DNA from: an uncultured Ruficoccus sp.
GTDB lineage: Bacteria; Verrucomicrobiota; Verrucomicrobiia; Opitutales; Cerasicoccaceae
Assembly: GCA_965140785.1 (NCBI GenBank)
Contig: OZ223510.1
Coordinates: forward strand, 241,857-305,856
Length of the DNA: 64,000 nt
Reading direction: 5' to 3'
In this document: in pieces, positions 1 through 64,000 of the stretch
Layout of the letters: each line of letters begins with the position of its first letter
How positions within the stretch are numbered: the stretch's first letter is position 1
The notes under the pieces: model-generated
The model's input: only the letters and a program-made list of their open reading frames with translations
Databases searched by the model: none
Told to the model about the DNA's origin: nothing
Position numbers and translations under genes: made by a program

Positions 1-17
1 CACAAGTATCAGTCACA

Positions 18-51
18 CAAAAAAAGCCGGCCCCCAAAAGGGCCGACTTTG
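18..51 (-). terminator. Probable intrinsic terminator downstream of fbaB
   Basis: GC stem gccggccc-caaaa-gggccgac next to an A-run (U-tract on the minus strand). Confidence 0.55.
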
Positions 52-78
52 AAAGAGCAGAGCGTACGCACTCCTCAC

Positions 79-120
79 GGGGCAGCGGCCTTTCTGGCCG
101 CGATGGGGCGCAGCCCCATG
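79..120. repeat. REP-like palindromic element, second copy at ~16849-16887
   Basis: GGGGYAGCGGCCTTTCTGGCCGCG..GGGGCGCAGCCCC is shared with the 16849 intergenic region. Confidence 0.65.
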
Positions 121-235
121 AGTGATGCGAAGCATCACAGGTGCAGGAGTCCGGCTGGACCAGCTTTTTGCGTTGCCGGGGTAGGCACGCAGTGCCGTAG
201 GGGCTTGCCCCCTCATTGCCAGCGGGTGCAACCCG

Positions 236-1303
236 TTAGGCGATGGTGACGTCTTTGCAGAGGTACACGTCCTGAATGGCGTTGAGGAGCTTGACACCTT
301 CCTTCATCGGGCGCTGGAAGGCCTTGCGGCCAGAGATGAGGCCCGTACCGCCGGCCCGCTTGTTGACCACAGCAGTCTTGACGGCATCGCCGAAGTCGTT
401 TGCCCCGGAAGCGCCGCCGGAATTGATCAAACCCTGACGGCCCATGTAGCAGTTGGCCACCTGGTAGCGGGTCAGATCGATCGGGTGGTCGGTGGTCAGC
501 TCGGTGTAAACGCGCTCGTCGATCTTGCCATAGCTGGAGTTGCCCATGTTGAGGGCCTTATAGCCGCCGTTGTTTTCGGGAAGCTTTTGCTTGATGATGT
601 CGGCCTGAATAGTGACGCCGAGGTGGTTGGCCTGGCCGGTCAGGTCGGCGGACACGTGGTAGTCGGTGCCGTCTTTCTTAAAGGCGCTGTTGCGCAGGTA
701 GCACCACAGAACGGTGGCCATGCCCAGCTCGTGAGCGCGGGCGAAAGCCTCGGAGACCTCGATGATCTGGCGGTTGGACTCCTCGGAGCCGAAGTAGATG
801 GTCGCCCCAACCGCAGCCGCGCCCATGTCGTAGGCCTGCTCGACCGAGCCGAACATGATCTGGTCGGCCTGGTTCGGGTAGCTCAGGAGCTGGTTGTGGT
901 TGATTTTGACGAGAAAGGGAATCTTGTGCGCGTACTTGCGGGCGACCGAGCCGAGTACGCCGAAGGTCGAGGCGACGGCGTTGCAGCCGCCCTCAAGGGC
1001 GAGCTTGACGATGTTTTCGCTGTCGAAGTAGTCGGGGTTCTTGGCAAAGGAGGCGCCGCCGCTGTGCTCGATGCCCTGGTCCACGGGCAGGATGCTGACG
1101 TAGCCGGTGCCGGAGAGGCGCCCGGTGTGGAAGATCCAGTTGAGATTGTTGAGAACGCGCTGATTGCGATCGCTCGGGGCAAAGATGCGGTCCACGAAAT
1201 CGCCGCCGGGCAGGTGGAGGCGGTCCTTGCTGATGGTCTTGCATTCGTGTGAGAGGAGGTCCTTGGCGTCGGAGCCGAGGTATTCTTCGATCTTGTTGAT
1301 CAT
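236..1303 (-). CDS. fbaB: Class I fructose-bisphosphate aldolase (DhnA/FbaB type)
   Basis: 355 aa ORF with [17 protein letters not shown] (Schiff-base Lys) and [10 protein letters not shown] motifs. Confidence 0.93.
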
Positions 1304-1571
1304 AGTGGGTCAGGGTGTTGCGGTTCAGATGAAGGGTGAGACGCGCTAATTAAATGCCGGGTACCGGGCTCGCGCAAGTCGGGAATACAAAAGAGCGGGC
1401 AGGGCAGGGGATTTTAGAGGGTGGCATTTTTCCTGCTAATCCGGTGAATTAAAATAATTGGGTGTCGCGGAGCAGAAATAGCCACGCGAGGCTTAATTAA
1501 TGTTGATTTTGAGCGGATGCACTATAAGTTGCACTGCTTCACAACGCACAATATTCAAAAGTTAAGCACAC

Positions 1572-2603
<1,032 letters not shown>

Positions 2604-2636
2604 GTCCAAAGCTTAGCTCTTCAAAAAACCATTTCC

Positions 2637-2671
2637 AAGCCGGGCTCCATCGCGGGGTCCGGCTTTTTTTT
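2637..2671 (+). terminator. Intrinsic terminator after fbaA
   Basis: aagccgggctcc...ggggtccggctt stem followed by a T-run. Confidence 0.75.
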
Positions 2672-2672
2672 G

Positions 2673-2743
2673 TTTAACCACGGATGACACGGATAGCACA
2701 GATGAAGAAAAGTATCCGTGTTATCCGTGAAATCCGTGGTTAA
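2673..2743. repeat. Inverted repeat built from 9-nt periodic units (CACGGATNN)
   Basis: tttaaccacggatgacacggatagcacagat ... atccgtgttatccgtgaaatccgtggttaaa. Confidence 0.7.
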
Positions 2744-2891
2744 ATATTGGTTATCTAATCAAGCGCGAGAATTGGCATGACTCTCTCCATTTAACCTCTG
2801 TGCGCTCTGTGTCCTCTGTGGTTGCATCCCAAAAGCCTTTCCGGTTTTGGATTGCCCTTTGCGCCTGCCTGTGGCTTAGCTGACGCCTCGC

Positions 2892-3740
2892 ATGTTCAAG
2901 TACGTTCACCCGACGATTTTTTCCTTCGACGTGGAGTGGATCCCGGACCCGAAGGCCGCGCAGATGCTCTTCGGCGTTCCCTACGATCCGCCGTACAACA
3001 CGCACGATGCTTTTCGGAAAATCTGGGCCGAATCCGGTGCCACGCCGGAGCAGCCGCGCCCGTGGGTAAAAACTTCCCTGTGCCGGATCGTTTCGATCTG
3101 TGGGATTTTCCGCGAGGCCGGACCTTCGGGCGGCGTTTCGCTGAAACTGGTGTCGATGCCACCCGATGCCGCCGACCCGGAGAAGTGCGCCGAACCGTAC
3201 ATCCTCGAAATGTTCCTCAAGGCTGTGGGCGGTCGCAAGCCGCAGTTGGTGGGCTTCAACTCGGTCAACGCCGATGTGCCGATCATTGTGCAGCGGGCGA
3301 TCATCCACGGACTGGACAGCCATGGCTTCGCCAAGCGCCCGGAAAAGCCGTGGGAAGGGGTGGACTATTTTTCCAACGCGGGGGATTTCCATGTGGACCT
3401 CTCGCCGGGGTTGGCCCGCGGCACCAACACCCCGCGCCTGCACGAGATCGCGACCCTCAGCGGCATCCCGGGTAAAATCGACACGGCAGGCGACCAGGTC
3501 TGGGACCTGTACCTGCGCGGACGCACGGACCAGATCGTCAACTACAACGAGTGCGACGCCTTCACCACGCACCTGCTCTGGGCACGCATGGCGCACTTCG
3601 CCGGACTTTTAGACAAAAAAGCTTACGCCACCGAGCAGCAGGCCGTCCGCCAACTCTTGGAGGAAGCGGCCTCCCAGGGCAAAGAACACCTGAGCACTTA
3701 CATCCGCAAGTGGGATGAACTTCAGGAAATGATGCGATAA
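2892..3740 (+). CDS. DEDD 3'-5' exonuclease, PolB-like family
   Basis: FDVEWIPD (ExoI), LVGFNSVNADVP (ExoII) and YNECD (ExoIII) motifs. Confidence 0.8.
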   Translation: MFKYVHPTIFSFDVEWIPDPKAAQMLFGVPYDPPYNTHDAFRKIWAESGATPEQPRPWVKTSLCRIVSICGIFREAGPSGGVSLKLVSMPPDAADPEKCAEPYILEMFLKAVGGRKPQLVGFNSVNADVPIIVQRAIIHGLDSHGFAKRPEKPWEGVDYFSNAGDFHVDLSPGLARGTNTPRLHEIATLSGIPGKIDTAGDQVWDLYLRGRTDQIVNYNECDAFTTHLLWARMAHFAGLLDKKAYATEQQAVRQLLEEAASQGKEHLSTYIRKWDELQEMMR

Positions 3741-3856
3741 CCTTTAGCAGTGATCAAAACCTTTGGCCGGGCTTGGGTTGCCTAATGGAGACTTGCTTAG
3801 ACCAGTGAATTAACCGACGATCAAACAGGTTTTACTGATAAAAACCGCCATTCGAG

Positions 3857-4609
3857 ATGACTGTAAAAAGAGGCGATATCTTACGTAAATTGCTTTTTAA
3901 GGTGCTGCCCTTTGAAGCCTATCTGACCGTACTGAGCCGGGGCTTTTTCTCTCGTTACGACAGTGGCAGGCTGAAGGCAGATCCGCTTTACAAATACCAC
4001 TACTATCTGGCCACCCAGATCCGGACGGGGCAAACCGTCGTGGATATCGGTGCCAACCTTGGCTACTACACGCGACTGTTTTCCCGCTGGGTTGGCGCGT
4101 CAGGGCAGGTACATGCCTTTGAACCCGTTCGACCGATTTTCAATGTGCTCAGCCGCAACACCCGGGACTGTGCAAATGTAAAGCTCTATAACTGCGCGCT
4201 TGGAAATGAAGACAAGCCGATCAAACTGGGCAACAACTCGCGGCGGCACCAAAGCTTTATTTCCTCTGGCGAACATTTTGTCATCGACGATCCGAAACAA
4301 GACAGTGCCTGTGACGAATTTGAGGCCAGCATGTGCGATGCGCGTAAGCTATTCGAGGATTTTGAGCGCATAGACTTTATAAAATGTGACGTGGAAGGCT
4401 ACGAAGTGGTTATTCTTCCGCTTTTGGCACCGGTGATTCAGCGCCATCGCCCCAAACTTCTGGTAGAGAGCGGCGGAGAAAAGCGGCAGCAAGTCCTGAA
4501 CTTGATGGAGGGGCTGGAGTACGATGCTTATGTGCTAGTCTCAGACGGCCTGAAAAAAGCCACCGAGGTTGAAGCCGAAGACGATATTCTGTTCATTCCC
4601 CGAGCTTGA
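3857..4609 (+). CDS. FkbM-family SAM methyltransferase
   Basis: VVDIGANLGYY, HAFEP and FIKCDVEGYE motifs. Confidence 0.88.
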   Translation: MTVKRGDILRKLLFKVLPFEAYLTVLSRGFFSRYDSGRLKADPLYKYHYYLATQIRTGQTVVDIGANLGYYTRLFSRWVGASGQVHAFEPVRPIFNVLSRNTRDCANVKLYNCALGNEDKPIKLGNNSRRHQSFISSGEHFVIDDPKQDSACDEFEASMCDARKLFEDFERIDFIKCDVEGYEVVILPLLAPVIQRHRPKLLVESGGEKRQQVLNLMEGLEYDAYVLVSDGLKKATEVEAEDDILFIPRA

Positions 4610-4757
4610 GAGGGTGAACAGGACGGCTTAACCGCATCGGAACGCCCGCTAATCCTTTCGCCAAACCAGCAGACTGAGCCCGCCCCGGTTTTTTTAGTTT
4701 TGACTGTACGGCAAAAATGCATGGGCTCTATAAGCTTTCATTTAGACAACCACCGCT

Positions 4758-5504
4758 ATGTATAAGATCGTACTTCTGCGCCACGGCGAGAGCCAATGGA
4801 ACCTCGAAAACCGCTTCACCGGCTGGACCGATGTGGACCTGACCGAAAAGGGTGAAGAACAGGCCCGCGAGGCCGGCCGCGTCCTGGCCAAGGAGGGCTT
4901 CCGTTTCGACATCGCTTTCACCTCCCTGCAAACCCGCGCCAACCGCACCCTCAACCTCTGCCTGGAGGAAATGGACCTGACCTTCATTCCGATCCAGAAG
5001 AGCTGGCGCCTGAACGAACGCCACTACGGCGCGCTCCAGGGCCTGGACAAGAGCGAAACCGCCGCCAAGTACGGCGACGAGCAGGTGCTCATCTGGCGTC
5101 GCAGCTACGACACGCCGCCGCCCGAGCTTGAGTTGACCGACGAGCGCTTCCCCGGTAACGATCCGCGCTACGCCGATCTGCCCAAGGACGACCTGCCCCA
5201 GACCGAATGCCTGAAGGACTGTGTCGAGCGCTTCCTGCCGTACTGGGATATGGAAATCAAGCCGCAGGTCTCCGCCGGCAAGTCCGTCATCATCGCCGCC
5301 CACGGCAACTCCCTGCGCTCCCTTTACAAGCACCTGGCCAAGGTCTCCGACGAGGACATCATCGGCGTCAACATCCCCACCGGCATGCCGCTTGTGTTCG
5401 AGCTCAACGAAAAGTTTGAGACCGAAAAGTTCTATTATCTGGGTGACGAAGAGGCCGTAAAAAAGGCCATGGAAGCTGTTGCCAATCAGGGCAAGGCCAA
5501 GTAG
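4758..5504 (+). CDS. gpmA: 2,3-bisphosphoglycerate-dependent phosphoglycerate mutase
   Basis: [21 protein letters not shown] and AHGNSLR motifs. Confidence 0.97.
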
Positions 5505-5525
5505 CGTTATTCCGTTAACCACGGA

Positions 5526-6083
5526 ATGCCCACGCCCGACCACAAGCCCGAATCCGACCCCCTCGAACCGGAAAGCCCCACCAGCGACTCCCTTCCCCAA
5601 GGGGAAGAAGAGGAGCGTCTGGAGAGCTTTACCGAGGAGTTTGAGAAGTTTTTCGTCGAAGGCCGCTCCGATCCCAGCAGTTGGATCGGGGTCGGTCTGG
5701 ACGGCACGCTCGCCCACAGCGAGGGCGCCATCGATCCGGCGATAATCGGCGAGCCCGTCGCTGACATGGCGGCTCGCGTGCGGGACTGGGTCAAGCGCGG
5801 GCACACGGTGAAAGTCTTCACCCCCCGGGCGACGGAAGCGACCGGCGTCACACTGGTCGAACAATGGCTGCGCGACCACGACCTGCCCGCGTTGGAGGTC
5901 GTCTGCGAGAAGGATCTGCACATGCTCGAGCTGTGGGATTCCCGCACCGTCCAGGTCATTGCCAACAGTGGCAAACCGGTCGGCCAAAGCCGTGTCGAGC
6001 AGCCACGGCAAGTCTTTGACAATGAGACCCTTTCGCAGAAAGAGGAAGATTCCGACAAGGAATCGGGCACAAACGCACAATAG
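5526..6083 (+). CDS. HAD-fold-like protein with degenerate motif I and acidic tails
   Basis: WIGVGLDGTLA, VKVFTPR and LWDSR resemble the WIGVDLDGTLA-type HAD family. Confidence 0.55.
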   Translation: MPTPDHKPESDPLEPESPTSDSLPQGEEEERLESFTEEFEKFFVEGRSDPSSWIGVGLDGTLAHSEGAIDPAIIGEPVADMAARVRDWVKRGHTVKVFTPRATEATGVTLVEQWLRDHDLPALEVVCEKDLHMLELWDSRTVQVIANSGKPVGQSRVEQPRQVFDNETLSQKEEDSDKESGTNAQ

Positions 6084-6124
6084 GCTTTTCTCGTCACCGA
6101 AAGGGTGCCTAATGTGAGCCTGTC

Positions 6125-8548
6125 ATGGCTCAAAAGGAGGATTGTCCCTGCCCGGATTCGCGGGCTTCCTGCCCCGCAGGCGTGAGTAAAACCGTGCGCG
6201 AGTCGCCGGGCGTGGAGGGCGTGGACATCGACCACAAGAGCGGGCGCATCGACATTCTTTATGATCCCAGCCGCGCTTCGCAGGCAGACGTGGAGCGGGC
6301 TGCCCGCCGGCTTAGTGGACAGATCGACACCATCCCCGGCAAATGCGTGTTCCGTCTGCACGGACGCGGCTGCGAAGAGTGCGCCCGCCGCATCGGGATC
6401 GACCTGGAGCACCGGTCGGGCATCCGGCGAGCCAGCGCGTCTTTCCTCGGTGGGGTGCTCAGTGTCAGCTTTGACCAGGCCGGGCATGACGAAAGTACGA
6501 TTTTGGAGACCGCCCGTTCCGCCGGAGCCCAGGTGGAACCGCTGGAAGAGGCCCTGTACAAGGAGGAGGCCGAAAAGCGCGAGGCGCGAACGTCCTTCAG
6601 CGCCTTTGTCCGCTATTGGCTGAGCGGCACCCGGCTGGAAATCGTTTTCACCGCGCTGACGCTGGTCTGCATGGTGGCCGGGCTCGTCGTCGAAAAAATC
6701 GGAGCCGCCTCACTGGTTTACAACACCCTGTATGTGCTAGCCTACGTTTTCGGCGGGTACTACGGTACGCTGGCGGGGCTGGAGTCGATCCGGCGCCGGG
6801 TGGTTGATGTGGACCTGCTCATGATTCTGGCCGCGCTCGGGGCGGCTTACGTGGGCGCGCCCTTCGAGGGGGCCATGCTGCTGTTCCTGTTTTCCTTTTC
6901 CGAGGTTTTGCAGACCTTCGCTATCGGGCGCACCCGCAACGCCATCAAGGCCCTCGCGCAGATGCGTCCGCAGTCGGCCCACGTGCTGCGTGGCGACCGC
7001 ATCGTGGAGACGCCCATCGCCCAGATCGAACTGGGGGCACGTCTCCTGATCCGCCCCGGCGACCGCATCCCGCTCGACGGCCGGGTGGTCAGCGGGGAGA
7101 GCACCTTGGACCAGAGCTCCGTCACCGGCGAGTCCATGCCTGTCTCTAAGGCAGTGGGAGACAGTGTCTTCGCCGGGACCATGAACCAGAACGGCAGCCT
7201 GACCGTGCAAGTCACCCGCCTGGCCAAGGACTCGACCATCTCGAAGCTGATCAAAATGGTCGAGGAGGCCCAGTCCGAGAAGGCCAGGACTCAGCGCTTC
7301 CTCGAAACCGCTGAGCAGTACTACGCGCTCGGAGTGATCATTTTTACCGTCCTGCTCGGCGTTCTGCTGCCGACTGTTTTCAAGGTCCCACTCGACGAGG
7401 CGCTCTACCGGGCGATCACCGTCATGGTCGTGGCCTCGCCCTGCGCGCTGGTCATCAGCACGCCCGCCTCGATCCTGTCGGCCATCGGCAACGGCGCCCG
7501 CCGGGGCATCCTCTTCAAGGGCGGGGCGCACCTCGAGCAGGCCGCGACGCTGCGCGTGATCACCTTTGACAAAACCGGCACCCTGACCGAGGGCCAGCCG
7601 CGGGTCAACGCAGTCATCTCCTTCGGGGACACTCCCAGCGCCGAACTCCTCCGTCTTGCCGGGGCGGTCGAGGCCAAGTCCGAGCACCCGCTGGCCCAAG
7701 CCATCGTGGAGCACGCCCGTGGCGAGGGGGCGGCTTTCCCCGAGTGCGAGGGCTTCCGGGCTGTGACGGGGAAGGGCGCATTCGCGCGGGTCGAGGGACG
7801 GGCCATCGTCGTCGGCAGCCCCAAGTGGATGCGCGAGTATCACTTTGAAAACGCCGAGGCCATCGAATCCCGTGTGGCGGAGATTCAGGACTCGGGCCGC
7901 ACGAATGTGCTGGTGGGAGAAGTACACGAGGAGAGCAACACGGTAAAAGTGCTGGGCTCGTTCGCCATCGCCGATCATCTGCGCGCGGAAGTACCCGCCA
8001 TGGTCAAGCACCTGCGCGAGCAGGGCATCCGGCGCGTGGTTATGCTGACCGGGGACGCCGAGCGCGTGGCCAAGGCCGTGTCAGCCGAGGCGGGACTCGA
8101 CGAGTATTACGCCGAGCTGTTGCCTGAGGACAAGGTCCGCCTGATGAAGGAACTTTCGCGGGGCGAACACGTCGGCATGGTCGGCGACGGCACCAATGAC
8201 GCGCCCGCCCTGGCCTCGGCCACGGTCGGGATCGCCATGGGCGCTGCCGGCAGCGACGTAGCCCTGGAGAGCGCAGACATCGTGCTCATGGCCAACGATC
8301 TCAAGCGCATCCCGTACCTGATCGCTCTCAGCCACGCCGCCCGCCGCGTCATGCTCCAGAACCTGATTTTCGCCGCCGGGGTGATTGTCGTCATGGTGTT
8401 GGCCACGCTCCTTCTGCCGCTGGTCGGAGTGGACGTTCCGCTGCCGCTCGGCGTCTTCGCGCACGAGGGTGGAACGGTGCTCGTCTGCCTGAACGGCCTG
8501 CGCCTGCTCGCCTTCAAGGACAAGCGGCTCCCCGAAGACGGGCCCTAG
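6125..8548 (+). CDS. Heavy-metal translocating P1B-type ATPase
   Basis: TGES, SPC, DKTGT, SEHP, GDGTNDAP and HEGGT motifs; N-terminal HMA-like domains (GCEEC). Confidence 0.93.
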   Translation: MAQKEDCPCPDSRASCPAGVSKTVRESPGVEGVDIDHKSGRIDILYDPSRASQADVERAARRLSGQIDTIPGKCVFRLHGRGCEECARRIGIDLEHRSGIRRASASFLGGVLSVSFDQAGHDESTILETARSAGAQVEPLEEALYKEEAEKREARTSFSAFVRYWLSGTRLEIVFTALTLVCMVAGLVVEKIGAASLVYNTLYVLAYVFGGYYGTLAGLESIRRRVVDVDLLMILAALGAAYVGAPFEGAMLLFLFSFSEVLQTFAIGRTRNAIKALAQMRPQSAHVLRGDRIVETPIAQIELGARLLIRPGDRIPLDGRVVSGESTLDQSSVTGESMPVSKAVGDSVFAGTMNQNGSLTVQVTRLAKDSTISKLIKMVEEAQSEKARTQRFLETAEQYYALGVIIFTVLLGVLLPTVFKVPLDEALYRAITVMVVASPCALVISTPASILSAIGNGARRGILFKGGAHLEQAATLRVITFDKTGTLTEGQPRVNAVISFGDTPSAELLRLAGAVEAKSEHPLAQAIVEHARGEGAAFPECEGFRAVTGKGAFARVEGRAIVVGSPKWMREYHFENAEAIESRVAEIQDSGRTNVLVGEVHEESNTVKVLGSFAIADHLRAEVPAMVKHLREQGIRRVVMLTGDAERVAKAVSAEAGLDEYYAELLPEDKVRLMKELSRGEHVGMVGDGTNDAPALASATVGIAMGAAGSDVALESADIVLMANDLKRIPYLIALSHAARRVMLQNLIFAAGVIVVMVLATLLLPLVGVDVPLPLGVFAHEGGTVLVCLNGLRLLAFKDKRLPEDGP

Positions 8549-8767
8549 GCCGTTTCGCGTTTGAAGTGGGGATTTTTATTAACCACAAAGGCACAAAGGT
8601 ACAAAGGGCTGGGAAGGGAAGTTTGAGGAGGGGTATCTGCCTACCTCTGTTGACGAATTTGGGATTTCGAATCCTCTGAATTTCTTTGCGCCTGCGCGCC
8701 TTTGCGGTGAAGATATTCGCTCGACCGTCCTCTCCAAAAACTTCAACGCCTATCAGCCCTTTTCACC

Positions 8768-9334
8768 ATGCCCATGCCCAACATAGCCACCCGCCGCGGC
8801 GACACCGGGACAACCTCCCTGTGGTCCGGCGAACGTGTACCCAAGACCGACCCGCGCATCCGCGCCACCGGCGAGATCGACTGCGTCCTGGCCATGCTGG
8901 GCCGCGGCCACCATTACCTCCGTGCCGGGGATGATTTCGCGCAGCAGTTGAGCAAGGACTTCCTGCACGTGCAGCGGCGCTTCACCTACCTGATGGGCGA
9001 GGTCTCCACCAGCGAGGAGCGCAAGCAGGACTATGTCGCGAAAAAGGAAGCGATCAGCGACGAGGACGTAGCGTTTGTCGAGGCGCTTTACGAGCGCTTG
9101 CGCACACACCTGAACGAAACCGGCCGTACCTTCGACTTTAAATCCTGGAAAGTGGCGGGCGAAGCCGGCGCGGCCTCGGCGGAGTTTCACGTCGTCCGGT
9201 CCGCCTTCCGCCGGGTGGAGCTGATGCTGTGGGGCTTGCACGAGCGGGGCTTCACCATCCGTGAACCGCTGCTCAAGTGCTTTAACCGCTTTTCAGATGT
9301 GCTCTTTTTCACCGCCATCCTGATGGAAGAGTAG
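8768..9334 (+). CDS. PduO-type cob(I)alamin adenosyltransferase-like protein
   Basis: TRRGDTGTT, RVPKTDPRIRATGEID, RRVE and NRFSDVLF motifs. Confidence 0.8.
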   Translation: MPMPNIATRRGDTGTTSLWSGERVPKTDPRIRATGEIDCVLAMLGRGHHYLRAGDDFAQQLSKDFLHVQRRFTYLMGEVSTSEERKQDYVAKKEAISDEDVAFVEALYERLRTHLNETGRTFDFKSWKVAGEAGAASAEFHVVRSAFRRVELMLWGLHERGFTIREPLLKCFNRFSDVLFFTAILMEE

Positions 9335-9362
9335 GGCGCCCGTTGCCTGTTGTCGTGAATGC

Positions 9363-9529
9363 TAGAGCACTTTCGCTTTAATCAGTCGCACTCGGCTGAG
9401 CTGATTTTAAGTCTGGCGGCGTTGGCTGGGGGGACTTACGGGCTTCCAGCCCGCTACGCCCCCAGCCGCCTGGCGAGCCTTCAAGACATTTCCCCACCGA
9501 GTGCGACTGATTAAAGCGAAAGTGCTCTA
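9363..9529. mobile_element. MITE-like element with 33-bp terminal inverted repeats bounded by TA
   Basis: tagagcactttcgctttaatcagtcgcactcgg (9363-9395) is the exact reverse complement of 9497-9529; no coding capacity. Confidence 0.75.
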
Positions 9530-9613
9530 AGTTCGCGGCCTATTGATTGCGGGCTTACGCAGCCCGCGCCCGCGGCAGGCATAGCCTGCACTTCCGATGC
9601 TTACAGCATCGTC

Positions 9614-9660
9614 TCTGCGATTGGCGAGGGTAGCGATAAGCTGCCCTCGCCAATCGCAGA
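9614..9660. repeat. Long hairpin between convergent genes
   Basis: 17-bp perfect stem tctgcgattggcgaggg / ccctcgccaatcgcaga. Confidence 0.7.
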
Positions 9661-9720
9661 ACCAAAGCATCAAAACTGGACCCCCCAATTTTGCCGAAAA
9701 CTTACCACTCGCGACACAGC

Positions 9721-11511
9721 CTAGCTCTTTTCAGTTTTCTCGGCGGTGTAGATGGTGATATCGGCCGACTCCACGCCGGTGATTTCGCGGGCACGCTTGA
9801 GGGCATCGCGGGTGGAGATGGTCGGGTTTTCCGGCGAGTAGCGAAAGAAGTTCTCCTCGCCGATCAGCTTCATCAGCCCGGAGTCGCGCATGACCTTTTC
9901 CAGTTCGGGGTGCACGCCGGAGACAATCAGGTCGCTGCCCTTGCTGCGGGCGAACCGCGTGAGCTCCATCATGGTGCTGGCGGCGGTGGCGTCGAGGTGG
10001 TGGGCATTACGCAGGCGCAGGACAATGATGCGCAGGTCCGGGTGCTCGGCCATGTGACGCATCTGGTCCAGGAACACATCGCTGGAGGCAAAGAACAGGT
10101 CGCCCTCGACGTGCACGATGGCGATTTCCGGGCGGCGGTGTTTCTGCACTTCCGGGGCCCGCTCGAGGAGGTTGCCCTGCTCGTCAAAGGAGATTTCCCG
10201 CAACTCGGGCTTGGCCGCCTGACGGACGAACAGACCGATGGAGATGGCCGCGCCCACGTAGATGGCGGTGTCCAGTGGCAGCACGAGGCCACCCACAAAA
10301 GTGACGAGGAAGACCGTGGCGTCGTTGCGTGTGGTGTTCAGCATGAGCCGGATCTGCTCGCGATTGATAAGGGAGAGGCCGACCAGGATAACCAGCGTGG
10401 CCAGCGCGGCACGGGGGATGTAGCCGATCAACCCGCCAAAAAGGAAAAGCGCGACAATCAGGAACGTCCCGCTATAGACACTGGACATGCGCGTGGCGGG
10501 CTTGCTGCGGAAATTCAGCATCGAGCGCGTGAGCGACCCGCTCACGGCCATGCCGCCCCCGAGCGAACTGGCGCAGGTGGCCACCCCCATGGAGAGCATC
10601 TGTTGGTTCAGGTCGATGCGGTCGCCAGCCTGAGCGGCCAGGGTCTTGGCGATGGACGAGCTCTCCAGCATGGCCAGGAACGCCACCGCCAGCGCGCCGC
10701 CGGCGATTTGCGAGAATTCCTTCCAGTGGAACAGCGGCAGCGTCAGCGGCCAGGAGCTGGCCTTGACCCCGGAGAGCATCTCAGGCTCCAGCCCCAGGGG
10801 ACGCACCAGCCAGACGATGAAGCTCGTCAATACCAGCGCGATGGCGATATTTGGCAGGCCCTTGGCCCAGCGCTTGAGCGGCAGGTAGCAGGCCAGGGTG
10901 ATACCCGAGACCACGAGCGCGTTCCAGTCGGTCTGGCTGAGTCCGCCGGTGAAATTTCCCAGCGCCTCGGCAAACGTCCCCGCCCGCGGCACATGCAGCC
11001 CGCAAACGGTTTTCAACTGGTTGATGATGATCAGGAACGCCGCCGCGGTGATATAGCCGCAGATGACGGCCTTGGAAATGTACTGGGTGATCCCGGCCAC
11101 CTTGCAAAAGGCGCCCACAACCATAAAGACGGCGACCAGCATCAGCAGCAGGGGCAGCGCCAGCAGCGACTCGACCGGCGAGTAGCCCAGGGAGAGAAAG
11201 ACGGACAGCAGCATGACCGCCGTGGCGTTGCTGGGGCCGAGCATGATAAAGCGCGAGCTGGCCAGGATCGGCCCAGTGATCGTCGAAAGCGAGGCACAGA
11301 AAATCCCCGCCTGCACCGGCAGTCCCGCGATCAGCGCATAGGCCATGCTCTGCGGAAAGTCCAGCAGCGCCACATTCATGGCCGCTCCCAGGTCTTGCTT
11401 CGCTTTTTTTAAACTGTAGTTGCGCAAGACTTTCCCGATCGGGAAGAGGTCCAGTCCGTTCCAGCTTAAGCCGCGCTTCTCTTTTTTCTCAGTCCCTACA
11501 CCTTCATTCAT
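9721..11511 (-). CDS. SulP-family anion transporter with C-terminal STAS domain
   Basis: PQSMAYALIAGLP motif, many TM segments, GDLFFAS and HLDATA in STAS. Confidence 0.92.
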   Translation of the reverse strand: MNEGVGTEKKEKRGLSWNGLDLFPIGKVLRNYSLKKAKQDLGAAMNVALLDFPQSMAYALIAGLPVQAGIFCASLSTITGPILASSRFIMLGPSNATAVMLLSVFLSLGYSPVESLLALPLLLMLVAVFMVVGAFCKVAGITQYISKAVICGYITAAAFLIIINQLKTVCGLHVPRAGTFAEALGNFTGGLSQTDWNALVVSGITLACYLPLKRWAKGLPNIAIALVLTSFIVWLVRPLGLEPEMLSGVKASSWPLTLPLFHWKEFSQIAGGALAVAFLAMLESSSIAKTLAAQAGDRIDLNQQMLSMGVATCASSLGGGMAVSGSLTRSMLNFRSKPATRMSSVYSGTFLIVALFLFGGLIGYIPRAALATLVILVGLSLINREQIRLMLNTTRNDATVFLVTFVGGLVLPLDTAIYVGAAISIGLFVRQAAKPELREISFDEQGNLLERAPEVQKHRRPEIAIVHVEGDLFFASSDVFLDQMRHMAEHPDLRIIVLRLRNAHHLDATAASTMMELTRFARSKGSDLIVSGVHPELEKVMRDSGLMKLIGEENFFRYSPENPTISTRDALKRAREITGVESADITIYTAEKTEKS

Positions 11512-11727
11512 TTCTCAAGCACTCACTTGAAAGCAGAAATTAGCGGAGCGAGCAAGACTTGGTACACACGATTAGTGAAAACGATTCAGTACGTAAAAAA
11601 TCATTAACACAGCCGTCGTCGTCTGAACGCTACAAAAAGTGGGGCAAGCTCCGCCCCTCTCCTTATTCGGGAAAACTTAGGCTTAAAAAAAATATATATT
11701 GGCATCTGGGTTGCTCGTATCTCAGCC

Positions 11728-12534
11728 ATGAATAAGCTTTTACCGCTGCTAGCTGCTCTCGCCATTGTCGGCTACGGATGTGGTAAAAAAAATGAGACAA
11801 GACAAGGAGCTGCTTCCGATACGCCGACGCTGACGATTTACGTCGCGGCCAGCCTGACGGACGTCGTCCAGGCCATTGGCAAGGATTTCGAGAACGAGCA
11901 TCAAGTCGAGCTGGTGTACAATTTCGCCAGTGCGGGTGCGCTGGCGCAGCAGATCATGGCCGCGCCGCGGGCAGACGTGTACCTCAGCGCGAACGAACGC
12001 TGGATGAACGAGGTGGAGCAGGCCGGGGAGGTGGCTGCGGGCACCCGCAAGCAGCTTCTGCAAAACGCCCTCGTCGTCATCGCCAACCCGTCCGGGCGCT
12101 TTTCCATGAGCGGGCCGGAAGACCTGCCGGGGATGAATTTCAAGTTTCTTTGTATCGGCGATCCGGCGCATGTGCCGGCGGGCAGTTATACCAAAAAATG
12201 GCTCGAAAGCGTCAAGAGCTCCGACGGTGAAACCATCTGGAGCCAGGTGGAGAGCCGCGTCTCCCCGGCCCCGGATGTGCGGGCGGCGTTGGCTCAGGTC
12301 GAGGGGACATCAGACGTCATCGGCGTCGTGTACCGCACCGACTACATGGCCGATAAGGACAAGGTGAAGCTTCTCTATCAAGTGCCGCCGAGCGAGGGGG
12401 TGAACATTTCCTACTCGGTGGCTGCGCTCACGGCCAGCAAGCATCCGGTCCTGGCGAAAGAGTTCGTCGATTATCTGTTCAGCCCGAAAGCCCGGAAGCT
12501 TTTCAGCGAGGCGGGCTTTATCGTTAAAGAATAA
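11728..12534 (+). CDS. modA: Molybdate ABC transporter substrate-binding lipoprotein
   Basis: Lipobox [27 protein letters not shown] and VPAGSY motifs. Confidence 0.92.
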
Positions 12535-12542
12535 AAGCCGTC

Positions 12543-13232
12543 ATGGGTTCCTCGATCACCGCTGTCATTCTCTCGACCTTACTGTGGGCGCTGTTGTCCA
12601 CGCTCGTCGTCCTGCTCATCGGCGTACCGCTGGCCTACCTGCTGGCGCGGCGCGAGTTCCACGGCAAGCGGGCGATCTCCGCCCTCGTCAGCCTGCCCAT
12701 GGTGCTGCCGCCGACCGCCGTGGGCTACCTGCTGCTGAGCCTGCTGGCCGATAACGGCCCCCTGGGCCGCAACACGCTCGGGATCGATCTGGACATTCTC
12801 CTCAACTGGAAGGGCGTCGTCGTCGCCTACAGCGTGATGTCTTTTCCGCTTTTCGTCCGAACAGCGCGCGTGAGCTTCGAGGCGGTCAGCCCCCGACTCG
12901 AAGCTATGTCGCTGACCCTCGGGCGGGGGCGGGTCCACACTTTCTGGGTGGTAACGCTGCCGCTGGCCACCCGCGGACTGATCGCGGGGCTGATCCTGGC
13001 CTTTACCCGGGCGATGGGGGAATTTGGCGCCACGGTGATTCTGGCCGGAAACATTCCCGGGCGCACGCAGACGCTCGCCTCGGCCATCTACAGCGCCCAG
13101 CAGTCCGGCAACGACCACCGCGCCAACATCCTGCTCCTGACCGCGCTCGCCCTCGGCTTCGCCCTCGTTTATGTCACCGAACGACTCACCACGCTGCCGG
13201 CCTTCAAAGACAGCCGCCTGCTGGGACGCTGA
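12543..13232 (+). CDS. modB: Molybdate ABC transporter permease
   Basis: [11 protein letters not shown] and [22 protein letters not shown] motifs. Confidence 0.93.
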
Positions 13233-13351
13233 ACAAAACGTTAATCAACGCTATTCATCTCAAGCGCCCTCGATGGTTTCAGAAACATACAGCTATCCTG
13301 AAGCTCTTTGCGCCCTTCGCGGTTAATAATTATTCAGCTCAATAAACATCG

Positions 13352-14479
13352 GTGACAGCAGAAGAACATAGTCACGGCCAGTTGGACATACGTTTAAAAG
13401 TGCCGCTGGACCAGTTTGTCCTGGATATTGAATACAGCTCGGCCAGCCCGGTTATCGGCGTCTTCGGTCCCTCCGGCTGCGGCAAGACGACCCTACTGGA
13501 GACCGTGGCCGGGATCAGCAAGGTCGCGGGGATCGAAGGCAGCATCCGCTTCGACGGCGTGACCTGGCTGGACTCGAACCATAAGGTCAACCTGCCGCCG
13601 CAGCGGCGCGACATCGGCTACGTGCCGCAGGACCACCTGCTTTTCCCGCACCTGAGCGTGAAGAAAAACCTTCTTGCCGGGCAGGCGAGGGCGGAGCGCG
13701 GCCACCATGACCCGGACGCGACCTTCCGCGAGGTGGTGCGGACGCTCCACCTTGAGCCGCTGCTCGGACGCACCGTGGCCACACTCTCGGGCGGCGAACG
13801 CCAGCGCGTTGCTCTCGGGCGGGCGCTCTGCTCGGGGCCACGCCTGCTTCTGCTCGACGAGCCGCTGGCCGCGCTCGACATCACGCTGCGCCGCCGGGTG
13901 CTGCCGTTTTTATTAAAAGTACGCGACCGCTTCCGCATCCCGATGTTCATCGTCTCGCACGATCCCTTCGAACTTCAGGCCCTGTGCAGCGAAGTCATCG
14001 CCCTGCGAAAGGGAAAAATCATAGCCTGCGAACCGCCCGCCCAGCTGTTTACACGCACGGACATTTACCCGATGGCCGCCTCGCACGGCTTCGAGAATGT
14101 CCTGCCCGCCGTCGTGGCGGCGCACGGCGACCACAAGACCACCGTCCGCCTCGGTGAAACCGGAGACGGCCCCGTGGTCAATGTCCTGCCGGTCGAGATC
14201 GAGCCGGGCGAACGCCTCATGCTCGGCTTCCCCGCCAGCGACATCCTCGTCGCCACTGACCGCTTCGAGGGTCTCTCGGCCCGCAACATTCTCGCGGCCA
14301 CCATCACTGATGTGCGCCCCATCGACAGCCATTTTATCGCCCTGGCCCAATTGGAGGGCAGCGCCCTGGACCCACTCGCGGTCGAGGTCACCCCCGACGC
14401 GGTGGAGGAACTCGGCCTGCACGCGGGCCGCCGCATCCACCTCCTGATGAAGTCCAGCGCCATCCGTGCGTATTCGTAG
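13352..14479 (+). CDS. modC: Molybdate ABC transporter ATPase with TOBE domain
   Basis: GPSGCGKTT, LSGGERQR, LLLDEP and SARN motifs. Confidence 0.92.
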   Translation: MTAEEHSHGQLDIRLKVPLDQFVLDIEYSSASPVIGVFGPSGCGKTTLLETVAGISKVAGIEGSIRFDGVTWLDSNHKVNLPPQRRDIGYVPQDHLLFPHLSVKKNLLAGQARAERGHHDPDATFREVVRTLHLEPLLGRTVATLSGGERQRVALGRALCSGPRLLLLDEPLAALDITLRRRVLPFLLKVRDRFRIPMFIVSHDPFELQALCSEVIALRKGKIIACEPPAQLFTRTDIYPMAASHGFENVLPAVVAAHGDHKTTVRLGETGDGPVVNVLPVEIEPGERLMLGFPASDILVATDRFEGLSARNILAATITDVRPIDSHFIALAQLEGSALDPLAVEVTPDAVEELGLHAGRRIHLLMKSSAIRAYS

Positions 14480-14485
14480 AACAGT

Positions 14486-14709
14486 GAAATCGGCCACGAA
14501 GTTCACAAAGGAGACACGAAGAACACGAAGTTTTGAGAAAAGCCCGTTAGAGGTCTAATGGGCTTAAGCAAGTATTGTATGTTTCTCTCTACCTTGCGTT
14601 CGCTTTAGTTGGCTGACGGTTGGAGCGACTCCAGATGAGCAGATGGCATATTCCATCAAATGCTCTTCGAGACCTTCGTGTCTCCTTTGTGAACTTCGTG
14701 GCCGATTTC
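14486..14709. repeat. Intergenic element with 36-bp perfect terminal inverted repeats
   Basis: gaaatcggccacgaagttcacaaaggagacacgaag (14486-14521) is the reverse complement of 14674-14709. Confidence 0.8.
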
Positions 14710-14714
14710 CCCCT

Positions 14715-16010
14715 CTACAGCAGGTCCGTGATCGAGCCGAACTCCGGGTCGAACAGATGCCGGTAGAGCCGGATCGCCTCGTGGTCGGTCAATTGCGTGA
14801 GGTAGTCGCAGAGCAGGCGGGCGCGGATAGACGGTTCCGTTTCGCGTTCGACCCAGGTGAGGGCGGGCTCGGGCAGGAGTTTCAGGCCCTTGGTGCCGGG
14901 CTGGAGGTGGCAGTCGAAAAAGGCGTTAAAAAGCCGCTCAATCAGAAAACCGCTCTTGAACTCGACCTGCTGGATGCGCGGCGAGCGGAAGACCAGGTCG
15001 AAAGCGATCTGCTTATACAGGGCACATTCGGCCTGGATTTCCGCCGGGACGCACAGGCGCCAGCGGTAGCGGGCACTCTTCTGGGCCAGCACGCCTTCGA
15101 AGGGCTCCAGCGTGGTTGAGCGGACGAACTCACCCAGCTTGCGTGCGAAAATCGCCTCCAGGTAATCCTCCGTCAGCAGCTCCAGCAGCGAGGCCAGGGC
15201 AGGGGAGTCGGCTTGTTCGCTGCCCGGCCCTTCGGCCCAGCGCTCGACGGCGGGGCGGGTCAGATAGCCGGCCTTGACGCTGTCCACGATGTCGTGGAGC
15301 GAGTAGGCGGTGTCATCGGCCCAATCCATGACCTGGCACTCCAGGCTCTTGGCGGCATTGGCCGCAGCCGGATCGGTAAAATCGGCGGGCCACTCGCCCC
15401 CGGCCACAAAGTCCCGCAACCCGGCCTGATTGTCGTAAAGAAAATGGTTCTCCGGAGGCGTGGCGTCTGTCGTCGGCGTCTGGTGGCTCCAGCAGTCCAT
15501 CCAGAGCGCCTTGTACTTGAGGACTCCGTCGAGAAAGGCTCGGCTGGGGGACATGCCGTGGGGGGTGTCCTTGCGCTGCCAAAAGGTTTCGGTCAGGATG
15601 CGGGCGGTCTGGGCGTTGCCCTCGAAGCCTCCCCACGGGGCCATCAGCTCGTTGAGCTTGCGCTCGCCAATGTGCCCGAAAGGCGGGTGCCCCAGGTCGT
15701 GGGAGAGACCGACCGCCTCCAGCAGATCGACATCCATATCCACGTCGGGTAAATAACGGGGTATGAAGTGCTCGCCGATGGAGCGGGCGATCCGGGCCAC
15801 CTCCAGCGAGTGGGTCAGCCGGGTGCGGTAAAAATCGTACTCGCCGGACTGGAAGACCTGCGTCTTCGATTGCAAACGCCGGAAGGCGTAAGAAAAAATC
15901 ACCCGGTCCCGGTCGAGCTGGAAGGGGCGACGCTTGTCGGAGTCGCCGCCGGGGCGGGGCGAACCAAAGCGTTCATTGTCAAAATCGCTGTAAAATTCGG
16001 GATGGGTCAT
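14715..16010 (-). CDS. dgt: dGTP triphosphohydrolase (HD family)
   Basis: RRLQSKTQVF, RTRLTHSLEV, HDLGHPPFGH, FEGNAQ and ADDTAYSLHD motifs; start set at MTHPEF. Confidence 0.92.
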   Translation of the reverse strand: MTHPEFYSDFDNERFGSPRPGGDSDKRRPFQLDRDRVIFSYAFRRLQSKTQVFQSGEYDFYRTRLTHSLEVARIARSIGEHFIPRYLPDVDMDVDLLEAVGLSHDLGHPPFGHIGERKLNELMAPWGGFEGNAQTARILTETFWQRKDTPHGMSPSRAFLDGVLKYKALWMDCWSHQTPTTDATPPENHFLYDNQAGLRDFVAGGEWPADFTDPAAANAAKSLECQVMDWADDTAYSLHDIVDSVKAGYLTRPAVERWAEGPGSEQADSPALASLLELLTEDYLEAIFARKLGEFVRSTTLEPFEGVLAQKSARYRWRLCVPAEIQAECALYKQIAFDLVFRSPRIQQVEFKSGFLIERLFNAFFDCHLQPGTKGLKLLPEPALTWVERETEPSIRARLLCDYLTQLTDHEAIRLYRHLFDPEFGSITDLL

Positions 16011-16055
16011 AGATTTGGCTTTGCGGATTTCGCCGGGAGCGATAGAACCCATTTT

Positions 16056-16697
16056 GTGAACTTAGCCCCAAAGTCCAACCTAAAGCGTGCCTTACCCCTC
16101 ATCACGGCCGCCCTGATCCTGATAACCAGCGCCCATGCCCGGATCGGAGAGAGTAAAAGCTCACTTGAGAACCGTTTGCTCAAGGATCGTACCGCCGTAA
16201 AAGTCCCCTCACGCGACCGGGACGCCCTGCTGGAGCACCGCTCGGTCCTCTACAAAAACCTTTACGAGTTTCTCCCCGAGGACATCGAGCAGGAGATCTA
16301 TTACAAACTGGCCGAGGACGGCCAGGCCACCACGGCAGATCTGGAGGAACTGTTCCCGGACGGCTGGATGGTGCACGTCATTTACTATAAGGGGCAGTCG
16401 GTCTTCGAGGCCTACCGCCGCAACGGTGCGGGAATCAACCGCTACGAGGAGGAGGGCATCCTCATGCTCAACAAGGGCGGCTCCCACTGGCAGTACGTCA
16501 AGGACGCCAGCGAGACAGCCATCGGGTACAATATGGAGCGGGCCGACGGAGAGGTCCGCGCCCTCAAAAAAGGAAACTACCTCATCCTCTACCGCACGGA
16601 ATTTGACCAGGGCATCAAGACGCTCAAGGACGAGGCCGCCGCCGAAGGCGACGCCCTCTCCAAAGAAGCCGCCCCCGACAGCATCCAGGGCTTCTAG
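16056..16697 (+). CDS. Hypothetical exported protein
   Basis: Signal-peptide-like LITAALILITSAHA; GC3-rich codons; start uncertain. Confidence 0.65.
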   Translation: MNLAPKSNLKRALPLITAALILITSAHARIGESKSSLENRLLKDRTAVKVPSRDRDALLEHRSVLYKNLYEFLPEDIEQEIYYKLAEDGQATTADLEELFPDGWMVHVIYYKGQSVFEAYRRNGAGINRYEEEGILMLNKGGSHWQYVKDASETAIGYNMERADGEVRALKKGNYLILYRTEFDQGIKTLKDEAAAEGDALSKEAAPDSIQGF

Positions 16698-16848
16698 CTC
16701 CGGCTGGAGCAGCAATGATGGGGCTGCGCCCCATGAGTAAAATAGCACACGGGAGGACCATGGGGCTTGATTGCTTCCTCTTACGGGCAGCCCACGCTTC
16801 ACAACTCTTGCACGTTCAAACCCGAAACTTTCAAACCATCCTGCTCCC

Positions 16849-16960
16849 GGGGTAGCGGCCTTTCTGGCCGCGTAGGGGCGCAGCCCCTGGTTGTCCTGTG
16901 CGACCACGCACCCGCGCAGGGGCGAAGCCCCTGGTTGTCCAGTGCGGTCACGCACCCGCG
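16849..16960. repeat. REP-like palindromes including a ~43-bp tandem duplication
   Basis: aggggcg(c/a)agcccctggttgtcc..gtgcg..cacgcacccgcg at 16874-16916 and 16918-16960. Confidence 0.7.
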
Positions 16961-17012
16961 GAGTTTGGGGTTGCCCATAAGGGCAAGTGGCTTACGTTTT
17001 CCCTTTTTACTT

Positions 17013-18506
17013 ATGGCGAAAGACTGGCTAGAAGGTGTCAACGGCTCCTACGACGCGGTGGTGATCGGCAGCGGACTGGGCGGCCTGACCGGCGCGAATA
17101 TTTTGGGCAAAATGGGCCACCGCGTGCTCGTGCTGGAGCACCATTATCAATTCGGCGGCCTGGCCACGTGGTTCAAACGCCCGCGGCGGCACATTTTTGA
17201 CATCTCGCTGCACGGCTTCCCGGTGGGCATGATCAAGTCCTGCCGCAAGTACTGGACGAAGGAAATCGCCGACTCGATCGTGCAGATCCAGTCCATCCGC
17301 TTCGTCAACCCGCAATTCAACATCGACACGACTTTCGACCGGGGGGATTTCACCCGCATCCTGCAGGAAACGTTCAAGGTGCCCCGCGAGCGCGTGGAGG
17401 GCTTTTTCGAGCACCTGCGGCAGATGAACTACTACGACCGGGACACCCGCACGACCAAGGAGATGTTCGAGGAGTTCTTTCCGGGCCGTAACGACGTGCA
17501 CCGCCTGCTGATGGAGCCCATCGCCTACGCCAACGGCTCCACCTGGGACGACCCGGCTATCACCTACGGGATCGTCTTCTCGAACTTCATGAGCAAGGGC
17601 GTGTACATCTACCAGGGCGGGACCGACCAGCTCATTTCCCGCATGACCGCCGAACTGGAGAAAAACGGCGTCGAGATCCGCAAAAACTGCCTGGTGGAAA
17701 AAGTGTACACCGAGGACGACCCCGCCACCGGCCGCAAGCGCGTGGTCGGCATCCGGGCCAACGGACGGGGCGGCCCCTCCCGCGACATTGCCTGCAAGGC
17801 CGTCCTCTCCAACGCCAATATCAAGAACACCGTGCTCCAGCTCGCGGGCAGGGAAAGCTTTCAGCCCGACTATGTGGCCGAGACCGAAAAAGTCCGCGTC
17901 AACACCAGCTCCTGCCAGGTGTACCTCGGCATCCGCGAGGGCGAGTCGATCCCGAACATCGGCGACCTCGTTTTCACCTCCGAGGCGCCGGAATTTTCCA
18001 GTGATGAGTTGACGGACTTCAACACCACGAGCCGGACTTTTTCCGTTTATTACCCGGAGACCCGCCCGCAGAATCCGGTCGAGCGCTACGCCATCGTGGC
18101 CTCGCTCAACGCTCGCTTCAAGGACTGGGAAAAGCTCAACGAGGCCGAGTACGAGCTGGCCAAGGAGCGCATCGTCACCCAGGCCCTGGACGGGCTGGAG
18201 AAATTCATCCCCGACATCCGCCAGAAGGTGGACTGGCAGGAGGCGGCCACGCCGCGCACCGTCCAGCACTACACACGGCACTTCGGCGGCACCTCCTTCG
18301 GCACGAAGTTCGAGGGCCTGAAAGTTTCCATGGAATTGCCCGAACAGGTTTCCGGGCTTTACCACGCCGGTTCGGTCGGCATTATTATGTCCGGCTGGCT
18401 CGGCACCATCAACTATGGGGTGATCGTCGCCAGCAAGGCAGATTCCTTCCTCGCAGCCGCCAAGCGCGGCGAACCCGCGCCGGCATCCCTCGGCACCCGA
18501 CACTGA
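17013..18506 (+). CDS. Phytoene-desaturase-like FAD oxidoreductase
   Basis: [13 protein letters not shown]ossmann motif, [14 protein letters not shown] and GLYHAGS; start at MAKDW. Confidence 0.85.
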
Positions 18507-18529
18507 TTTTTTTAACCACCACACATGCC

Positions 18530-18970
18530 ATGGACGATCTCGTTAAAACCATTCCCCACCGCCCGCCGTTCCTCTTCATCGATGAGGTGACCGAACTGCG
18601 CGAGGACGGCATCAGCGCCCGCCGCACCCTGCGCGCGGACGAGTTTTACTTCGCGGGTCATTACCCCGGTAACCCGATCATGCCCGGCGTGCTTCTGTGC
18701 GAGTCGGCCTTTCAGACCGCCGCCGTCTATCTGGTTAAGAAGATGGAGTCCGAAGGCGTGGACATGGGCACGCGCACGCCGATCCTCTCGCGCATCGGCG
18801 ACGCCAAGTTCAAGAACATCGTCCGCCCCGGCGAGACCTTCACCATCGACGTCACCTACGACAAGACCCTGGCCGACTTCCACTTTCTTAAGGCGGTGGT
18901 CAAGCGCGGCGACGGCAAGACCGCCGTCATGCTCGACTTCGTCCTGGCCATGGTTGAGGAAAAGTCATGA
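18530..18970 (+). CDS. FabZ-like 3-hydroxyacyl-ACP dehydratase
   Basis: [11 protein letters not shown] and [16 protein letters not shown] motifs. Confidence 0.9.
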
Positions 18971-19773
18971 GCGGCTTTCTCGAACTGACGGGCAAGACCT
19001 TTCTGGTCACCGGCGTGGCCAACCGCAAGAGCGTCGCCTGGCACATCGCCCAAATTCTCGAAGGGGAGGGCGCCAAGGTCGTCTTCAGTGTGCGCTCCGA
19101 CGAGCGTCGCGCCACCACCGCCAAGCTGCTCGACGGCCGCCCCGTCTATGTCTGCGATGTGGAGGACGAGGCGCAAATCACCGCGCTGGCTGAGCAGGCC
19201 GGCGCCGAGCATGGCCCCTTTCACGGTCTCGTGCACTCGATCGCATTCGCCAACTTCAGCGCCGGGCCGCAGCCCTTTCACGGCACGCGCCGTGAGGATT
19301 TCTTGCAGGCGACGACGATCAGTTGCTTCTCATTGGTCGAGTTGGCCCGCGCCTTCAAGCCGTACCTCGACCCACAAGCCTCGGTCGTTGCCATCGGCAT
19401 CTCCTCGCAGGTCACCGCGGAAAACTACGGCTACCTCTCGCCGATCAAGGCCGCCCTCGACTCCGCCACCCGCTTTCTCGCCAAGTCCTTCAGCGCCGAC
19501 ACCGAAGTGCGCTTCAACACCGTCAACCCCGGCCCGCTCAAGACCAGCGCCTCCGCCGGCATCCCCGGCTATTTAGAGAACTACCTCTACGCCGAAAAGC
19601 TCACGCTGCGAAAAAAAGCCGTCACCACCCAGGAGGTCGCCAACACCGCCGCCTTTTTGTTGAGCCCGCGCTCCAGCGGCATCAACGGCCAGTCGCTCGT
19701 GGTCAATGCCGGGATGGACATGAACTACTTCGACCGCGAAGTCATCGATGCCGCCATGCGGCCCAAGGTTTGA
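18967..19773 (+). CDS. FabI-like enoyl-ACP reductase (SDR)
   Basis: [18 protein letters not shown], YxxxxxxK (YGYLSPIK) and GPLKTSAS motifs. Confidence 0.85.
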
Positions 19774-19780
19774 ACCTGCC

Positions 19781-20818
19781 ATGCGTTTTAACAATGTCGC
19801 CATCGCAGCGATCGCTCACGTCGAGCCCCCGGAGGTCGTCACCTCCGCCCAGATAGAGGAGCGCCTGCAGCCGCTTTACGAACGCGTCAAGCTGCCTGCC
19901 GGGCGCCTGGAGCTGATGACCGGCATCCGCGAGCGCCGCTTCTGGCCCGCGGACACCCGGCCCTCCGCCATTTCCGCCGAAGCCGGACAGAAGGCACTGG
20001 CCCAGTTGCCTGAGGAAGAACGCAAGTGTATTGACTTATTGATACACTGCGGTGTATGCCGCGACCGCCTGGAGCCCTCGACCGCCTCCTATGTTCACGG
20101 CGCGCTCGGCCTGCCCGCCTCGACGCAGATATTCGACCTTTCCAACGCCTGCCTGGGCTTCATGAACGCCCTCGTCGTCGCCGCCGGGATGATCGAGTCC
20201 GGCCAGATCGAGCGCGCCCTGCTCGTCTCTGGCGAAAACGGCAAGCCCCTGCTGGAGCGCACCCTGGCCCAGCTGCTCGACCCCGGCCTGACCCGTAAGC
20301 AGGTGAAACCCTTTTTCGCCAACCTCACCATCGGCGCCGGTGGCGTGGCCGCCGTGCTCACGCGCAAGGACCTCGCCCCCGCAGGAGCGCCACGCTTGAG
20401 CGTGGCCGTGGCCCAGACCGACTCCGCTTCGAACCGCCTGTGCGAGGGCGACGCCTCGGGCACCGGCGCCCTGGAGATGCAGACCGACGCGGTTGCGCTG
20501 CTGGAGGCAGGCGTCTCGCTCGCCCGAGACACCTGGACCGCATTTAAGGACGCCTCCGGCTGGAACGAACAGACACCCAGCCGCATCATTTGCCACCAGG
20601 TCGGTCGCCAGCACCAGCGCCGCCTGCTGGAGGAGATCGGTGTCGCCCCGGAAAAGGACTACAGCACTTTCGAAACGCTCGGCAATGCCGGTTCAGTCTC
20701 GTGCCCGCTGACCTTCTCCAAGGGCCTACAAACCGGCGCCATCCGCCCCGGTGACAAGGCCGCTCTGCTCGGCATCGGCAGCGGGCTGTGCTGCCTCATG
20801 CTCGCCATCGAGTGCTAG
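19781..20818 (+). CDS. OleA-like thiolase / 3-oxoacyl-ACP synthase III family
   Basis: LMTGIRERRFW, EPSTA, DLSNACLGF, HQVG and LGIGSGL motifs typical of OleA. Confidence 0.8.
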   Translation: MRFNNVAIAAIAHVEPPEVVTSAQIEERLQPLYERVKLPAGRLELMTGIRERRFWPADTRPSAISAEAGQKALAQLPEEERKCIDLLIHCGVCRDRLEPSTASYVHGALGLPASTQIFDLSNACLGFMNALVVAAGMIESGQIERALLVSGENGKPLLERTLAQLLDPGLTRKQVKPFFANLTIGAGGVAAVLTRKDLAPAGAPRLSVAVAQTDSASNRLCEGDASGTGALEMQTDAVALLEAGVSLARDTWTAFKDASGWNEQTPSRIICHQVGRQHQRRLLEEIGVAPEKDYSTFETLGNAGSVSCPLTFSKGLQTGAIRPGDKAALLGIGSGLCCLMLAIEC

Positions 20819-20834
20819 GGGAGGGGATTTTACT

Positions 20835-21719
20835 ATGACCGCGATGAACGCTTCCTCCGACTGGCGCCCGCTTTACCCTTTCGAGTCGCACTGGCTTCAG
20901 ACCGAGTCCGGGCGCGTGCACTATGTGGACGAGGGGGCAGGGGAGGAGGCCGTCGTCTTCGTCCATGGCAACCCGACCTGGTCCTTCTTTTACCGCAACC
21001 TCATCCTCGGACTGCGTGACAAGTTCCGCTGCGTCGCCATCGACCACCTCGGCATGGGCCTCTCCGACAAACCGCAGGACACCACCTATCAACTGGCCGA
21101 CCGTATCGAACATTTGGATACGCTCATCCGCACGCTCGGCTTGAAGCGTTTTCACCTCGTTGTACACGACTGGGGCGGTGCCATCGGTATCGGCGCTGCG
21201 CTGCGCCACCTGGACAAGCTCGACCGTATCCAGATAATGAATACGGCGGCCTTTCGCTCGCCACTCATGCCGTGGCAAATCGCCGGGTGCCGCCTGCCGC
21301 TGATCGGTGAGTTTTTCGTGCGCGGCTTCAACGGCTTCGCCGGATGCGCGACCCACATGGCGGTGGCGAAAAAGCTCCCGCCCGCCGTCAAAGCCGGCTA
21401 CCTGCATCCGCACCGAAACTGGCACGACCGGGTCGCCGTGGCACGCTTCGTGCAGGACATCCCGACCAAGCCTGCCGACCCGAGCTATCCGGCCTTGCTG
21501 GAGATCGAAAATAATCTCCCCAGGCTGGCCGCCCATCCCATGCAGATTCTCTGGGGCATGCAGGACTTTTGCTTCAACGCAAAATTCCTCGACGAATGGG
21601 AACGACGTTTTCCACAGGTGCCGGTTCACCGACTTGAAGCAGCCGGCCACTATCTGCTCGAGGACGAGCCCGAGCGCACGCTGAAGCTGACGCAGGGGTT
21701 CCTGACAAACAACAAGTGA
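20835..21719 (+). CDS. OleB-like alpha/beta hydrolase (haloalkane dehalogenase family)
   Basis: HGNPTWSF, HDWGGAIG, WGMQDFCF and AGHYLLED motifs; adjacent to the OleA-like gene. Confidence 0.8.
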   Translation: MTAMNASSDWRPLYPFESHWLQTESGRVHYVDEGAGEEAVVFVHGNPTWSFFYRNLILGLRDKFRCVAIDHLGMGLSDKPQDTTYQLADRIEHLDTLIRTLGLKRFHLVVHDWGGAIGIGAALRHLDKLDRIQIMNTAAFRSPLMPWQIAGCRLPLIGEFFVRGFNGFAGCATHMAVAKKLPPAVKAGYLHPHRNWHDRVAVARFVQDIPTKPADPSYPALLEIENNLPRLAAHPMQILWGMQDFCFNAKFLDEWERRFPQVPVHRLEAAGHYLLEDEPERTLKLTQGFLTNNK

Positions 21720-21757
21720 GCACCTTGTAAGAGACGAGCCCCGACTTTATAAAAAGT

Positions 21758-23305
21758 TTACTCGGAGTCCGCCGGAGGCTCTCCCTGCCGGTAGAAAAGC
21801 TCGCCCAGGCTGCGCAGGTACGTGGCACTCTCACGCCAGAGCGTGTCGAGCTGCTCGGGATGATAGCGCCACTGCCAGTTGCCCGCGGCCTCGCCAGGTC
21901 TATTCATACGGGCCTCGGAACCGAGATTCATCAGGTCCTGCATGGGGATGATGGCCAGGCGTGAGACCGAGCGATAGGCGGCGCGGATGCAGTCCCACTG
22001 CGGTACCGATCCGTCCACGCTGAAATAACGACGGAAATGATCCGCAGTTTTGCCGTCAGCTGAGCGGTACCAGCCCAGTGTGGTGTCGTTGTCATGCACC
22101 CCGGGATAGACGACACTGTTAGGAATCAGGTTGTGCGGGAGGTAGAGATTGTCGCTGCCGGAGCCGAAGGCAAATTGCAGGATCGCCATGCCCGGCAGGC
22201 CGGTGGCCCGGTGCATCGCGCGTACCTCGGGTGTGATTTCGCCTAAATCCTCGGCGATGAGCTTCGCGCCGGGCATTTCTTTCTGCACGGCCTTGAAAAA
22301 GTCGAGCCCCGGCCCGGGCTTCCATTTTCCACCGCGGGCGTCCTTGGCACCGGCCGGGACGGACCAGTACGACTCGAACCCCCGGAAGTGGTCCAATCGG
22401 ATGATGTCGTAGAGCTTGAAATTCGCTTCCAGCCGTTTCAGCCACCACGCGTAGCCCTCCTCTTTGAGCTTGTCCCAGTTGAAGAGGGGATTGCCCCAAA
22501 GCTGGCCCAACGGGGAGAAATAGTCTGGCGGGACACCGGCCATTGCGGTCGGCTGGGCGTTCTTGTCGAGTTGAAACAGCTCAGGCCGCGCCCAGACATC
22601 GGCGCTGTCGAGCGCGACAAAGATCGGCACGTCGCCGATGATTTCCACGTTTTTGCCCGCCGCATAGGCGCGTACCTCCCGCCACTGATTAAAAAACAGG
22701 TACTGAGTGAACTTGACCGCCTCCATAGGTGCGCTGAGTTCTTTCTGAAGATCGCTTTGGCAAAAATCGGCGTAGGTGCGGTATTTTTTCGGCCACTCGA
22801 ACCACGGCTTGCCACCAAAGTGCGCCTTGCAGGCCATAAAAGCGGCGTAGGGCGTCAGCCAGTCGGATTCCTCTTGGGAAAATTCGACATAAGAACCGTA
22901 GCCGGGCAAACCATTCGGATCACCACCGAAGCGCTCACAGGCCATCCCCAGGATGGGCCAGAACCGCTGGTAAAGCTCGCCGTAGTCCACATGATCCTGC
23001 GGCAAGTGGCGTAGCGGCTTCAATTCCTCGTCCTTGAGCAGGCCCAAGCCGACCAGCGCATGCAAATCGATCAGATACGGATTCCCGGCAAAAGCCGAAA
23101 AGCACTGGTAGGGCGAGTCGCCATACCCAGTCGGCCCCATTGGGCACAGTTGCCAGTGCCGCATGCCCGCCGCCTCCAGAAAATCAATCAGCCGCCGGGC
23201 CTCGCGTCCCAGCTTACCGATCCCCAGTTCACCGGGCAGGGAGGTTGGGTGCAGAAGCACACCCGCGTGACGGTATTCGAGCCAGGGAAAGAGTGGTGAC
23301 GCCAT
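21758..23305 (-). CDS. malQ: 4-alpha-glucanotransferase (amylomaltase, GH77)
   Basis: LHPTSLPG, GDSPYQ, GVPPDYFS, RLDHFRGF, AEDLG and HDNDT motifs. Confidence 0.95.
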   Translation of the reverse strand: MASPLFPWLEYRHAGVLLHPTSLPGELGIGKLGREARRLIDFLEAAGMRHWQLCPMGPTGYGDSPYQCFSAFAGNPYLIDLHALVGLGLLKDEELKPLRHLPQDHVDYGELYQRFWPILGMACERFGGDPNGLPGYGSYVEFSQEESDWLTPYAAFMACKAHFGGKPWFEWPKKYRTYADFCQSDLQKELSAPMEAVKFTQYLFFNQWREVRAYAAGKNVEIIGDVPIFVALDSADVWARPELFQLDKNAQPTAMAGVPPDYFSPLGQLWGNPLFNWDKLKEEGYAWWLKRLEANFKLYDIIRLDHFRGFESYWSVPAGAKDARGGKWKPGPGLDFFKAVQKEMPGAKLIAEDLGEITPEVRAMHRATGLPGMAILQFAFGSGSDNLYLPHNLIPNSVVYPGVHDNDTTLGWYRSADGKTADHFRRYFSVDGSVPQWDCIRAAYRSVSRLAIIPMQDLMNLGSEARMNRPGEAAGNWQWRYHPEQLDTLWRESATYLRSLGELFYRQGEPPADSE

Positions 23306-23407
23306 AGAATATGCCTAAAGTACCCAGACAGCCATCGGGCCGTCAAAACGAAAGGAGCAGGGACGCTGCCAGTCAGTGAATAAATCCGAAAATGGCCGTC
23401 GCAATAA

Positions 23408-23435
23408 ATTAGACATAATGTTTATTGTGCGAAAT
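23408..23435 (-). other. dif-like XerC/XerD recombination site; left boundary of the prophage
   Basis: Minus strand reads ATTTCGCACAA-TAAACA-TTATGTCTAAT, an 11-6-11 match to dif (E. coli GGTGCGCATAA-TGTATA-TTATGTTAAAT). Confidence 0.8.
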
Positions 23436-23480
23436 TCGCTAGGTGGAGAAAAAACCGCAAGCTATCTAAGCTGTTGCGGT

Positions 23481-23645
23481 TCAACCTTTAGCACCGTGCT
23501 GTTCAAGCAGTCTGGAAATGTGGAAGCGGACCCAATTGGATTCGGTCCGGCCTTCCTTGGCAGCGACTTCCTTTAAGCGAGCTTTCATTTCCTTGGTTAC
23601 GACAGCTTGAATGACGGCGGAGTCCTTACCTCGTTCGCCCTTCAT
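23481..23645 (-). CDS. Ribbon-helix-helix (CopG/Arc-like) repressor
   Basis: 54 aa; VIQAVVTKEMKARLKEVAAKEGRTESNWVRFHI beta-alpha-alpha pattern; start set at MKGER. Confidence 0.7.
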   Translation of the reverse strand: MKGERGKDSAVIQAVVTKEMKARLKEVAAKEGRTESNWVRFHISRLLEQHGAKG

Positions 23646-23696
23646 TGATTCAGAACTCCTTATATAGTTCGTCGGGTTTGTCAATTGTATTGCAGC

Positions 23697-23746
23697 GGGA
23701 GTAATACTCTAACATATATGTCGATGTAATCGGGAGTATGACTCCC
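23697..23746. promoter_or_regulatory. Two palindromic operator-like sites GGGAGT-N3-ACTC(C/T)
   Basis: GGGAGTAATACTCT (23697-23710) and GGGAGTATGACTCCC (23732-23746) upstream of the RHH gene. Confidence 0.55.
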
Positions 23747-23791
23747 AAATACCTCCCCCACGTAGATTGATATGCAACAGGCAGAGCAAAC

Positions 23792-24292
23792 TTACAGCTT
23801 CGGCGGAATCAGGGGCAGTTTAGCCCTAATTTCCTCCGGCGTCATCCTGCCAGCGTCACCCACTATATGGACAAGCGGTATCCCGGCTGCACTGAATACG
23901 GCATCAACGAATTCGTCACGTTGTTTCCGGTCTTCTCTCTGGTGCGATGCGTCATCCAGTTCGACCGCAAAGGCAATTTCGCTCGGCCCCCGGGTGATGA
24001 CGAAATCGACGTGTTTCCTGTCAGTTCGAGCACGCATGGAACCATACGCTCTACGGTCTTGCGTACCCTTTATGCGGATCACGTCCGCCACTCGCACCTT
24101 GCTGTGTATGTGCATGTCTTCGGGCAGGCAGCGTTTGAGCAGGTGGAAAAGCACGCATTCGTGCCTCGTCAGAAGCCATTTCCGCGCCTCGGCCAGTGTC
24201 GTGTCTGCCGCGTTGCCTTCTGGTTTTCGCAAGGCTTTGAGCATGGTCGCAATGACCAATAATACCGCAAATCCAATAATGATATAGGTCAT
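23792..24292 (-). CDS. DUF2726-domain protein with N-terminal membrane anchor
   Basis: LLTRHE, KVRVADVI, KHVDFVI, AVELDDASH, RDEFVD and AGIP motifs. Confidence 0.85.
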   Translation of the reverse strand: MTYIIIGFAVLLVIATMLKALRKPEGNAADTTLAEARKWLLTRHECVLFHLLKRCLPEDMHIHSKVRVADVIRIKGTQDRRAYGSMRARTDRKHVDFVITRGPSEIAFAVELDDASHQREDRKQRDEFVDAVFSAAGIPLVHIVGDAGRMTPEEIRAKLPLIPPKL

Positions 24293-24359
24293 GTGCTCAG
24301 ACTATCCGGTATTTACCAAGCAGTAAAATCCAAAACCACTCAAACCGAAGGAACCGAAA

Positions 24360-24646
24360 TGACATCAGAAGAAACGATCCGCCTTACTGAGGCTGCACAA
24401 TCAATCGGGCTGACAAAATTCCCCGATTTGCAAATGGAAGTCTGCGACTGGGAAACTCGCGTTTCCTACAGTGAACGCAACGGCGTTGAATACGACCACC
24501 GCGGGCAAATTTGCGTTATGCTGTTTGAGCGTCTTGATGAGGCTAAAGCCCGTCGTCTTTACTTCTCGAATCGGTATCCAGATTGGCGGGTATATCGTCG
24601 TGGCAATCGGGTTGTTATCACCCTCAAGGAAAAGGCCGTGGCATGA
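24360..24646 (+). CDS. Hypothetical phage protein
   Basis: ATG after GAAGGA; stop overlaps the next ATG (ATGA). Confidence 0.6.
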
Positions 24647-25044
24647 GTACCCCAAGCGCCCTATCCGCTCTGCGGTCTGCCCGTGCTCAAGTGGATCTGA
24701 TCCACTGCGGATTACATCATTCTTTCGGTTGCATGGGCGAAGTTGCCCTGGACGCTATGCGGGATGAATTGCTCTCTTACTTAGAGGCTGAAATTTTGCT
24801 CCTCCCCGTGGAGGCGCAAGCGTCGGAACCTTCGGCGGGGGGGCGGGCAATGAGTGGTATCGAGCCCGCTCCCACACGAGGTTTACCGCGCATGTTCATG
24901 CGTTCGGAACCCCGCGACAAGACCGTCTGCTTTGTCCTGACGGAACGCGAACGCAAGCGGCTTAGATCTATGGCTAAATCCCAGGGCATCACGGTTTCCG
25001 CGCTGTGTGCCGAATGGATCACAGAAAGGCTTTCTGATGCGTGA
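24643..25044 (+). CDS. Hypothetical phage protein with C-terminal RHH-like domain
   Basis: KTVCFVLTERERKRLRSMAKSQGITVSALCAEWI; may instead start at 24850. Confidence 0.55.
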   Translation: MSTPSALSALRSARAQVDLIHCGLHHSFGCMGEVALDAMRDELLSYLEAEILLLPVEAQASEPSAGGRAMSGIEPAPTRGLPRMFMRSEPRDKTVCFVLTERERKRLRSMAKSQGITVSALCAEWITERLSDA

Positions 25045-25136
25045 CAATCGTCACCATCAAGGCGGGAGCGGGAGGTTGGCGAGCACGCCGTCAGCCTCCC
25101 GTATTCGTTTTTCACTACACACACCCACGTTGCCCC

Positions 25137-25274
25137 ATGCTTCCGTATGACGCTCAAGAATTCTTTGTAGGCGTAGGCGCTTGGCTCGCTTTTTTCGGGG
25201 CTGCGTGGTGGTCGCAAGTCGCGATCCGTTTTTTCAAACGGATGTTCGATGCAGCATCGGACATTCCTTCGTAA
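25137..25274 (+). CDS. Small TM minor virion protein (pVII/pIX-like)
   Basis: 45 aa with one hydrophobic helix, immediately upstream of the major coat gene. Confidence 0.6.
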   Translation: MLPYDAQEFFVGVGAWLAFFGAAWWSQVAIRFFKRMFDAASDIPS

Positions 25275-25302
25275 CCCAACCCAAACCGAAAGGTATCGTA
25301 TC

Positions 25303-25536
25303 ATGAACAACTGGAAAAACAAGCTCCTCGCTGGCGGTGTCGTTCTCGCCTCCGGCGTTAGCGCTCACGCTCAGACCACCGGCGTCGATTACTCGGCCTT
25401 GCAGAGTGCAGTCACCGGGGAAATCCCTGGCGTTCTGACTGCCGGTCTGGCCATCGGTGCCGCCGCCGTCGGCCTGCTCGCCGCTCCCAAGGGCGTACGC
25501 TTCATCAAGAAGATGTGGTCCGCCATCGCTGGCTAA
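25303..25536 (+). CDS. Major coat protein (pVIII-like)
   Basis: 77 aa: signal peptide ending AHA, amphipathic segment, TM helix, basic C-terminus KGVRFIKK; GAAAGG RBS. Confidence 0.85.
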   Translation: MNNWKNKLLAGGVVLASGVSAHAQTTGVDYSALQSAVTGEIPGVLTAGLAIGAAAVGLLAAPKGVRFIKKMWSAIAG

Positions 25537-25539
25537 ACC

Positions 25540-25581
25540 GGGGAGGGGGGCGAATCCCGCCTGCCCCCTACCCTTTTTTTT
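25540..25581 (+). terminator. Intrinsic terminator after the major coat gene
   Basis: G-rich/C-rich stem followed by T8, the usual position in inoviruses. Confidence 0.7.
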
Positions 25582-25584
25582 GCC

Positions 25585-25722
25585 ATGACTGACACGCAAT
25601 TACTGCAAGAAATTCTGACTCAGGCTGAGTTTGCGAACGCTCAGCTTCGGGTGATGTTTCAGGCCGAAATTGCAGCGGTCATCATCCTTATTTGGTCAAT
25701 CTTTTGGGCTCAACTTCGATGA
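25585..25722 (+). CDS. Small TM protein (45 aa), not in the ORF track
   Basis: MTDTQLLQEILTQAEFANAQLRVMFQAEIAAVIILIWSIFWAQLR; ATGA overlap with the next gene. Confidence 0.6.
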   Translation: MTDTQLLQEILTQAEFANAQLRVMFQAEIAAVIILIWSIFWAQLR

Positions 25723-26906
25723 ACAGGCATCTGTATATACTGTTCATGCTTTACGCGGCTTATGTTCAAGCCGCTGAGCCGGTAGCTTCATGGTCTGGTG
25801 TGGTCACTTCAACCACCAGTTATGGAACATACACCATGAATTGCAGCTTTGATCTTTTCGGTACAGAGGGCGCTTATTACATCGAACCGAATAGCTTCGA
25901 TGCAGTAAGAGACGACGGTTATGTCGTTCCCGGTGCCCAATTATTCTATGAGCAGATTGAGGGCGGCATTAAGTTTTACCGTGGGGGTTCTATATCTTAC
26001 TCGGTTCACGAATTATTCGCGTCACAAGACCCCGACCCCGATCCGGACCCTGACCCTGACCCCGGCGAAGAAACGGACGACGGGCTATATATGCATAATG
26101 CGGAGTCGGACGAAATCCATAACGGGACCGATGAGCCTCAGACGTACATTTACAGCATCGTGCATGAGGATGGCACGGTAGAGACCGGGGAAATCACGCT
26201 GCAGCCGGGAGAGTCCGCCACGATCAAGGGCGGTAGCCGATTAGACCCCTATTCCATGAGCGTATGGAAGAAAAACCCGGACGGAACGCTTACCAAGGTT
26301 GGGGACTATGCGTCCTCAAGTGCTGAGCACACCTCCGACACGCAACCGGGCTCAAGCACTCCCAGTGTGACGCATTCGGACGGCTCGACCACATCGGCCC
26401 TTGAACCTAATAGCAGAGGCCGCACGGATTCATCAGGGGGCAGTGCGGACACGGCAATTATCGATGATAACTCAGAGGCCCGGCACCAAGAGCAACTAGA
26501 GCAGGACCGCAAAATAGCCGAGGCCGAAAAAGCCGAGTTGCAACGCATTCGAAAAGCCATCGGTAAAGACGGGGACGGCTCCGGCGTATCTGCCGACGAT
26601 GACGAATACCCCGAAGGCCCGGACTGGAGCACGTCCAACATTGAAGCCCTCGATAACGTTGAGGGCATGATTGATAGTGTGATTGGCAAACTGCCCTCCA
26701 TCGAAGCCCTGCCGGTCGTCAGCGGTCGTAACTATACCTATGACATCAACGGCGGCGATTTCATGGATATGACGTTCAACTTTACGATCGATCTGACGCA
26801 GTACATTTCCGCCATCGAGCTAATCAGGACCTTAGAGGAAGCCCTGATCATCATCATGTTTATCATCGCTGCCATTCGCATGGTGCGGGGAGGTTTTGCC
26901 GGATGA
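25719..26906 (+). CDS. Adsorption protein (pIII-like)
   Basis: Signal peptide, (DP)6 linker at 26028-26063, Ser/Gly/Asp-rich linkers, C-terminal TM anchor. Confidence 0.8.
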   Translation: MNRHLYILFMLYAAYVQAAEPVASWSGVVTSTTSYGTYTMNCSFDLFGTEGAYYIEPNSFDAVRDDGYVVPGAQLFYEQIEGGIKFYRGGSISYSVHELFASQDPDPDPDPDPDPGEETDDGLYMHNAESDEIHNGTDEPQTYIYSIVHEDGTVETGEITLQPGESATIKGGSRLDPYSMSVWKKNPDGTLTKVGDYASSSAEHTSDTQPGSSTPSVTHSDGSTTSALEPNSRGRTDSSGGSADTAIIDDNSEARHQEQLEQDRKIAEAEKAELQRIRKAIGKDGDGSGVSADDDEYPEGPDWSTSNIEALDNVEGMIDSVIGKLPSIEALPVVSGRNYTYDINGGDFMDMTFNFTIDLTQYISAIELIRTLEEALIIIMFIIAAIRMVRGGFAG

Positions 26907-27259
26907 GCATTTTGGGCAAGATGGAAGATAGCATCGGCTGGATGCAGAAGCTTTCCAAGCCGCTCAAGCTGCTGTTTGCCCCTGTCATCGGTTTTCTGAC
27001 CGTGGCCTATGCCGTGGTAGCCTATGGGATGACGATGCTTTCACGCCTGCTTCTTTGGATCGATAGCCGGGTGGCCGATCTGGACCTTTCCGTGGGAGGG
27101 CATCACCTCGATTCGGTCGCAACGGATTTTTGGGTAACGATCAATACCTTTATCCCGGTGGACCTCGTCTTTGCCCTCGGAACAACACTGCTTGCTCTCC
27201 GGGGCGTCATGGCCGTGGTCCGCATTGTCAAGTCGTGGATTCCAACCATGTCCGGCTAG
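26903..27259 (+). CDS. Minor coat protein (pVI-like)
   Basis: 118 aa hydrophobic protein between pIII-like and pI-like genes, ending VRIVKSWIP. Confidence 0.75.
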   Translation: MSILGKMEDSIGWMQKLSKPLKLLFAPVIGFLTVAYAVVAYGMTMLSRLLLWIDSRVADLDLSVGGHHLDSVATDFWVTINTFIPVDLVFALGTTLLALRGVMAVVRIVKSWIPTMSG

Positions 27260-27261
27260 TT

Positions 27262-28449
27262 ATGAAAGACGCCATCTTCAGAGTCTTTGCCGGTACGCTC
27301 GGCAGCTACAAGTCTTATCACGGTGTTGTCGAAGCTCTCGAAACCTTGGAGCGCGGCGGTATCGTCATGACGAATATCGAGCTTCGTTGGGACCGCATAA
27401 AATACTGGTTCGAAGACGAAAAGGATTTGCTCCTGGACGATAAGCAATACGTCCACATCGACCCGGAGCAGGCTTCATCGTTCGTGAATCTGTTGGTGAA
27501 GGGCGAACGCGATAAGCCGAACAAGCTCATTATCGATGAAGCGGGCCTTCATCACAACACGATGGACAAGCGACAGATGGACCGCGTCGTGTTGGAAATG
27601 ATCGTCCACGCCCGTAAGCTTTTCATCGATACGGTTTTCATCGCTCACCACTTTACCGAGATCCTCGCGCAGATCCGCAACAAGGCTCAAAGCGTCATCT
27701 GGTTTCGGGATCTGCAAAAGATTAAATGGCTGGGGATCTCTGTGCCGGTTCCGGCCTACATCTTTTCGGAAGTCGATGCCCGCAACCCGAAGCTGAAGTA
27801 TGATTCGGCGTTCCGCTGGAAAAAGAAATTCGTCTATAAGCTCTATGTCTCCCATGACATTCAGTCGAAGGCGCTTGAGGTCATCCAGACCAAGCCTTTG
27901 ATCGAGGTTAAGCGCGTCCAGCATGCTGTAACGAAGTCGGATATCCTCCGCCGCTCGGCCAAGCGCTGGGTGCGCCGTCTGGTCTTTGGCGGGGCCATGG
28001 TCTGGGCCGGGATGCTCTTTGCCGGCCAAGCCGCGCCCGAGCCGGCCAGCGTGCCGGCGACTGATTCCAGCCAGGTTAAAACGCCTGAGCCGGTCGCCGC
28101 GGCAAAACCTGCGCAGACCGTCGAAGATCCCGCGCCCGCGCCTAAACCGGATCGCTCGATCAAGTCCGTGTCGTTCATGGGCCGCGCTCGGATGCTGGAG
28201 CCGACACGCGGGGATCAGGTCGGTTACTGCACCTTTGATTTCGTCAGCCTGCGCCTGGGCGACGGTCGCGTCATCCGTGAGACGCATCCCGACTTTGGCG
28301 GCTTTCGTCGCTCGGACAATACCGCGCTTATCGCGGGCGAGGTGTACACCTACAAGCAAGAAGATTTCCCGGCTGATCAGCTGGGCCAAACCAACCACAA
28401 AAACACAATCCAACTACTCAAAGATAATGAAACAATTAGTAATCCGTGA
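27262..28449 (+). CDS. Zot/pI morphogenesis ATPase
   Basis: GTLGSYKS Walker A, LIIDEA Walker B, HARKLFID, then a TM helix and periplasmic C-terminus. Confidence 0.88.
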   Translation: MKDAIFRVFAGTLGSYKSYHGVVEALETLERGGIVMTNIELRWDRIKYWFEDEKDLLLDDKQYVHIDPEQASSFVNLLVKGERDKPNKLIIDEAGLHHNTMDKRQMDRVVLEMIVHARKLFIDTVFIAHHFTEILAQIRNKAQSVIWFRDLQKIKWLGISVPVPAYIFSEVDARNPKLKYDSAFRWKKKFVYKLYVSHDIQSKALEVIQTKPLIEVKRVQHAVTKSDILRRSAKRWVRRLVFGGAMVWAGMLFAGQAAPEPASVPATDSSQVKTPEPVAAAKPAQTVEDPAPAPKPDRSIKSVSFMGRARMLEPTRGDQVGYCTFDFVSLRLGDGRVIRETHPDFGGFRRSDNTALIAGEVYTYKQEDFPADQLGQTNHKNTIQLLKDNETISNP

Positions 28450-28759
28450 CGAAAATATCGAGGTCCAGCATACTGAAGAATCCGTTAAGGATGGTAAGCG
28501 TTATCCGTCCTCGATCATGATCACCATCGCCGCCAGCGGCTTTGATTCGCAGATGTCGTTCTTCTTGGATATGTCGCCGGAAGCTCTCAAGCTGCTTAAT
28601 ATTGAGGAAGTCGGCACCAGGAAGCGCCACAAGGTAAAGGAAGCTATATTCGTCATCGCTCCGGGCTTCGGCAAAAGCAACTTCTCGAAGATCCGCGCCG
28701 AGCACCTTCAGAAGTTCGACGCCAAGCCCTACGTTGAAAATCCACTGGCTGCTGCGTAA
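28427..28759 (+). CDS. Putative ssDNA-binding protein (pV-like)
   Basis: 110 aa, beta-rich and basic, next to Rep; function inferred from size and position. Confidence 0.5.
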   Translation: MKQLVIRDENIEVQHTEESVKDGKRYPSSIMITIAASGFDSQMSFFLDMSPEALKLLNIEEVGTRKRHKVKEAIFVIAPGFGKSNFSKIRAEHLQKFDAKPYVENPLAAA

Positions 28760-29095
28760 TGCACCTGTACGACGGTAGCGCACTTGGGGAGGTCGGGCCT
28801 ATGGGTCCGGCCTCTCTGTCTTTCGGTGCCGACGTTGCCCCTTCCAATAGAGGCCACCAGCCGCAGGCGGGTCTCCCGTCATCCCGGCTTGACCAAGCTT
28901 TAGCTTGGTCCCCTGGCCAACTGTTTTATCCCCCACTGAAAAAGCTGTATCCAGCTTTTGCTCACCCGTGGCGGTCACGCCACGTCAAACCCCTGAAAAC
29001 GCGCCAGAGGGGCCACAGAACGCCCCATTTGGCCCTTCTCGTATCCCACATCAAAGAAAAAGCCCGCCCTGCGGTAACAGGTCGGGCCTTCACAA

Positions 29096-30040
29096 ATGGA
29101 AAATCTAGGAGAATTTTCGATGCACAGCCCTGTACATTCATCACAGAATGTCAAGTCTCGAACGAAAGAGGGGCGCAACGAATCGCTCGCCAGCGCGGCC
29201 CCGCCGCGCGGCAGCGATTCGGCCGCGCCCCTTCCTTGTCTAGAAACAAACAACTCAACCGAAAGCTACAGGCCGACCGCCCAAAAAGCCTCTAAATTCA
29301 TCGTCAATGAGGCGGCCTTAGAGCTCATTCAATCCGAAGGTATAGAGACAATCCTGTTTACGACGTTGACCTTCCCCCGCCCTGTCACCCTCAAGGAGGC
29401 ACAGAAGGCATGGAATAGTGCTGCTACCCATGCTTTACGCCCTGCCATCCCTAAAGCTCTGCGCATCCTGGAGCCTCACAAGACAAAGCAACCGCATTAC
29501 CACCTCTTGGAGGCCACCGGGAAGGATGTACGCCGGGGGTTCGACTTCGAGGCTTACCAGCGGGCAAGGTCCGTTCATTGGGCCAGCGCTGAGGGGCGCA
29601 AGGCTACCCGCGAGTATGGGGCCAGTGCCAACGATGACTTGCGCGAGTCCTGGGCATTTCACCGGCGTTTGGTGCGGTTCGGCTTTGGCCGGTCGGAGGC
29701 CGTCCCTATCTACAAAGTCGGGGAAGCCGCTGCCGACTATGCCTCTAAGTACGTGGCCAAGGAAGATCGACCCGTCGAATACAAGGGCGCTCGGCTGTTC
29801 TCGGCTATGAACTGGAAGCCGTCCACCCGGAGAGGCTTTGGGTTCGTGGACTCGGGCCGGGCTTGGCGGCTGGCGGTCGCACGGATCGCGGAGGACATGG
29901 GCTTTACCTCTGAGGCCGACTTTCGCCGGGAGTTCGGCCCCAACTGGGCTTGGGGCCTGCGCGGAACCATCTTCAGCATTGCCGAAGAAATCAAAGCCCA
30001 ATATCGCAAACGGCCCTTAGATGATGCAAAAGGAGTTTGA
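29096..30040 (+). CDS. Rolling-circle replication initiator (HUH endonuclease)
   Basis: Motif I FTTLTF, motif II PHYHLL, motif III YASKYVAK. Confidence 0.85.
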   Translation: MENLGEFSMHSPVHSSQNVKSRTKEGRNESLASAAPPRGSDSAAPLPCLETNNSTESYRPTAQKASKFIVNEAALELIQSEGIETILFTTLTFPRPVTLKEAQKAWNSAATHALRPAIPKALRILEPHKTKQPHYHLLEATGKDVRRGFDFEAYQRARSVHWASAEGRKATREYGASANDDLRESWAFHRRLVRFGFGRSEAVPIYKVGEAAADYASKYVAKEDRPVEYKGARLFSAMNWKPSTRRGFGFVDSGRAWRLAVARIAEDMGFTSEADFRREFGPNWAWGLRGTIFSIAEEIKAQYRKRPLDDAKGV

Positions 30041-30293
30041 TTTTGCCCGCGAATACACCCACGGCCTGCGCCCGGTCGTGTGGGGAGTTCGAAAGCGCCT
30101 AAAGGTCGATGAGGTTTACAAGATCGTCCCGGATCACTTGGCCGATCTCCCGGCGATCTACGTTGCCTCCCGTGTCCAGGCACGATCAATGGCCCGGTTT
30201 TACTCGGCCCTACCGGGAAAGGGGTTCGTGCTTGTCTTTAAGGGACGGAAAGTAATTCGAGAACGCAGGCCCAAGGCTATTCCATGGGACTAA
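30021..30293 (+). CDS. Hypothetical phage protein
   Basis: 90 aa ORF overlapping the Rep stop, same GC as the phage core. Confidence 0.55.
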   Translation: MMQKEFDFAREYTHGLRPVVWGVRKRLKVDEVYKIVPDHLADLPAIYVASRVQARSMARFYSALPGKGFVLVFKGRKVIRERRPKAIPWD

Positions 30294-30393
30294 GTATTGC
30301 TTGCTTGCATGTGCACATTCTACGCAATGATGCATAAGTCGTTTTGTTACTGCGTTTCCTTATTTACATGGTGAATAATAGCCTTAGACTGGC

Positions 30394-30906
30394 ATGAATA
30401 ACATGAATCGTGTAGCAAAACATCTAGAAATGCACTCGATAGGATTGAAGGATGCCGTTGATATTGATTTATTTGGGAGGAGTGCATTCAATAGGTTTTA
30501 TTATTCTGCTTACTGGACTGTTCGGGATAGCTTGTCGCCGATACGACCAAGCATCTCTAAGCAGCCACATAAAAACATGCCCATTTATTTAAAAAACTCC
30601 TTCAAGAATTATCTTTTAAAGAAATGTACAGTACTAGAATCTAAAAAAATAATAAAACCATCTGAATCTAAAAGAATTCAGTCGATAATTCGAAGTCAAT
30701 TAATGTCGATATCTAGTTCACTTGAAAACGCCTATTACGTTAGATGTATTGCAGATTATTACCTTGAAGAAAAAGCCATACTTATTGGAAATAAAATCAG
30801 GCTAGGAGGCATGTCCTCTTCAGACGTGTCATCTATTGACACCAAAGTTAAGTCAGCAACTGATACTTTAGTAAAAACATGTCATGAAAATGGACTTTAT
30901 CAATAA
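30394..30906 (+). CDS. HEPN-like protein, putative retron effector
   Basis: SAFNRFYYSAY and RCIADY (RxxADY) motifs of HEPN/UPF0332-type proteins. Confidence 0.7.
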   Translation: MNNMNRVAKHLEMHSIGLKDAVDIDLFGRSAFNRFYYSAYWTVRDSLSPIRPSISKQPHKNMPIYLKNSFKNYLLKKCTVLESKKIIKPSESKRIQSIIRSQLMSISSSLENAYYVRCIADYYLEEKAILIGNKIRLGGMSSSDVSSIDTKVKSATDTLVKTCHENGLYQ

Positions 30907-31621
30907 ACTAGATGATTTCCTTAAGGACTATGCGAATGGGTCATATGATCTAATTGACGTAATAGACTCTCCCGATGGATACATAATTACTATTTCTACG
31001 AAACTAAAAGGGAGATCGGATCGATCAAAAAGACTTGTAGTAACAAGGCTTTTGGACGAATTTAAAGATGCGTCTAAGGTTATAGTAAGGGAATCTGAAG
31101 TTGAATCTAATTTAGAAAAATTACTATTCATACCCATAAAATCTAGCATTGGGGTCGACCCAATTGGGTTAAACTTTGAAATTGAGAAAAATAAAGCCAA
31201 GATTGAATTAACAGTAAAAAATACAGGCTCAGGAAATAATGAAGACATTGAGATTAAAATTAAAGATTTAATCCATGGCGTGCTATCGCCAATAGGAATA
31301 AGCATTTCAAGCCTGTCAGTTATAGTCAAAAGCGGATCTAAAATCCCGAATCCATTGATAATCAAAAGTATTATTGTTTTGGCTCCCGTTGACTTTGAGT
31401 CTCTCTATGACTGCATAAATGAGAGATATGGAAGCGAGTATGAGTTCAACCATAAGGTGCTTAGGCGTATAATAGACGACCTAAGAAAGGAAAAGCTTGT
31501 GGTATGGTCGCCAAATGGATATCTTGCCTCTCCTAGGGCCATAGACGCGTTGTCTGGCAGTAAGAGTCGTAATTCTCTGGACATTCAAAGAGCGTTAAAT
31601 ATGAAATTTCAGCAATGGTAA
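30884..31621 (+). CDS. Retron-associated protein with probable C-terminal winged helix
   Basis: Overlaps the HEPN gene; C-terminal LRRIIDDLRKEKLVVWSPNGYLAS wHTH-like pattern. Confidence 0.6.
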   Translation: MKMDFINKLDDFLKDYANGSYDLIDVIDSPDGYIITISTKLKGRSDRSKRLVVTRLLDEFKDASKVIVRESEVESNLEKLLFIPIKSSIGVDPIGLNFEIEKNKAKIELTVKNTGSGNNEDIEIKIKDLIHGVLSPIGISISSLSVIVKSGSKIPNPLIIKSIIVLAPVDFESLYDCINERYGSEYEFNHKVLRRIIDDLRKEKLVVWSPNGYLASPRAIDALSGSKSRNSLDIQRALNMKFQQW

Positions 31622-31627
31622 ATTTCA

Positions 31628-31815
31628 CCAGGATAGGTGGTGTCGATGTCACTGCGAAAGGGTGCATCACCCTTGTTTGCAGAGGTCTGGCACAGAAGGT
31701 CCGGCATCTTACTGGATGCCGCCTCCTTCGTAGCCGGCATCCAGTAAGATGCCGACGCTCAACGGAAGTATCATATAGCTTCGCTAAATGACAATGCATG
31801 CACCACCTATCCTGG
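31628..31815 (+). ncRNA. Retron msr-msd ncRNA
   Basis: Perfect 15-bp a1/a2 inverted repeat (CCAGGATAGGTGGTG 31628-31642 / 31801-31815), msr stem-loop 31652-31682, 20-bp perfect msd hairpin 31702-31721/31735-31754. Confidence 0.85.
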
Positions 31816-32783
31816 GTATTTTTGGAAATGACCTAAAACGACTCGAAGCAAATTTCGAGTTTATTAGGACAAACGAGTTTGATCAATTAAAGCGACTATA
31901 TGGAAAGGGACTTCCTCCAGTTGTCTCTGCGCATTCTGTAGCCTTAATTTTCGGATATTCGCCTCAATTCGTTGGGTTAATGATGAAGCGTCCAAATCGC
32001 TTTTATAGAACATTTCAGATTCCAAAAGGTAAAAACAAAGTTAGAAAAATAGAAGCTCCGCGTGTATCTTTAAAAATAATTCAAAAATGGATCGGACATC
32101 ATATTGCTCGCCAAATTAAACTTCCAAGCCATGTGTGCGGTTTCGTACCAGGAAAAAGCATAATAGATGGCGCAATGGCTCATTGTGGATGTGAGTGGTT
32201 ATTTCAAACGGATATAAGCAATTTCTTCCAGAGTACACGGTTCTATGCTGTTACTAATGCTCTCAGAACAATAGGTTATTGCGAGCGTGGTTCAGTGACA
32301 TTAGCTAGGCTCTGCTGCTTAAATGACAACTTAGCGCAAGGAGCTCCAAGCAGTCCTGCCCTATCTAATCTTGTTTTCAGAAAAATAGACAGCGAGTTAA
32401 TCCAATTTTGCTCAATGCACAATTATACATACACAAGGTATGCGGATGATATCGCGGTCTCAGGAAGTGGAAAATATCCATCTGAGGTTAAAAGATCGAT
32501 CGAGAATATTATTGATTCCCATGACTACAAAATCGCTACTCTGAAAAGTAAGGTCTCTATCGCACCAGCGAGAAGGAAAGTATATGGCTTACTTGTAAAT
32601 GGTAAGGTACCACGCCTTACAAAAGGATACCGTAACAGAATCCGGGCCTTGAAACATTTATCAGAGCATGGACGCATCAAAGAGGACGATTATTCAACAA
32701 TTATGGGGCATATATCGTATGCAGAGAGTGTCGAAGCTAGGATTGCCGACATCTTATCGAAGCAAAATGAGTCGGATCGGTAA
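31788..32783 (+). CDS. Retron reverse transcriptase
   Basis: RKIEAP, GAMAH (NAxxH-like), DISNFF, LAQGAPSSP, YTRYADD and VYGL (VTG-like region Y). Confidence 0.93.
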   Translation: MTMHAPPILGIFGNDLKRLEANFEFIRTNEFDQLKRLYGKGLPPVVSAHSVALIFGYSPQFVGLMMKRPNRFYRTFQIPKGKNKVRKIEAPRVSLKIIQKWIGHHIARQIKLPSHVCGFVPGKSIIDGAMAHCGCEWLFQTDISNFFQSTRFYAVTNALRTIGYCERGSVTLARLCCLNDNLAQGAPSSPALSNLVFRKIDSELIQFCSMHNYTYTRYADDIAVSGSGKYPSEVKRSIENIIDSHDYKIATLKSKVSIAPARRKVYGLLVNGKVPRLTKGYRNRIRALKHLSEHGRIKEDDYSTIMGHISYAESVEARIADILSKQNESDR

Positions 32784-32844
32784 AACGATTGACGCATTTT
32801 CGATTTATCTCGACATTTAATGATAAGAAATTCTAATAATTCAA

Positions 32845-32942
32845 GCCGTGGACATTTGTAAATCTTGCGGGTAGAATATAGGGCTTCGCACGTGCTGCGT
32901 ATCCATTTCTGGATATTGGAAAAGCTGTTTATTGTGCGTATT
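32845..32942 (+). repeat. Cassette-end repeat copy 1: promoter + hairpin + half dif (right end of prophage)
   Basis: TGGACA 32849-N17-TAGAAT 32872; TTCGCAC 32885; TGTTTA-TTGTGCG 32926-32938. Confidence 0.8.
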
Positions 32943-32999
32943 CGTATGTCTTTATGTTGACATAGCTAACGCCAATCAGTGACTTGGGCCTACCATCTC

Positions 33000-33452
33000 A
33001 TGAAGCCTAATATCCCTACTCTAGCAAAGGTTATACTCTGGTTGTCATTGTTAGCTGGTGGCTGGAACGCGATCATTGGCGGTGTTTTTTTATCTTCCCC
33101 ACCTCAGCAGAATTCATTGCTGGATGTCGATGGGATGAAAAACGTTTTGATCCTCTCCAGCCTCCTTGGGCTATACTTCCTGATCGTATCTATTTCAGCA
33201 CTCCAGAGAAAGGAAGCAGGACGAAAGGGCTACCTCGTCGGACTGGTCCTGATGATTTTAGGCACCCTTGCTTGGTATGGCTATAATGTGGCAAGTGCAC
33301 CTAAGCCGCTTATTATTATTATTGTAGGTGCGGTTGGAATGGTCATCCCGATTGGATTGCTGGTGATCCTCTACAGGTATTTCAGCTCACAAACTGTCCG
33401 CGAAGCTTACCAGGCAGAGCCAACTACCTGCACACAGGATTACAAAAACTAA
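33000..33452 (+). CDS. Hypothetical four-TM membrane protein (cassette gene)
   Basis: About 150 aa with four hydrophobic segments; sole gene between repeat copies 1 and 2. Confidence 0.7.
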   Translation: MKPNIPTLAKVILWLSLLAGGWNAIIGGVFLSSPPQQNSLLDVDGMKNVLILSSLLGLYFLIVSISALQRKEAGRKGYLVGLVLMILGTLAWYGYNVASAPKPLIIIIVGAVGMVIPIGLLVILYRYFSSQTVREAYQAEPTTCTQDYKN

Positions 33453-33558
33453 TGCCGTGAGGCGTGGACATTCGTGGGACTGGCGAGTAGAATATAGGGT
33501 CTCGTACGTGCTGGATCGGGATTTTTGAATCTTAGCGATCCTGTTTATTGTGCGGTTG
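33421..33558 (+). repeat. Cassette-end repeat copy 2
   Basis: CAGGATTACAAAA.CTAATGCCGTGAGGCG-TGGACA 33465-N17-TAGAAT 33488; TGTTTATTGTGCG 33542-33554. Confidence 0.85.
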
Positions 33559-33622
33559 TTGGGTTTGTATAATTAAGCAACCTTGACGATTCGTACATTT
33601 CTGAGCATTCCCAATATACCTT

Positions 33623-33958
33623 ATGGCCATCAATAAATCGGATATCCATCAGCAGGCAAAACTCGCATTGGCTGCAATCAAAGCAGCGTATAACGCTGAA
33701 GATGATGATTCCGATGTGACATTATACGTCGCGCATCATCTGGCAGAGGTCGATGCTTCCTACTGGAATAATAGATTCCAAACCAATCAGCCAGCCCCCT
33801 CGCAGATACTTGACGCGCTGATTCTTTGTTCAGACATTGAAGAGATAGACAACCTTGATAGCCTGGACTTTACTCTGCCGGGCCGTGTGACCGACTATCT
33901 GCTTTGCGTTACGTTCAATGAAGACGGAGAAGTCGAGGACATCGCCATGGAAAGCTGA
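33623..33958 (+). CDS. Acidic DUF2004-like protein (cassette gene)
   Basis: C-terminus DFTLPGRVTDYLLCVTFNEDGEVEDIAMES resembles DUF2004 (recalled, not searched). Confidence 0.6.
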   Translation: MAINKSDIHQQAKLALAAIKAAYNAEDDDSDVTLYVAHHLAEVDASYWNNRFQTNQPAPSQILDALILCSDIEEIDNLDSLDFTLPGRVTDYLLCVTFNEDGEVEDIAMES

Positions 33959-33979
33959 TTTTGGCCTCGAAACGATCCG

Positions 33980-34117
33980 CAACTATCACTACGCAGGATT
34001 ACAAAATCTAATGCCGTGAGGCGTGGACATTCCCACTGCTACGTACTAAAATATAGGGTCTCGCACGTGCTGAATCAGGATTTCTGAATCCTAGCGATCC
34101 TGCTTATTGTGCGAGTT
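33980..34117 (+). repeat. Cassette-end repeat copy 3
   Basis: Same upstream block; TGGACA 34024-N17-TAAAAT 34047; CTCGCAC 34060 pairs with GTGCGAG 34109; TGCTTATTGTGCG 34101-34113. Confidence 0.85.
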
Positions 34118-34156
34118 GTCCATTCGGGAAGCTTGCAATCTTGACGATCAAATACA

Positions 34157-35525
34157 GGACCACGTAAAGATATCCATAAAATTAGGAAGCAAATAAGGAT
34201 GTTCATGATAATTAAATTATTAAATATTCAAAGTATTTTACTAAAAAAAATAGTTTTCAATAACAAAAAGAATAACTTCAAATTTAATAATAGCTCCTTT
34301 ATTATTATACACATCACAATAATTTGGTGCAGAAAAAATAGTAATAACTGCTGGAAATTCATTAGACCCATTCCATTTATACATCTTATACCCATCAATC
34401 TAAGCTTCATGTGCCCTAATTACCGAAAGCAATCCACATGCCTTTAAAAACTTATTAACAGCTTCCATTCTAATAATTAATTCATTATTTAATTAATTAA
34501 CCCATAAATAAATGAACACCCTCTAACTTCATTTGCCTTAAAGTCTTAAGGTAAATGTCCATCTTCTGATTCAATTGGATCCGACCATATTAAATCACTA
34601 AAAGCAAAAATAAATTGAATTTATAAACTAAAAAACCAAAGTAATCCAGATTTTGGTGGTTCAGTGTATCTATCGATTTTTTATAAATCTGCTAACGATC
34701 TTAAAGCTGGAGAGATCCCACCATGAATACCTATAAACTTCCCATTAATAATAGAACATAAAGGAATCATCTCAAATGATTCCATCATTATCTCATAAAT
34801 TTCTTAATCGTATTTATAGATACCTTTTTTTAAATTAAATTTTAAATGGGGTAAAAACATTCATCACGGAAGTTAAAATATGTTGTCATTTAACGACATT
34901 CATGGTTACCACGAATAAATTGTATTGTTGTTGGATAGTTTAACTTTAATTTAACTATTATTATTAAATCAGATTACCTTAAGAGAATAAAGAAGCACTA
35001 TCACTTCAATTGAAAAAGAACCTCTATCCACAAAATCTCCAAGAAATAAATACCTTTAATAAAAATATATCATGCGATTATTTTTACTTTGTATTTTCTG
35101 GTTTTCCACCAATATCCAAAATTTTAACTAAATCATAATATTATCTTCAATTGAAATTAATAAAATTAAAAGGAATAACCCATGAATATCCCCAACTACT
35201 GTTACAGGGTCATCAATTTTCAATATATTACTTTCACTCTCTATATAAAATTAAAATTCAATAAAAATTATCAATTTACTAAAAATATTATTCGTTGCTG
35301 AGACTAATTTAATCAAATCTTCCTTTTTAATTCTTCCTTCCTGACTTAAATGATCCTTAAGTAATCTCCAGTCAGGTTTTCCTTTAAAAAGCTCAGAAAA
35401 TATATTAGTAATATCCTACCTTGCAATGAAATAGGAAACATTAATGAGGATTCTAATGGCCTATGCGGTGGAGCTCTTACTTTCTTTACTTGGCGATCAT
35501 TAAAAGGATCTTTTAAAGGCTACAT
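34157..35525 (-). CDS. Calcineurin A (PP2B)-like Ser/Thr phosphatase, ciliate, 3'-truncated at the junction
   Basis: Spliced reading gives GDIHG, GDFVDRG, RGNHE, HGG, WSDP, SAPNY and [21 protein letters not shown]=Gln; short GT-AG introns. Confidence 0.9.
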
Positions 35526-35794
35526 TATTTTTATTGTAATTATTTTACTTTTATTTTTTTATCAGTTTTCTAATTTAAATTACAAGTTTATTTTATTTAA
35601 TTTTGCTCAAAAAAAAGTTTTTCTTAGAATAATAATTCTTTAGCTTTGTTAATAAAAAAACAAAAATTTATTTTTATTATTATTTATAATACTTATTTTT
35701 CCAAATTGAATTTATTTATTTCTAACAGAATAATTTATTATATAAATTCATTAAATTTTTAACAGAATAAAGTAAAATTAAATAAATTTTTTCT

Positions 35795-38336
35795 ATGCAA
35801 CACCCCTCAGTAATCATAACTTTCTTTAATTATTCATATAGATAATTTATCCTCTCTACCAAACAGACCCTACCTAAATAATGCCACCTTAGGTTTTTTT
35901 AATTATCTAAATTTTTTGAATTTATTTACAATTATTTCTTTAAGATTTCGCCATAAATATAGCCTCCATCAATATAGCCTGAATATCCTCTCTAGCCTGA
36001 ATATCCTCTCTAGCCTGAATATCCTCTATAGCCTGAATATCCTATATATTATGACTAAAAACCTTAATTTTCAGCTCCACCAATCTAATCATACCCTCCA
36101 TAAGTTTTCCGAAGGCCAGTCATTGAAGAACCATTAAGGCCAATAACACATATTTAAAATCTTCCACCTCCTGATAATTAATTTCCTCTGGATAAGGAAG
36201 CCAATTATAATTTTTAGATCTCTAAAATGAATGAAAAGATTATAGTAATAATTAATTTATAATTGAGTTAAACTTTTTTTTTTGTAAGGAATAAAAAAGA
36301 AGTTTAGCTGAATAAGAACGTTTATTACAGGATGCTTAAAATTAGGTGAGAATGGAATTTATAATTGTTTATTTTTAGATTGATTATTTGTAGCATTAAA
36401 TTGAATAATAAACTTCAGAAAATTCTAATTATAAAGAAACACTTAAGAAAATGTATATGATTTATGTATAGCAATAAAAATAGCTAGAAGTTTCCTTAAT
36501 TTTTTATTTTAAATTTAACTAAGAAATCAAAATCAACTGAAATTGATCTTTAATAATAAAATTCTTCAATGAATGAAAAGAATTGTGAATTTAATGTAAA
36601 AAGCTTCTTAAATTTATTGCTAAATTTTCTAGATGAATATTAAAAATATGATAAATGATCAAGAGCATATGGTTAATTAATATAATTAACAAAACATGAT
36701 GCATTAAGTTAAAATAATTATAATTAAAAATTAATTTTTAGAATGAAATAAAAAATATGACAACTCAATTATAAGATAAACAAATTGTATAAAAACTATT
36801 TTATTTAATTATAAACTAGGAAACTCAAGAATTAAAAAGAAAAATAAACGATCTTTTAGATTTAAAAAGAAGATTAGAAGACGAAAACTCATCATTGTAA
36901 ATTTATAATTTTAATAATAATATCAAAGACGCTTTACACTGGATAACCAACGTGCTGCCTTTGAAATAGATTGCAAGGAAAGGTAACTCTAAATTTTATT
37001 CTTAATTTTACCCAAAAAAGATAAGTAAAATTTGATTAAATAACAGCCTGCACAAGAGATGAAATGAATATCCTTAGAATGGAACGCGATGACGCATTTC
37101 ATAGGCTTGCAGGATTAGCTGATGATGTAATATATATTTAATATATTTCTTTAAAAATTAATAAACAAGAATAAATAATAATTCGAGCAAATTAAATTCT
37201 TAGAAGTTGAATTAGCAAGAGCTCGTGGACATGCAGGACCGTAACAATAATAATACTCAAATTATGCTCCTCCTCAAGTTGAAATGCCACGTTCTGCGAC
37301 TCAATCTTCAAACTAAGTAATTTTCTTTCAGTAAATAATAAATCAATAGGATTGGCTTTAATAAGAAAATTAATAGCTTAAAATGGAAAATGAAAAGCTC
37401 AAAAGACAATTAGAAGAAATGCATAAAAGTGAGCTCCTAAAGGATGATTAAATAAGATCTTTTTCTTAAAACCCCGAGAGAGCCAAAATGGTTAACTTTA
37501 CTCCTTAAGAAACAGCACTCAGTACCAATATTCCAGGAAAATTGGATGATGAATTTATGATTAATATTACGAGTAATTATTTTATAAATAATTTATATGA
37601 TTTTAGGGGGATTATTAGAGTTAGTTACATTTAAGAGAGAGGCAATAACTAATATTATATTTGAAATTTATGTTCGGTCTATTAATCATGCAAATATTAA
37701 AAAATAGTTTAATTGTTTTGTAATTATATTAATTTTGTCTTTAGAAATTCCTTAATATTGTTTATTCTTAATCTGAAAGAATTAAAAGAAAAATATTGGA
37801 AAGGGCTAGTTCTTACACTTGAAGCTTATGAAAGGCAAATTTTTTATTAGTTTTAGAGCTTTTTTATAGATTAAGAAAATTAGCTCGATAATTAACTGCA
37901 ATTCAAGGAATTCAATAAAGATATCCAAACTTTTATAATAAACTCAGTTTAGCTGTAGGGTTATTTATTAATTTATCCAGTTATTATTTAATTTAGAAAA
38001 ATATTAAATGAAAATGTTGATTTCCGAGATAATATAAATAAGTGGATTGAAGGTACTTTGGCAAATACTATTGGGAAAAAAATTCATGAAAAGCATGAAA
38101 AAAATAGAGTAAATTTAATTTTAGAGACTAAATAATTTTTTAAAGGAATTTTTATTTTTATTCAGATTACTTACAATTAAGTACAGAATTCGTTATCCTT
38201 TATAGGGAAAGTCGTTTAATATAGATTTGGATTTAGATAATTTCCTAGAAAATAAAATTTGTGCTTCTTTAAGAAAGTAAGGCTTTATTTTTAATAATAA
38301 TAATTTAGAGTGTTAAAAATGGATTTATGAGGATGA
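35795..38336 (+). CDS. Hypothetical multi-exon coiled-coil protein (boundaries approximate)
   Basis: Coding-like exons under the ciliate code separated by GT-AG introns. Confidence 0.45.
35975..36046 (+). repeat. 18-bp tandem repeat x4 encoding QPEYP(L/I)
   Basis: tagcctgaatatcctct(c/a) units; in frame with TAG=Gln. Confidence 0.85.
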
Positions 38337-38424
38337 AACTTTTTTTATAATATAAAATTTATTTATTCCTTTTTTTTTAAACTCTAAATTATTTAAAAAA
38401 TTTTTATTTTAATTGTTTGAATAC

Positions 38425-40045
38425 TCAACACTTTTTTTTTTCCTCCTCTTAAATATGTGGATGTGCAACAGTAAATGTTTCATTCACTACTGTGGAAGGA
38501 CTAAATGTATCAACAATTTTTTAAGAATCAGCCCATAAGCTCTAAATTTCAAAAATCTGAATACATTTATAACTTAGTTCCTAAAAATCCAATAATAAAT
38601 TTTTCTAATTTTATAAATTAAACTTATTAGGATTCATCATTTGATTTAAATTTTATTTCTTTTATTAAAGGATCAGCAACATAAATTTCAGTCTAAAATC
38701 CAATTCTTTCATAAATAGAAACATTAGTATTATAAATTGAAAGAGCACCAAAATCACTCTTATAATCAACAACCACAAATATACTAGTGATTAATGTTAA
38801 AATTAAATAATTTTTTTACGCTGGGACATCATTCATTTTCGTAATAATATTTGTGACTTTGCAAGAAGCTATTTTATTTTTATTTCTTCCCTCAACTAAT
38901 TCTGATAGACTCGCAATTTAATAATCTTTATATTATTCACTTTATCCTGGAGTCTTGATTGAAGGGATATTTTTTATCATCATTGTCAATTATTTTTATT
39001 TAATTTTTCCCTTAAAAAAACAGCTAAATTATTAAGCAAAAATAAATTAATAACTTTATTTGCAATTAAATTTTGCATACTAGATACTTTTTAATAAATC
39101 GATTTCACAATTTAATCAATTTAAAACTCTTTATCCATTTCTCCTGCTTTCTAATATTCCTTCATTGCTAATTAATAATCCTCTAGATAATTATAAATCT
39201 AACATTAAAAAAAATAAAAATTTAATAAACAAAAATCTTACAGTTGCACGATTATAATGCATATCAGGATTCTTTTCATCCTTTAAACGGTTTTCAGCTT
39301 AATTATAAGCTTTTAACGCTAACTAAAGTTCATTTATTGTTTTCATATTCACAAAGAAATTGCTCATATAAGCATTACCTAAAACATACCAGCTCTCCCC
39401 ATCATTAAGATCTAAATTAAGAGCCTCCTTTGCGATATCAATTGATTTTTAGACATTTTATTATCTTACTGAATCTATATCAACAATTTTTTATATATAT
39501 ACTAATTAATTAATTAACCTTAGCCAAGTTATCTCAAAATTATTGAAATACTTCTCAGTGCAACTTTATTTCGGCCACACTATTCATTTGAACCTTCAAA
39601 ACATTTATACGCGCCTTCATAATCTTTCTTTTTCCATAGAATATGTCCTATTTTATTAATTTAGATTTAGATTTTTTACCCAATGTATTCCAGCAATCAG
39701 AATTTAAGGGATTTAATTTTAACTTTAATTTATTTAAGTAGAAATAGTAAAATTACTGATTTAGAAAGAGATTCTTCAGCTTATTTTGTATATTATGGGA
39801 GGATGTCCATTAATTTTCCTTTTAAATACATTGCTTTTCCCTTTTCATTTTTACTGATTTCTAAATAATGTTAAATTAAATTTAAAAAATGCACATTAAT
39901 CGAGAAGTTAATCTAATTGCTTATTTATTTCATTTATTTTTGGTTTAATTTTTTCATTTGATTCTAATGAAAACTCTTTTTTTTAAGCTTCAATAAGTTC
40001 TGTGATTTCCTTTTCAAATTAATCAATTGTTTTCGTTTCTTCCAT
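38425..40045 (-). CDS. TTC5-like TPR protein
   Basis: Spliced CWNTLGHILWKKKD, NKVALRSISIILR, DGESWYVLGNAY and NPDMHYNRAT; ends in TGA. Confidence 0.8.
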
Positions 40046-40164
40046 TTAAGTAAAATAAATTTGTTTTTTGATTTAAATTTCAAATTTTTTAAATAAAAAT
40101 TTAACAAAATATTTATTTTGGGGCAATTAGTTTTTGTTTTTAATTATTTAATTTAAAAAAAACA

Positions 40165-41010
40165 TCATTAATCTTATTTCTAATTGGACCCCTGCATTTT
40201 TTCCTCAAATCCCTCATCAATCTAAAGCTTTTACAGCGCAACTTTTTACTACTCTTCAAAATCTTTCATTTCCTCTAAATATTTCTACTTCTATTTTTCA
40301 AACTCTTCTAATTAATCCTTATTTTTATCAGCCAATTCAGTCACTTTTTTCGTATAATCCTAAATAGATGAATTTAATTCCGTAATCATATCTTATTACT
40401 GTTTCATACTTTAAGCTAATTCATCCATTTGGCCTTAATTAATAATTATAATATAAAATTTAATTAATTAACGTGCTTGTTCTTCATTTTTATCTTTCAA
40501 TTCTTTAATTAATTATTCACTTTTTTCTTTTGTTTCGTTGAATGCTATTTCTTATTCTTCAATTATTTTATCTAATTAAGTTTTAGTAATTTAAAAGAAA
40601 TAATAATACCCCAATCTATTTCATTTTCAACATGCTCAAAGCCAAATGTCCATTGTAAATCCATTTAATTTTCAGTTAATTCAATTTTATGTTTTTAATC
40701 CTTTTCTAATTCTTATTCAATAATTTCTTCTGCATTATTTAATACTTCTACAGTGTATTCGAGCTTATGATCTTAATTAGAAATTAAAATTATTAATTAA
40801 TTATTACTTAAGGGGAATATTAAAGTTTCTTAAACAATCCATTTATCTCCGCCTTCAACTTAGAGATAATTTTATTTAATTAAATAAATTTTTACTTGGA
40901 TGCATTTAAATTCCGTTTGATATGTTTTCATAATTTCCTTTTAATCTTAATTTTTCCAATTTCTTTCCAGGACTTATCATTGTAAATTTTACTTGGCAAT
41001 TTTCAACCAT
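40165..41010 (-). CDS. Hypothetical protein with C-terminal coiled coil
   Basis: Continuous spliced frame under the ciliate code, ATG 41010 to TGA 40165. Confidence 0.5.
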
Positions 41011-41200
41011 TTTTCCTTTATTTAAAGAAATTATTTTTATTTTTGAATTTATTTAAATTTAAATTAAATTGTTTGATAATATTTAGCTTATTAAGAAAAT
41101 TTTAATTTAAAATCTAAAATAAAATAAGAGATAAAATTTAATTTAGAAACCTCAATTCAAAATAAATTCAAAATCAAAATAAATTATAAAATTAATTTTA

Positions 41201-41995
41201 ATGTCACATTTAACAATAAATTATAATAATAAATTGTATACCCTTTCTTTTATAATTGAAGAGGATATGCTGACATTATAGCTTTAAAATAAAAATAAAG
41301 CTTGGATTAATTTTAAATTATGAGATGAATTTACTAAAAATTGTTAAAAACTCTCTACTCTCCTCGGAATTTCATCTTATCTTTAACATCAAATTACTGA
41401 AAATAAATTTAATTTTGAAAAGCTTAACAAGGATATGTTTAAACTAACAATTTTTTAAACTGAAATTATTGAAGAATTATATTTTTTGTTTGTTAGAAAT
41501 TTTACAAACAAGCAAAAAACTTAAAGCAAGGTTAATTATTATAAAAATTAGTTTTTTTAGGAAATAATAATATATGGGAATAATATTAGTTATTAAGAAA
41601 TGATTGAAAATTTAAAAAAAATTGAAAAAGAATAAACAGTTTTAAGATTTGAATTTTAGAATATTTATGATTAATTTGGGGAAAAGTTTTCTAGGTTTAA
41701 TGAAATGGCAGAAGATGTTATATTAAAAATTCCATAACAAAATTAAGAAATTTTAGAATTAGATAAAGTTTAAATCTTTTAATATATTAGCAAATTTTAG
41801 AATTAGTCTGAAATATAAAATAATAATATTTCATCTTTATTATAAGCATCGGAATAATAAAAATAAACATGCATCATTAATTCCTTAGAATCGGCTAAAG
41901 AAAAATTAAATTAATTTGAATAATAATTAGATGACTTCTTAAATTCTAAATAGAAAAGATAATATGAAGATTTCCCATTTAAAAATTATGAATGA
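41201..41995 (+). CDS. Hypothetical protein with an in-frame TGA at 41321 (end approximate)
   Basis: MSHLTINYNNKLYTLSF... frame continues coding-like past the TGA. Confidence 0.4.
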
Positions 41996-42063
41996 TAAAA
42001 TAATTGTAATGAAAATCATCTACAAAAATAAATTAATAATAGTTTTTATAAATTAAATGATCT

Positions 42064-42938
42064 TCATTATTTTTTAACATAATTTCTCTTAAGAGTTTCA
42101 CAGTGCATACATTTTGCATGCTTTTTAAAGTCACTAATAAATGTCATTTTATTATGGCAAGTTGGACAAATAAATTTTGATTCATTTGAATTATCATAAA
42201 GAGCCTTATTAATCTTTTTCTTCTCTTTATCTTTTTCCACAGGATTTTCATATTACTAGTTAAGAAACTATTAAAATTACCGAAATTTATCTTTATCTTA
42301 TTTCAATGTAGATCAAATTTTTATCAGTAATTAAATTCTATTATTTTTACAAACTTCTCTGAATTGCTTTTAATTTCATCTGAAAATTTTTTATTAAACT
42401 TATATTTCATTGCAGGAATTATCTCATTATTTTCGAGCATTGTTATTACTTTGTTAATTTACTTTAGTTAATTATCAAGATTACTTTGGATTTCTAATAA
42501 TTTTTCATTTCTAGGTACTATAAATTCCTTAGCTTTTTAATTTAAATATTCTTATTTAAAACTTGTAAAAATATTCGTAATTTCATTTATAATAGATGTT
42601 TGAGCCAAATTTATTTATTAAATAATAATATCTTCACTAGAATCTTCTTATTTATTTTTAATTATTTCAGAAATATTATTCATTTTATCATTAATAGCTT
42701 CAATAAAACTTTTTAAAATTTAAGTCTCTTCGTTTTTAATCTATCCAAATTCACGAATTAATGGAATAGTTTTATTTTAATAATGAGAATTTGTATGTTC
42801 AGGCAAACATTTACTACAAAGGGGTTCACAATGCCAAGCTGACGTAGTACAAAGAAAAATTATTGCCTCATTATGCTTTGAGCATAATTGAGGAGCTTCT
42901 TCTATTTTTTATTACAAATTTTATTCAGTTGATTGCAT
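42064..42938 (-). CDS. B-box-like zinc finger, coiled coil and C-terminal zinc-ribbon protein
   Basis: CSKH..FLCTTSAWHCEPLCSKCLPEH; C-terminal CPTC..CMHC. Confidence 0.65.
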
Positions 42939-43019
42939 TTTTGAAAATTAAATTATGTTATTTAAATATTTTAATATTTATATATTTTATTTGATTTTTT
43001 ATTTAAGATATAAAAAAAA

Positions 43020-43979
43020 ATGATACATTATGCTTCCTCTCTTCTGAAAAATTAGCGTTTTAAAAATTTGTATTCAGGTTTTATCTCTGGACTTATTTCC
43101 TGTGCAATAGTTTAACCACTTGAGGTTAGTACATGTTTTTATTAATTTGGTTTTAGGTAATAAAAACTTAAATTATTGTAAATCCTAATAAAATACCAGA
43201 AATAGATAATGGAAATTAATTTACTTAAGTTTATTATGCAGCAAAAAGTATTTATCAACACAAAAATGGAGGACTTAAAAACTTTACAAGAGGAAGTCTG
43301 ATTTCAAGCATCAGATAAGGAATAGGATTTGGAATTTATTCCATTCTCCTTGAAAATCTAAATTCAATAACGCCTGCTTCAGTTCCAAACTATATCAAAT
43401 ACACAGTAAATGCATTTGTTGGCAAAAGCTTAGCACTAATAATCTGCAATCCCTTGGTAATTTTGAAAACAAGAAAAGAATTAATAACAAACCAAACTCC
43501 TTCTTAAACAAAATTTCTAACAGGAATTCAAACAATAATCAAGGAGGATGGAATGATTGGATTATTCAAAGGTGCGAATTCAATGATTTCAAGAGAAGCT
43601 ACATTTTCTATTATTCATTATAATCTTTATTAATACTTGAAAATAAAAATGCCTTAAAATAAATTTCTTCCTTCTTTTATTGCAGCGATGGGAGCAATGT
43701 GTATTAGTTAGCCCTTTGAAGTGGTAATAAAACCTTTTTATTTACTTTTTTAAATTGTTTTAGATCAGAAATAGAATTTAGGTTCCGAAGAAATTTTAAG
43801 GAGGATAAGAAAGATAATATAAAGGAATTGTTGATGGATTTAATAAAATTATAAAGCATGAAGGAGCTTCTGGATTATTTAAGGGATTTTTTATCATGTT
43901 TTTAAAAAAACCATTAAATACAACTATTACATGGGCTTTATTTGAAAGTATGAAAGAATATTCAAAGAAATAAAAATGA
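43020..43979 (+). CDS. Mitochondrial carrier family protein (SLC25A38/Hem25-like)
   Basis: QPLEVIKT, NPLVILKTR and QPFEV carrier signatures; ITWALFE near the C-terminus; ends in TGA. Confidence 0.8.
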
Positions 43980-46837
43980 ATAATTTTAAATACAATAAAA
44001 ATTAAATGCAAATACATATTTAAAGTTATTATTTATTCATTATAAGAGGAAACTTTTCTCTTCTTTGGATGCTTTTCTTTTAATTTTTAATTTTCTCAAA
44101 AAAAGCAGCAACACCAAATTTTCAATTTATTTTTCTTTATTTTATTTAAATATGGCTCAAGTAAATTTTAAATTTATTTATTCGAACTTTACTTATAAGC
44201 TTTCATTAAACTTTAATTTCCTCATTTAATTTTAAAAATTAAAAATTTTACAACTTCAATATGTCCCCATCTAAAAAACGATTATTTATTAAAATTAAAC
44301 AAATAAATACCTTGCTGCTACTGTTAAAATATCTTCTTCCTATTCATTTTTTTAAATTCTGCAAGAAAGTTATGGAATTGCCTAGAGTTCTAGCAATTGC
44401 TGAACAAGTTTTAAATAGCCATTCTAGCAAGCTATATATAAAATTGTTCTCCCATATTTATCTTTTTAATTTATTAATCTGTTTGGATCATCATTTGAAA
44501 AAAAATTCCTTTAATTAAAATATTTATAGTTAAATTCATACTATTTTGGATCATTTTTTAATAATTATTTTATCAATTCAATATCTTCTGCGCTACCTCT
44601 ATTTGCTGCCTTAAACAACATATTTTTTCTTTTAATTTATGTAAGCTCAGCTTAGCAACTCCATTATTCTGATTCTTAATTATCTTTCATAAAATTTTGT
44701 TTTTGAGGATAATATTAATAAGATGATCTCATCATATGATAATCATATTCATTCTTCAAAATACTATTATTTAAGTACAATATACTTCATTATTTATGTA
44801 TTCGGTTTCCGTTTTTTAAAGTTTGCAAATTACAGAAATAGCACTAAATATCTTATGAAATTTTTTTTTTGAAAGGGATGAAAATGATGATTACTGAGAA
44901 ATATCACTGTTGTTTCTTACATAACAATCCGTTTAATTGTAGTTACTTTTTTTCTTTTGGCTTTATTCTTCTTTGTTTATTTTACTATCATAGTTCAAGC
45001 TTGAATGTATTGCAATTTAAATGTTATTTGAATGATTTTATTTGCTTATAAATAATGGGGGCTTTCCTTAGCGACATTTTTATTTCATTTTTAAATATAA
45101 TAATAATTTATTTCTTAATATAATAATTAAACAAAATTAAATTAAATTATAATATTGAAAAAATAAAATCTTTGAATACTTATTTTCATCAATAATGCTT
45201 AATTGATTCATAATTCCACCTTTAAGCATCTTTCTTTATTAAACAGCACCCCTTATTATTAAACATTTTCAAAAAATACAAAAATACTTCTGAATTTCTA
45301 TTCTAATTCATACAGCAACTCCAAGCTTCATAATTTTTTTTTTCTTCCTAACTATTACTAAGATCTTTAATCCCTCTTTATGAAATAGAAAGTGGTGATA
45401 GCTTATTAGGTTTAGCATAAAAAATCTACCAGACTCCACTGTGGTAATATTTTTTTGTCACTTTAGGTTTTAAGGTCTTTGATAGGTTTGGATAGAATGG
45501 TTTTTTTGTTCCAAATTCCTTTAGTAAATTTGTTGTTTTATTTTTTGTATTTTTCTTACTATATCATCATCCACTTATTTTAAATTTTTTCGTTCGTAAG
45601 CGATTCTGAATACAACTGCATCAATTTTTTAATCAGAAGCTGAGGGGTTTTAAAATTAATAACTAAATAAAAATATTTGTATTCTATTATTATTAGTTTA
45701 CTCTTTTCTAATTTACTCTCTCATATCCCTTTCATTTTATTTATCCTCTCTAAGCTGATAAGTTAATTAATTTTATCTATCAATTCCAGATTTATAATCT
45801 TTAATAATAATAATAATTAAATTGCTTGAAAAAGGAAATAAAACTTTAAATCAATTCAGCTTATTTTCTTTTCGTCATCTACCACGCTTTTTTAGTTCTA
45901 TTGTAAAAATAATAAAAAATATTAAACGAAACCTATCCTCCAAATTCTTTGCTTACTCAAAATAATTCATCTAGGTATGGACATTTCAATCTATTAATTT
46001 ATAATTTTCCCCATAAAAAATAAATAACCATAAATTCCACTATAATAATTTCTTGTATCACATCCTTCATAAATCTTAGGTTCTGTGTAAGTCGGACTCG
46101 AATGATCAAACATCCCAAGCTTTATCTATTCTTTTTATTCACAAACAAACAAAAATAAATAATAATATAAAACTTTAATCATTTTTCTTTCAAAAGTTTC
46201 CTCTAATAAAGGATTTTTGGGCACAAAAACACTTGTATTCCAATTACGCTTTCTCAACCCCAAAAAATCTGGATCAGTTTCTTCTTTCATCTTAGCAACT
46301 ACTTCCTATGCTTTCTAAGGAACATCATCCTTTGAAAAAAAGTGCTCGTCTTTATCATAGTTTATTCTTGTATTCTTTATTGAGCCTACTCTTGGTTAAG
46401 CTTTAGTATGTGAATTGAATTAGTTTGTTATCAGTTCTTCATTCTTTTGTAATATAATGGAGAGTAGAAAGAGTTTACTTCTTTTTTTAAGCGGTCATCG
46501 TAGGCTTACTTTATAAACATTTTTTTAGTTCTTTTAAGTTATAAATTTTTATTTATTTATTTAGTTTTTTTTTTTTGGTAATTTAATTTTAATAATGTTC
46601 TATAAAATATCTTTTTCATATAAATATGTTAGAATATGTTAAAGAAAAGAGCCAAAGCATCCTGAAATACTGTATATATTTTAATGTCAAAGATAAAAAA
46701 ATCAATAAATAATTAAATTTAAAACTTCCAAGTTAATTTAAAAAATTGCGAATTGGAAATATAAATCAAATTGTTTATTATTAATAATAAAATAGCCAAT
46801 TACAATTAAAAATATTATTTAAAACCCTTTAAACTAA

Positions 46838-47287
46838 ATGAAATACCTTGCTGCCTATTGTTTAGCTGCCCTTTCTGGAAAGAAAGTTGTTGGTAATGCA
46901 ACCCTCTCAATTTATATTAATTTTTGCTTAAAAGCCAAAGATGATATTGTGAAAATCTTAAAATCAGTTGGCATTGAGCCCGTTGCAGACAATATTGACC
47001 GCCTATTAAATGCTATGAAAGGAAAAGAACTCCACTAAGTTTGCTTTATTATTAGTAAAAGTTTACTAGGTAATTGCTGAAGGATTGAAAAAAGTAGGAA
47101 CTCTTGCAGGTAAAACTTTCTTTAATAAAAATTAATAGCCCCAGCCGCTGCTGCTGCCCCAGCAGGTGCAGCCCCCAAGAAGGAAGAACAAAAGAAGGCA
47201 GAGCCAAAGAAGGAAGAACCAAAGAAGGAAGAGGAAGAGGAAGTTGACTTGGGTGCAGGTGGACTCTTTGGTGATGATGACTTTTGA
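46838..47287 (+). CDS. RPLP2: 60S acidic ribosomal protein P2
   Basis: MKYLAAYCLAALSGK, Ala/Pro hinge, EEEEEEVDLGAGGLFGDDDF-TGA; three short introns. Confidence 0.93.
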
Positions 47288-47506
47288 TCAACTCAAAAAA
47301 TTCATATTTCATAGCAATCCTTTGTTAAATTCAAATTAAATTTAATTTAAGTTCAATTTTAGCTCTTTTCTTTTTATTTTTATCGTCTTAATTTGTTGAA
47401 CATTATATTAAATGGTTTATTGTTGAAAATGCAAAATTTTTCTAAAATATATATAAAAATATCAATTTATAAAAAATTTTTTAAAAAAAGAAGCAAATCT
47501 AGATTT

Positions 47507-48418
47507 ATGGAAAGAGGCGCAACACTTGCCCAAACATAATCAAGCAGTATTATATGGAAATTCATCAAAGAGTACTCTTCATTGCAAGCAATTATTATAT
47601 TTTAGAAAAATTCTATCTAATAATATACTTTTTAATTTCTACTCTGATCCTCGTTATTCAAAAACTATAAACAACACACGAAAGTTTAACAGTTTTCATA
47701 ATGTAATTTATTTTAAACTTATTTTTTAATTCAATAAGGTTGCTGAAACTTGTTAACTGTTTATTCAAATTTTTGTCTTTTAAAAAACTTAATAATAAGG
47801 CTTATCAATAGCCTTCTCAATATTAAATGTTATGAATATTTTTAGTAATATGGTAGGGAGTCGTAAAGGAACTGCTTAATATATTCGATATGTAACTTAA
47901 AATTTGTTTTTAAGATTAATTAAAGATGATGATTGTTTAGTTTTTAGTTTTTTTTGCTTTTATTGTAGTATTTGCTTTTTTGGTTGAAAAGTTTCTTATT
48001 TAATTTATTTTTCATTCTTTAAAAGGTATAGAACTTTTAGCTTCATATGTAATGAAATAAAAACATTTTATGATATGAAAAATATATCTGAATATGAAGC
48101 CAAATCTCTATGTAATTAAATCAATTTATATTATGTTATATAAATTTCTGTTGCCGTAGCCTTTATGATTGTTCGAGTGAGCTTTTTTTTGTTTTTTTAT
48201 AAAATCTTCTTTTTTATTAAGTGTGGAGGAACTGTTTTAGCTTTTCAAGCTTTTCAATACATTAATGCTAAACTTACTGGTGAATGATATTTATTTTATC
48301 ATACTGCTTAGAGGATGAAAGAAAAAGAAGAAGAAAGCTTCGTTATGAAAGAATGGCCTAGCGCAAGGATAAAAATAAGAAGCAAGCCAATGAAAATGAA
48401 GAAGATCGCTAATTATGA
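47507..48418 (+). CDS. Hypothetical membrane protein (approximate)
   Basis: Hydrophobic exons and a charged C-terminus ERKRRRKLRYERM. Confidence 0.4.
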
Positions 48419-48633
48419 TGATTAACTATAAATTCGAGTTTATTTTGTTAATTTTAATATATTTAAAAAAAATTATTTTAATAATTTTAATTCTTCAATA
48501 CTCCTAATATTTTTTAAGTCGACAACAAAGCTTTTAATTAAATTATAATACAAGTTATAGTTTTTCTTATTTTATAATGTTTTTGATTTCAAGAGAAAAT
48601 TCGTGATAAAAATAAATTAAATTAAATTCAGAA

Positions 48634-50100
48634 ATGGAAATAAACAAGAAAATTATACCAGCCTTTTTGCTAAAAACATATGAAATACTTGAAGTAAATT
48701 ACTAATGTTATTTTATATAAACATTTTTTTGCTCAGAATACTAAGTATAAACAAATAATTTGTTGAAATAAAGCTGGGTCATCCTTTTTAATCAAAAATT
48801 TAAATGATTTTACTGAATATATTTTGCCAAGCTATTTTAAGCATAAAAATTTTTCATCCTTTGTAAGACAGGTAAATAATCTTTATCATAATTTTAAACA
48901 TTATTCTATTTTTTAAATAATTTGTTTTAAGTTGAATATGTATGATTTTCATAAAACAAAAAATGAAGCTAATGAGCATGAATTTAGTCATAAATTATTT
49001 CGAAAGGGATAATAGTAGATAGAATAATTATTTTATATTTAATTTTATTCTTTTCAAGAGACAAATTAATAGAAATTAAAAGAAAAGAATCAAGCAAAAT
49101 CAAAAAAAAAGATGAGGAGATATAAAAAAACAATTATGAAAATGTAATTTTATTTTATTTGTTTATGAATGGTTAGATTGATTACTTAGAAAAAAAAATT
49201 TTCGTTTATGAAAATGTTTTAAAATAAGTTATAGAGAATAATTTCAAATTTCAAATTAATATAAAAGAATATTGGGAACAGTTATTTAGCTTAAGGTAAA
49301 CAGTTTATTCTTGGATCAGTGATTTTAGAAATTAATAAGATATTGAATATTAAAATTTATTTGAAGAAATTAAATCAATATTAATATGGGGTAAAGACAA
49401 TGAAATTTAAAACAGTTCAATATTTATTGTTTTTTTGTAATTATTTTATTAATCAGAAAAAATTTTACCATTAACTAACGAACCTCACAATTTTATTTCT
49501 TCAGATAATTCTAATGAATTATTTCCTTAAATTGCCTATGAAAAAGAATGTATTTCTAAATTTCTAATTCAAAAGATTTTATTAATTTAAAAAAATTAGA
49601 TGATATTTTGAGTTAAAAAGATTTGCAAACAAATAAATGTGAAATGATAGACATTTAAAATATAATATTAGATCCATTTCTTTCATAAAGTTAATAAAAT
49701 TCTGCAATTGATACTTTGCTTTCTGCTATTGATAAGCTCACTGGCTAGAAATTTTAATAAAAGCGTTTATATTAAATCGAAAAAATTTGCAATTTATTGA
49801 ATATTTCTTTTCATGAAAACCAATAATTTTTACACAATATCTAATTTTAATTCAAGTAAAAAGAGTTACCATAATTAGGTGCTAATGAATCGAATAGAAA
49901 TTTTAAGCATAAAAAAAAAAAGAAATTAAAATTGAAAACATTCTTAAAAAAAATTAAAGCAACAAAAATAAAGAATAATTAATGGACTTTATATTAATAA
50001 AAACATTCAGAAGAATTACAATTTGAAGAAGAGAAAAATAATAATAACTGCTTGGCAAATACAAAAAAATATATTGATGATATCTAATTGGGCAATATTG
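48634..50100 (+). CDS. HSF-type DNA-binding domain protein (3' end approximate)
   Basis: [13 protein letters not shown] | IIC[TGA][24 protein letters not shown] | LNMYDFHK. Confidence 0.88.
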
Positions 50101-50295
50101 ATAATTTTCTTGAATTTTGATGAATAAATTATCAGAAATAAGTAAATTTAATATAATTTGAAAAATTATATTCTCCTTTAACAATTTTATAATATCTTTT
50201 CGAATAAATATTCTTATAAAATAATATTAATTTATTCATATTTAAAAATAAATTATTTTATTGATTAAAATTAATGGTTGTATGAGATTTTAAAA

Positions 50296-53200
50296 TCAAT
50301 CATGCAAATTAAGATATTTTTATAAAAAGCTTCTTATTCCTTTACTATCTTAAATTATTTAAATTGGAATCATTGTCAAAATAGTTTTTGTATTAGATAA
50401 CTATTATTATTATTAAAAATACAAATAAAATAACCTCAACAGACAATTTATGAAAAGTCGGAAGCCAGAAAATAGCATAAATAACGACTAAAAATACAAA
50501 GAAAATGATCATAAGAGTCAATGACAACGAATTAATCGCATCATAATAATCCTCAATTTCTGTTTACAACTAATCCATCATTTTTCGATAAAACACTCTA
50601 AAATAAATATTTTACATTACATCTATAATTATAAACTTAAAAAAAACTAAAATAAAAAACTTGTTTGCATAGATTACAGTGTCTGCAGAATAATGATATA
50701 AGATGAATCAGCAACATTATTTTCATGATCAACTTAAAAAAGAGTTTAGCCTTCTTCTTCATCATTTAATACCCTTTCATCCGAAGTTTCAGTGGAAACA
50801 CTTGTAGTGTGTGAGCTACCGTAATCAACTGTAAATAATTTTCCTTCATCGATATTCAAATGCAACATTAGCATGAATTGTAAATCTGAAAAGAAATAAG
50901 GAACAGAAACAGATAATCCCTTAAAAAATAAATATATATTTTTAAATAACTTCATCAATAATTCCATTAGAAAAGTTCTAACAGTTTTCGATACTTGTAA
51001 TTTCAAGTGTTTCTGCTAATGTACAGGTATGATCCATCATAACGTTATCAAACAACGCATTGTATTCACTTTGATGATGTTCACTATTATAAGAATGTAC
51101 CTTAAATAAAAAATTATAATTATTAGTTTTTTTACTTGCTCAATGTTAGAATTTATTACATAGAGTTCGGAAACTAAATTATTTAAGTATTCATATTCGC
51201 TTAATTCAGTAAGTGTCATGAAATAATTCATAGGATCAGTGTCCTATTAATTATTATAAATTTTTTATTTTAGTAATAACATCTTATGATTCCCTCAGAA
51301 TATTATTAGCAAAACCTAATCGCTGTTCAAAAAAACTTGTATGATTGTATTCCGGAAAAATATTACTGAATTTATTTTCATAAGATTTTGCCATCAAATA
51401 TATAGTCTATAGAGTAGTATTTAAAACAAATAATAATAATTTACCACAAAGAATACTTCTAATAGCACACTAAGAATAATCATATAAATCAAATATTTAA
51501 GGACTCCTTTTGAATCTATTTTATATTTCCTTCTTCTTCCTCGTTTATTTCCGGAATATAATCCAATTTCCTATTTTAATTAGAATTATAATAAATTATT
51601 AGAAAACATCATTATCCTCTTAATCCTATTATTACTCTTCATTGATAGAAACAACTTCCTCTTCATCTCCTACTTATAATTAATTTAAGAAATTTTCGCA
51701 TTGAGCAAATAAGAATTTAATTTTTGAAACAGGAATATCCAAAAATATCTTTATAAAGCAAAATGAAGAAAAATATTAAAAATGTTTTACTATAATAACT
51801 TCCTTTGAATATTAACTGACTCTATAAAAAGAATAAGCAATAAACAATCCTGAGAAAAAATTAATCAATATGCTGAGGATAAAGAAAACTACATCTGATC
51901 CATGTGAATTATTTAATCTTTTTTAATAATAAAAATAATAATAATATTTGAACTCATCTAATTACTGAGTATATGCTAAACTGGAATCAAGAGCAGAAAA
52001 ATAAAATACTGTGATTAAATTGATTTCCAAAAAGAATTACGTTGGATTTGTTAAAGTAAAATTTTATAAATCCGACCTTTTTAAATCAATACAAATTAAT
52101 TATTCATTTCCTTACTTCTACATTTCAATACTCTTAGTAATAATTTATTAAGTTGCTTCATTTAGATCAAACAATCTTGTCACAGCTGATCCTTGTTCCA
52201 AAAAAATCAAATGCACAGTATCCTCGTAAAATAATTCATAATTTCTTTCATTTAGACTAAAACTATTCGAAAGCAGATATTCTTAGATTTATTCTAATGA
52301 TTTTATTGAATCTTCTAATTATTCTTTGTAGAGCTCTTCATTATGGAAATTGTCTTCTTTTAAGATATTTTTATTCATCATTCTTAATTAAAATACTTTA
52401 TTTAAGATCGCTTATCTAATTAGAATGTAAAAATAAAAATAATTTTTAACGTTTCAGCATTTCGTAAATTTGAATACTAAATTAATTTATATTCTTTTGA
52501 AATGTTCTCCAACTTACTGGAAATAGATATTTAATTCCACAATGCCAGTCCACCTAAAACATACAATAAATAATTATTAAAAAAGACCTAATAAGAAAAG
52601 CACAATAATAGCAAGCAATTTAAGTAATGTCAACCATCCTGATTTTTTAAATTTACCACTTTTTAAAAACAATCGAAATGATTTTTTATTTTTGAAAACA
52701 TTTCGAGTATTATATTCAGATTCGTTTTCCATTTCCTTTTTTCAATTATTTTTAGAAATTTACCTGCAGATCATCCTTTTCTTAAGAACCTTATTAATCA
52801 TCAACTTCTTTTTCATCCTCTTCGACATTTTCTATTAAATTTTAATAAAAAATTATGAAAACCTTCATCAGAATCATAATTTTTCAATTCCTCAATATTC
52901 ATGATCCCATCCCTCCATAGGCGATAAATCTACATAAAAAATAAATATCGAACCCCAAAAAAAAACTTTAATTCCAGCAGCATAATCAGTTCGATCTAAT
53001 TTAACTTCCTTTTTACCTTCAATTTCTTTCATCTTTGTTTCTTACAACTATTAGAAGATTTTAGATTCTTAAATCCCTTAAGATTTCTATAATTTTTTCT
53101 TAATTCGACTTGAGATTGGCTACGCAGTTTCCTCTTCAATAATTTTAGCTTAAAAAATATAATAAAACACCAAATAATAAATCACTTTCGATATTAATCG

Positions 53201-56200
53201 GCTAAGCATTATCACTATTAAAAGATTAATCCTACTATGATTCTTTATCACTATAATAAGCAGATTTCAATACATTATCATCATCCAAATGCGATGCGTT
53301 CAATAGTCCATTGCCATAAGTGCCTACCATGCCTTCCTTAATTTCACCAATATACATTTATTAACTTTTTATTCAAATAATAATTAATATATAATATACT
53401 TCATTTCAAACCGCATATTAAAATATTTCCTTACAGTAATCACTTCTTACTGTTTCTTAGATTATCGTATAGTTTCATCTAAATGCTAAGAAGCATCCCA
53501 GCTAGCTTTCGGTTCAAATCTTAGAAATGCTGCGATTGTTGGCAGCTTTTAAGGTTAAAAACGCCAGCCACTCACTTCCATTTCCGCTTTTGGAAGTTTT
53601 AAAGGAAAAAAGAATAAAAGTAACTACGATTTTCATCTTATGTTTTTGATTATCCTGTTACTGTTATTATTGTTCCGCCCTTTTAATATATACTTTCCTC
53701 TTCGCTATGAAAATCAGGAATCTAATGCATATTTTAAAAGAATTAAAGCGAAAAACTAAATCCGAAATGTAAATCTATTTTCTCGAAAGTTTTTTTAAAT
53801 TAAGTCCCAGAATATTAATAGATGCTTTATAAAAATATTATATTTTGTTTTTTTACAGGATGAAATATTTTCCACTGTTTTTGTATCATAATTTACAAGA
53901 ACATAAGCATAATTTCGAAAAGCTTTTTCAGTTTTGAAGGTTGCCATCATTTAAGCTCCTTAGACAATTGATGTTGCATGCTAGTTATGAATTAATAAGG
54001 TAATTTAAATACTTTTATTGAAATTGTCATAGGAAAGATATAATTCATTTTGGTTTTGCCTGGAAAAAGTCTTTATTTTCCAATTACATTTTTTGATTCT
54101 AGTATACTTAAATAATTATCCTTTTTTGGAAAAAATATTAATTAAATAAATTCACCATAATTTAATCATGATATTTTGCAATAATATTTGGCATTAAAAC
54201 ATTAATTTTTCTATCTTTAGAAAGTTTAATATGAAAAAATTTTAAAAAACTTAATAATTCTGTTTTATTGTACCCAAAAGTTACGGCTGCTGCTAAATTT
54301 ATATTTGTAATAAACCCTAAATTTTCCTTTAATGAAATAAAAAAAAATATATTAAAAATTTTAAACATCCTCAATTGATATGTAAATCACAGGATTAGCA
54401 TCATTTTCACCTTGATTTGTTCCTTCTTACTAAAATTTTTTAAATGCCTATGTCCTTATTCTTAAAAAATAAATAAAAAAATAATTAATTTACCTTTACA
54501 TGATTTTTTCTGCTTAATCTTTATCATTTGCAATATGCAATAAATATTAAGAATAAAATCTTAATGAAAGTCTAATTTAATCAATATATTTTACCTTTAA
54601 ATTCTTTATAAATCCATTCCCATTATAATAAGTCTGTTCCAAATTTCCTTAAAGAGGGAAATTAATTATAATTAATAAATTACTTCAATTTGGCCATTAT
54701 AATAACTAATTTTATTTCCATCTTCTAGAAGTTTCGACAAATCCGGCTAATCCTCTGCTAACTATTACCAAAATTCAAGATGTTTTTAAGCTGATCTTTC
54801 AATTGTCTAAGTCCATAATTTATAATTATTTTAAAACGCTATTTCACTCACAGTAGACTAATAATATTTATAACTATATTTAGTAATTTAAAACTGATTC
54901 AGCAACAATTCCAGCAATCTTACTCATTAGAGATATCGTTGTCTAATTACTTTCACGTTAATCTTCTAGAATTTCATATTCAATAATACGTTTCAAACGG
55001 TAAATCATAAATTATTCATCAAATGATGCATTTGAATTCTCAACAATATTTATTTCCTTTAAAAAAAGGTTTTTTGATAAATAATAATAATATACTTATA
55101 AAGCTTGTTACTTTCGTTTGATTTTGTCGACTAAAAACAAAGCATGTGATATTCTCAGCCCAACATGATATGGAAATCTAGTTAAAACTAAAAAGAAAAT
55201 TATTTAACCTTTGAATTGCATAAAAATAAAAAGTTGATATCATATAATATTGCCTAATAATATGAGAAGTATCCTCAGGATTCTTAAAGATTTTTGCTAG
55301 TTTCTTTGTTTTTGTAAACCTTGATTCAATAAACTTATTTTGTTTTTAAAAATAAACGATTTAAATGCTGGGCAATTGTCATTATAGCATATAGTCTTAT
55401 GATACTCTAAAAATCCATCCATTAAAATTGCAATATTTTGATTAGTATCTAAAGGGTATTTATTTACGAAAAATAAAAATTACGATAATATGATAAAAAT
55501 TTTATCAAATATTAGCAATGAGCAATTACATCATTTACTTCTTCTATTTTATTTGAGTTCATTAAAAATATGTCAAATCTAAAGAATAAATATTTAAACA
55601 AAATTTTTATTAAAAACCTATATTCTTTTCTTAAAAAAACAATCATTACAAGAATGATGAATCCTAAGCATCATGTTAAAATTGTTGCATCATAAAATGT
55701 ATCCTCAGTAATCTATTTTAAAGATAAATAATTAAAAGTTTATGCTTTTGCTATAATAAGCATAAATGCTGTCCAGACATTAATTGCATGAATTCCTATA
55801 GTTAATTTATGGAAATGTAACTTATTAAAATATAGAAATGAATTTGCCTTAAATAAAAAAGTATTATTATTTTGTCTAATAATAACTTTTGAAAATAAAA
55901 TTATTGCTCCAAAACTATATAAAATAAGTAAGAACACATCAGAATTTGAAGTTCTGATAAAAGTGAAGGCAATTATCAGAAATACTTTGTAAAGCATAAA
56001 ATATATATCTAATCTGCCATTTGATCTAAATTTAAATAAATAAATTATAGATTAAATTACTTTGCAGTAGCACTTTCACTATTTAACCTAAAATCAAAAA
56101 ATATTAAGCTTATAATAACTCCAAAGCATAAATTGATAATTATTCCCTTTTCAAATTATAGATTAAAATATATAAATAGTTACAAAAATACTAAAAAATA

Positions 56201-56911
56201 TTGCGACTATATGAATTCCTTTAAAACATTCTTAATTAGTAAATTGATTATGCATCAATTAATTATTGACATAACTGCAATTAAAGACTGCTCAAAACAT
56301 TTCCATAAAAGGGAAAAAAAGTAATGGTAAATATACTTTTTAAATAAATATAAATGAAAAAATAATGTACATTCACAAAATATTTTAAACAAAACAAGCC
56401 AAATACCGCCAGATTTCTTTTTATTTAAGAGATAATTAATTCAAAACATTAAAGCTATCATAAGTGCTTAAAATATGAGAATTATTAATACACTATTTAA
56501 ATTTTTAAAAAATTAATTTATTAACATTATCCAATAAGAAGAAAAAAGATCTTCACTAAAATGGGCTAGCAAAGTAAATGAATTAAAAATATCTTAAAAA
56601 GTGTCTTTTGAATCAATTTTTCATAAATGCAAGAGCTAAAATTTTATTTGTTTAAGTTAAAATAAATTACAGCTTTTCCAAAAGCAAAATGAATAATTTA
56701 AGCAATTTCTATAGTCTACAAGCATACTTTGATTGGTTAAGGAAAAATATCATCGCCCCCAATTATTGAATTAAAAAATCCAAAAATTGTAAATTTTAAG
56801 GAATTCAATATTTTATGTAAATAGGATCTAAAATTAAAAGAAATTAAACAATTTATACTTGTCTTCTTCTATTAATTAATTTTCTTAATTTCTATTTAAT
56901 TTAATATCCAT
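50296..56911 (-). CDS. Large multi-TM PAS-domain-type protein of an expanded ciliate family
   Basis: N-terminal TM block, GFITNINLAAAVTFGYNKTEL..KINVLMPNIIAKYHD PAS-like segment, C-terminal TM and ILTMIPIQII; many short introns. Confidence 0.7.
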
Positions 56912-57083
56912 TTAAATACTTAATGGTTGCACTAATTTTTAAATTTGAACAAAATTAATTTAAAATATTTTATATAATTATAGGCAAAAGTTATTTTTAT
57001 TTTTTTAAATATTCAAGACATATAAAAGCATTAATAAAAATCAATATTTACTTTATTAATCTTATCAATATTATAGCCTATAA

Positions 57084-58100
57084 ATGGAATTTGGAGATCC
57101 CAAAAACAATAAAAATTAAAATTTTCTTCCCCCCTAAACACTTGAAAAAAAAGTATTTAAAAATTCACTAAAAATTTATAAGGGAATGAAAACATTAGTA
57201 CTTGATCTTGACGAAACTCTAGTTCACTCTTCTTTTGATTAACTAGAAAATTGATCCTTTACTATTGAGGTTCTTATTTTTTAAAATTTTAAATCTGTAT
57301 TAGATAGAAAATGATGATAAATTTGATACTATTTATGTTCTTCTAAGACCGAATGTCAAAGAATTTCTGGAATAATTATCAGAATTCTATGAACTTATTA
57401 TTTTTACATCTTCAAAATAAAATGTTATACTATTGTTTTGTTTTATTAAAATTAATAAGTATGCAGAATAAGTTATTGCTAAAATTGATCCAGAGAACCA
57501 ATTTATTTCCTATTCTCTTTACAGACAGCATTGCATACAAATTGAAGAGTATTATATAAAAGATTTAAGTAAAATTGGGAGAGATTTAGAAAATATTATT
57601 ATTATTGATGTATTTTGTTTATTAAAACAAAATTTTATTTAAAATTTCAGAATACTAAAGAATGCTTTTCTTTATAACCTGATAATGGCTATTTGATCCC
57701 AGGTTTTTTTACCAATTTAGAAGACAGTGAACTTATTTATTTGATTCAATTTTTAAGAGATCTTAGCGAAGTAATAATAATAATTTTATTAATTTGAATT
57801 TAAAAGCTTCTTGATGTAAGAAACGTATAATTTTGAAAAGAAAAATTTGATGAATTTGCTGAAGAGGATGACGTAATATAAATAGATGAAGAATTAGAAT
57901 AAAATTCTAAAGAATAAAAAGATTAAGAAAAATTGTCAATTAATGATTCTGCTTTATTAAAAAGTGATATTCAAGATGGTTTCATTTTTATTTTTTTAAT
58001 TTTATTTTAGCCAATTTCCTTGAAATAATAGAAAAATCGAAAACTTCTTAAAACTATTTATTAGAAAATTAAGGATAAGTACAATTTGCAAAATTTAACA
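57084..58100 (+). CDS. NIF/FCP1-like CTD small phosphatase (3' end approximate)
   Basis: LPPK..KTLVLDLDETLVHSS, LRPNVKEFL, IIFTSS, KDLSKIGRDLENIIIIDN. Confidence 0.85.
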
Positions 58101-59049
58101 CTTAGTAAGTTTAATTTTTATTCTATATTTTTAAAAATAGAAAAAGTAAAACTTGGCATAATTTTAACTATAATCGCCCATTTTTTTTGTTTATAAAAAG
58201 TGCTGCCAAATAGCAATTATAAACCAAAACAACTATTCATTGTTATTGAGCCCGAATATTTTTTTTTTTTGTTTACAAAGACTGTTTAAATTTAATAAAA
58301 TTTCAATTAAATTATTTATAAATATAAATTTAATATTTTTTTTTTTTTTTTTTTTTATTTAAAATGAGCGGAATGCTCAATTAATATAAAAAATTTAATA
58401 TTATTGCCTTTTCAATAGAAAGGATGACCTCTCATTAAACTCTCAGAAAAATTTTATGCCATATTTCTAAGATTTTAATTTTCAGCTAAAAATTACGCTT
58501 TTTAAGAATTATTATTTATTTATTCTTCATATTAGATCTACTCGGACATTAAAGGAAAATTATTATTCATTTAAATATTGGAAAAAAATGATGGCTAGGT
58601 TTAAACTTATGGTTCAATAATCCTTGGAGCTGGATATGTTTCCTTCATATGCACTGTTTAAGAAGGATATTCTACTGCCTTTGAAGGAATTTTAAATTTT
58701 GGTTAAATATCTTATTATCCTTTATTTATTAAATGCGATACAATGCCTAATTCAAGTTTCTAAGCTTCAAGTTCATCTTTTAATTATTAAGACATCATTG
58801 GTCCTTCTTGGATTTAATAGTTGGGAGTTGTAGAGACTTTTTAGGAAAGTAAAGACATTATTTTGTTATTTGCTTTGCGTAATTTTGATTTTAGGTTTTT
58901 ATTTTATTAAAGCAAATCACTTATCTAAGAAAATTTATTTTAAGAGATATTTAAATTACATTATAAGGATTTTGTGTTTTGGGATTGACTTAGGAAAAGT
59001 ATTCTTATTTCACTAATAATTATTATAAGGGAATATGTAAACTTACTAA

Positions 59050-60452
59050 TTTAATTGTTTTATATTTCTTCAAATTTTGCTTTGGTTTCTTATAAATTTT
59101 CTTTTATTGCTTCTTTTTCTTCTTTAGCTAATATTTTATCTTTTTCAAATTAATTAAGAATCTTGCGTGTTTCCGATAATTCTTTGGATATTTCAGCAAA
59201 TTTCTCATTTTCTTTTTACATTTTTAAATTTCTCATCTCATTTATTAAATTATTATTTTCTTCTGTTAATTCATCAATTTTATCTTAATATTAACCGCGT
59301 TAAATTTCAATATTTTCATAATTTTATTAATTTAAATAATCATTGTTATTTTAATTAAGAAATTACTTGAAAAAATTAAAATCAATATTTTTTACTTCTT
59401 TTTAAGATGATTCTTATTAATTCAAACGGTTTTTGAGTTAAATTATTTAATCTTTTTGCTGCTCATTAGTGTTTCTTAAATTATCTAAGTCCTCTTATAA
59501 TTAAAGTTTTTCGTCTCTTATTTTATTAAAATCTTCTGTGAATGAAAAAATTAGTTAATGTTTGTCTTATTTTAATTTATCCTATTAGAAGAGAATAAAT
59601 AAAAATATTTTTTGAAAAAAAACCAATTCATATTTTTGTTAATTAAGGGTTGCTTCCATTTTTAAATTTCTAAAAAATTACTTCAATTTAAAATAATTTA
59701 CTAATTTTTAAGTTGCTCTACTTCAAATTTTAATTCTTTTCTTTATTAATCAAATTTTCTTTCTTAATTTTTATCAATTAAACTTTCTATTTCCAATTCA
59801 AATTCTTTGATTTAATCCTAATACAAATAAAAACAAAAAAATAATGTACATTCTATTTATCCCTAAGCTCTTTGATATCTTGTTCTGCCTCATATTTTAG
59901 TGCTTCATATCTCGCCTCCAAAACTTACATAGTTCGTTTTAGATTAAAATTTTCTGATTTTAATTTTTCTATTTAAATTTCTTTTTCTTCTAATAAGTAA
60001 TTAAAATTGATCGAAAGCTCCTATTAACATTTCATTTTAATAATTTCTTTATTTATAGAAGGTAAAGCAGCAGATCGTTTTGATTCGAATTCTTCCTATT
60101 AAATTTTTCATTCTTTTTCTAATTGTTGATATTCTAAAAAACAAAAATAATGAATTAATTGTAAACTAATTTACAGTTAGTTAAATCTGCTTATTCTTAA
60201 TTTTTATCTTTTTGAAGGGATGAATATTCTTGTTATAACTACTATTTTTCTTAAAATAATTGATCATAACGCTTTTTTAAGTAATCATTACTTTGATTAA
60301 TAGATTCTTAATTTACTATATTTTTTATAGAAATGCTTATATGGAAAAATAAAATTACTTATTAATTATTAATTCATTATTTTCGCCTATCTAAGTTCTT
60401 ATTTTAATCTATCATTTTGCTCTAATAAATTTGCAGTGTTTGCGTCTAGCAT
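59050..60452 (-). CDS. Hypothetical coiled-coil protein (approximate)
   Basis: Gln/Glu/Lys-rich exons starting MLDANTANLLEQNDRLKQEL. Confidence 0.4.
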
Positions 60453-61423
60453 TTGAATTTAAATATTGGTTGAAAAACGTTAAAAGTTTTTTTTTATTAT
60501 AAATATTTAATTTATTGAAAAATTAAATAAAATTCTATCTTAAAAAAAGCCCAAATTTTAAAAAATTAATTTTTTTACACAATAAATGCAAAGCAAAAAT
60601 AAAGAACCAAACGCTGATTATTCATTTCACATAAAAGGTTTTAAAATAGGAGAAATAGTAAAAAAGGATAAAATAAATGAAATCTAAAAAATGATCTTGG
60701 ATTTCTTAAATATTAATTAATAATCCTAAAATTATGCTAAATTTGATCGATAGGAATCAATTTTTCGTGTTTAGCATTAACCTATTTTTGGTTACGGAAT
60801 AAAATTAATTTCATAAAAATTATCTCATCTTTAAATAGAAGAAGGAAATAATGAAAAATGGGTTGTGGAAGCACATGATTAAAATAATTGGTGAAATTTA
60901 AATTTTTAAAAAATAATTTATAATAATAATAATAGGTATTTAGAATATATTGGTGAAAAAGTTTCAAATACAGATAATATCTTAGCTTATAAAAGTAAAG
61001 ATATAATTTTCAATGAAAATCCATTTGAATTATTAAATTTTCTTGGTTATAAATTATTTGATCTAAACGATCGAACAAGAATGCAATATGAAGGAGAATT
61101 ATTTAAATAAAAAAATATCGAAGTATTACTGTATTCGGATCGGGAGACTAAAAGTGATTATATTTAAATTTCAATAATTGATGAAAAGGATGAAAATATT
61201 ATAACTTTATTTCGAGCAATTATTTAATTATTAGAATAGTTAAAACTTTTAATTTTAACAATAATAAAAGTTATTATTTTTAGGTATGTTGATTTTTCTA
61301 TTAGCATTGATGAAAGTACTTTCTAGCTTTCTGAAATTTAAAACTGATAAATTAAATTAATTATTAATTACAATATTTATAAATAATAGAGATTTTTATA
61401 GAAATTATACATATATAGAGTAA

Positions 61424-62475
61424 ATGGAAAAAATGTTTAAAATAGAAGCCAATCTTCTAATTTTTCCTGCACCATAATAAAGTTATACAGCCGATACATT
61501 AAATTCAATTATTTACGTCCCAAGTAAAAATTCATAAATCCCTTGCTTATATTGGCAGCATATGACTAGGAAATAAAAATTTACTAATATGATTTTAGTA
61601 TATTTTCATGGAAATGCTGAAGACATCGGCTCCTCCTAGGCCTTTTTAGAGCCAATGAAAGAATATTTTTAAGCAAATTCATAAATTTATTAATTTAATT
61701 TTACAAGGCAGTTTAATATTTTGGCAATGGAATATAAAGGATATGGAATCTATGAAGGCAAACCCTCACCTGAATAATTAATAGAAGATGCTGAAACTGT
61801 CTATAGATTTTTGCAAAATGTGCTTGAATATAAAGAAGAGGAAATCATTATATTTGGGAGATCTATAGGCACTGGAATTGCTACAGCATTAGCTGCTTAT
61901 AAAAAGTTTGGATAAATTTGATTTTTAGTTTTTAATGTAATTACTGTTTTTTTTTATTAGATGTGCTTCATTAATATTAATGTCACCATTTACAAGTATC
62001 CGAAATACTGCTAAGGATTTGGTAGGGGGAGTATTAGGGGGTGTTTTAATGGAGAGATTTGAAAATATTGTAGAAATATAAAAGGTTACTATAGTTATAT
62101 AATTATTTAAAAATATTATTATAAGGTAAACTGCTCGATTTTTTTAATTCATGGGAAATTAGATAAATTAGTTCCTTATTAACATTCTAAAGAATTATAT
62201 ATTGCATGTCTTGGTAAAATTTTATAATAATTAAAAGTATTTATTAAGAAAAAAAAAATTGTGAATTTCATTTTCCAATAACAATGAGTCACAATAGTTA
62301 TAATTAGTTAACTGATATAATATAACCGATGCATAAGTTTTTAAAGTCTAAAGGAATTTAATGCAAAACTATGATTAAACCAAAATATATTCCTCCTGAA
62401 TGTCTTATGTATTAACTAAAAGGGGAAAAGCCAAAACAAGGTCTTGGTTATAAGATCTATTCTTCATATCTATGA
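61424..62475 (+). CDS. ABHD17-like alpha/beta hydrolase
   Basis: IFPAP, YFHGNAEDIG, MEYKGYG, FGRSIGTG, LMSPFTS and IHGKLD motifs. Confidence 0.85.
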
Positions 62476-62604
62476 AAATATAATTAATATTATTCAATAT
62501 TAATATATAATACATTATTTTTTTGTAAATTCACATAAAAAATACAATCACAAAATTACGCGTGTATTTTTAAATTTTTGAATCATAAAGCTAGTTAATT
62601 AATA

Positions 62605-64000
62605 ATGCTAAGTATTTTCTAATCTTTCTTCTATTTGCTACTAACCTTCCTTGGCTTAGCTAGCCTAGCCCAGGGAGCAGTGCTAGGTATAGACTTTGGT
62701 TCAGAATTCATGAAAATCAGTATAATTACTCCTGGTAAACCCTTCAGCATTATTGAGGATACCACTTCCAAACGCAAAACATATTCAGCTGTAAAATTGT
62801 TTTTATTTTATTAAAATTGCTTTATTGTTTAGATTTCGTTTGTAAATGGACAAAGAATCTATGAATCTGATGCTTATAGCAAGTTCCCGAAAAACCTAAA
62901 AAATACATTTTCACATATGAAGAAGTTTTTAGGAGTTTTAGCTAATAATACGGATGTTTTGAATCTTGCTAATAAAAATTAATAGAATTATTAGTTTATT
63001 GAAGATCCAGTTCTCCCCTACTTTTTTTATAAAATAAATAAATTTAATAGATTGAAGGAACCATTTCGATTGCTTTATCTAATTAAGATATTAATAGTGA
63101 AGAAGAATAATTTCCTTTAGAAGATAATACACTTATTTTGAAAACTGAAGAAATTGTTGGAATGATACTCAGACATGCAAAAAAACTAGGAGAAAAACAA
63201 TATGGAACTAAAGTAAAAGAATGTGTTATTACTGCTCCTTCCGACTGGGATTTATTATAAAGAGAAATTATGGTGCGTGCAGCCAAATTAGCTGGGCTTT
63301 CACCATTAGGCTTAATTAATGAAAATTCTGGTGCAGCCTTATATTATGGGCTTAATAGATTAGATGAAGAATCTACCCATAGAGTAATCCTCTACAATTT
63401 AGGTGCTGAGCATTTACAAGTAAGTTTAGTAGAGTTTAGTGCTGTTTACAATAGTGAAGTGCCAACACCAACAAAGATGGTTGAAACTGTTAAAGTACTA
63501 GCAGATGATTGTGATTAAAGTAAAGCAATTAAATAATTATTTTTAATTAGGAGTATCTGGAAAAATGATTGATTAATTACTCTGTGAGCATTTAGTTTAT
63601 TTATTTGATAATAAAAAGGAAAGGAAAAACAAGCCATCAATAAAAGAATCCAAGTCTGCGATGATGAAATTATTGCAATACTCAACAAAACTCAAAGAAG
63701 TAATCTCTCCCATTAATCAATAATAATATAATAATGAAAGGCGCTCAGCGCTTACAAGGAAGCAAAAATCTTTATAGAAAATCTCTATGAAGGTGATGAT
63801 TTCACATCTTTTATTGAAAGGACTATCCTAGAAGATTTGCTTGAACAACATAAAGATGAATTCCTTTAGCCTATCGAAATGTATTAGAAAAGGCAGGAAA
63901 AACACTTGATGATGTTTAAAGTTTATAGATTATTGGTGGGGCTGTGAGAGTTCCAAAAGTATAGATGATTTTAGATGAATTTCTTAACCAATCTAAAGGT
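62605..64000 (+). CDS. ER Hsp70-family chaperone (HYOU1/Grp170-like), runs off the window
   Basis: Signal peptide, VLGIDFGSEFMKIS, TSKRKT, LINENSGAALYYG, YNLGA and IIGGAVRVPKVQ. Confidence 0.85.

Follow-up and report, generated by a model that had tools for sequence, protein, structure and literature searches.

Positions 30394-32783 of the window, as judged from the sequence, are a complete but divergent type IX retron that occupies an exchangeable cargo slot in a filamentous prophage. The window is the whole stretch of DNA analysed, 64,000 nt of contig OZ223510.1 (assembly GCA_965140785.1, positions 241,857-305,856 of the forward strand) from an uncultured Ruficoccus sp. The locus codes for a HEPN protein, an overlapping WH protein, a structured ncRNA and a retron reverse transcriptase (RT), in that order. 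An earlier note on this DNA had described a four-part operon between the phage Rep region and the right att repeat, and the ORFs, the RNA fold and the att sites place every part where that note had it. We consider it highly probable that the locus is an intact, early-branching type IX retron, carried as a low-GC moron by an inovirus prophage integrated through Xer/dif, and that its mechanism is that of the characterised retrons Kva2 and Sen3. The parts of the cassette are:

30394-30906, + strand: type IX HEPN-like RNase effector (putative toxin), 170 aa; PADLOC HEPN_IX, 1.7e-29
30884-31621, + strand: type IX WH protein, 245 aa, tandem alpha-beta-beta-alpha-beta domains and a C-terminal winged HTH; PADLOC HTH_IX, 1e-18
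31628-31815, + strand: retron ncRNA (msr/msd), from an inverted repeat, folding and an alignment of 36 loci
31788-32783, + strand: retron RT of the type IX clade, 331 aa; PADLOC RT_IX, 1.9e-117, and RVT_1, 3.2e-19

The assignment of the HEPN plus WH retron to type IX, which the earlier note had made from the pairing of the two upstream genes, is borne out by each of the three proteins. For all three the best PADLOC match is a type IX model, and each finds its counterpart in the solved Retron-Kva2 complex (PDB 36ht), the WH protein via its family profile. The ORFs are full length compared with the PADLOC models (HEPN 4-165 of 161 profile positions, WH 31-240 of 240, RT 5-317 of 317). Of the 38 related loci scanned, 33 share the gene order HEPN, WH, ncRNA, RT, and most of the remaining five lack the full order because their contigs are cut at the ends. 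A locus search with a single protein found one relative only, and the RT_IX model matched in none of 40 relatives. On the + strand no terminator was found 3' of the RT, and the promoter-like site 5' of HEPN scores only 9/12.

The RT gives the clearest signal. It scores 389.9 bits against RT_IX and 248.5 bits against the next family, RT_III-A, and in the PDB it matches the Kva2 RT (36ht_A) at 5.2e-71 and the Ec86 RT at 5e-31. The YADD motif occupies residues 218-221 and aligns to YADD 221-224 of Kva2; R217-Y-A-D-D221 is invariant among 28 aligned sequences. The database gene call of 329 aa and an ATG column conserved in the homologues suggest a start at ATG 31794, which is likely the true one. 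A quick tree of 85 RTs places the protein in a 38-row type IX clade with an SH-aLRT of 93, which is under the 95 mark. It comes out as basal among the sampled members, although its branch within the clade is not firmly placed. HEPN and WH both lie upstream in 34 rows of this clade, and HEPN was found at 0 of 46 loci outside it. No database protein exceeds about 50% identity to the RT, and the best match of the RT in a collection of deposited phages, at 33% identity, is to other retron kinds.

The HEPN protein matches the HEPN of Retron-Kva2 (36ht_I) at 2.9e-12; in this alignment H59 falls opposite H64 and R117 opposite R122. These putative catalytic residues are intact, and among the homologues H59 is kept in 32 of 33 and R117 in all 33. 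R117 opens the motif R-x-x-A-D-Y (residues 117-122); in the translation there is no His 4-6 residues past R117, i.e., no Rx4-6H motif. Identity to the single locus compared by tblastn is 26%. Toward the C-terminus the protein departs from two near-invariant positions, with V145 where 31 of 33 homologues have A and I148 where 31 of 33 have W. Because the window proteins are family outliers and HEPN carries these two substitutions, function could differ in detail.

The WH protein has diverged furthest, with 14-21% identity to 30 homologues. Its ORF overlaps that of HEPN by 23 bp, or by 17 bp if the second ATG is the start. A single-sequence search of the PDB with it found nothing, whereas the family profile matches the WH of Retron-Kva2 (36ht_B) at 1.9e-47. 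An AF2 model (pLDDT 91.3) predicts two a-b-b-a-b units followed by a domain of five helices plus a hairpin. The top Foldseek matches in the PDB (release to 2026-04-08, without 36ht) are weak, with E 4e-4 and TM 0.25, and show a likeness at the level of domains only; weak matches include the C-terminal domain of CzcD and the effector HTH of Retron-Eco1. The predicted three-domain layout and these weak matches agree with the Kva2 WH (HB1, HB2, HTH) as it is described in the available preprint text.

Between the WH and RT genes lies a gap of 166 nt, and the ncRNA fills most of it and runs into the 5' end of the RT. Its elements, all on the + strand, are:

31628-31642, + strand: a1, a perfect 15/15 inverted repeat with a2
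31652-31682, + strand: SL1
31692-31699, + strand: the conserved sequence ACAGAAGG
31702-31754, + strand: msd hairpin with 23-nt arms
31765-31782, + strand: SL3, between the flanking G31764 and G31783
31801-31815, + strand: a2, within the RT 5' end, partner of a1

The same elements occur in the same order in 35 other type IX loci. The region 31622-31820 folds at -101.1 kcal/mol, compared with -58.1 +/- 4.3 kcal/mol for shuffled sequences (z = -9.9), and 0 of 200 shuffles were as stable. In the alignment of all 36 loci, 93.4% of the cells are paired, compared with 34-41% when the partners are slid, and both sides have changed in 28 of the 36 ncRNA pairs; the fold is conserved with strong covariation. 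The two G residues that flank SL3 are conserved in 34 and 32 of the 36 loci; their assignment as candidate branching residues is made by analogy to G121/G139 of Kva2. Rfam, searched over 22000-36000 with E values of up to 1, gave no retron RNA family; the sole matches in that interval, to two antisense-RNA models at 29048-29123 on the - strand, were below threshold. The earlier note had remarked that the ncRNA follows the effectors and precedes the RT instead of opening the operon. The position is as it had said, but it is no peculiarity, since this is the defining type IX order, both in the part of Mestre 2020 (PMC7736814) that bears on it and in the 33 of 38 related loci mentioned above.

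These data also bear on the idea that the cassette is the decaying remnant of a retron that no longer functions. Such decay would fit a cassette that is very divergent from all its relatives and has two substitutions at near-invariant HEPN positions, but it is hard to reconcile with three full-length ORFs, intact catalytic residues and ncRNA pairs that are either perfect or compensated, and we regard it as highly improbable.

The phage that surrounds the cassette can be read from the following features:

23408-23431, + strand: full dif-like site on the attL side, 24 nt, with a good XerD-type arm, a 6-nt centre and a XerC-type arm
23432-30293, + strand: inovirus prophage core, from Pfam, PHROGs and homologues at the same locus
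23481-23684, - strand: RHH repressor
23792-24292, - strand: DUF2726 protein
25249-25536, + strand: major coat protein; Inovirus coat protein B, PF05356, 1e-5, 25.9 bits (cut-off 23.5)
25692-26906, + strand: putative pIII-like protein, labelled from position only
26903-27259, + strand: putative pVI-like protein, labelled from position only
27130-28449, + strand: Zot/pI assembly ATPase; PF05707, 4.5e-12, 46.3 bits (cut-off 20.3)
29096-30040, + strand: Rep-like protein, candidate rolling-circle replication initiator; PF23343, 1.2e-4, 22.8 bits (under the cut-off, 27.8)
30021-30293, + strand: conserved 90-aa ORF, the last conserved phage gene
32822-32938, + strand: attP-flank repeat of about 117 nt at the right end of the prophage, ending in a hybrid att site at 32915-32938

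Further matches of the core are PF10881 (2.1e-26) in Pfam and, in PHROGs, a Zot-like protein (3.3e-14) and a virion structural protein (2.8e-10); the Rep-like protein had no match in PHROGs. Homologues of Zot and Rep, with 72-77% amino acid identity, are found at the same locus in two genomes of the same genus (75-77% for the Rep-like protein in related prophages). Searched against the collection of deposited phages, the core gave no DNA match and Zot no protein match. The left dif-like site adjoins a malQ-like gene, and in its 26-nt form it is single-copy in five of five genomes of the genus, with 0 matches for a reversed control. The hybrid site on the right equals 23408-23431 with 5 mismatches: the centre and the XerC-type arm are identical to those of dif, and the XerD-type arm is degenerate. 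The naming of the arms follows the layout of E. coli dif. The same attP-flank repeat terminates the related prophages in genomes G001 and G003.

Beyond the prophage, a misassembly has joined AT-rich, ciliate-like sequence to the contig from 34158 onward, and the contig is without the true right chromosomal flank of the prophage. A reading of the AT-rich tail as a low-GC genomic island was rejected.

The slot that holds the retron runs from the last conserved phage gene to the attP region. Across related prophages this slot is empty (31 nt) or holds 1.35 kb or, in the window, 2.57 kb; the 1.35 kb in G001 are a different set of low-GC genes, one of them coding for a HepT-like HEPN. The drop in GC reported before is equally clear: HEPN has a GC content of 0.339, WH 0.362, RT 0.404 and the whole cargo 0.387, compared with 0.552 for the phage core and 0.611 for the host flank. 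Sequencing run X1, whose contigs are independent and probably come from the source sample, has one piece that covers 24838-33535. The X1 contigs are without cover at 23682-24563, and a contig of run X2 has an odd joint, from 26225 to 31557 on opposite strands.

The sharp fall in GC at the cassette, from 0.55 to 0.39, could alternatively mean that the retron is a separate insertion beside the prophage, neither replicated nor packaged with the phage genome. A joint closing the prophage into a circle is absent from the contigs compared, which are uninformative on excision or expression. Among 33 other type IX genomes, a sample of 590 relatives, Zot matched in five and in none on the contig of the retron. 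Nevertheless, we find a separate insertion very unlikely, because the cassette lies inside the att pair, its left edge has no extra dif-like site (none separates the retron from the phage genes, allowing up to 7 mismatches), the slot contents differ among related prophages, and the phage ORFs that were run against Pfam and PHROGs gave no integrase, recombinase or transposase. The same position inside the att pair, together with the variable slot, upholds the claim that the retron is cargo of the inovirus.

For an intact retron carried by the phage, the course of events may be outlined from Kva2 and Sen3. The RT would copy the msd, which spans roughly 31693-31763 of the ncRNA, and would probably use as primer the 2'-OH of G31783, at the base of SL3, giving an msDNA of about 70 nt with a 23-bp hairpin. 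RT-msDNA, WH and HEPN dimers would form a higher-order complex hiding the H59/R117 active site; in the solved structure of the family, HEPN and WH are seen to bind each other. A lytic phage that cuts or binds the msDNA, by an exonuclease, a PD-(D/E)XK nuclease or an msDNA-binding HTH protein, would free HEPN, and freed HEPN would cleave tRNAs and rRNAs and arrest the cell (abortive infection). The lysogen would in this way gain from the filamentous phage immunity to competing lytic phages. The earlier proposal of an RNase held in check by RT-msDNA is thus supported by homology to Kva2 and Sen3 as far as it goes, but it is incomplete: according to the accessible text of the 2026 preprints cited below, the Kva2 antitoxin is RT-msDNA together with WH, and WH alone also mitigates toxicity.

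The toxin-antitoxin logic of Kva2, where the same sources describe HEPN alone as toxic and as neutralised by WH or by RT-ncRNA-WH, raises the question of whether the retron is mainly an addiction module that helps to maintain the prophage, or its replicative form, in the lysogen, with defence not primary. A passage of PMC11630473 reports TA systems in filamentous prophages, with a possible role in the replication of the prophages themselves, and the slot in G001 is occupied by a different HEPN gene. However, the characterised type IX systems are described in the preprint text at hand as guarding against many lytic phages and answering phage-encoded triggers, and addiction and defence are not mutually exclusive roles. 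We consider an addiction module as the main function unlikely.

A more far-reaching picture, which we offer tentatively and think rather doubtful, is that the retron travels packaged in infectious filamentous virions, that the attP-side slot is a hot spot for HEPN modules and that the neighbouring units form an integron-like dif array. If so, the inovirus would be a vehicle that carries type IX retron immunity from strain to strain, the slot next to a TLC-type attP would swap HEPN-based abortive-infection modules (the retron here, the HepT-like gene in the sister prophage), and the neighbouring units of 0.56-0.62 kb would be single-gene cassettes mobilised by Xer. These units have one ORF each and an attP repeat with an outward promoter-like site; the two cassette ORFs looked up fall in atlas clusters that are unnamed or DUF only. 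A scan of IMG/VR with two RT peptide patterns gave five loci, four of them type IX-like on contigs of 33-48 kb and none inovirus-sized.

The locus is a further example of known biology and no new kind of system, and it opens no new question. Defence cargo in filamentous prophages has already been described: PMC11630473 reports small dif-targeting prophages of Vibrionaceae, filamentous and tailless, with a variable locus enriched in defence systems, retrons being named. The passage in question pools the tailless and the filamentous prophages, and specifies neither a retron in a filamentous one nor a retron type. The window differs in host lineage and in phage lineage, neither the DNA of its prophage core nor its Zot having a match among deposited phages, and it provides a three-state comparison of the slot (empty, HepT-like HEPN, retron) in dif-integrating filamentous prophages outside Vibrio. 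The mode of integration resembles that of the IMEX with a TLC-type attP (TLC-phi, phi-Lf and Cf1c), as the pertinent part of PMC4246890 describes them. The prophage, too, is inserted at a dif-like site that occurs once per genome, and its scanned ORFs gave no integrase; its attP-derived site retains the centre and the XerC-type arm and has a degenerate XerD-type arm, and elements are stacked in tandem.

As a retron, the locus matches the type IX group in the portion of Mestre 2020 (PMC7736814) that defines it by two genes upstream of ncRNA-RT, HEPN-like and then an overlapping WH; the window has the same two genes in the same order. The overlap of 17-23 bp differs from the ~8 bp quoted there, and several homologues overlap by 8 bp in their ORF coordinates. 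The earlier note had called type IX a bioinformatically defined group. The match to that group holds, but type IX is no longer only bioinformatic, because three preprints of July 2026 (10.64898/2026.07.14.738597, 10.64898/2026.07.11.737809 and 10.64898/2026.07.14.737667), in the text available, present cryo-EM structures, triggers, RNA targets and mechanism for Retron-Kva2 of Klebsiella variicola and Retron-Sen3. The window shares with these systems the gene order HEPN-WH-ncRNA-RT, a HEPN without Rx4-6H that keeps the His and Arg shown there to be catalytic, a WH predicted to have two a-b-b-a-b domains plus an HTH, an RT with an N-terminal extension and YADD, and an ncRNA with SL1, a long msd hairpin and the G-flanked SL3. 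It differs in that the sequences are distant, to the point that the WH is undetectable by single-sequence search, and in its carriage by an inovirus prophage, where the Sen3 preprint text names '(pro)phages and plasmids'. The window copy, early-branching, low in GC and with a WH 14-21% identical to others, widens the sampled diversity of type IX. Since its sequence has diverged and its fold, catalytic residues and ncRNA architecture are kept, it helps to part what is essential from what is lineage-specific in the Kva2 and Sen3 structures, and the G-flanked SL3 downstream of the msd, kept in 32-34 of 36 loci, is a particular case of this contrast.

The cassette at 30394–32783 consists of three ORFs with a structured RNA between the second and the third:

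30394–30906, + strand: ORF 1, HEPN protein, 170 aa
30884–31621, + strand: ORF 2, winged-helix (WH) protein, 245 aa, overlapping the HEPN ORF by 23 bp
31788–32783, + strand: ORF 3, reverse transcriptase (RT), 331 aa, preceded by a 166-nt gap

The GC content is 0.34 for HEPN, 0.36 for WH and 0.40 for RT, compared with 0.55 in the phage core and 0.61 in the host flank. A perfect 15-nt inverted repeat (31628–31642 and 31801–31815) spans the WH–RT gap and the start of the RT ORF, a hairpin with arms of 23 nt lies within the gap (31702–31754), and folding of 31622–31820 gives −101.1 kcal/mol (z = −9.9), equalled by none of 200 shuffles. ORFs, fold and GC thus confirm the earlier note's description of three AT-rich ORFs plus structured ncRNA, lower in GC than phage and host.

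That note had also read the HEPN and WH pairing as a type IX retron, and PADLOC assigns all three proteins to type IX models: HEPN_IX (1.7e-29), HTH_IX (1e-18) and RT_IX (1.9e-117), the last scoring 140 bits above the next-best RT model. A Pfam scan finds RVT_1 in the RT and no family in the HEPN or WH protein. Against the PDB, the RT matches that of Retron-Kva2, a characterised type IX retron (entry 36ht), at 5.2e-71 and Ec86 at only 5e-31; its YADD motif occupies residues 218–221. The HEPN protein matches 36ht at 2.9e-12; in that alignment H59 falls on H64 and R117 on R122 of Kva2, and mutation of these two Kva2 residues abolishes toxicity and defence according to the Kva2 preprint. Residues R29, N33, R34, Y36, Y37, H59, R117, A120, D121 and Y122, each conserved in at least 90% of 33 homologues, are all present in the window, where the protein departs from the consensus of these homologues at two C-terminal positions, V145 and I148. 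As a single sequence the WH protein has no match in the PDB; a profile of the window protein and 30 homologues matches the Kva2 WH over its full length (1.9e-47). The AF2 model of the WH protein (pLDDT 91.3, pTM 0.57) shows two alpha-beta-beta-alpha-beta units, then five helices and a beta-hairpin, a predicted layout that agrees with the one described for Kva2 WH in the accessible part of the preprint. Foldseek, run on a structure library older than entry 36ht, returns weak domain-level matches only, among them the CzcD C-terminal domain and the Retron-Eco1 effector HTH, to both of which the Kva2 authors, in the text available, liken their own WH.

The position of the ncRNA between effectors and RT, previously regarded as a peculiarity, is not one: according to PMC7736814, type IX retrons normally have their ncRNA between WH and RT. 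Alignment of the inter-gene regions of 36 loci gives a consensus with an a1/a2 stem, a conserved SL1, an invariant-looking ACAGAAGG, a long hairpin with compensatory changes in 15 of 15 pairs, and a short SL3 before the RT start. For the structure including SL3, paired cells amount to 93.4%, against 34–41% when partners are slid by 1–3 columns; 28 of the 36 pairs have changes on both sides, and the covariation score is reached by none of 500 shuffles. SL3 lies at 31765–31782, flanked by G31764 and G31783, and these two columns carry G in 34/36 and 32/36 loci respectively. In Kva2, according to the preprint, stem-loop 3 lies downstream of the msd and has the branching G at one end and the opposing G at the other, an arrangement that differs from typical retrons. 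The analogy makes G31783 the likely priming G, with a template that would extend over about 31693–31763.

The nearest RTs in a set of 5.8 billion proteins are about 50% identical to the window RT. For 38 related loci (RT 38–47% identical), iterative searching of the 2.6 kb before the RT finds HEPN in 33 and WH in 36, in the order HEPN, WH, gap, RT wherever the genes are found. Most of the misses are contigs that end just upstream (loci L039, L097 and L100). In another 46 loci, whose retron RTs are more distant, the corresponding HMMs detect neither HEPN nor WH. In a Nitrosomonas MAG (L028), with an RT of the type IX clade, neither gene is detected despite 5.7 kb of upstream sequence; in a Chloroflexia MAG (L047) the RT falls outside that clade and is accompanied by a WH-like gene and no HEPN. 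These two may be degenerate or variant architectures. A maximum-likelihood tree of 85 RTs, built with a quick search, places the window RT inside a 38-row clade (SH-aLRT 93) that contains every HEPN+WH locus; there it branches at the base, outside a 36-row subclade (support 91). Because the search was quick, this basal position is provisional.

The carrier is an inovirus prophage with the following genes:

Upstream of the retron: Inovirus major coat protein (PF05356, above cut-off)
Upstream of the retron: Zot/pI (PF05707, 4.5e-12; PHROG Zot-like, 3.3e-14)
Upstream of the retron, start 29096: Rep-like protein (PF23343, below cut-off)
Upstream of the retron, − strand: RHH repressor
23792–24292, − strand: DUF2726 protein (2.1e-26), membrane helix at the N-terminus, gene beside that of the phage repressor, 75% identity to its counterpart in the G001 prophage

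Facing the start of the Rep-like gene, 29048–29123 (− strand) gives sub-threshold antisense-RNA matches to sar (E 0.024) and ctRNA_pGA1 (E 0.53), and may encode an antisense regulator or form a terminator hairpin. In X2, a run from a second sample of the same study, phage-core contigs over 25553–29836 are 95–99% alike to the window with scattered substitutions, and contigs over the RT (31945–32327) and from RT end through att into the next cassette (32775–33306) are identical to it; they could represent a related phage variant with the same cargo, or a mixture.

The dif-like site at 23408–23431 (24 nt) has a second copy at 32915–32938 that differs by 5 mismatches, all in the left arm; centre and right arm are identical. 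Which arm is XerC and which XerD we presume from E. coli dif. The full 26-nt site is single-copy in 5/5 genomes of the genus, each time adjoining a malQ-like gene. This att pattern fits a TLC-type Xer-dependent attP as described in the part of PMC4246890 available. The dif at the malQ locus appears to serve more than one type of attP. In G001 and G003, same-genus genomes (loci L013 and L016), the full site lies between two stacked 7–8 kb elements and a different hybrid site faces malQ; the Zot/Rep prophage of G003 is inverted relative to its att sites, compared with the window.

Inoviruses related to the one in the window occupy the same locus in both genomes (Zot and Rep 72–77% identical), so that the slot, which runs from the end of a conserved ORF of 90 aa to the attP-flank repeat of ~117 nt, can be measured in three prophages:

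G003: 31 nt
G001: 1.35 kb, GC 0.41, three small ORFs, one a HepT-like HEPN (PF01934)
Window: 2.57 kb, the retron

The G001 slot genes lie at L013 3234–4362, − strand. The HepT-like protein (181 aa; PF01934 1.5e-5, above cut-off) has an R-x4-H motif; the other two ORFs (66 and 112 aa) are without family. This content may be another abortive-infection or TA cargo. The RT_IX model has no match in 40 relatives. Since slot length and content differ among the three prophages, the retron occupies a variable moron slot within the att-bounded element, and the proposal that it is filamentous-prophage cargo stands.

Two short units follow the prophage, each with one ORF, then an attP-flank repeat and a hybrid dif-like site:

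32939–33554: unit 1, 616 bp, 157-aa multi-pass membrane protein
33555–34113: unit 2, 559 bp, 111-aa acidic protein

The repeat is present in three copies in the window and one each in G001 and G003, and is absent from 18 other relatives searched. In run X1 there are hints of a third such unit beyond 34157. One possible reading of the units is that they are cassettes of a single gene each, mobilised by Xer; another is that they are what is left of earlier prophages. Two of the repeats (32849–32877 and 33465–33493) contain a 10/12 sigma-70-like site (TGGACA, 17 nt, TAGAAT) directed rightwards, across the att site, into the ORF of the next unit.

From 34158 to the contig end at 64000 (about 30 kb) the GC content is 0.23, and the standard code gives no ORF of at least 110 aa. 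Under the ciliate code the stretch reads as eukaryotic genes:

34228–35496, − strand: PPP phosphatase
43124–43834: mitochondrial carrier
near 46800–47080: ribosomal protein P2
62476–63572: Hsp70-like protein

One bacterial run contig matches the window only as far as 34157 and then continues for ~570 unmatched nt to a further att-repeat copy; a separate AT-rich contig begins at 34158. Depth differs 2- to 10-fold across 34157/34158 (bacterial versus AT-rich side: 5.5–7.2 versus 16–18 in X1, 2–12 versus 52–87 in X2). In G001, lepB–lepA come next after the dif region, and in the window's assembly they lie at the very start of another contig, C19. Because of the contig breaks, the unequal depth and this lepB flank, the join looks like an assembly chimera; on the real chromosome the next features are most likely at least one further cassette, followed by lepB.

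Among 33 further genomes that have a type IX locus, 5 show a Zot-family match, which in no case lies on the retron's contig. Four IMG/VR contigs of 33–48 kb carry type IX-like RTs, and deposited phages have no close RT. The apparent rarity of inovirus carriage is tempered by two sources, in the parts available: the Sen3 preprint places type IX loci often on (pro)phages and plasmids, and a study of Vibrio filamentous and tailless prophages describes a variable, defence-rich locus, with retrons among the systems named (PMC11630473).

The region 30394–32783 is thus a genuine type IX retron, intact and divergent, that fills the cargo slot of an inovirus prophage integrated at dif. Its interest is modest and comes from three things: how far it has diverged, the conservation of the SL3 priming geometry, and a slot that can be compared cleanly in three states. 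By analogy we infer a mechanism as in Kva2 and Retron-Sen3, also a characterised type IX retron; the window retron is a further example of this known family and no new system.

Follow-up and report, generated by a model that had tools for sequence, protein, structure and literature searches.

Results

Organization of the dif locus

The window analysed here is the whole 64,000-nt stretch of DNA from an uncultured Ruficoccus sp., and it carries an intact chromosomal dif site at 23408..23435 on the plus strand. The site reads ATTAGACATAA / TGTTTA / TTGTGCGAAAT, and by comparison with E. coli dif we take these parts to be the XerD-type arm, the central region and the XerC-type arm, respectively. 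The full 28-nt sequence gave a single match in the genome with up to 6 mismatches allowed, and exactly one dif was counted in each of four sister species. The host gene to its left is malQ, encoding a 4-alpha-glucanotransferase (21758..23305, minus strand; Pfam Glyco_hydro_77, E 1.5e-168). malQ also lies left of dif in the sister species G002 and G004, and in G003, where it was judged by eye from N-terminal similarity. The dif site of G002 is situated between malQ and lepB and is essentially empty apart from a left-end stub of about 75 nt. lepB of the source genome (G000) was found at the start of contig C19, about 4 kb from a host XerC-like gene (271 bits), and a host XerD gene (TIGR02225, 364 bits, over the cut-off) is located on contig C48.

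The 13-nt core TGYTTATTGTGCG matched the window four times, at 23419, 32926, 33542 and 34101, always on the plus strand, a number reached by none of 100 shuffles. These positions, already listed in the initial annotation, proved to hold the only exact copies in the genome (50 contigs, 4.36 Mb), and the spacings between them (9507, 616 and 559 bp) are the sizes given there for the phage and two small units. The three right-hand copies form hybrid sites at 32915, 33531 and 34090, in which the central region and the XerC-type arm are kept; the XerD-type arm, described earlier as lacking, matches at only about 6 of 11 positions. The annotation had also reported no integrase or transposase gene, and indeed none of the 19 ORFs across 21758-34447 matched such a family, a retron reverse transcriptase being present. 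The locus thus shows these features of an IMEX: insertion at the host dif, no recombinase of its own, one intact and one hybrid junction, and Xer genes in the host.

A resident inovirus prophage with a retron cargo

The first interval (23436..32938, plus strand, about 9.5 kb) is occupied by an inovirus prophage with matches to Coat B, Zot and Rep_ORF2-G2P. At its left end lies a ribbon-helix-helix (RHH) repressor-like gene (23481..23684, minus strand; weak matches to RHH_5 and to CopG/Arc-like repressor PHROGs), which the elements of G001 and G003 also have at their left ends; a hairpin followed by a T-run, read from the sequence as a terminator, comes after this gene next to dif. It is followed by a gene for a DUF2726 protein (23792..24292, minus strand; Pfam E 2.1e-26). 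On the plus strand we identified genes for the major coat protein (Inovirus coat B; 25249..25536; Pfam E 1e-5, phrog_2186 E 2.8e-10), a Zot-like, pI-like assembly ATPase (27130..28449; Pfam Zot E 4.5e-12, phrog_197 E 3.3e-14) and a replication initiator-like protein (29096..30040; Pfam REP_ORF2-G2P E 1.2e-4, under the gathering score), whose counterparts in the phages of G001 and G003 share 75-77% identity with it. The last conserved phage gene (30021..30293, plus strand) encodes 90 aa that belong to no family, and the stop codon of its G003 homologue falls inside the start of the repeat described below. The presence of coat B, a Zot/pI-like ATPase and a probable rolling-circle Rep in one element of about 9.5 kb identifies it as a filamentous phage prophage. 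It is the sole Zot-bearing element of the genome, with one Zot match found. G001 carries a homologous prophage at the same place, with core proteins at 45-77% amino acid identity, and a tblastn search with the Zot-like protein gave no match among 50,697 phage records.

Between the last conserved gene and the right end of the phage lies a cargo region of about 40% GC according to the GC profile (30394..32783, plus strand), which encodes a type IX retron. The assignment is based on matches of all three proteins in PADLOC: HEPN (30394-30906; HEPN_IX, 1.7e-29), HTH (30884-31621; HTH_IX, 1e-18) and the reverse transcriptase (31788-32783; RT_IX, 1.9e-117). No Rfam family was matched within 30200-34200.

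A conserved repeat corresponds to the right end of the phage

A 117-nt direct repeat was found at 32822-32938, 33438-33554 and 33997-34113. Ungapped alignment of these copies with two from sister species extended the block to about 140 nt, in line with the 100-140 bp estimated initially. The copies, all on the plus strand, are R1 (32801..32938), the right end of the resident phage; R2 (33417-33554), the right end of unit 1; and R3 (33976-34113), the right end of unit 2, in which the central region reads TGCTTA. R1 contains, in order, promoter-like hexamers, a hairpin (TATCCA-TTTC-TGGATA), a degenerate XerD-type arm, the central region and the XerC-type arm. Its hexamers are TGGACA (32849) and TAGAAT (32877), spaced by 17 nt, and TGGACA-17-TAGAAT or TAAAAT is present in all three window copies. 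Over five copies from three species, 6 of 6 positions of the -35 hexamer and 5 of 6 of the -10 hexamer are invariant at a fixed spacing of 17 nt, and only 2 of the 17 spacer columns are invariant. We take this element to be a putative sigma-70-type promoter directed outward.

A hairpin with a 5-8 bp stem and a 4-nt loop was predicted in all five copies, with two different stem sequences, as the initial annotation had proposed; the inverted TCG(C/T)AC arm described alongside it occurs in the window copies and is missing from that of G003. In CTXphi-type attP sites, pairing between two dif-like sites in inverted orientation folds the (+) strand ssDNA into a forked hairpin that serves as recombination substrate, and a folded attP of this type had been suggested for the repeat. 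Our results do not favor this proposal. The inverted XerC-type arm measures only 5-7 bp, and 2 of the 5 copies lack it. In minimum-energy folds it pairs in R3 and G1_R and to some extent in R2, with no such pairing in R1 or G3_R; z-scores for folds of the repeat copies themselves ranged from -0.6 to -2.9.

The dif central region and XerC-type arm mark the exact end of every repeat copy. In G001 and G003 the repeat is present once each, at the right junction of the homologous full prophage between dif and lepB. This indicates that the repeat is the phage's own right end and not a site specific to cassettes. R2 and R3 share an identity of 0.83; against the G001 phage end they reach 0.85 and 0.79, and against the resident R1 0.64-0.69. 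As R2 and R3 are closer to each other and to the G001 end than to R1, they point to separate arrivals rather than to copies of the resident end. Of 16 genomes of the family, 3 contain the repeat. It is not scattered through the source genome, as nhmmer detected no further copy there or inside the cargo regions. A 25-base repeat pattern gave no matches in genome, viral and metagenome contig sets, from which near relatives may have been left out.

Small units with one gene each

Unit 1 (32939..33554, plus strand, 616 bp) is composed of a left end, one gene and R2. The gene (32979-33452, plus strand) encodes a hydrophobic 157-aa protein with its last codons inside R2. A 105-aa form exists in the protein database; no homologues were found beyond this shorter form, and a domain search returned sub-threshold membrane-protein matches only. 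Unit 2 (33555..34113, plus strand, 559 bp) likewise consists of a left end, one gene and R3. Its 111-aa product (33623-33958, plus strand) has a 56%-identical homologue named DUF2004 by NCBI and itself gave no Pfam or NCBIfam match. As annotated before, the two units hold one gene each, and these are unrelated to each other. The AlphaFold model of the unit 2 protein (pLDDT 84) matched nothing in the PDB by Foldseek at E <= 0.001, and VIA-align gave a best Z of 5.1, to a generic cystatin/NTF2-like alpha+beta roll. A third unit begins at 34114..34157 (plus strand), and these first 44 nt have GCAAyCTTGACGAT in common with the left end of unit 2. From the geometry of contig record 3 of run X1 (see below), about 528 nt more and a fourth repeat would follow, for a predicted total of about 688 bp.

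The likeness between the left ends of units 2 and 3 consists of this one 14-mer, which is absent from the left ends of the full phages (local alignment p ~0.006). Alignments showed no likeness of the unit 1 left end to units 2 and 3 or to any of the phage ends. The unit left ends also showed no similarity to the left boundaries of the cargo regions in the phages (p 0.35-0.92). No decayed repeat or dif copies were detected at the left edge of the cargo regions by nhmmer, alignments there being at chance level, and two resemblances noted by eye at these edges were dropped as not significant.

The unit 2 gene is widespread in many phyla and is found in none of the four other species of the genus. 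Of 123 loci with unit 2 homologues (L006-L128), 14 contained the core when up to 2 mismatches were allowed, about the number estimated for chance. The sole exact match (L042) and two of the near matches (L071, L085) lie in ordinary chromosomal contexts, and proteins of the window phage matched only in L001-L005, with none in L006-L128. These loci gave no sign of an association of unit 2 homologues with dif-like sites or inoviruses. The closest homologues (55-58% identity) come from Verrucomicrobiota MAG loci L006 and L007, in which they lie in runs of small same-strand genes separated by repeats that, going by the attC consensus RYYYAAC...GTTRRRY, are presumably attC-like. The Pfam search of neighbors of unit 2 homologues covered 40 of the 59 ORFs listed for 7 loci, the ORFs of L008 and L011 and some of the remaining ones being left out.

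Assembly of the array

From 34158 to 64000 the window consists of foreign, eukaryote-like DNA of 22% GC, which is not part of the array and was joined to it by misassembly. The contig is thus chimeric at 34157/34158, and the right edge of the array in the window is an assembly break. The AT-rich tail after 34157 should accordingly not be annotated as bacterial in the genome record. In independent contigs the array runs on past 34157, with a third unit and a fourth repeat. Logan contigs of run X1 (records 2 and 3) cover 24838-33535 and 33520-34157 with 0 differences, bridging R1, unit 1, most of R2, unit 2 and R3; their overlap is only 16 nt, within R2. As run X1 may be the window's own source sample and the overlap is this short, the agreement represents a second assembler rather than independent DNA.

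Two joints in the X1 contigs, which go back 552 and 160 nt, could be taken for circle junctions and were explained by the fourth repeat copy. The depth of the X1 contigs was 2.2 for the malQ flank, 5.5 for the phage and 7.2 for the units. We did not read these values as extra copies, since there is one depth figure per contig and part of the phage is without cover. No circle junction and no empty-site variant was found, nor any second genome with these units, the only other holders being two runs of one study. Both runs are available as contigs, in which rare circles would be invisible.

Discussion

Probable serial insertion at dif

In our interpretation, the locus is an IMEX array at the single chromosomal dif between malQ and lepB. 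The uniqueness of the core and of dif, the identity of the repeat with the phage end and the junctions in sister species together make serial XerCD insertion at dif, by the known logic of IMEX arrays, well supported. Serial addition had been proposed initially, and the single dif, the lack of an own recombinase, the host Xer genes and the order of the units are as expected for it. All elements would have been inserted successively at the intact dif, with the most recent arrival closest to it, and every insertion would have produced a hybrid site that has the XerC-type arm and is without the XerD-type arm. Both the dependence on host Xer proteins and the order of entry are inferred.

The known IMEX arrays of Vibrio have CTXphi, RS1, TLCphi and VGJphi as members; RS1 and TLCphi are far larger than the units found here. 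As far as the published accounts describe them, Vibrio arrays consist of integrase-less filamentous phages and their satellites inserted serially at dif via host XerCD, with one intact dif at the array end; the CTX-I inoviruses have a repressor gene at one end and hypervariable, defence-rich cargo at the other, and degraded members keep the cargo (PMC12715192; 10.64898/2026.06.12.731946). The Ruficoccus array is similar in its serial dif insertion, its intact dif at one end, and its repressor and cargo at opposite ends of the phage. It differs in its Verrucomicrobiota host and in its phage lineage, which is unrelated judging from the tblastn search with the Zot-like protein. Furthermore, an XafT-like gene was not recognised and a forked-hairpin attP was not convincing. 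Unlike in Vibrio, the small members measure 0.56-0.69 kb and hold one gene, each with a conserved predicted outward promoter.

Origin of the small units

Each unit keeps only the non-coding end of the phage, for which reason we regard the units as phage miniatures or relics rather than as a new kind of integron. The analogy with integrons drawn in the initial annotation holds at the functional level: as in integron arrays, promoter-dependent one-gene units of about 0.6 kb are stacked, with the newest, by the order proposed here, next to the recombination site. It does not extend to the machinery. The array uses a dif-like site, and each unit has its own predicted promoter instead of one common Pc. 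No IntI was found in the genome, where TIGR02249 reached at best 84 bits against a cut-off of 265, these matches being the Xer genes. attC sites end in RYYYAAC...GTTRRRY, and by eye such ends are absent from the repeat.

Our preferred reading, held tentatively and at slightly less than an even chance, is that the units entered as miniphage-like satellites rather than by decay in place. The retron occupies a variable cargo slot of the phage, immediately upstream of the right end. At least three miniatures (559-688 bp), in each of which a short left end precedes one small cargo gene and the ~140-nt phage end module, would be miniphage-type deletion derivatives of cargo-bearing phages of the same family, reduced to the cis-acting end module with the cargo gene beside it. 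A helper phage would replicate and package the derivatives, and integration would proceed via their own attP. In the array, the putative repeat promoter points into the gene of the next unit; in a circular unit, this promoter would act on that unit's own gene. The units keep the whole conserved non-coding end module of the phage. The three consecutive units are alike in size (616, 559 and about 688 bp), which speaks for this reading, as do the separate arrivals indicated by R2 and R3 and the 14-mer common to the left ends of units 2 and 3, and the relics in G001 and G002 differ from them in being irregular left-end stubs that run into the lepB flank. Against it stand the negative search for circle junctions, empty-site variants and further genomes with the units, the decay in place at the same locus in these relatives, and the left end of unit 1, which is unlike those of units 2 and 3.

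The units resemble the miniphages of Ff, Pf and phiLf in being sub-genomic and in retaining a non-coding, cis-acting region (PMC11996451; 10.1101/2023.12.30.573655). According to these reports, miniphages depend on a helper phage and arise recurrently with near-identical deletion edges, only a few nucleotides apart in Pf (PMC11996451), and a fragment of about 120 nt supports replication and miniphage production in phiLf (10.1101/2023.12.30.573655). As portrayed there, known miniphages are episomal laboratory or within-host variants; the present units are integrated at dif, stacked, and carry a different gene each.

The strongest alternative, plausible and somewhat less probable, was named in the initial annotation as a ground for refutation: the units would be deletion remnants of three older full prophages that had been inserted at dif in succession and later lost their cores, with the cargo kept through its use to the host and the upstream repeat kept as the promoter that expresses the cargo. 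Cargo lies directly upstream of the right-end module in both the window phage (the retron) and the G001 phage (a HepT-like gene and others), so that deletion of the core would leave exactly cargo and repeat. Deletion relics are indeed found at the locus: in G001 a truncated RHH gene runs up against the lepB stop, and G002 retains the left-end stub. Degraded inoviruses that keep their cargo region are among those described for Vibrio (PMC12715192). In addition, there is a resemblance by eye between the G001 relic at its left end and the first ~25 nt of unit 3, a pair that global alignment did not single out. Yet three independent deletions would be needed, each starting at most about 70 nt from the XerC-type arm and ending just upstream of one small gene, and no sizes intermediate to the 559-688 bp units and full phages are seen. 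The relics of the relatives are opposite in shape, having kept the left end and lost the right. Moreover, the left-end motif of units 2 and 3 was not found in the three full-length phages, and the unit left ends do not resemble the left boundary of the cargo regions.

Local multiplication of the repeat without Xer, by unequal crossing-over or replication slippage with unrelated DNA captured between copies, would account for copies that are direct and closely spaced. We consider it very improbable: the copies, with identities of 0.64-0.83, show differences of 17-36%, R2 and R3 match the phage end of another species as closely as they match each other, each unit has its own unrelated DNA between the copies, and the central region and XerC-type arm form the end of every copy, a hallmark of site-specific joins. 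An assembly artefact through collapsed or mis-joined repeats is the least probable of all in spite of the one proven mis-join in the same contig, since the X1 contigs span the units without differences and the copies are too diverged to be collapsed.

Relation to cassette systems and implications

Acinetobacter pdif sites alternate in orientation, unlike the four cores here, which all lie on the plus strand, three of them without the XerD-type arm. The Acinetobacter dif modules are described as small modules of accessory genes that have Xer sites on either side and presumably move through XerCD (PMC6449649; PMC13141974), and to judge from these papers the idea of an "Xer cassette" has thus already been published. 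Going by the same descriptions, those modules reside on plasmids between full pdif sites, whereas the present array is at the chromosomal dif and its shared module is a phage end.

A broader possibility, which we rate as unlikely, is that the locus represents a phage-borne, Xer-driven gene-cassette system, in which circles of 0.55-0.7 kb, each made of one accessory gene and the inovirus end module with promoter, hairpin and attP, would be copied and packaged by a helper filamentous phage, stacked at dif and expressed from the promoter of the preceding unit. Such circles would trade genes with the phage cargo slot, and their small genes would come from the pool that also supplies integron cassettes in other Verrucomicrobiota.

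Should the units prove to be mobile, they would rank among the smallest elements known to exploit Xer. A filamentous phage end module alone would then turn one gene into a transmissible, self-expressing, dif-targeted cassette, and the array would mark a route of gene flow parallel to integrons that uses host enzymes and a helper phage only. The locus also offers a clean, testable module of promoter and hairpin. Even if the units are relics, the pattern known from Vibrio holds in Verrucomicrobiota, with inoviruses at dif, a slot for defence genes by the attachment end, and cargo that outlives the phage.

Core copies of a single dif site bound a filamentous prophage and small units

A pattern scan of the window located the 13-nt core TG(T/C)TTATTGTGCG, always on the plus strand, at 23419, 32926, 33542 and 34101, as reported in the initial annotation; four matches were reached in none of 100 shuffles, and these are the only exact copies in the G000 assembly (4.36 Mb, 50 contigs), whose contig C39 ends with the 64-kb window. 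The core-to-core spacings of 9507, 616 and 559 bp and the direct repeat common to the three right-hand copies (R1, 32801-32938; R2, 33417-33554; R3, 33976-34113) were also confirmed. The full 28-nt dif, ATTAGACATAA-TGTTTA-TTGTGCGAAAT, occurs once in the assembly, and each of the four sister species (G001-G004) likewise has exactly one. Its arms are named XerC-type and XerD-type by what we take to be their correspondence to E. coli dif. G000 encodes XerD (364 bits) and an XerC-like recombinase (271 bits); the gene of the latter (contig C19, 5088-5963) lies only ~4 kb from lepB, i.e., near the dif array.

The 9.5-kb unit is a filamentous prophage and the only Zot-bearing element in G000. Its left end carries two minus-strand genes, one ribbon-helix-helix repressor-like and one for a DUF2726 protein; family matches then place coat protein B, a Zot-like assembly ATPase and a Rep-like protein in the core. 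No integrase or transposase family match was obtained for any of 19 ORFs scanned between 21758 and 34447, in agreement with the earlier claim that such genes are missing. The last conserved phage gene (30021-30293) is separated from the right end by 2.4 kb at ~40% GC that encode a complete type IX retron (PADLOC HEPN_IX 1.7e-29, HTH_IX 1e-18, RT_IX 1.9e-117). Between its HTH_IX and RT_IX genes (31622-31787) we observed a 23-nt inverted repeat (31702-31724/31732-31754, 96% complementary), a candidate msr/msd region; the interval gave no Rfam match.

In G002, dif lies between malQ and lepB and only a ~75-nt stub of the phage left end is found there. At the left end of the window phage (23436-23480), a terminator made of a hairpin and a T-run is nearly identical in sequence to the stub (locus L132, 1525-1600), where, beside a nearly empty dif, it would terminate lepB. 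Exchange of sequence has evidently taken place between the left ends of phages and the flank of the host dif. In G004 one gene of 238 aa separates dif from lepB. It stands alone (locus L131, 1606-2322), has a signal-peptide-like start and no second dif-like core beside it, and could be native or a fully decayed insertion.

The repeat is the right end of the phage family

Among 61 relatives and all 16 family genomes, a DNA search detected the repeat in G000 and, as a single copy each, in its congeners G001 and G003, and nowhere else. In both congeners a complete inovirus prophage ends on the right in this copy and on the left in the single intact dif, with lepB and lepA beyond the right junction. 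The repeat is therefore the non-coding right end of the phage family itself, rather than a site found specifically in the small units. The G001 phage is homologous to that of the window (core proteins 45-77% protein identity) and carries in the matching cargo slot a different, AT-rich cargo, including a HepT-like gene; the G003 phage lacks cargo, and the stop codon of its last gene falls inside the start of the repeat.

G001 (locus L004) and G003 (locus L005) each have a second inovirus, inverted, on the side of dif that bears the XerD arm, so that in both species two prophages face each other head-to-head across dif. Core genes of the inverted G003 prophage are most like those of the window phage. 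Its right-hand neighbour differs in the core, yet shares the end genes and the repeat, and is thus a mosaic.

The five repeat copies from three species align without gaps over 146 columns. A -35-like TGGACA is invariant, as are five of six positions of a -10-like TAGAAT/TAAAAT; their spacing is constant at 17 nt, with only 2 of the 17 spacer columns invariant. A functional promoter, or a single-strand origin resembling one, would be expected to leave such a pattern of constraint. The predicted promoter is directed rightwards across the dif-like core, toward the gene of the next unit. All five copies are predicted to form a hairpin of 5-8 bp closed by a 4-nt loop, the stems having two different sequences in slightly shifted register. 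A CTX-type attP folded as a forked hairpin, as proposed initially, was not supported: the short XerC-type arm in inverted orientation, noted initially, pairs in the R3 and G001 folds and partly in R2, is unpaired in R1 and the G003 copy, and fold z-scores are modest (-0.6 to -2.9). In the 11 nt left of the central region, ~6 positions agree with an XerD-type arm. By analogy with TLCphi and VGJphi, an attP that is double-stranded and combines a degenerate XerD arm with a matching central region appears at least as likely as the forked hairpin.

The array continues past a chimeric join

Beyond 34157 the window has 22% GC to the contig end, and no ORF of at least 100 aa (table 11) was found in the ~30 kb of 34158-64000. 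The stretch is present in two runs of one study. In Logan contigs of the public run X1, one record covers 24838-33535 and another 33520-34157, both without differences; past 34157 the latter runs on for 625 nt in other sequence. This tail ends in 34 nt resembling the R3 start, 7 other letters and 56 nt resembling the R2 middle in perfect repeat register, and is a fourth repeat copy, 688 nt past the third. A separate, deeper X1 contig begins exactly at 34158, and in G000 lepB, lacking its last 44 codons, and lepA open contig C19. Read in a ciliate code (TAA and TAG as Q), the AT-rich DNA yielded one ribosomal-protein-P2-like and one alpha/beta-hydrolase piece; all four PDB matches of the former were to ribosomal protein P2, all weak (E 0.025-0.2). 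The low-GC DNA is probably that of a ciliate-like eukaryote, misassembled onto bacterial contigs. The continuation, the contig starting at 34158, the position of lepB on C19 and the eukaryote-like tail together identify 34157/34158 as a chimeric join. The actual arrangement of the locus is malQ, dif, phage, units 1, 2 and 3 (the third from 34114; ~688 bp by contig geometry), possibly further units, then lepB. The 34158-64000 part has several times the depth of the bacterial part, and similar long low-GC stretches make up C20:60001-93795 and all of contig C28.

Cargo genes of the small units

As annotated, units 1 (32939-33554) and 2 (33555-34113) hold one gene each, mutually unrelated: a hydrophobic 157-aa ORF (32979-33452) and a 111-aa ORF (33623-33958). 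A homology search revealed no homologue of the former. The unit 2 protein has homologues in a broad range of phyla, with 43 loci recovered from genome_contigs and 108 from metagenome_contigs (80 of the latter kept); a search of the four further species of the genus yielded none. One homologue at 56% identity bears the NCBI name DUF2004; Pfam and NCBIfam scans of the protein were negative and fold searches uninformative. At the two closest long-flanked loci, in Verrucomicrobiota MAGs (L006:5900-11800 and L007:5300-12600), the gene lies within runs of some ten small genes, all on one strand and spaced by attC-like repeats (AACAAG...GTTAGAT/GTTCGG), which look like chromosomal integron cassette arrays. 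This places the unit 2 gene in a pool of small mobile accessory genes. A T6SS immunity gene (Tdi1) is also present in these runs. No integron integrase exceeded the cut-off in G000.

Assembly of the array and origin of the small units

Every element is delimited precisely at the central region and XerC-type arm; the intact site stands at one end of the array, the elements lack a recombinase and the host has Xer. Serial Xer-mediated entry at dif is very likely, and the layout follows the logic of known IMEX (integrative mobile elements exploiting Xer) arrays (PMC12715192; 10.64898/2026.06.12.731946).

The small units are plausibly, if short of probably, miniphage-like elements that integrated as such. 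Three consecutive units measure 559-688 bp with no intermediate sizes, and in all of them the end module is complete. Units 2 and 3 have in common a left-end 14-mer absent from three full phages (p ~0.006; global alignment of the left ends, p ~0.018), and relics in G001 and G002 are of the opposite shape, with the left end retained and the right end gone. Miniphages are known to arise repeatedly with nearly constant deletion edges (PMC11996451), and ~120 nt can be enough for a fragment to be replicated and packaged (10.1101/2023.12.30.573655). That the units instead decayed in place is only somewhat less likely. The cargo slot directly adjoins the end module, so that deletion of the core leaves exactly cargo and end; decay does occur at the dif-lepB locus, the left end of unit 1 resembles nothing compared, and Vibrio inoviruses are reported to degrade yet retain the cargo region (PMC12715192). 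Local duplication of the repeat is very unlikely: R2 and R3 (similarity 0.83 to each other) are closer to the G001 phage end (0.85/0.79) than to the resident R1 (0.64-0.69).

A brief literature search found no description of sub-kilobase single-gene units bounded by a filamentous-phage end module at a chromosomal dif. The Acinetobacter dif modules, for which the "Xer cassette" idea was published, differ in site structure and setting. The locus resembles in operation a Vibrio-type IMEX array that has a cargo hotspot, and its small units come nearest to miniphages or to cargo-retaining relics.
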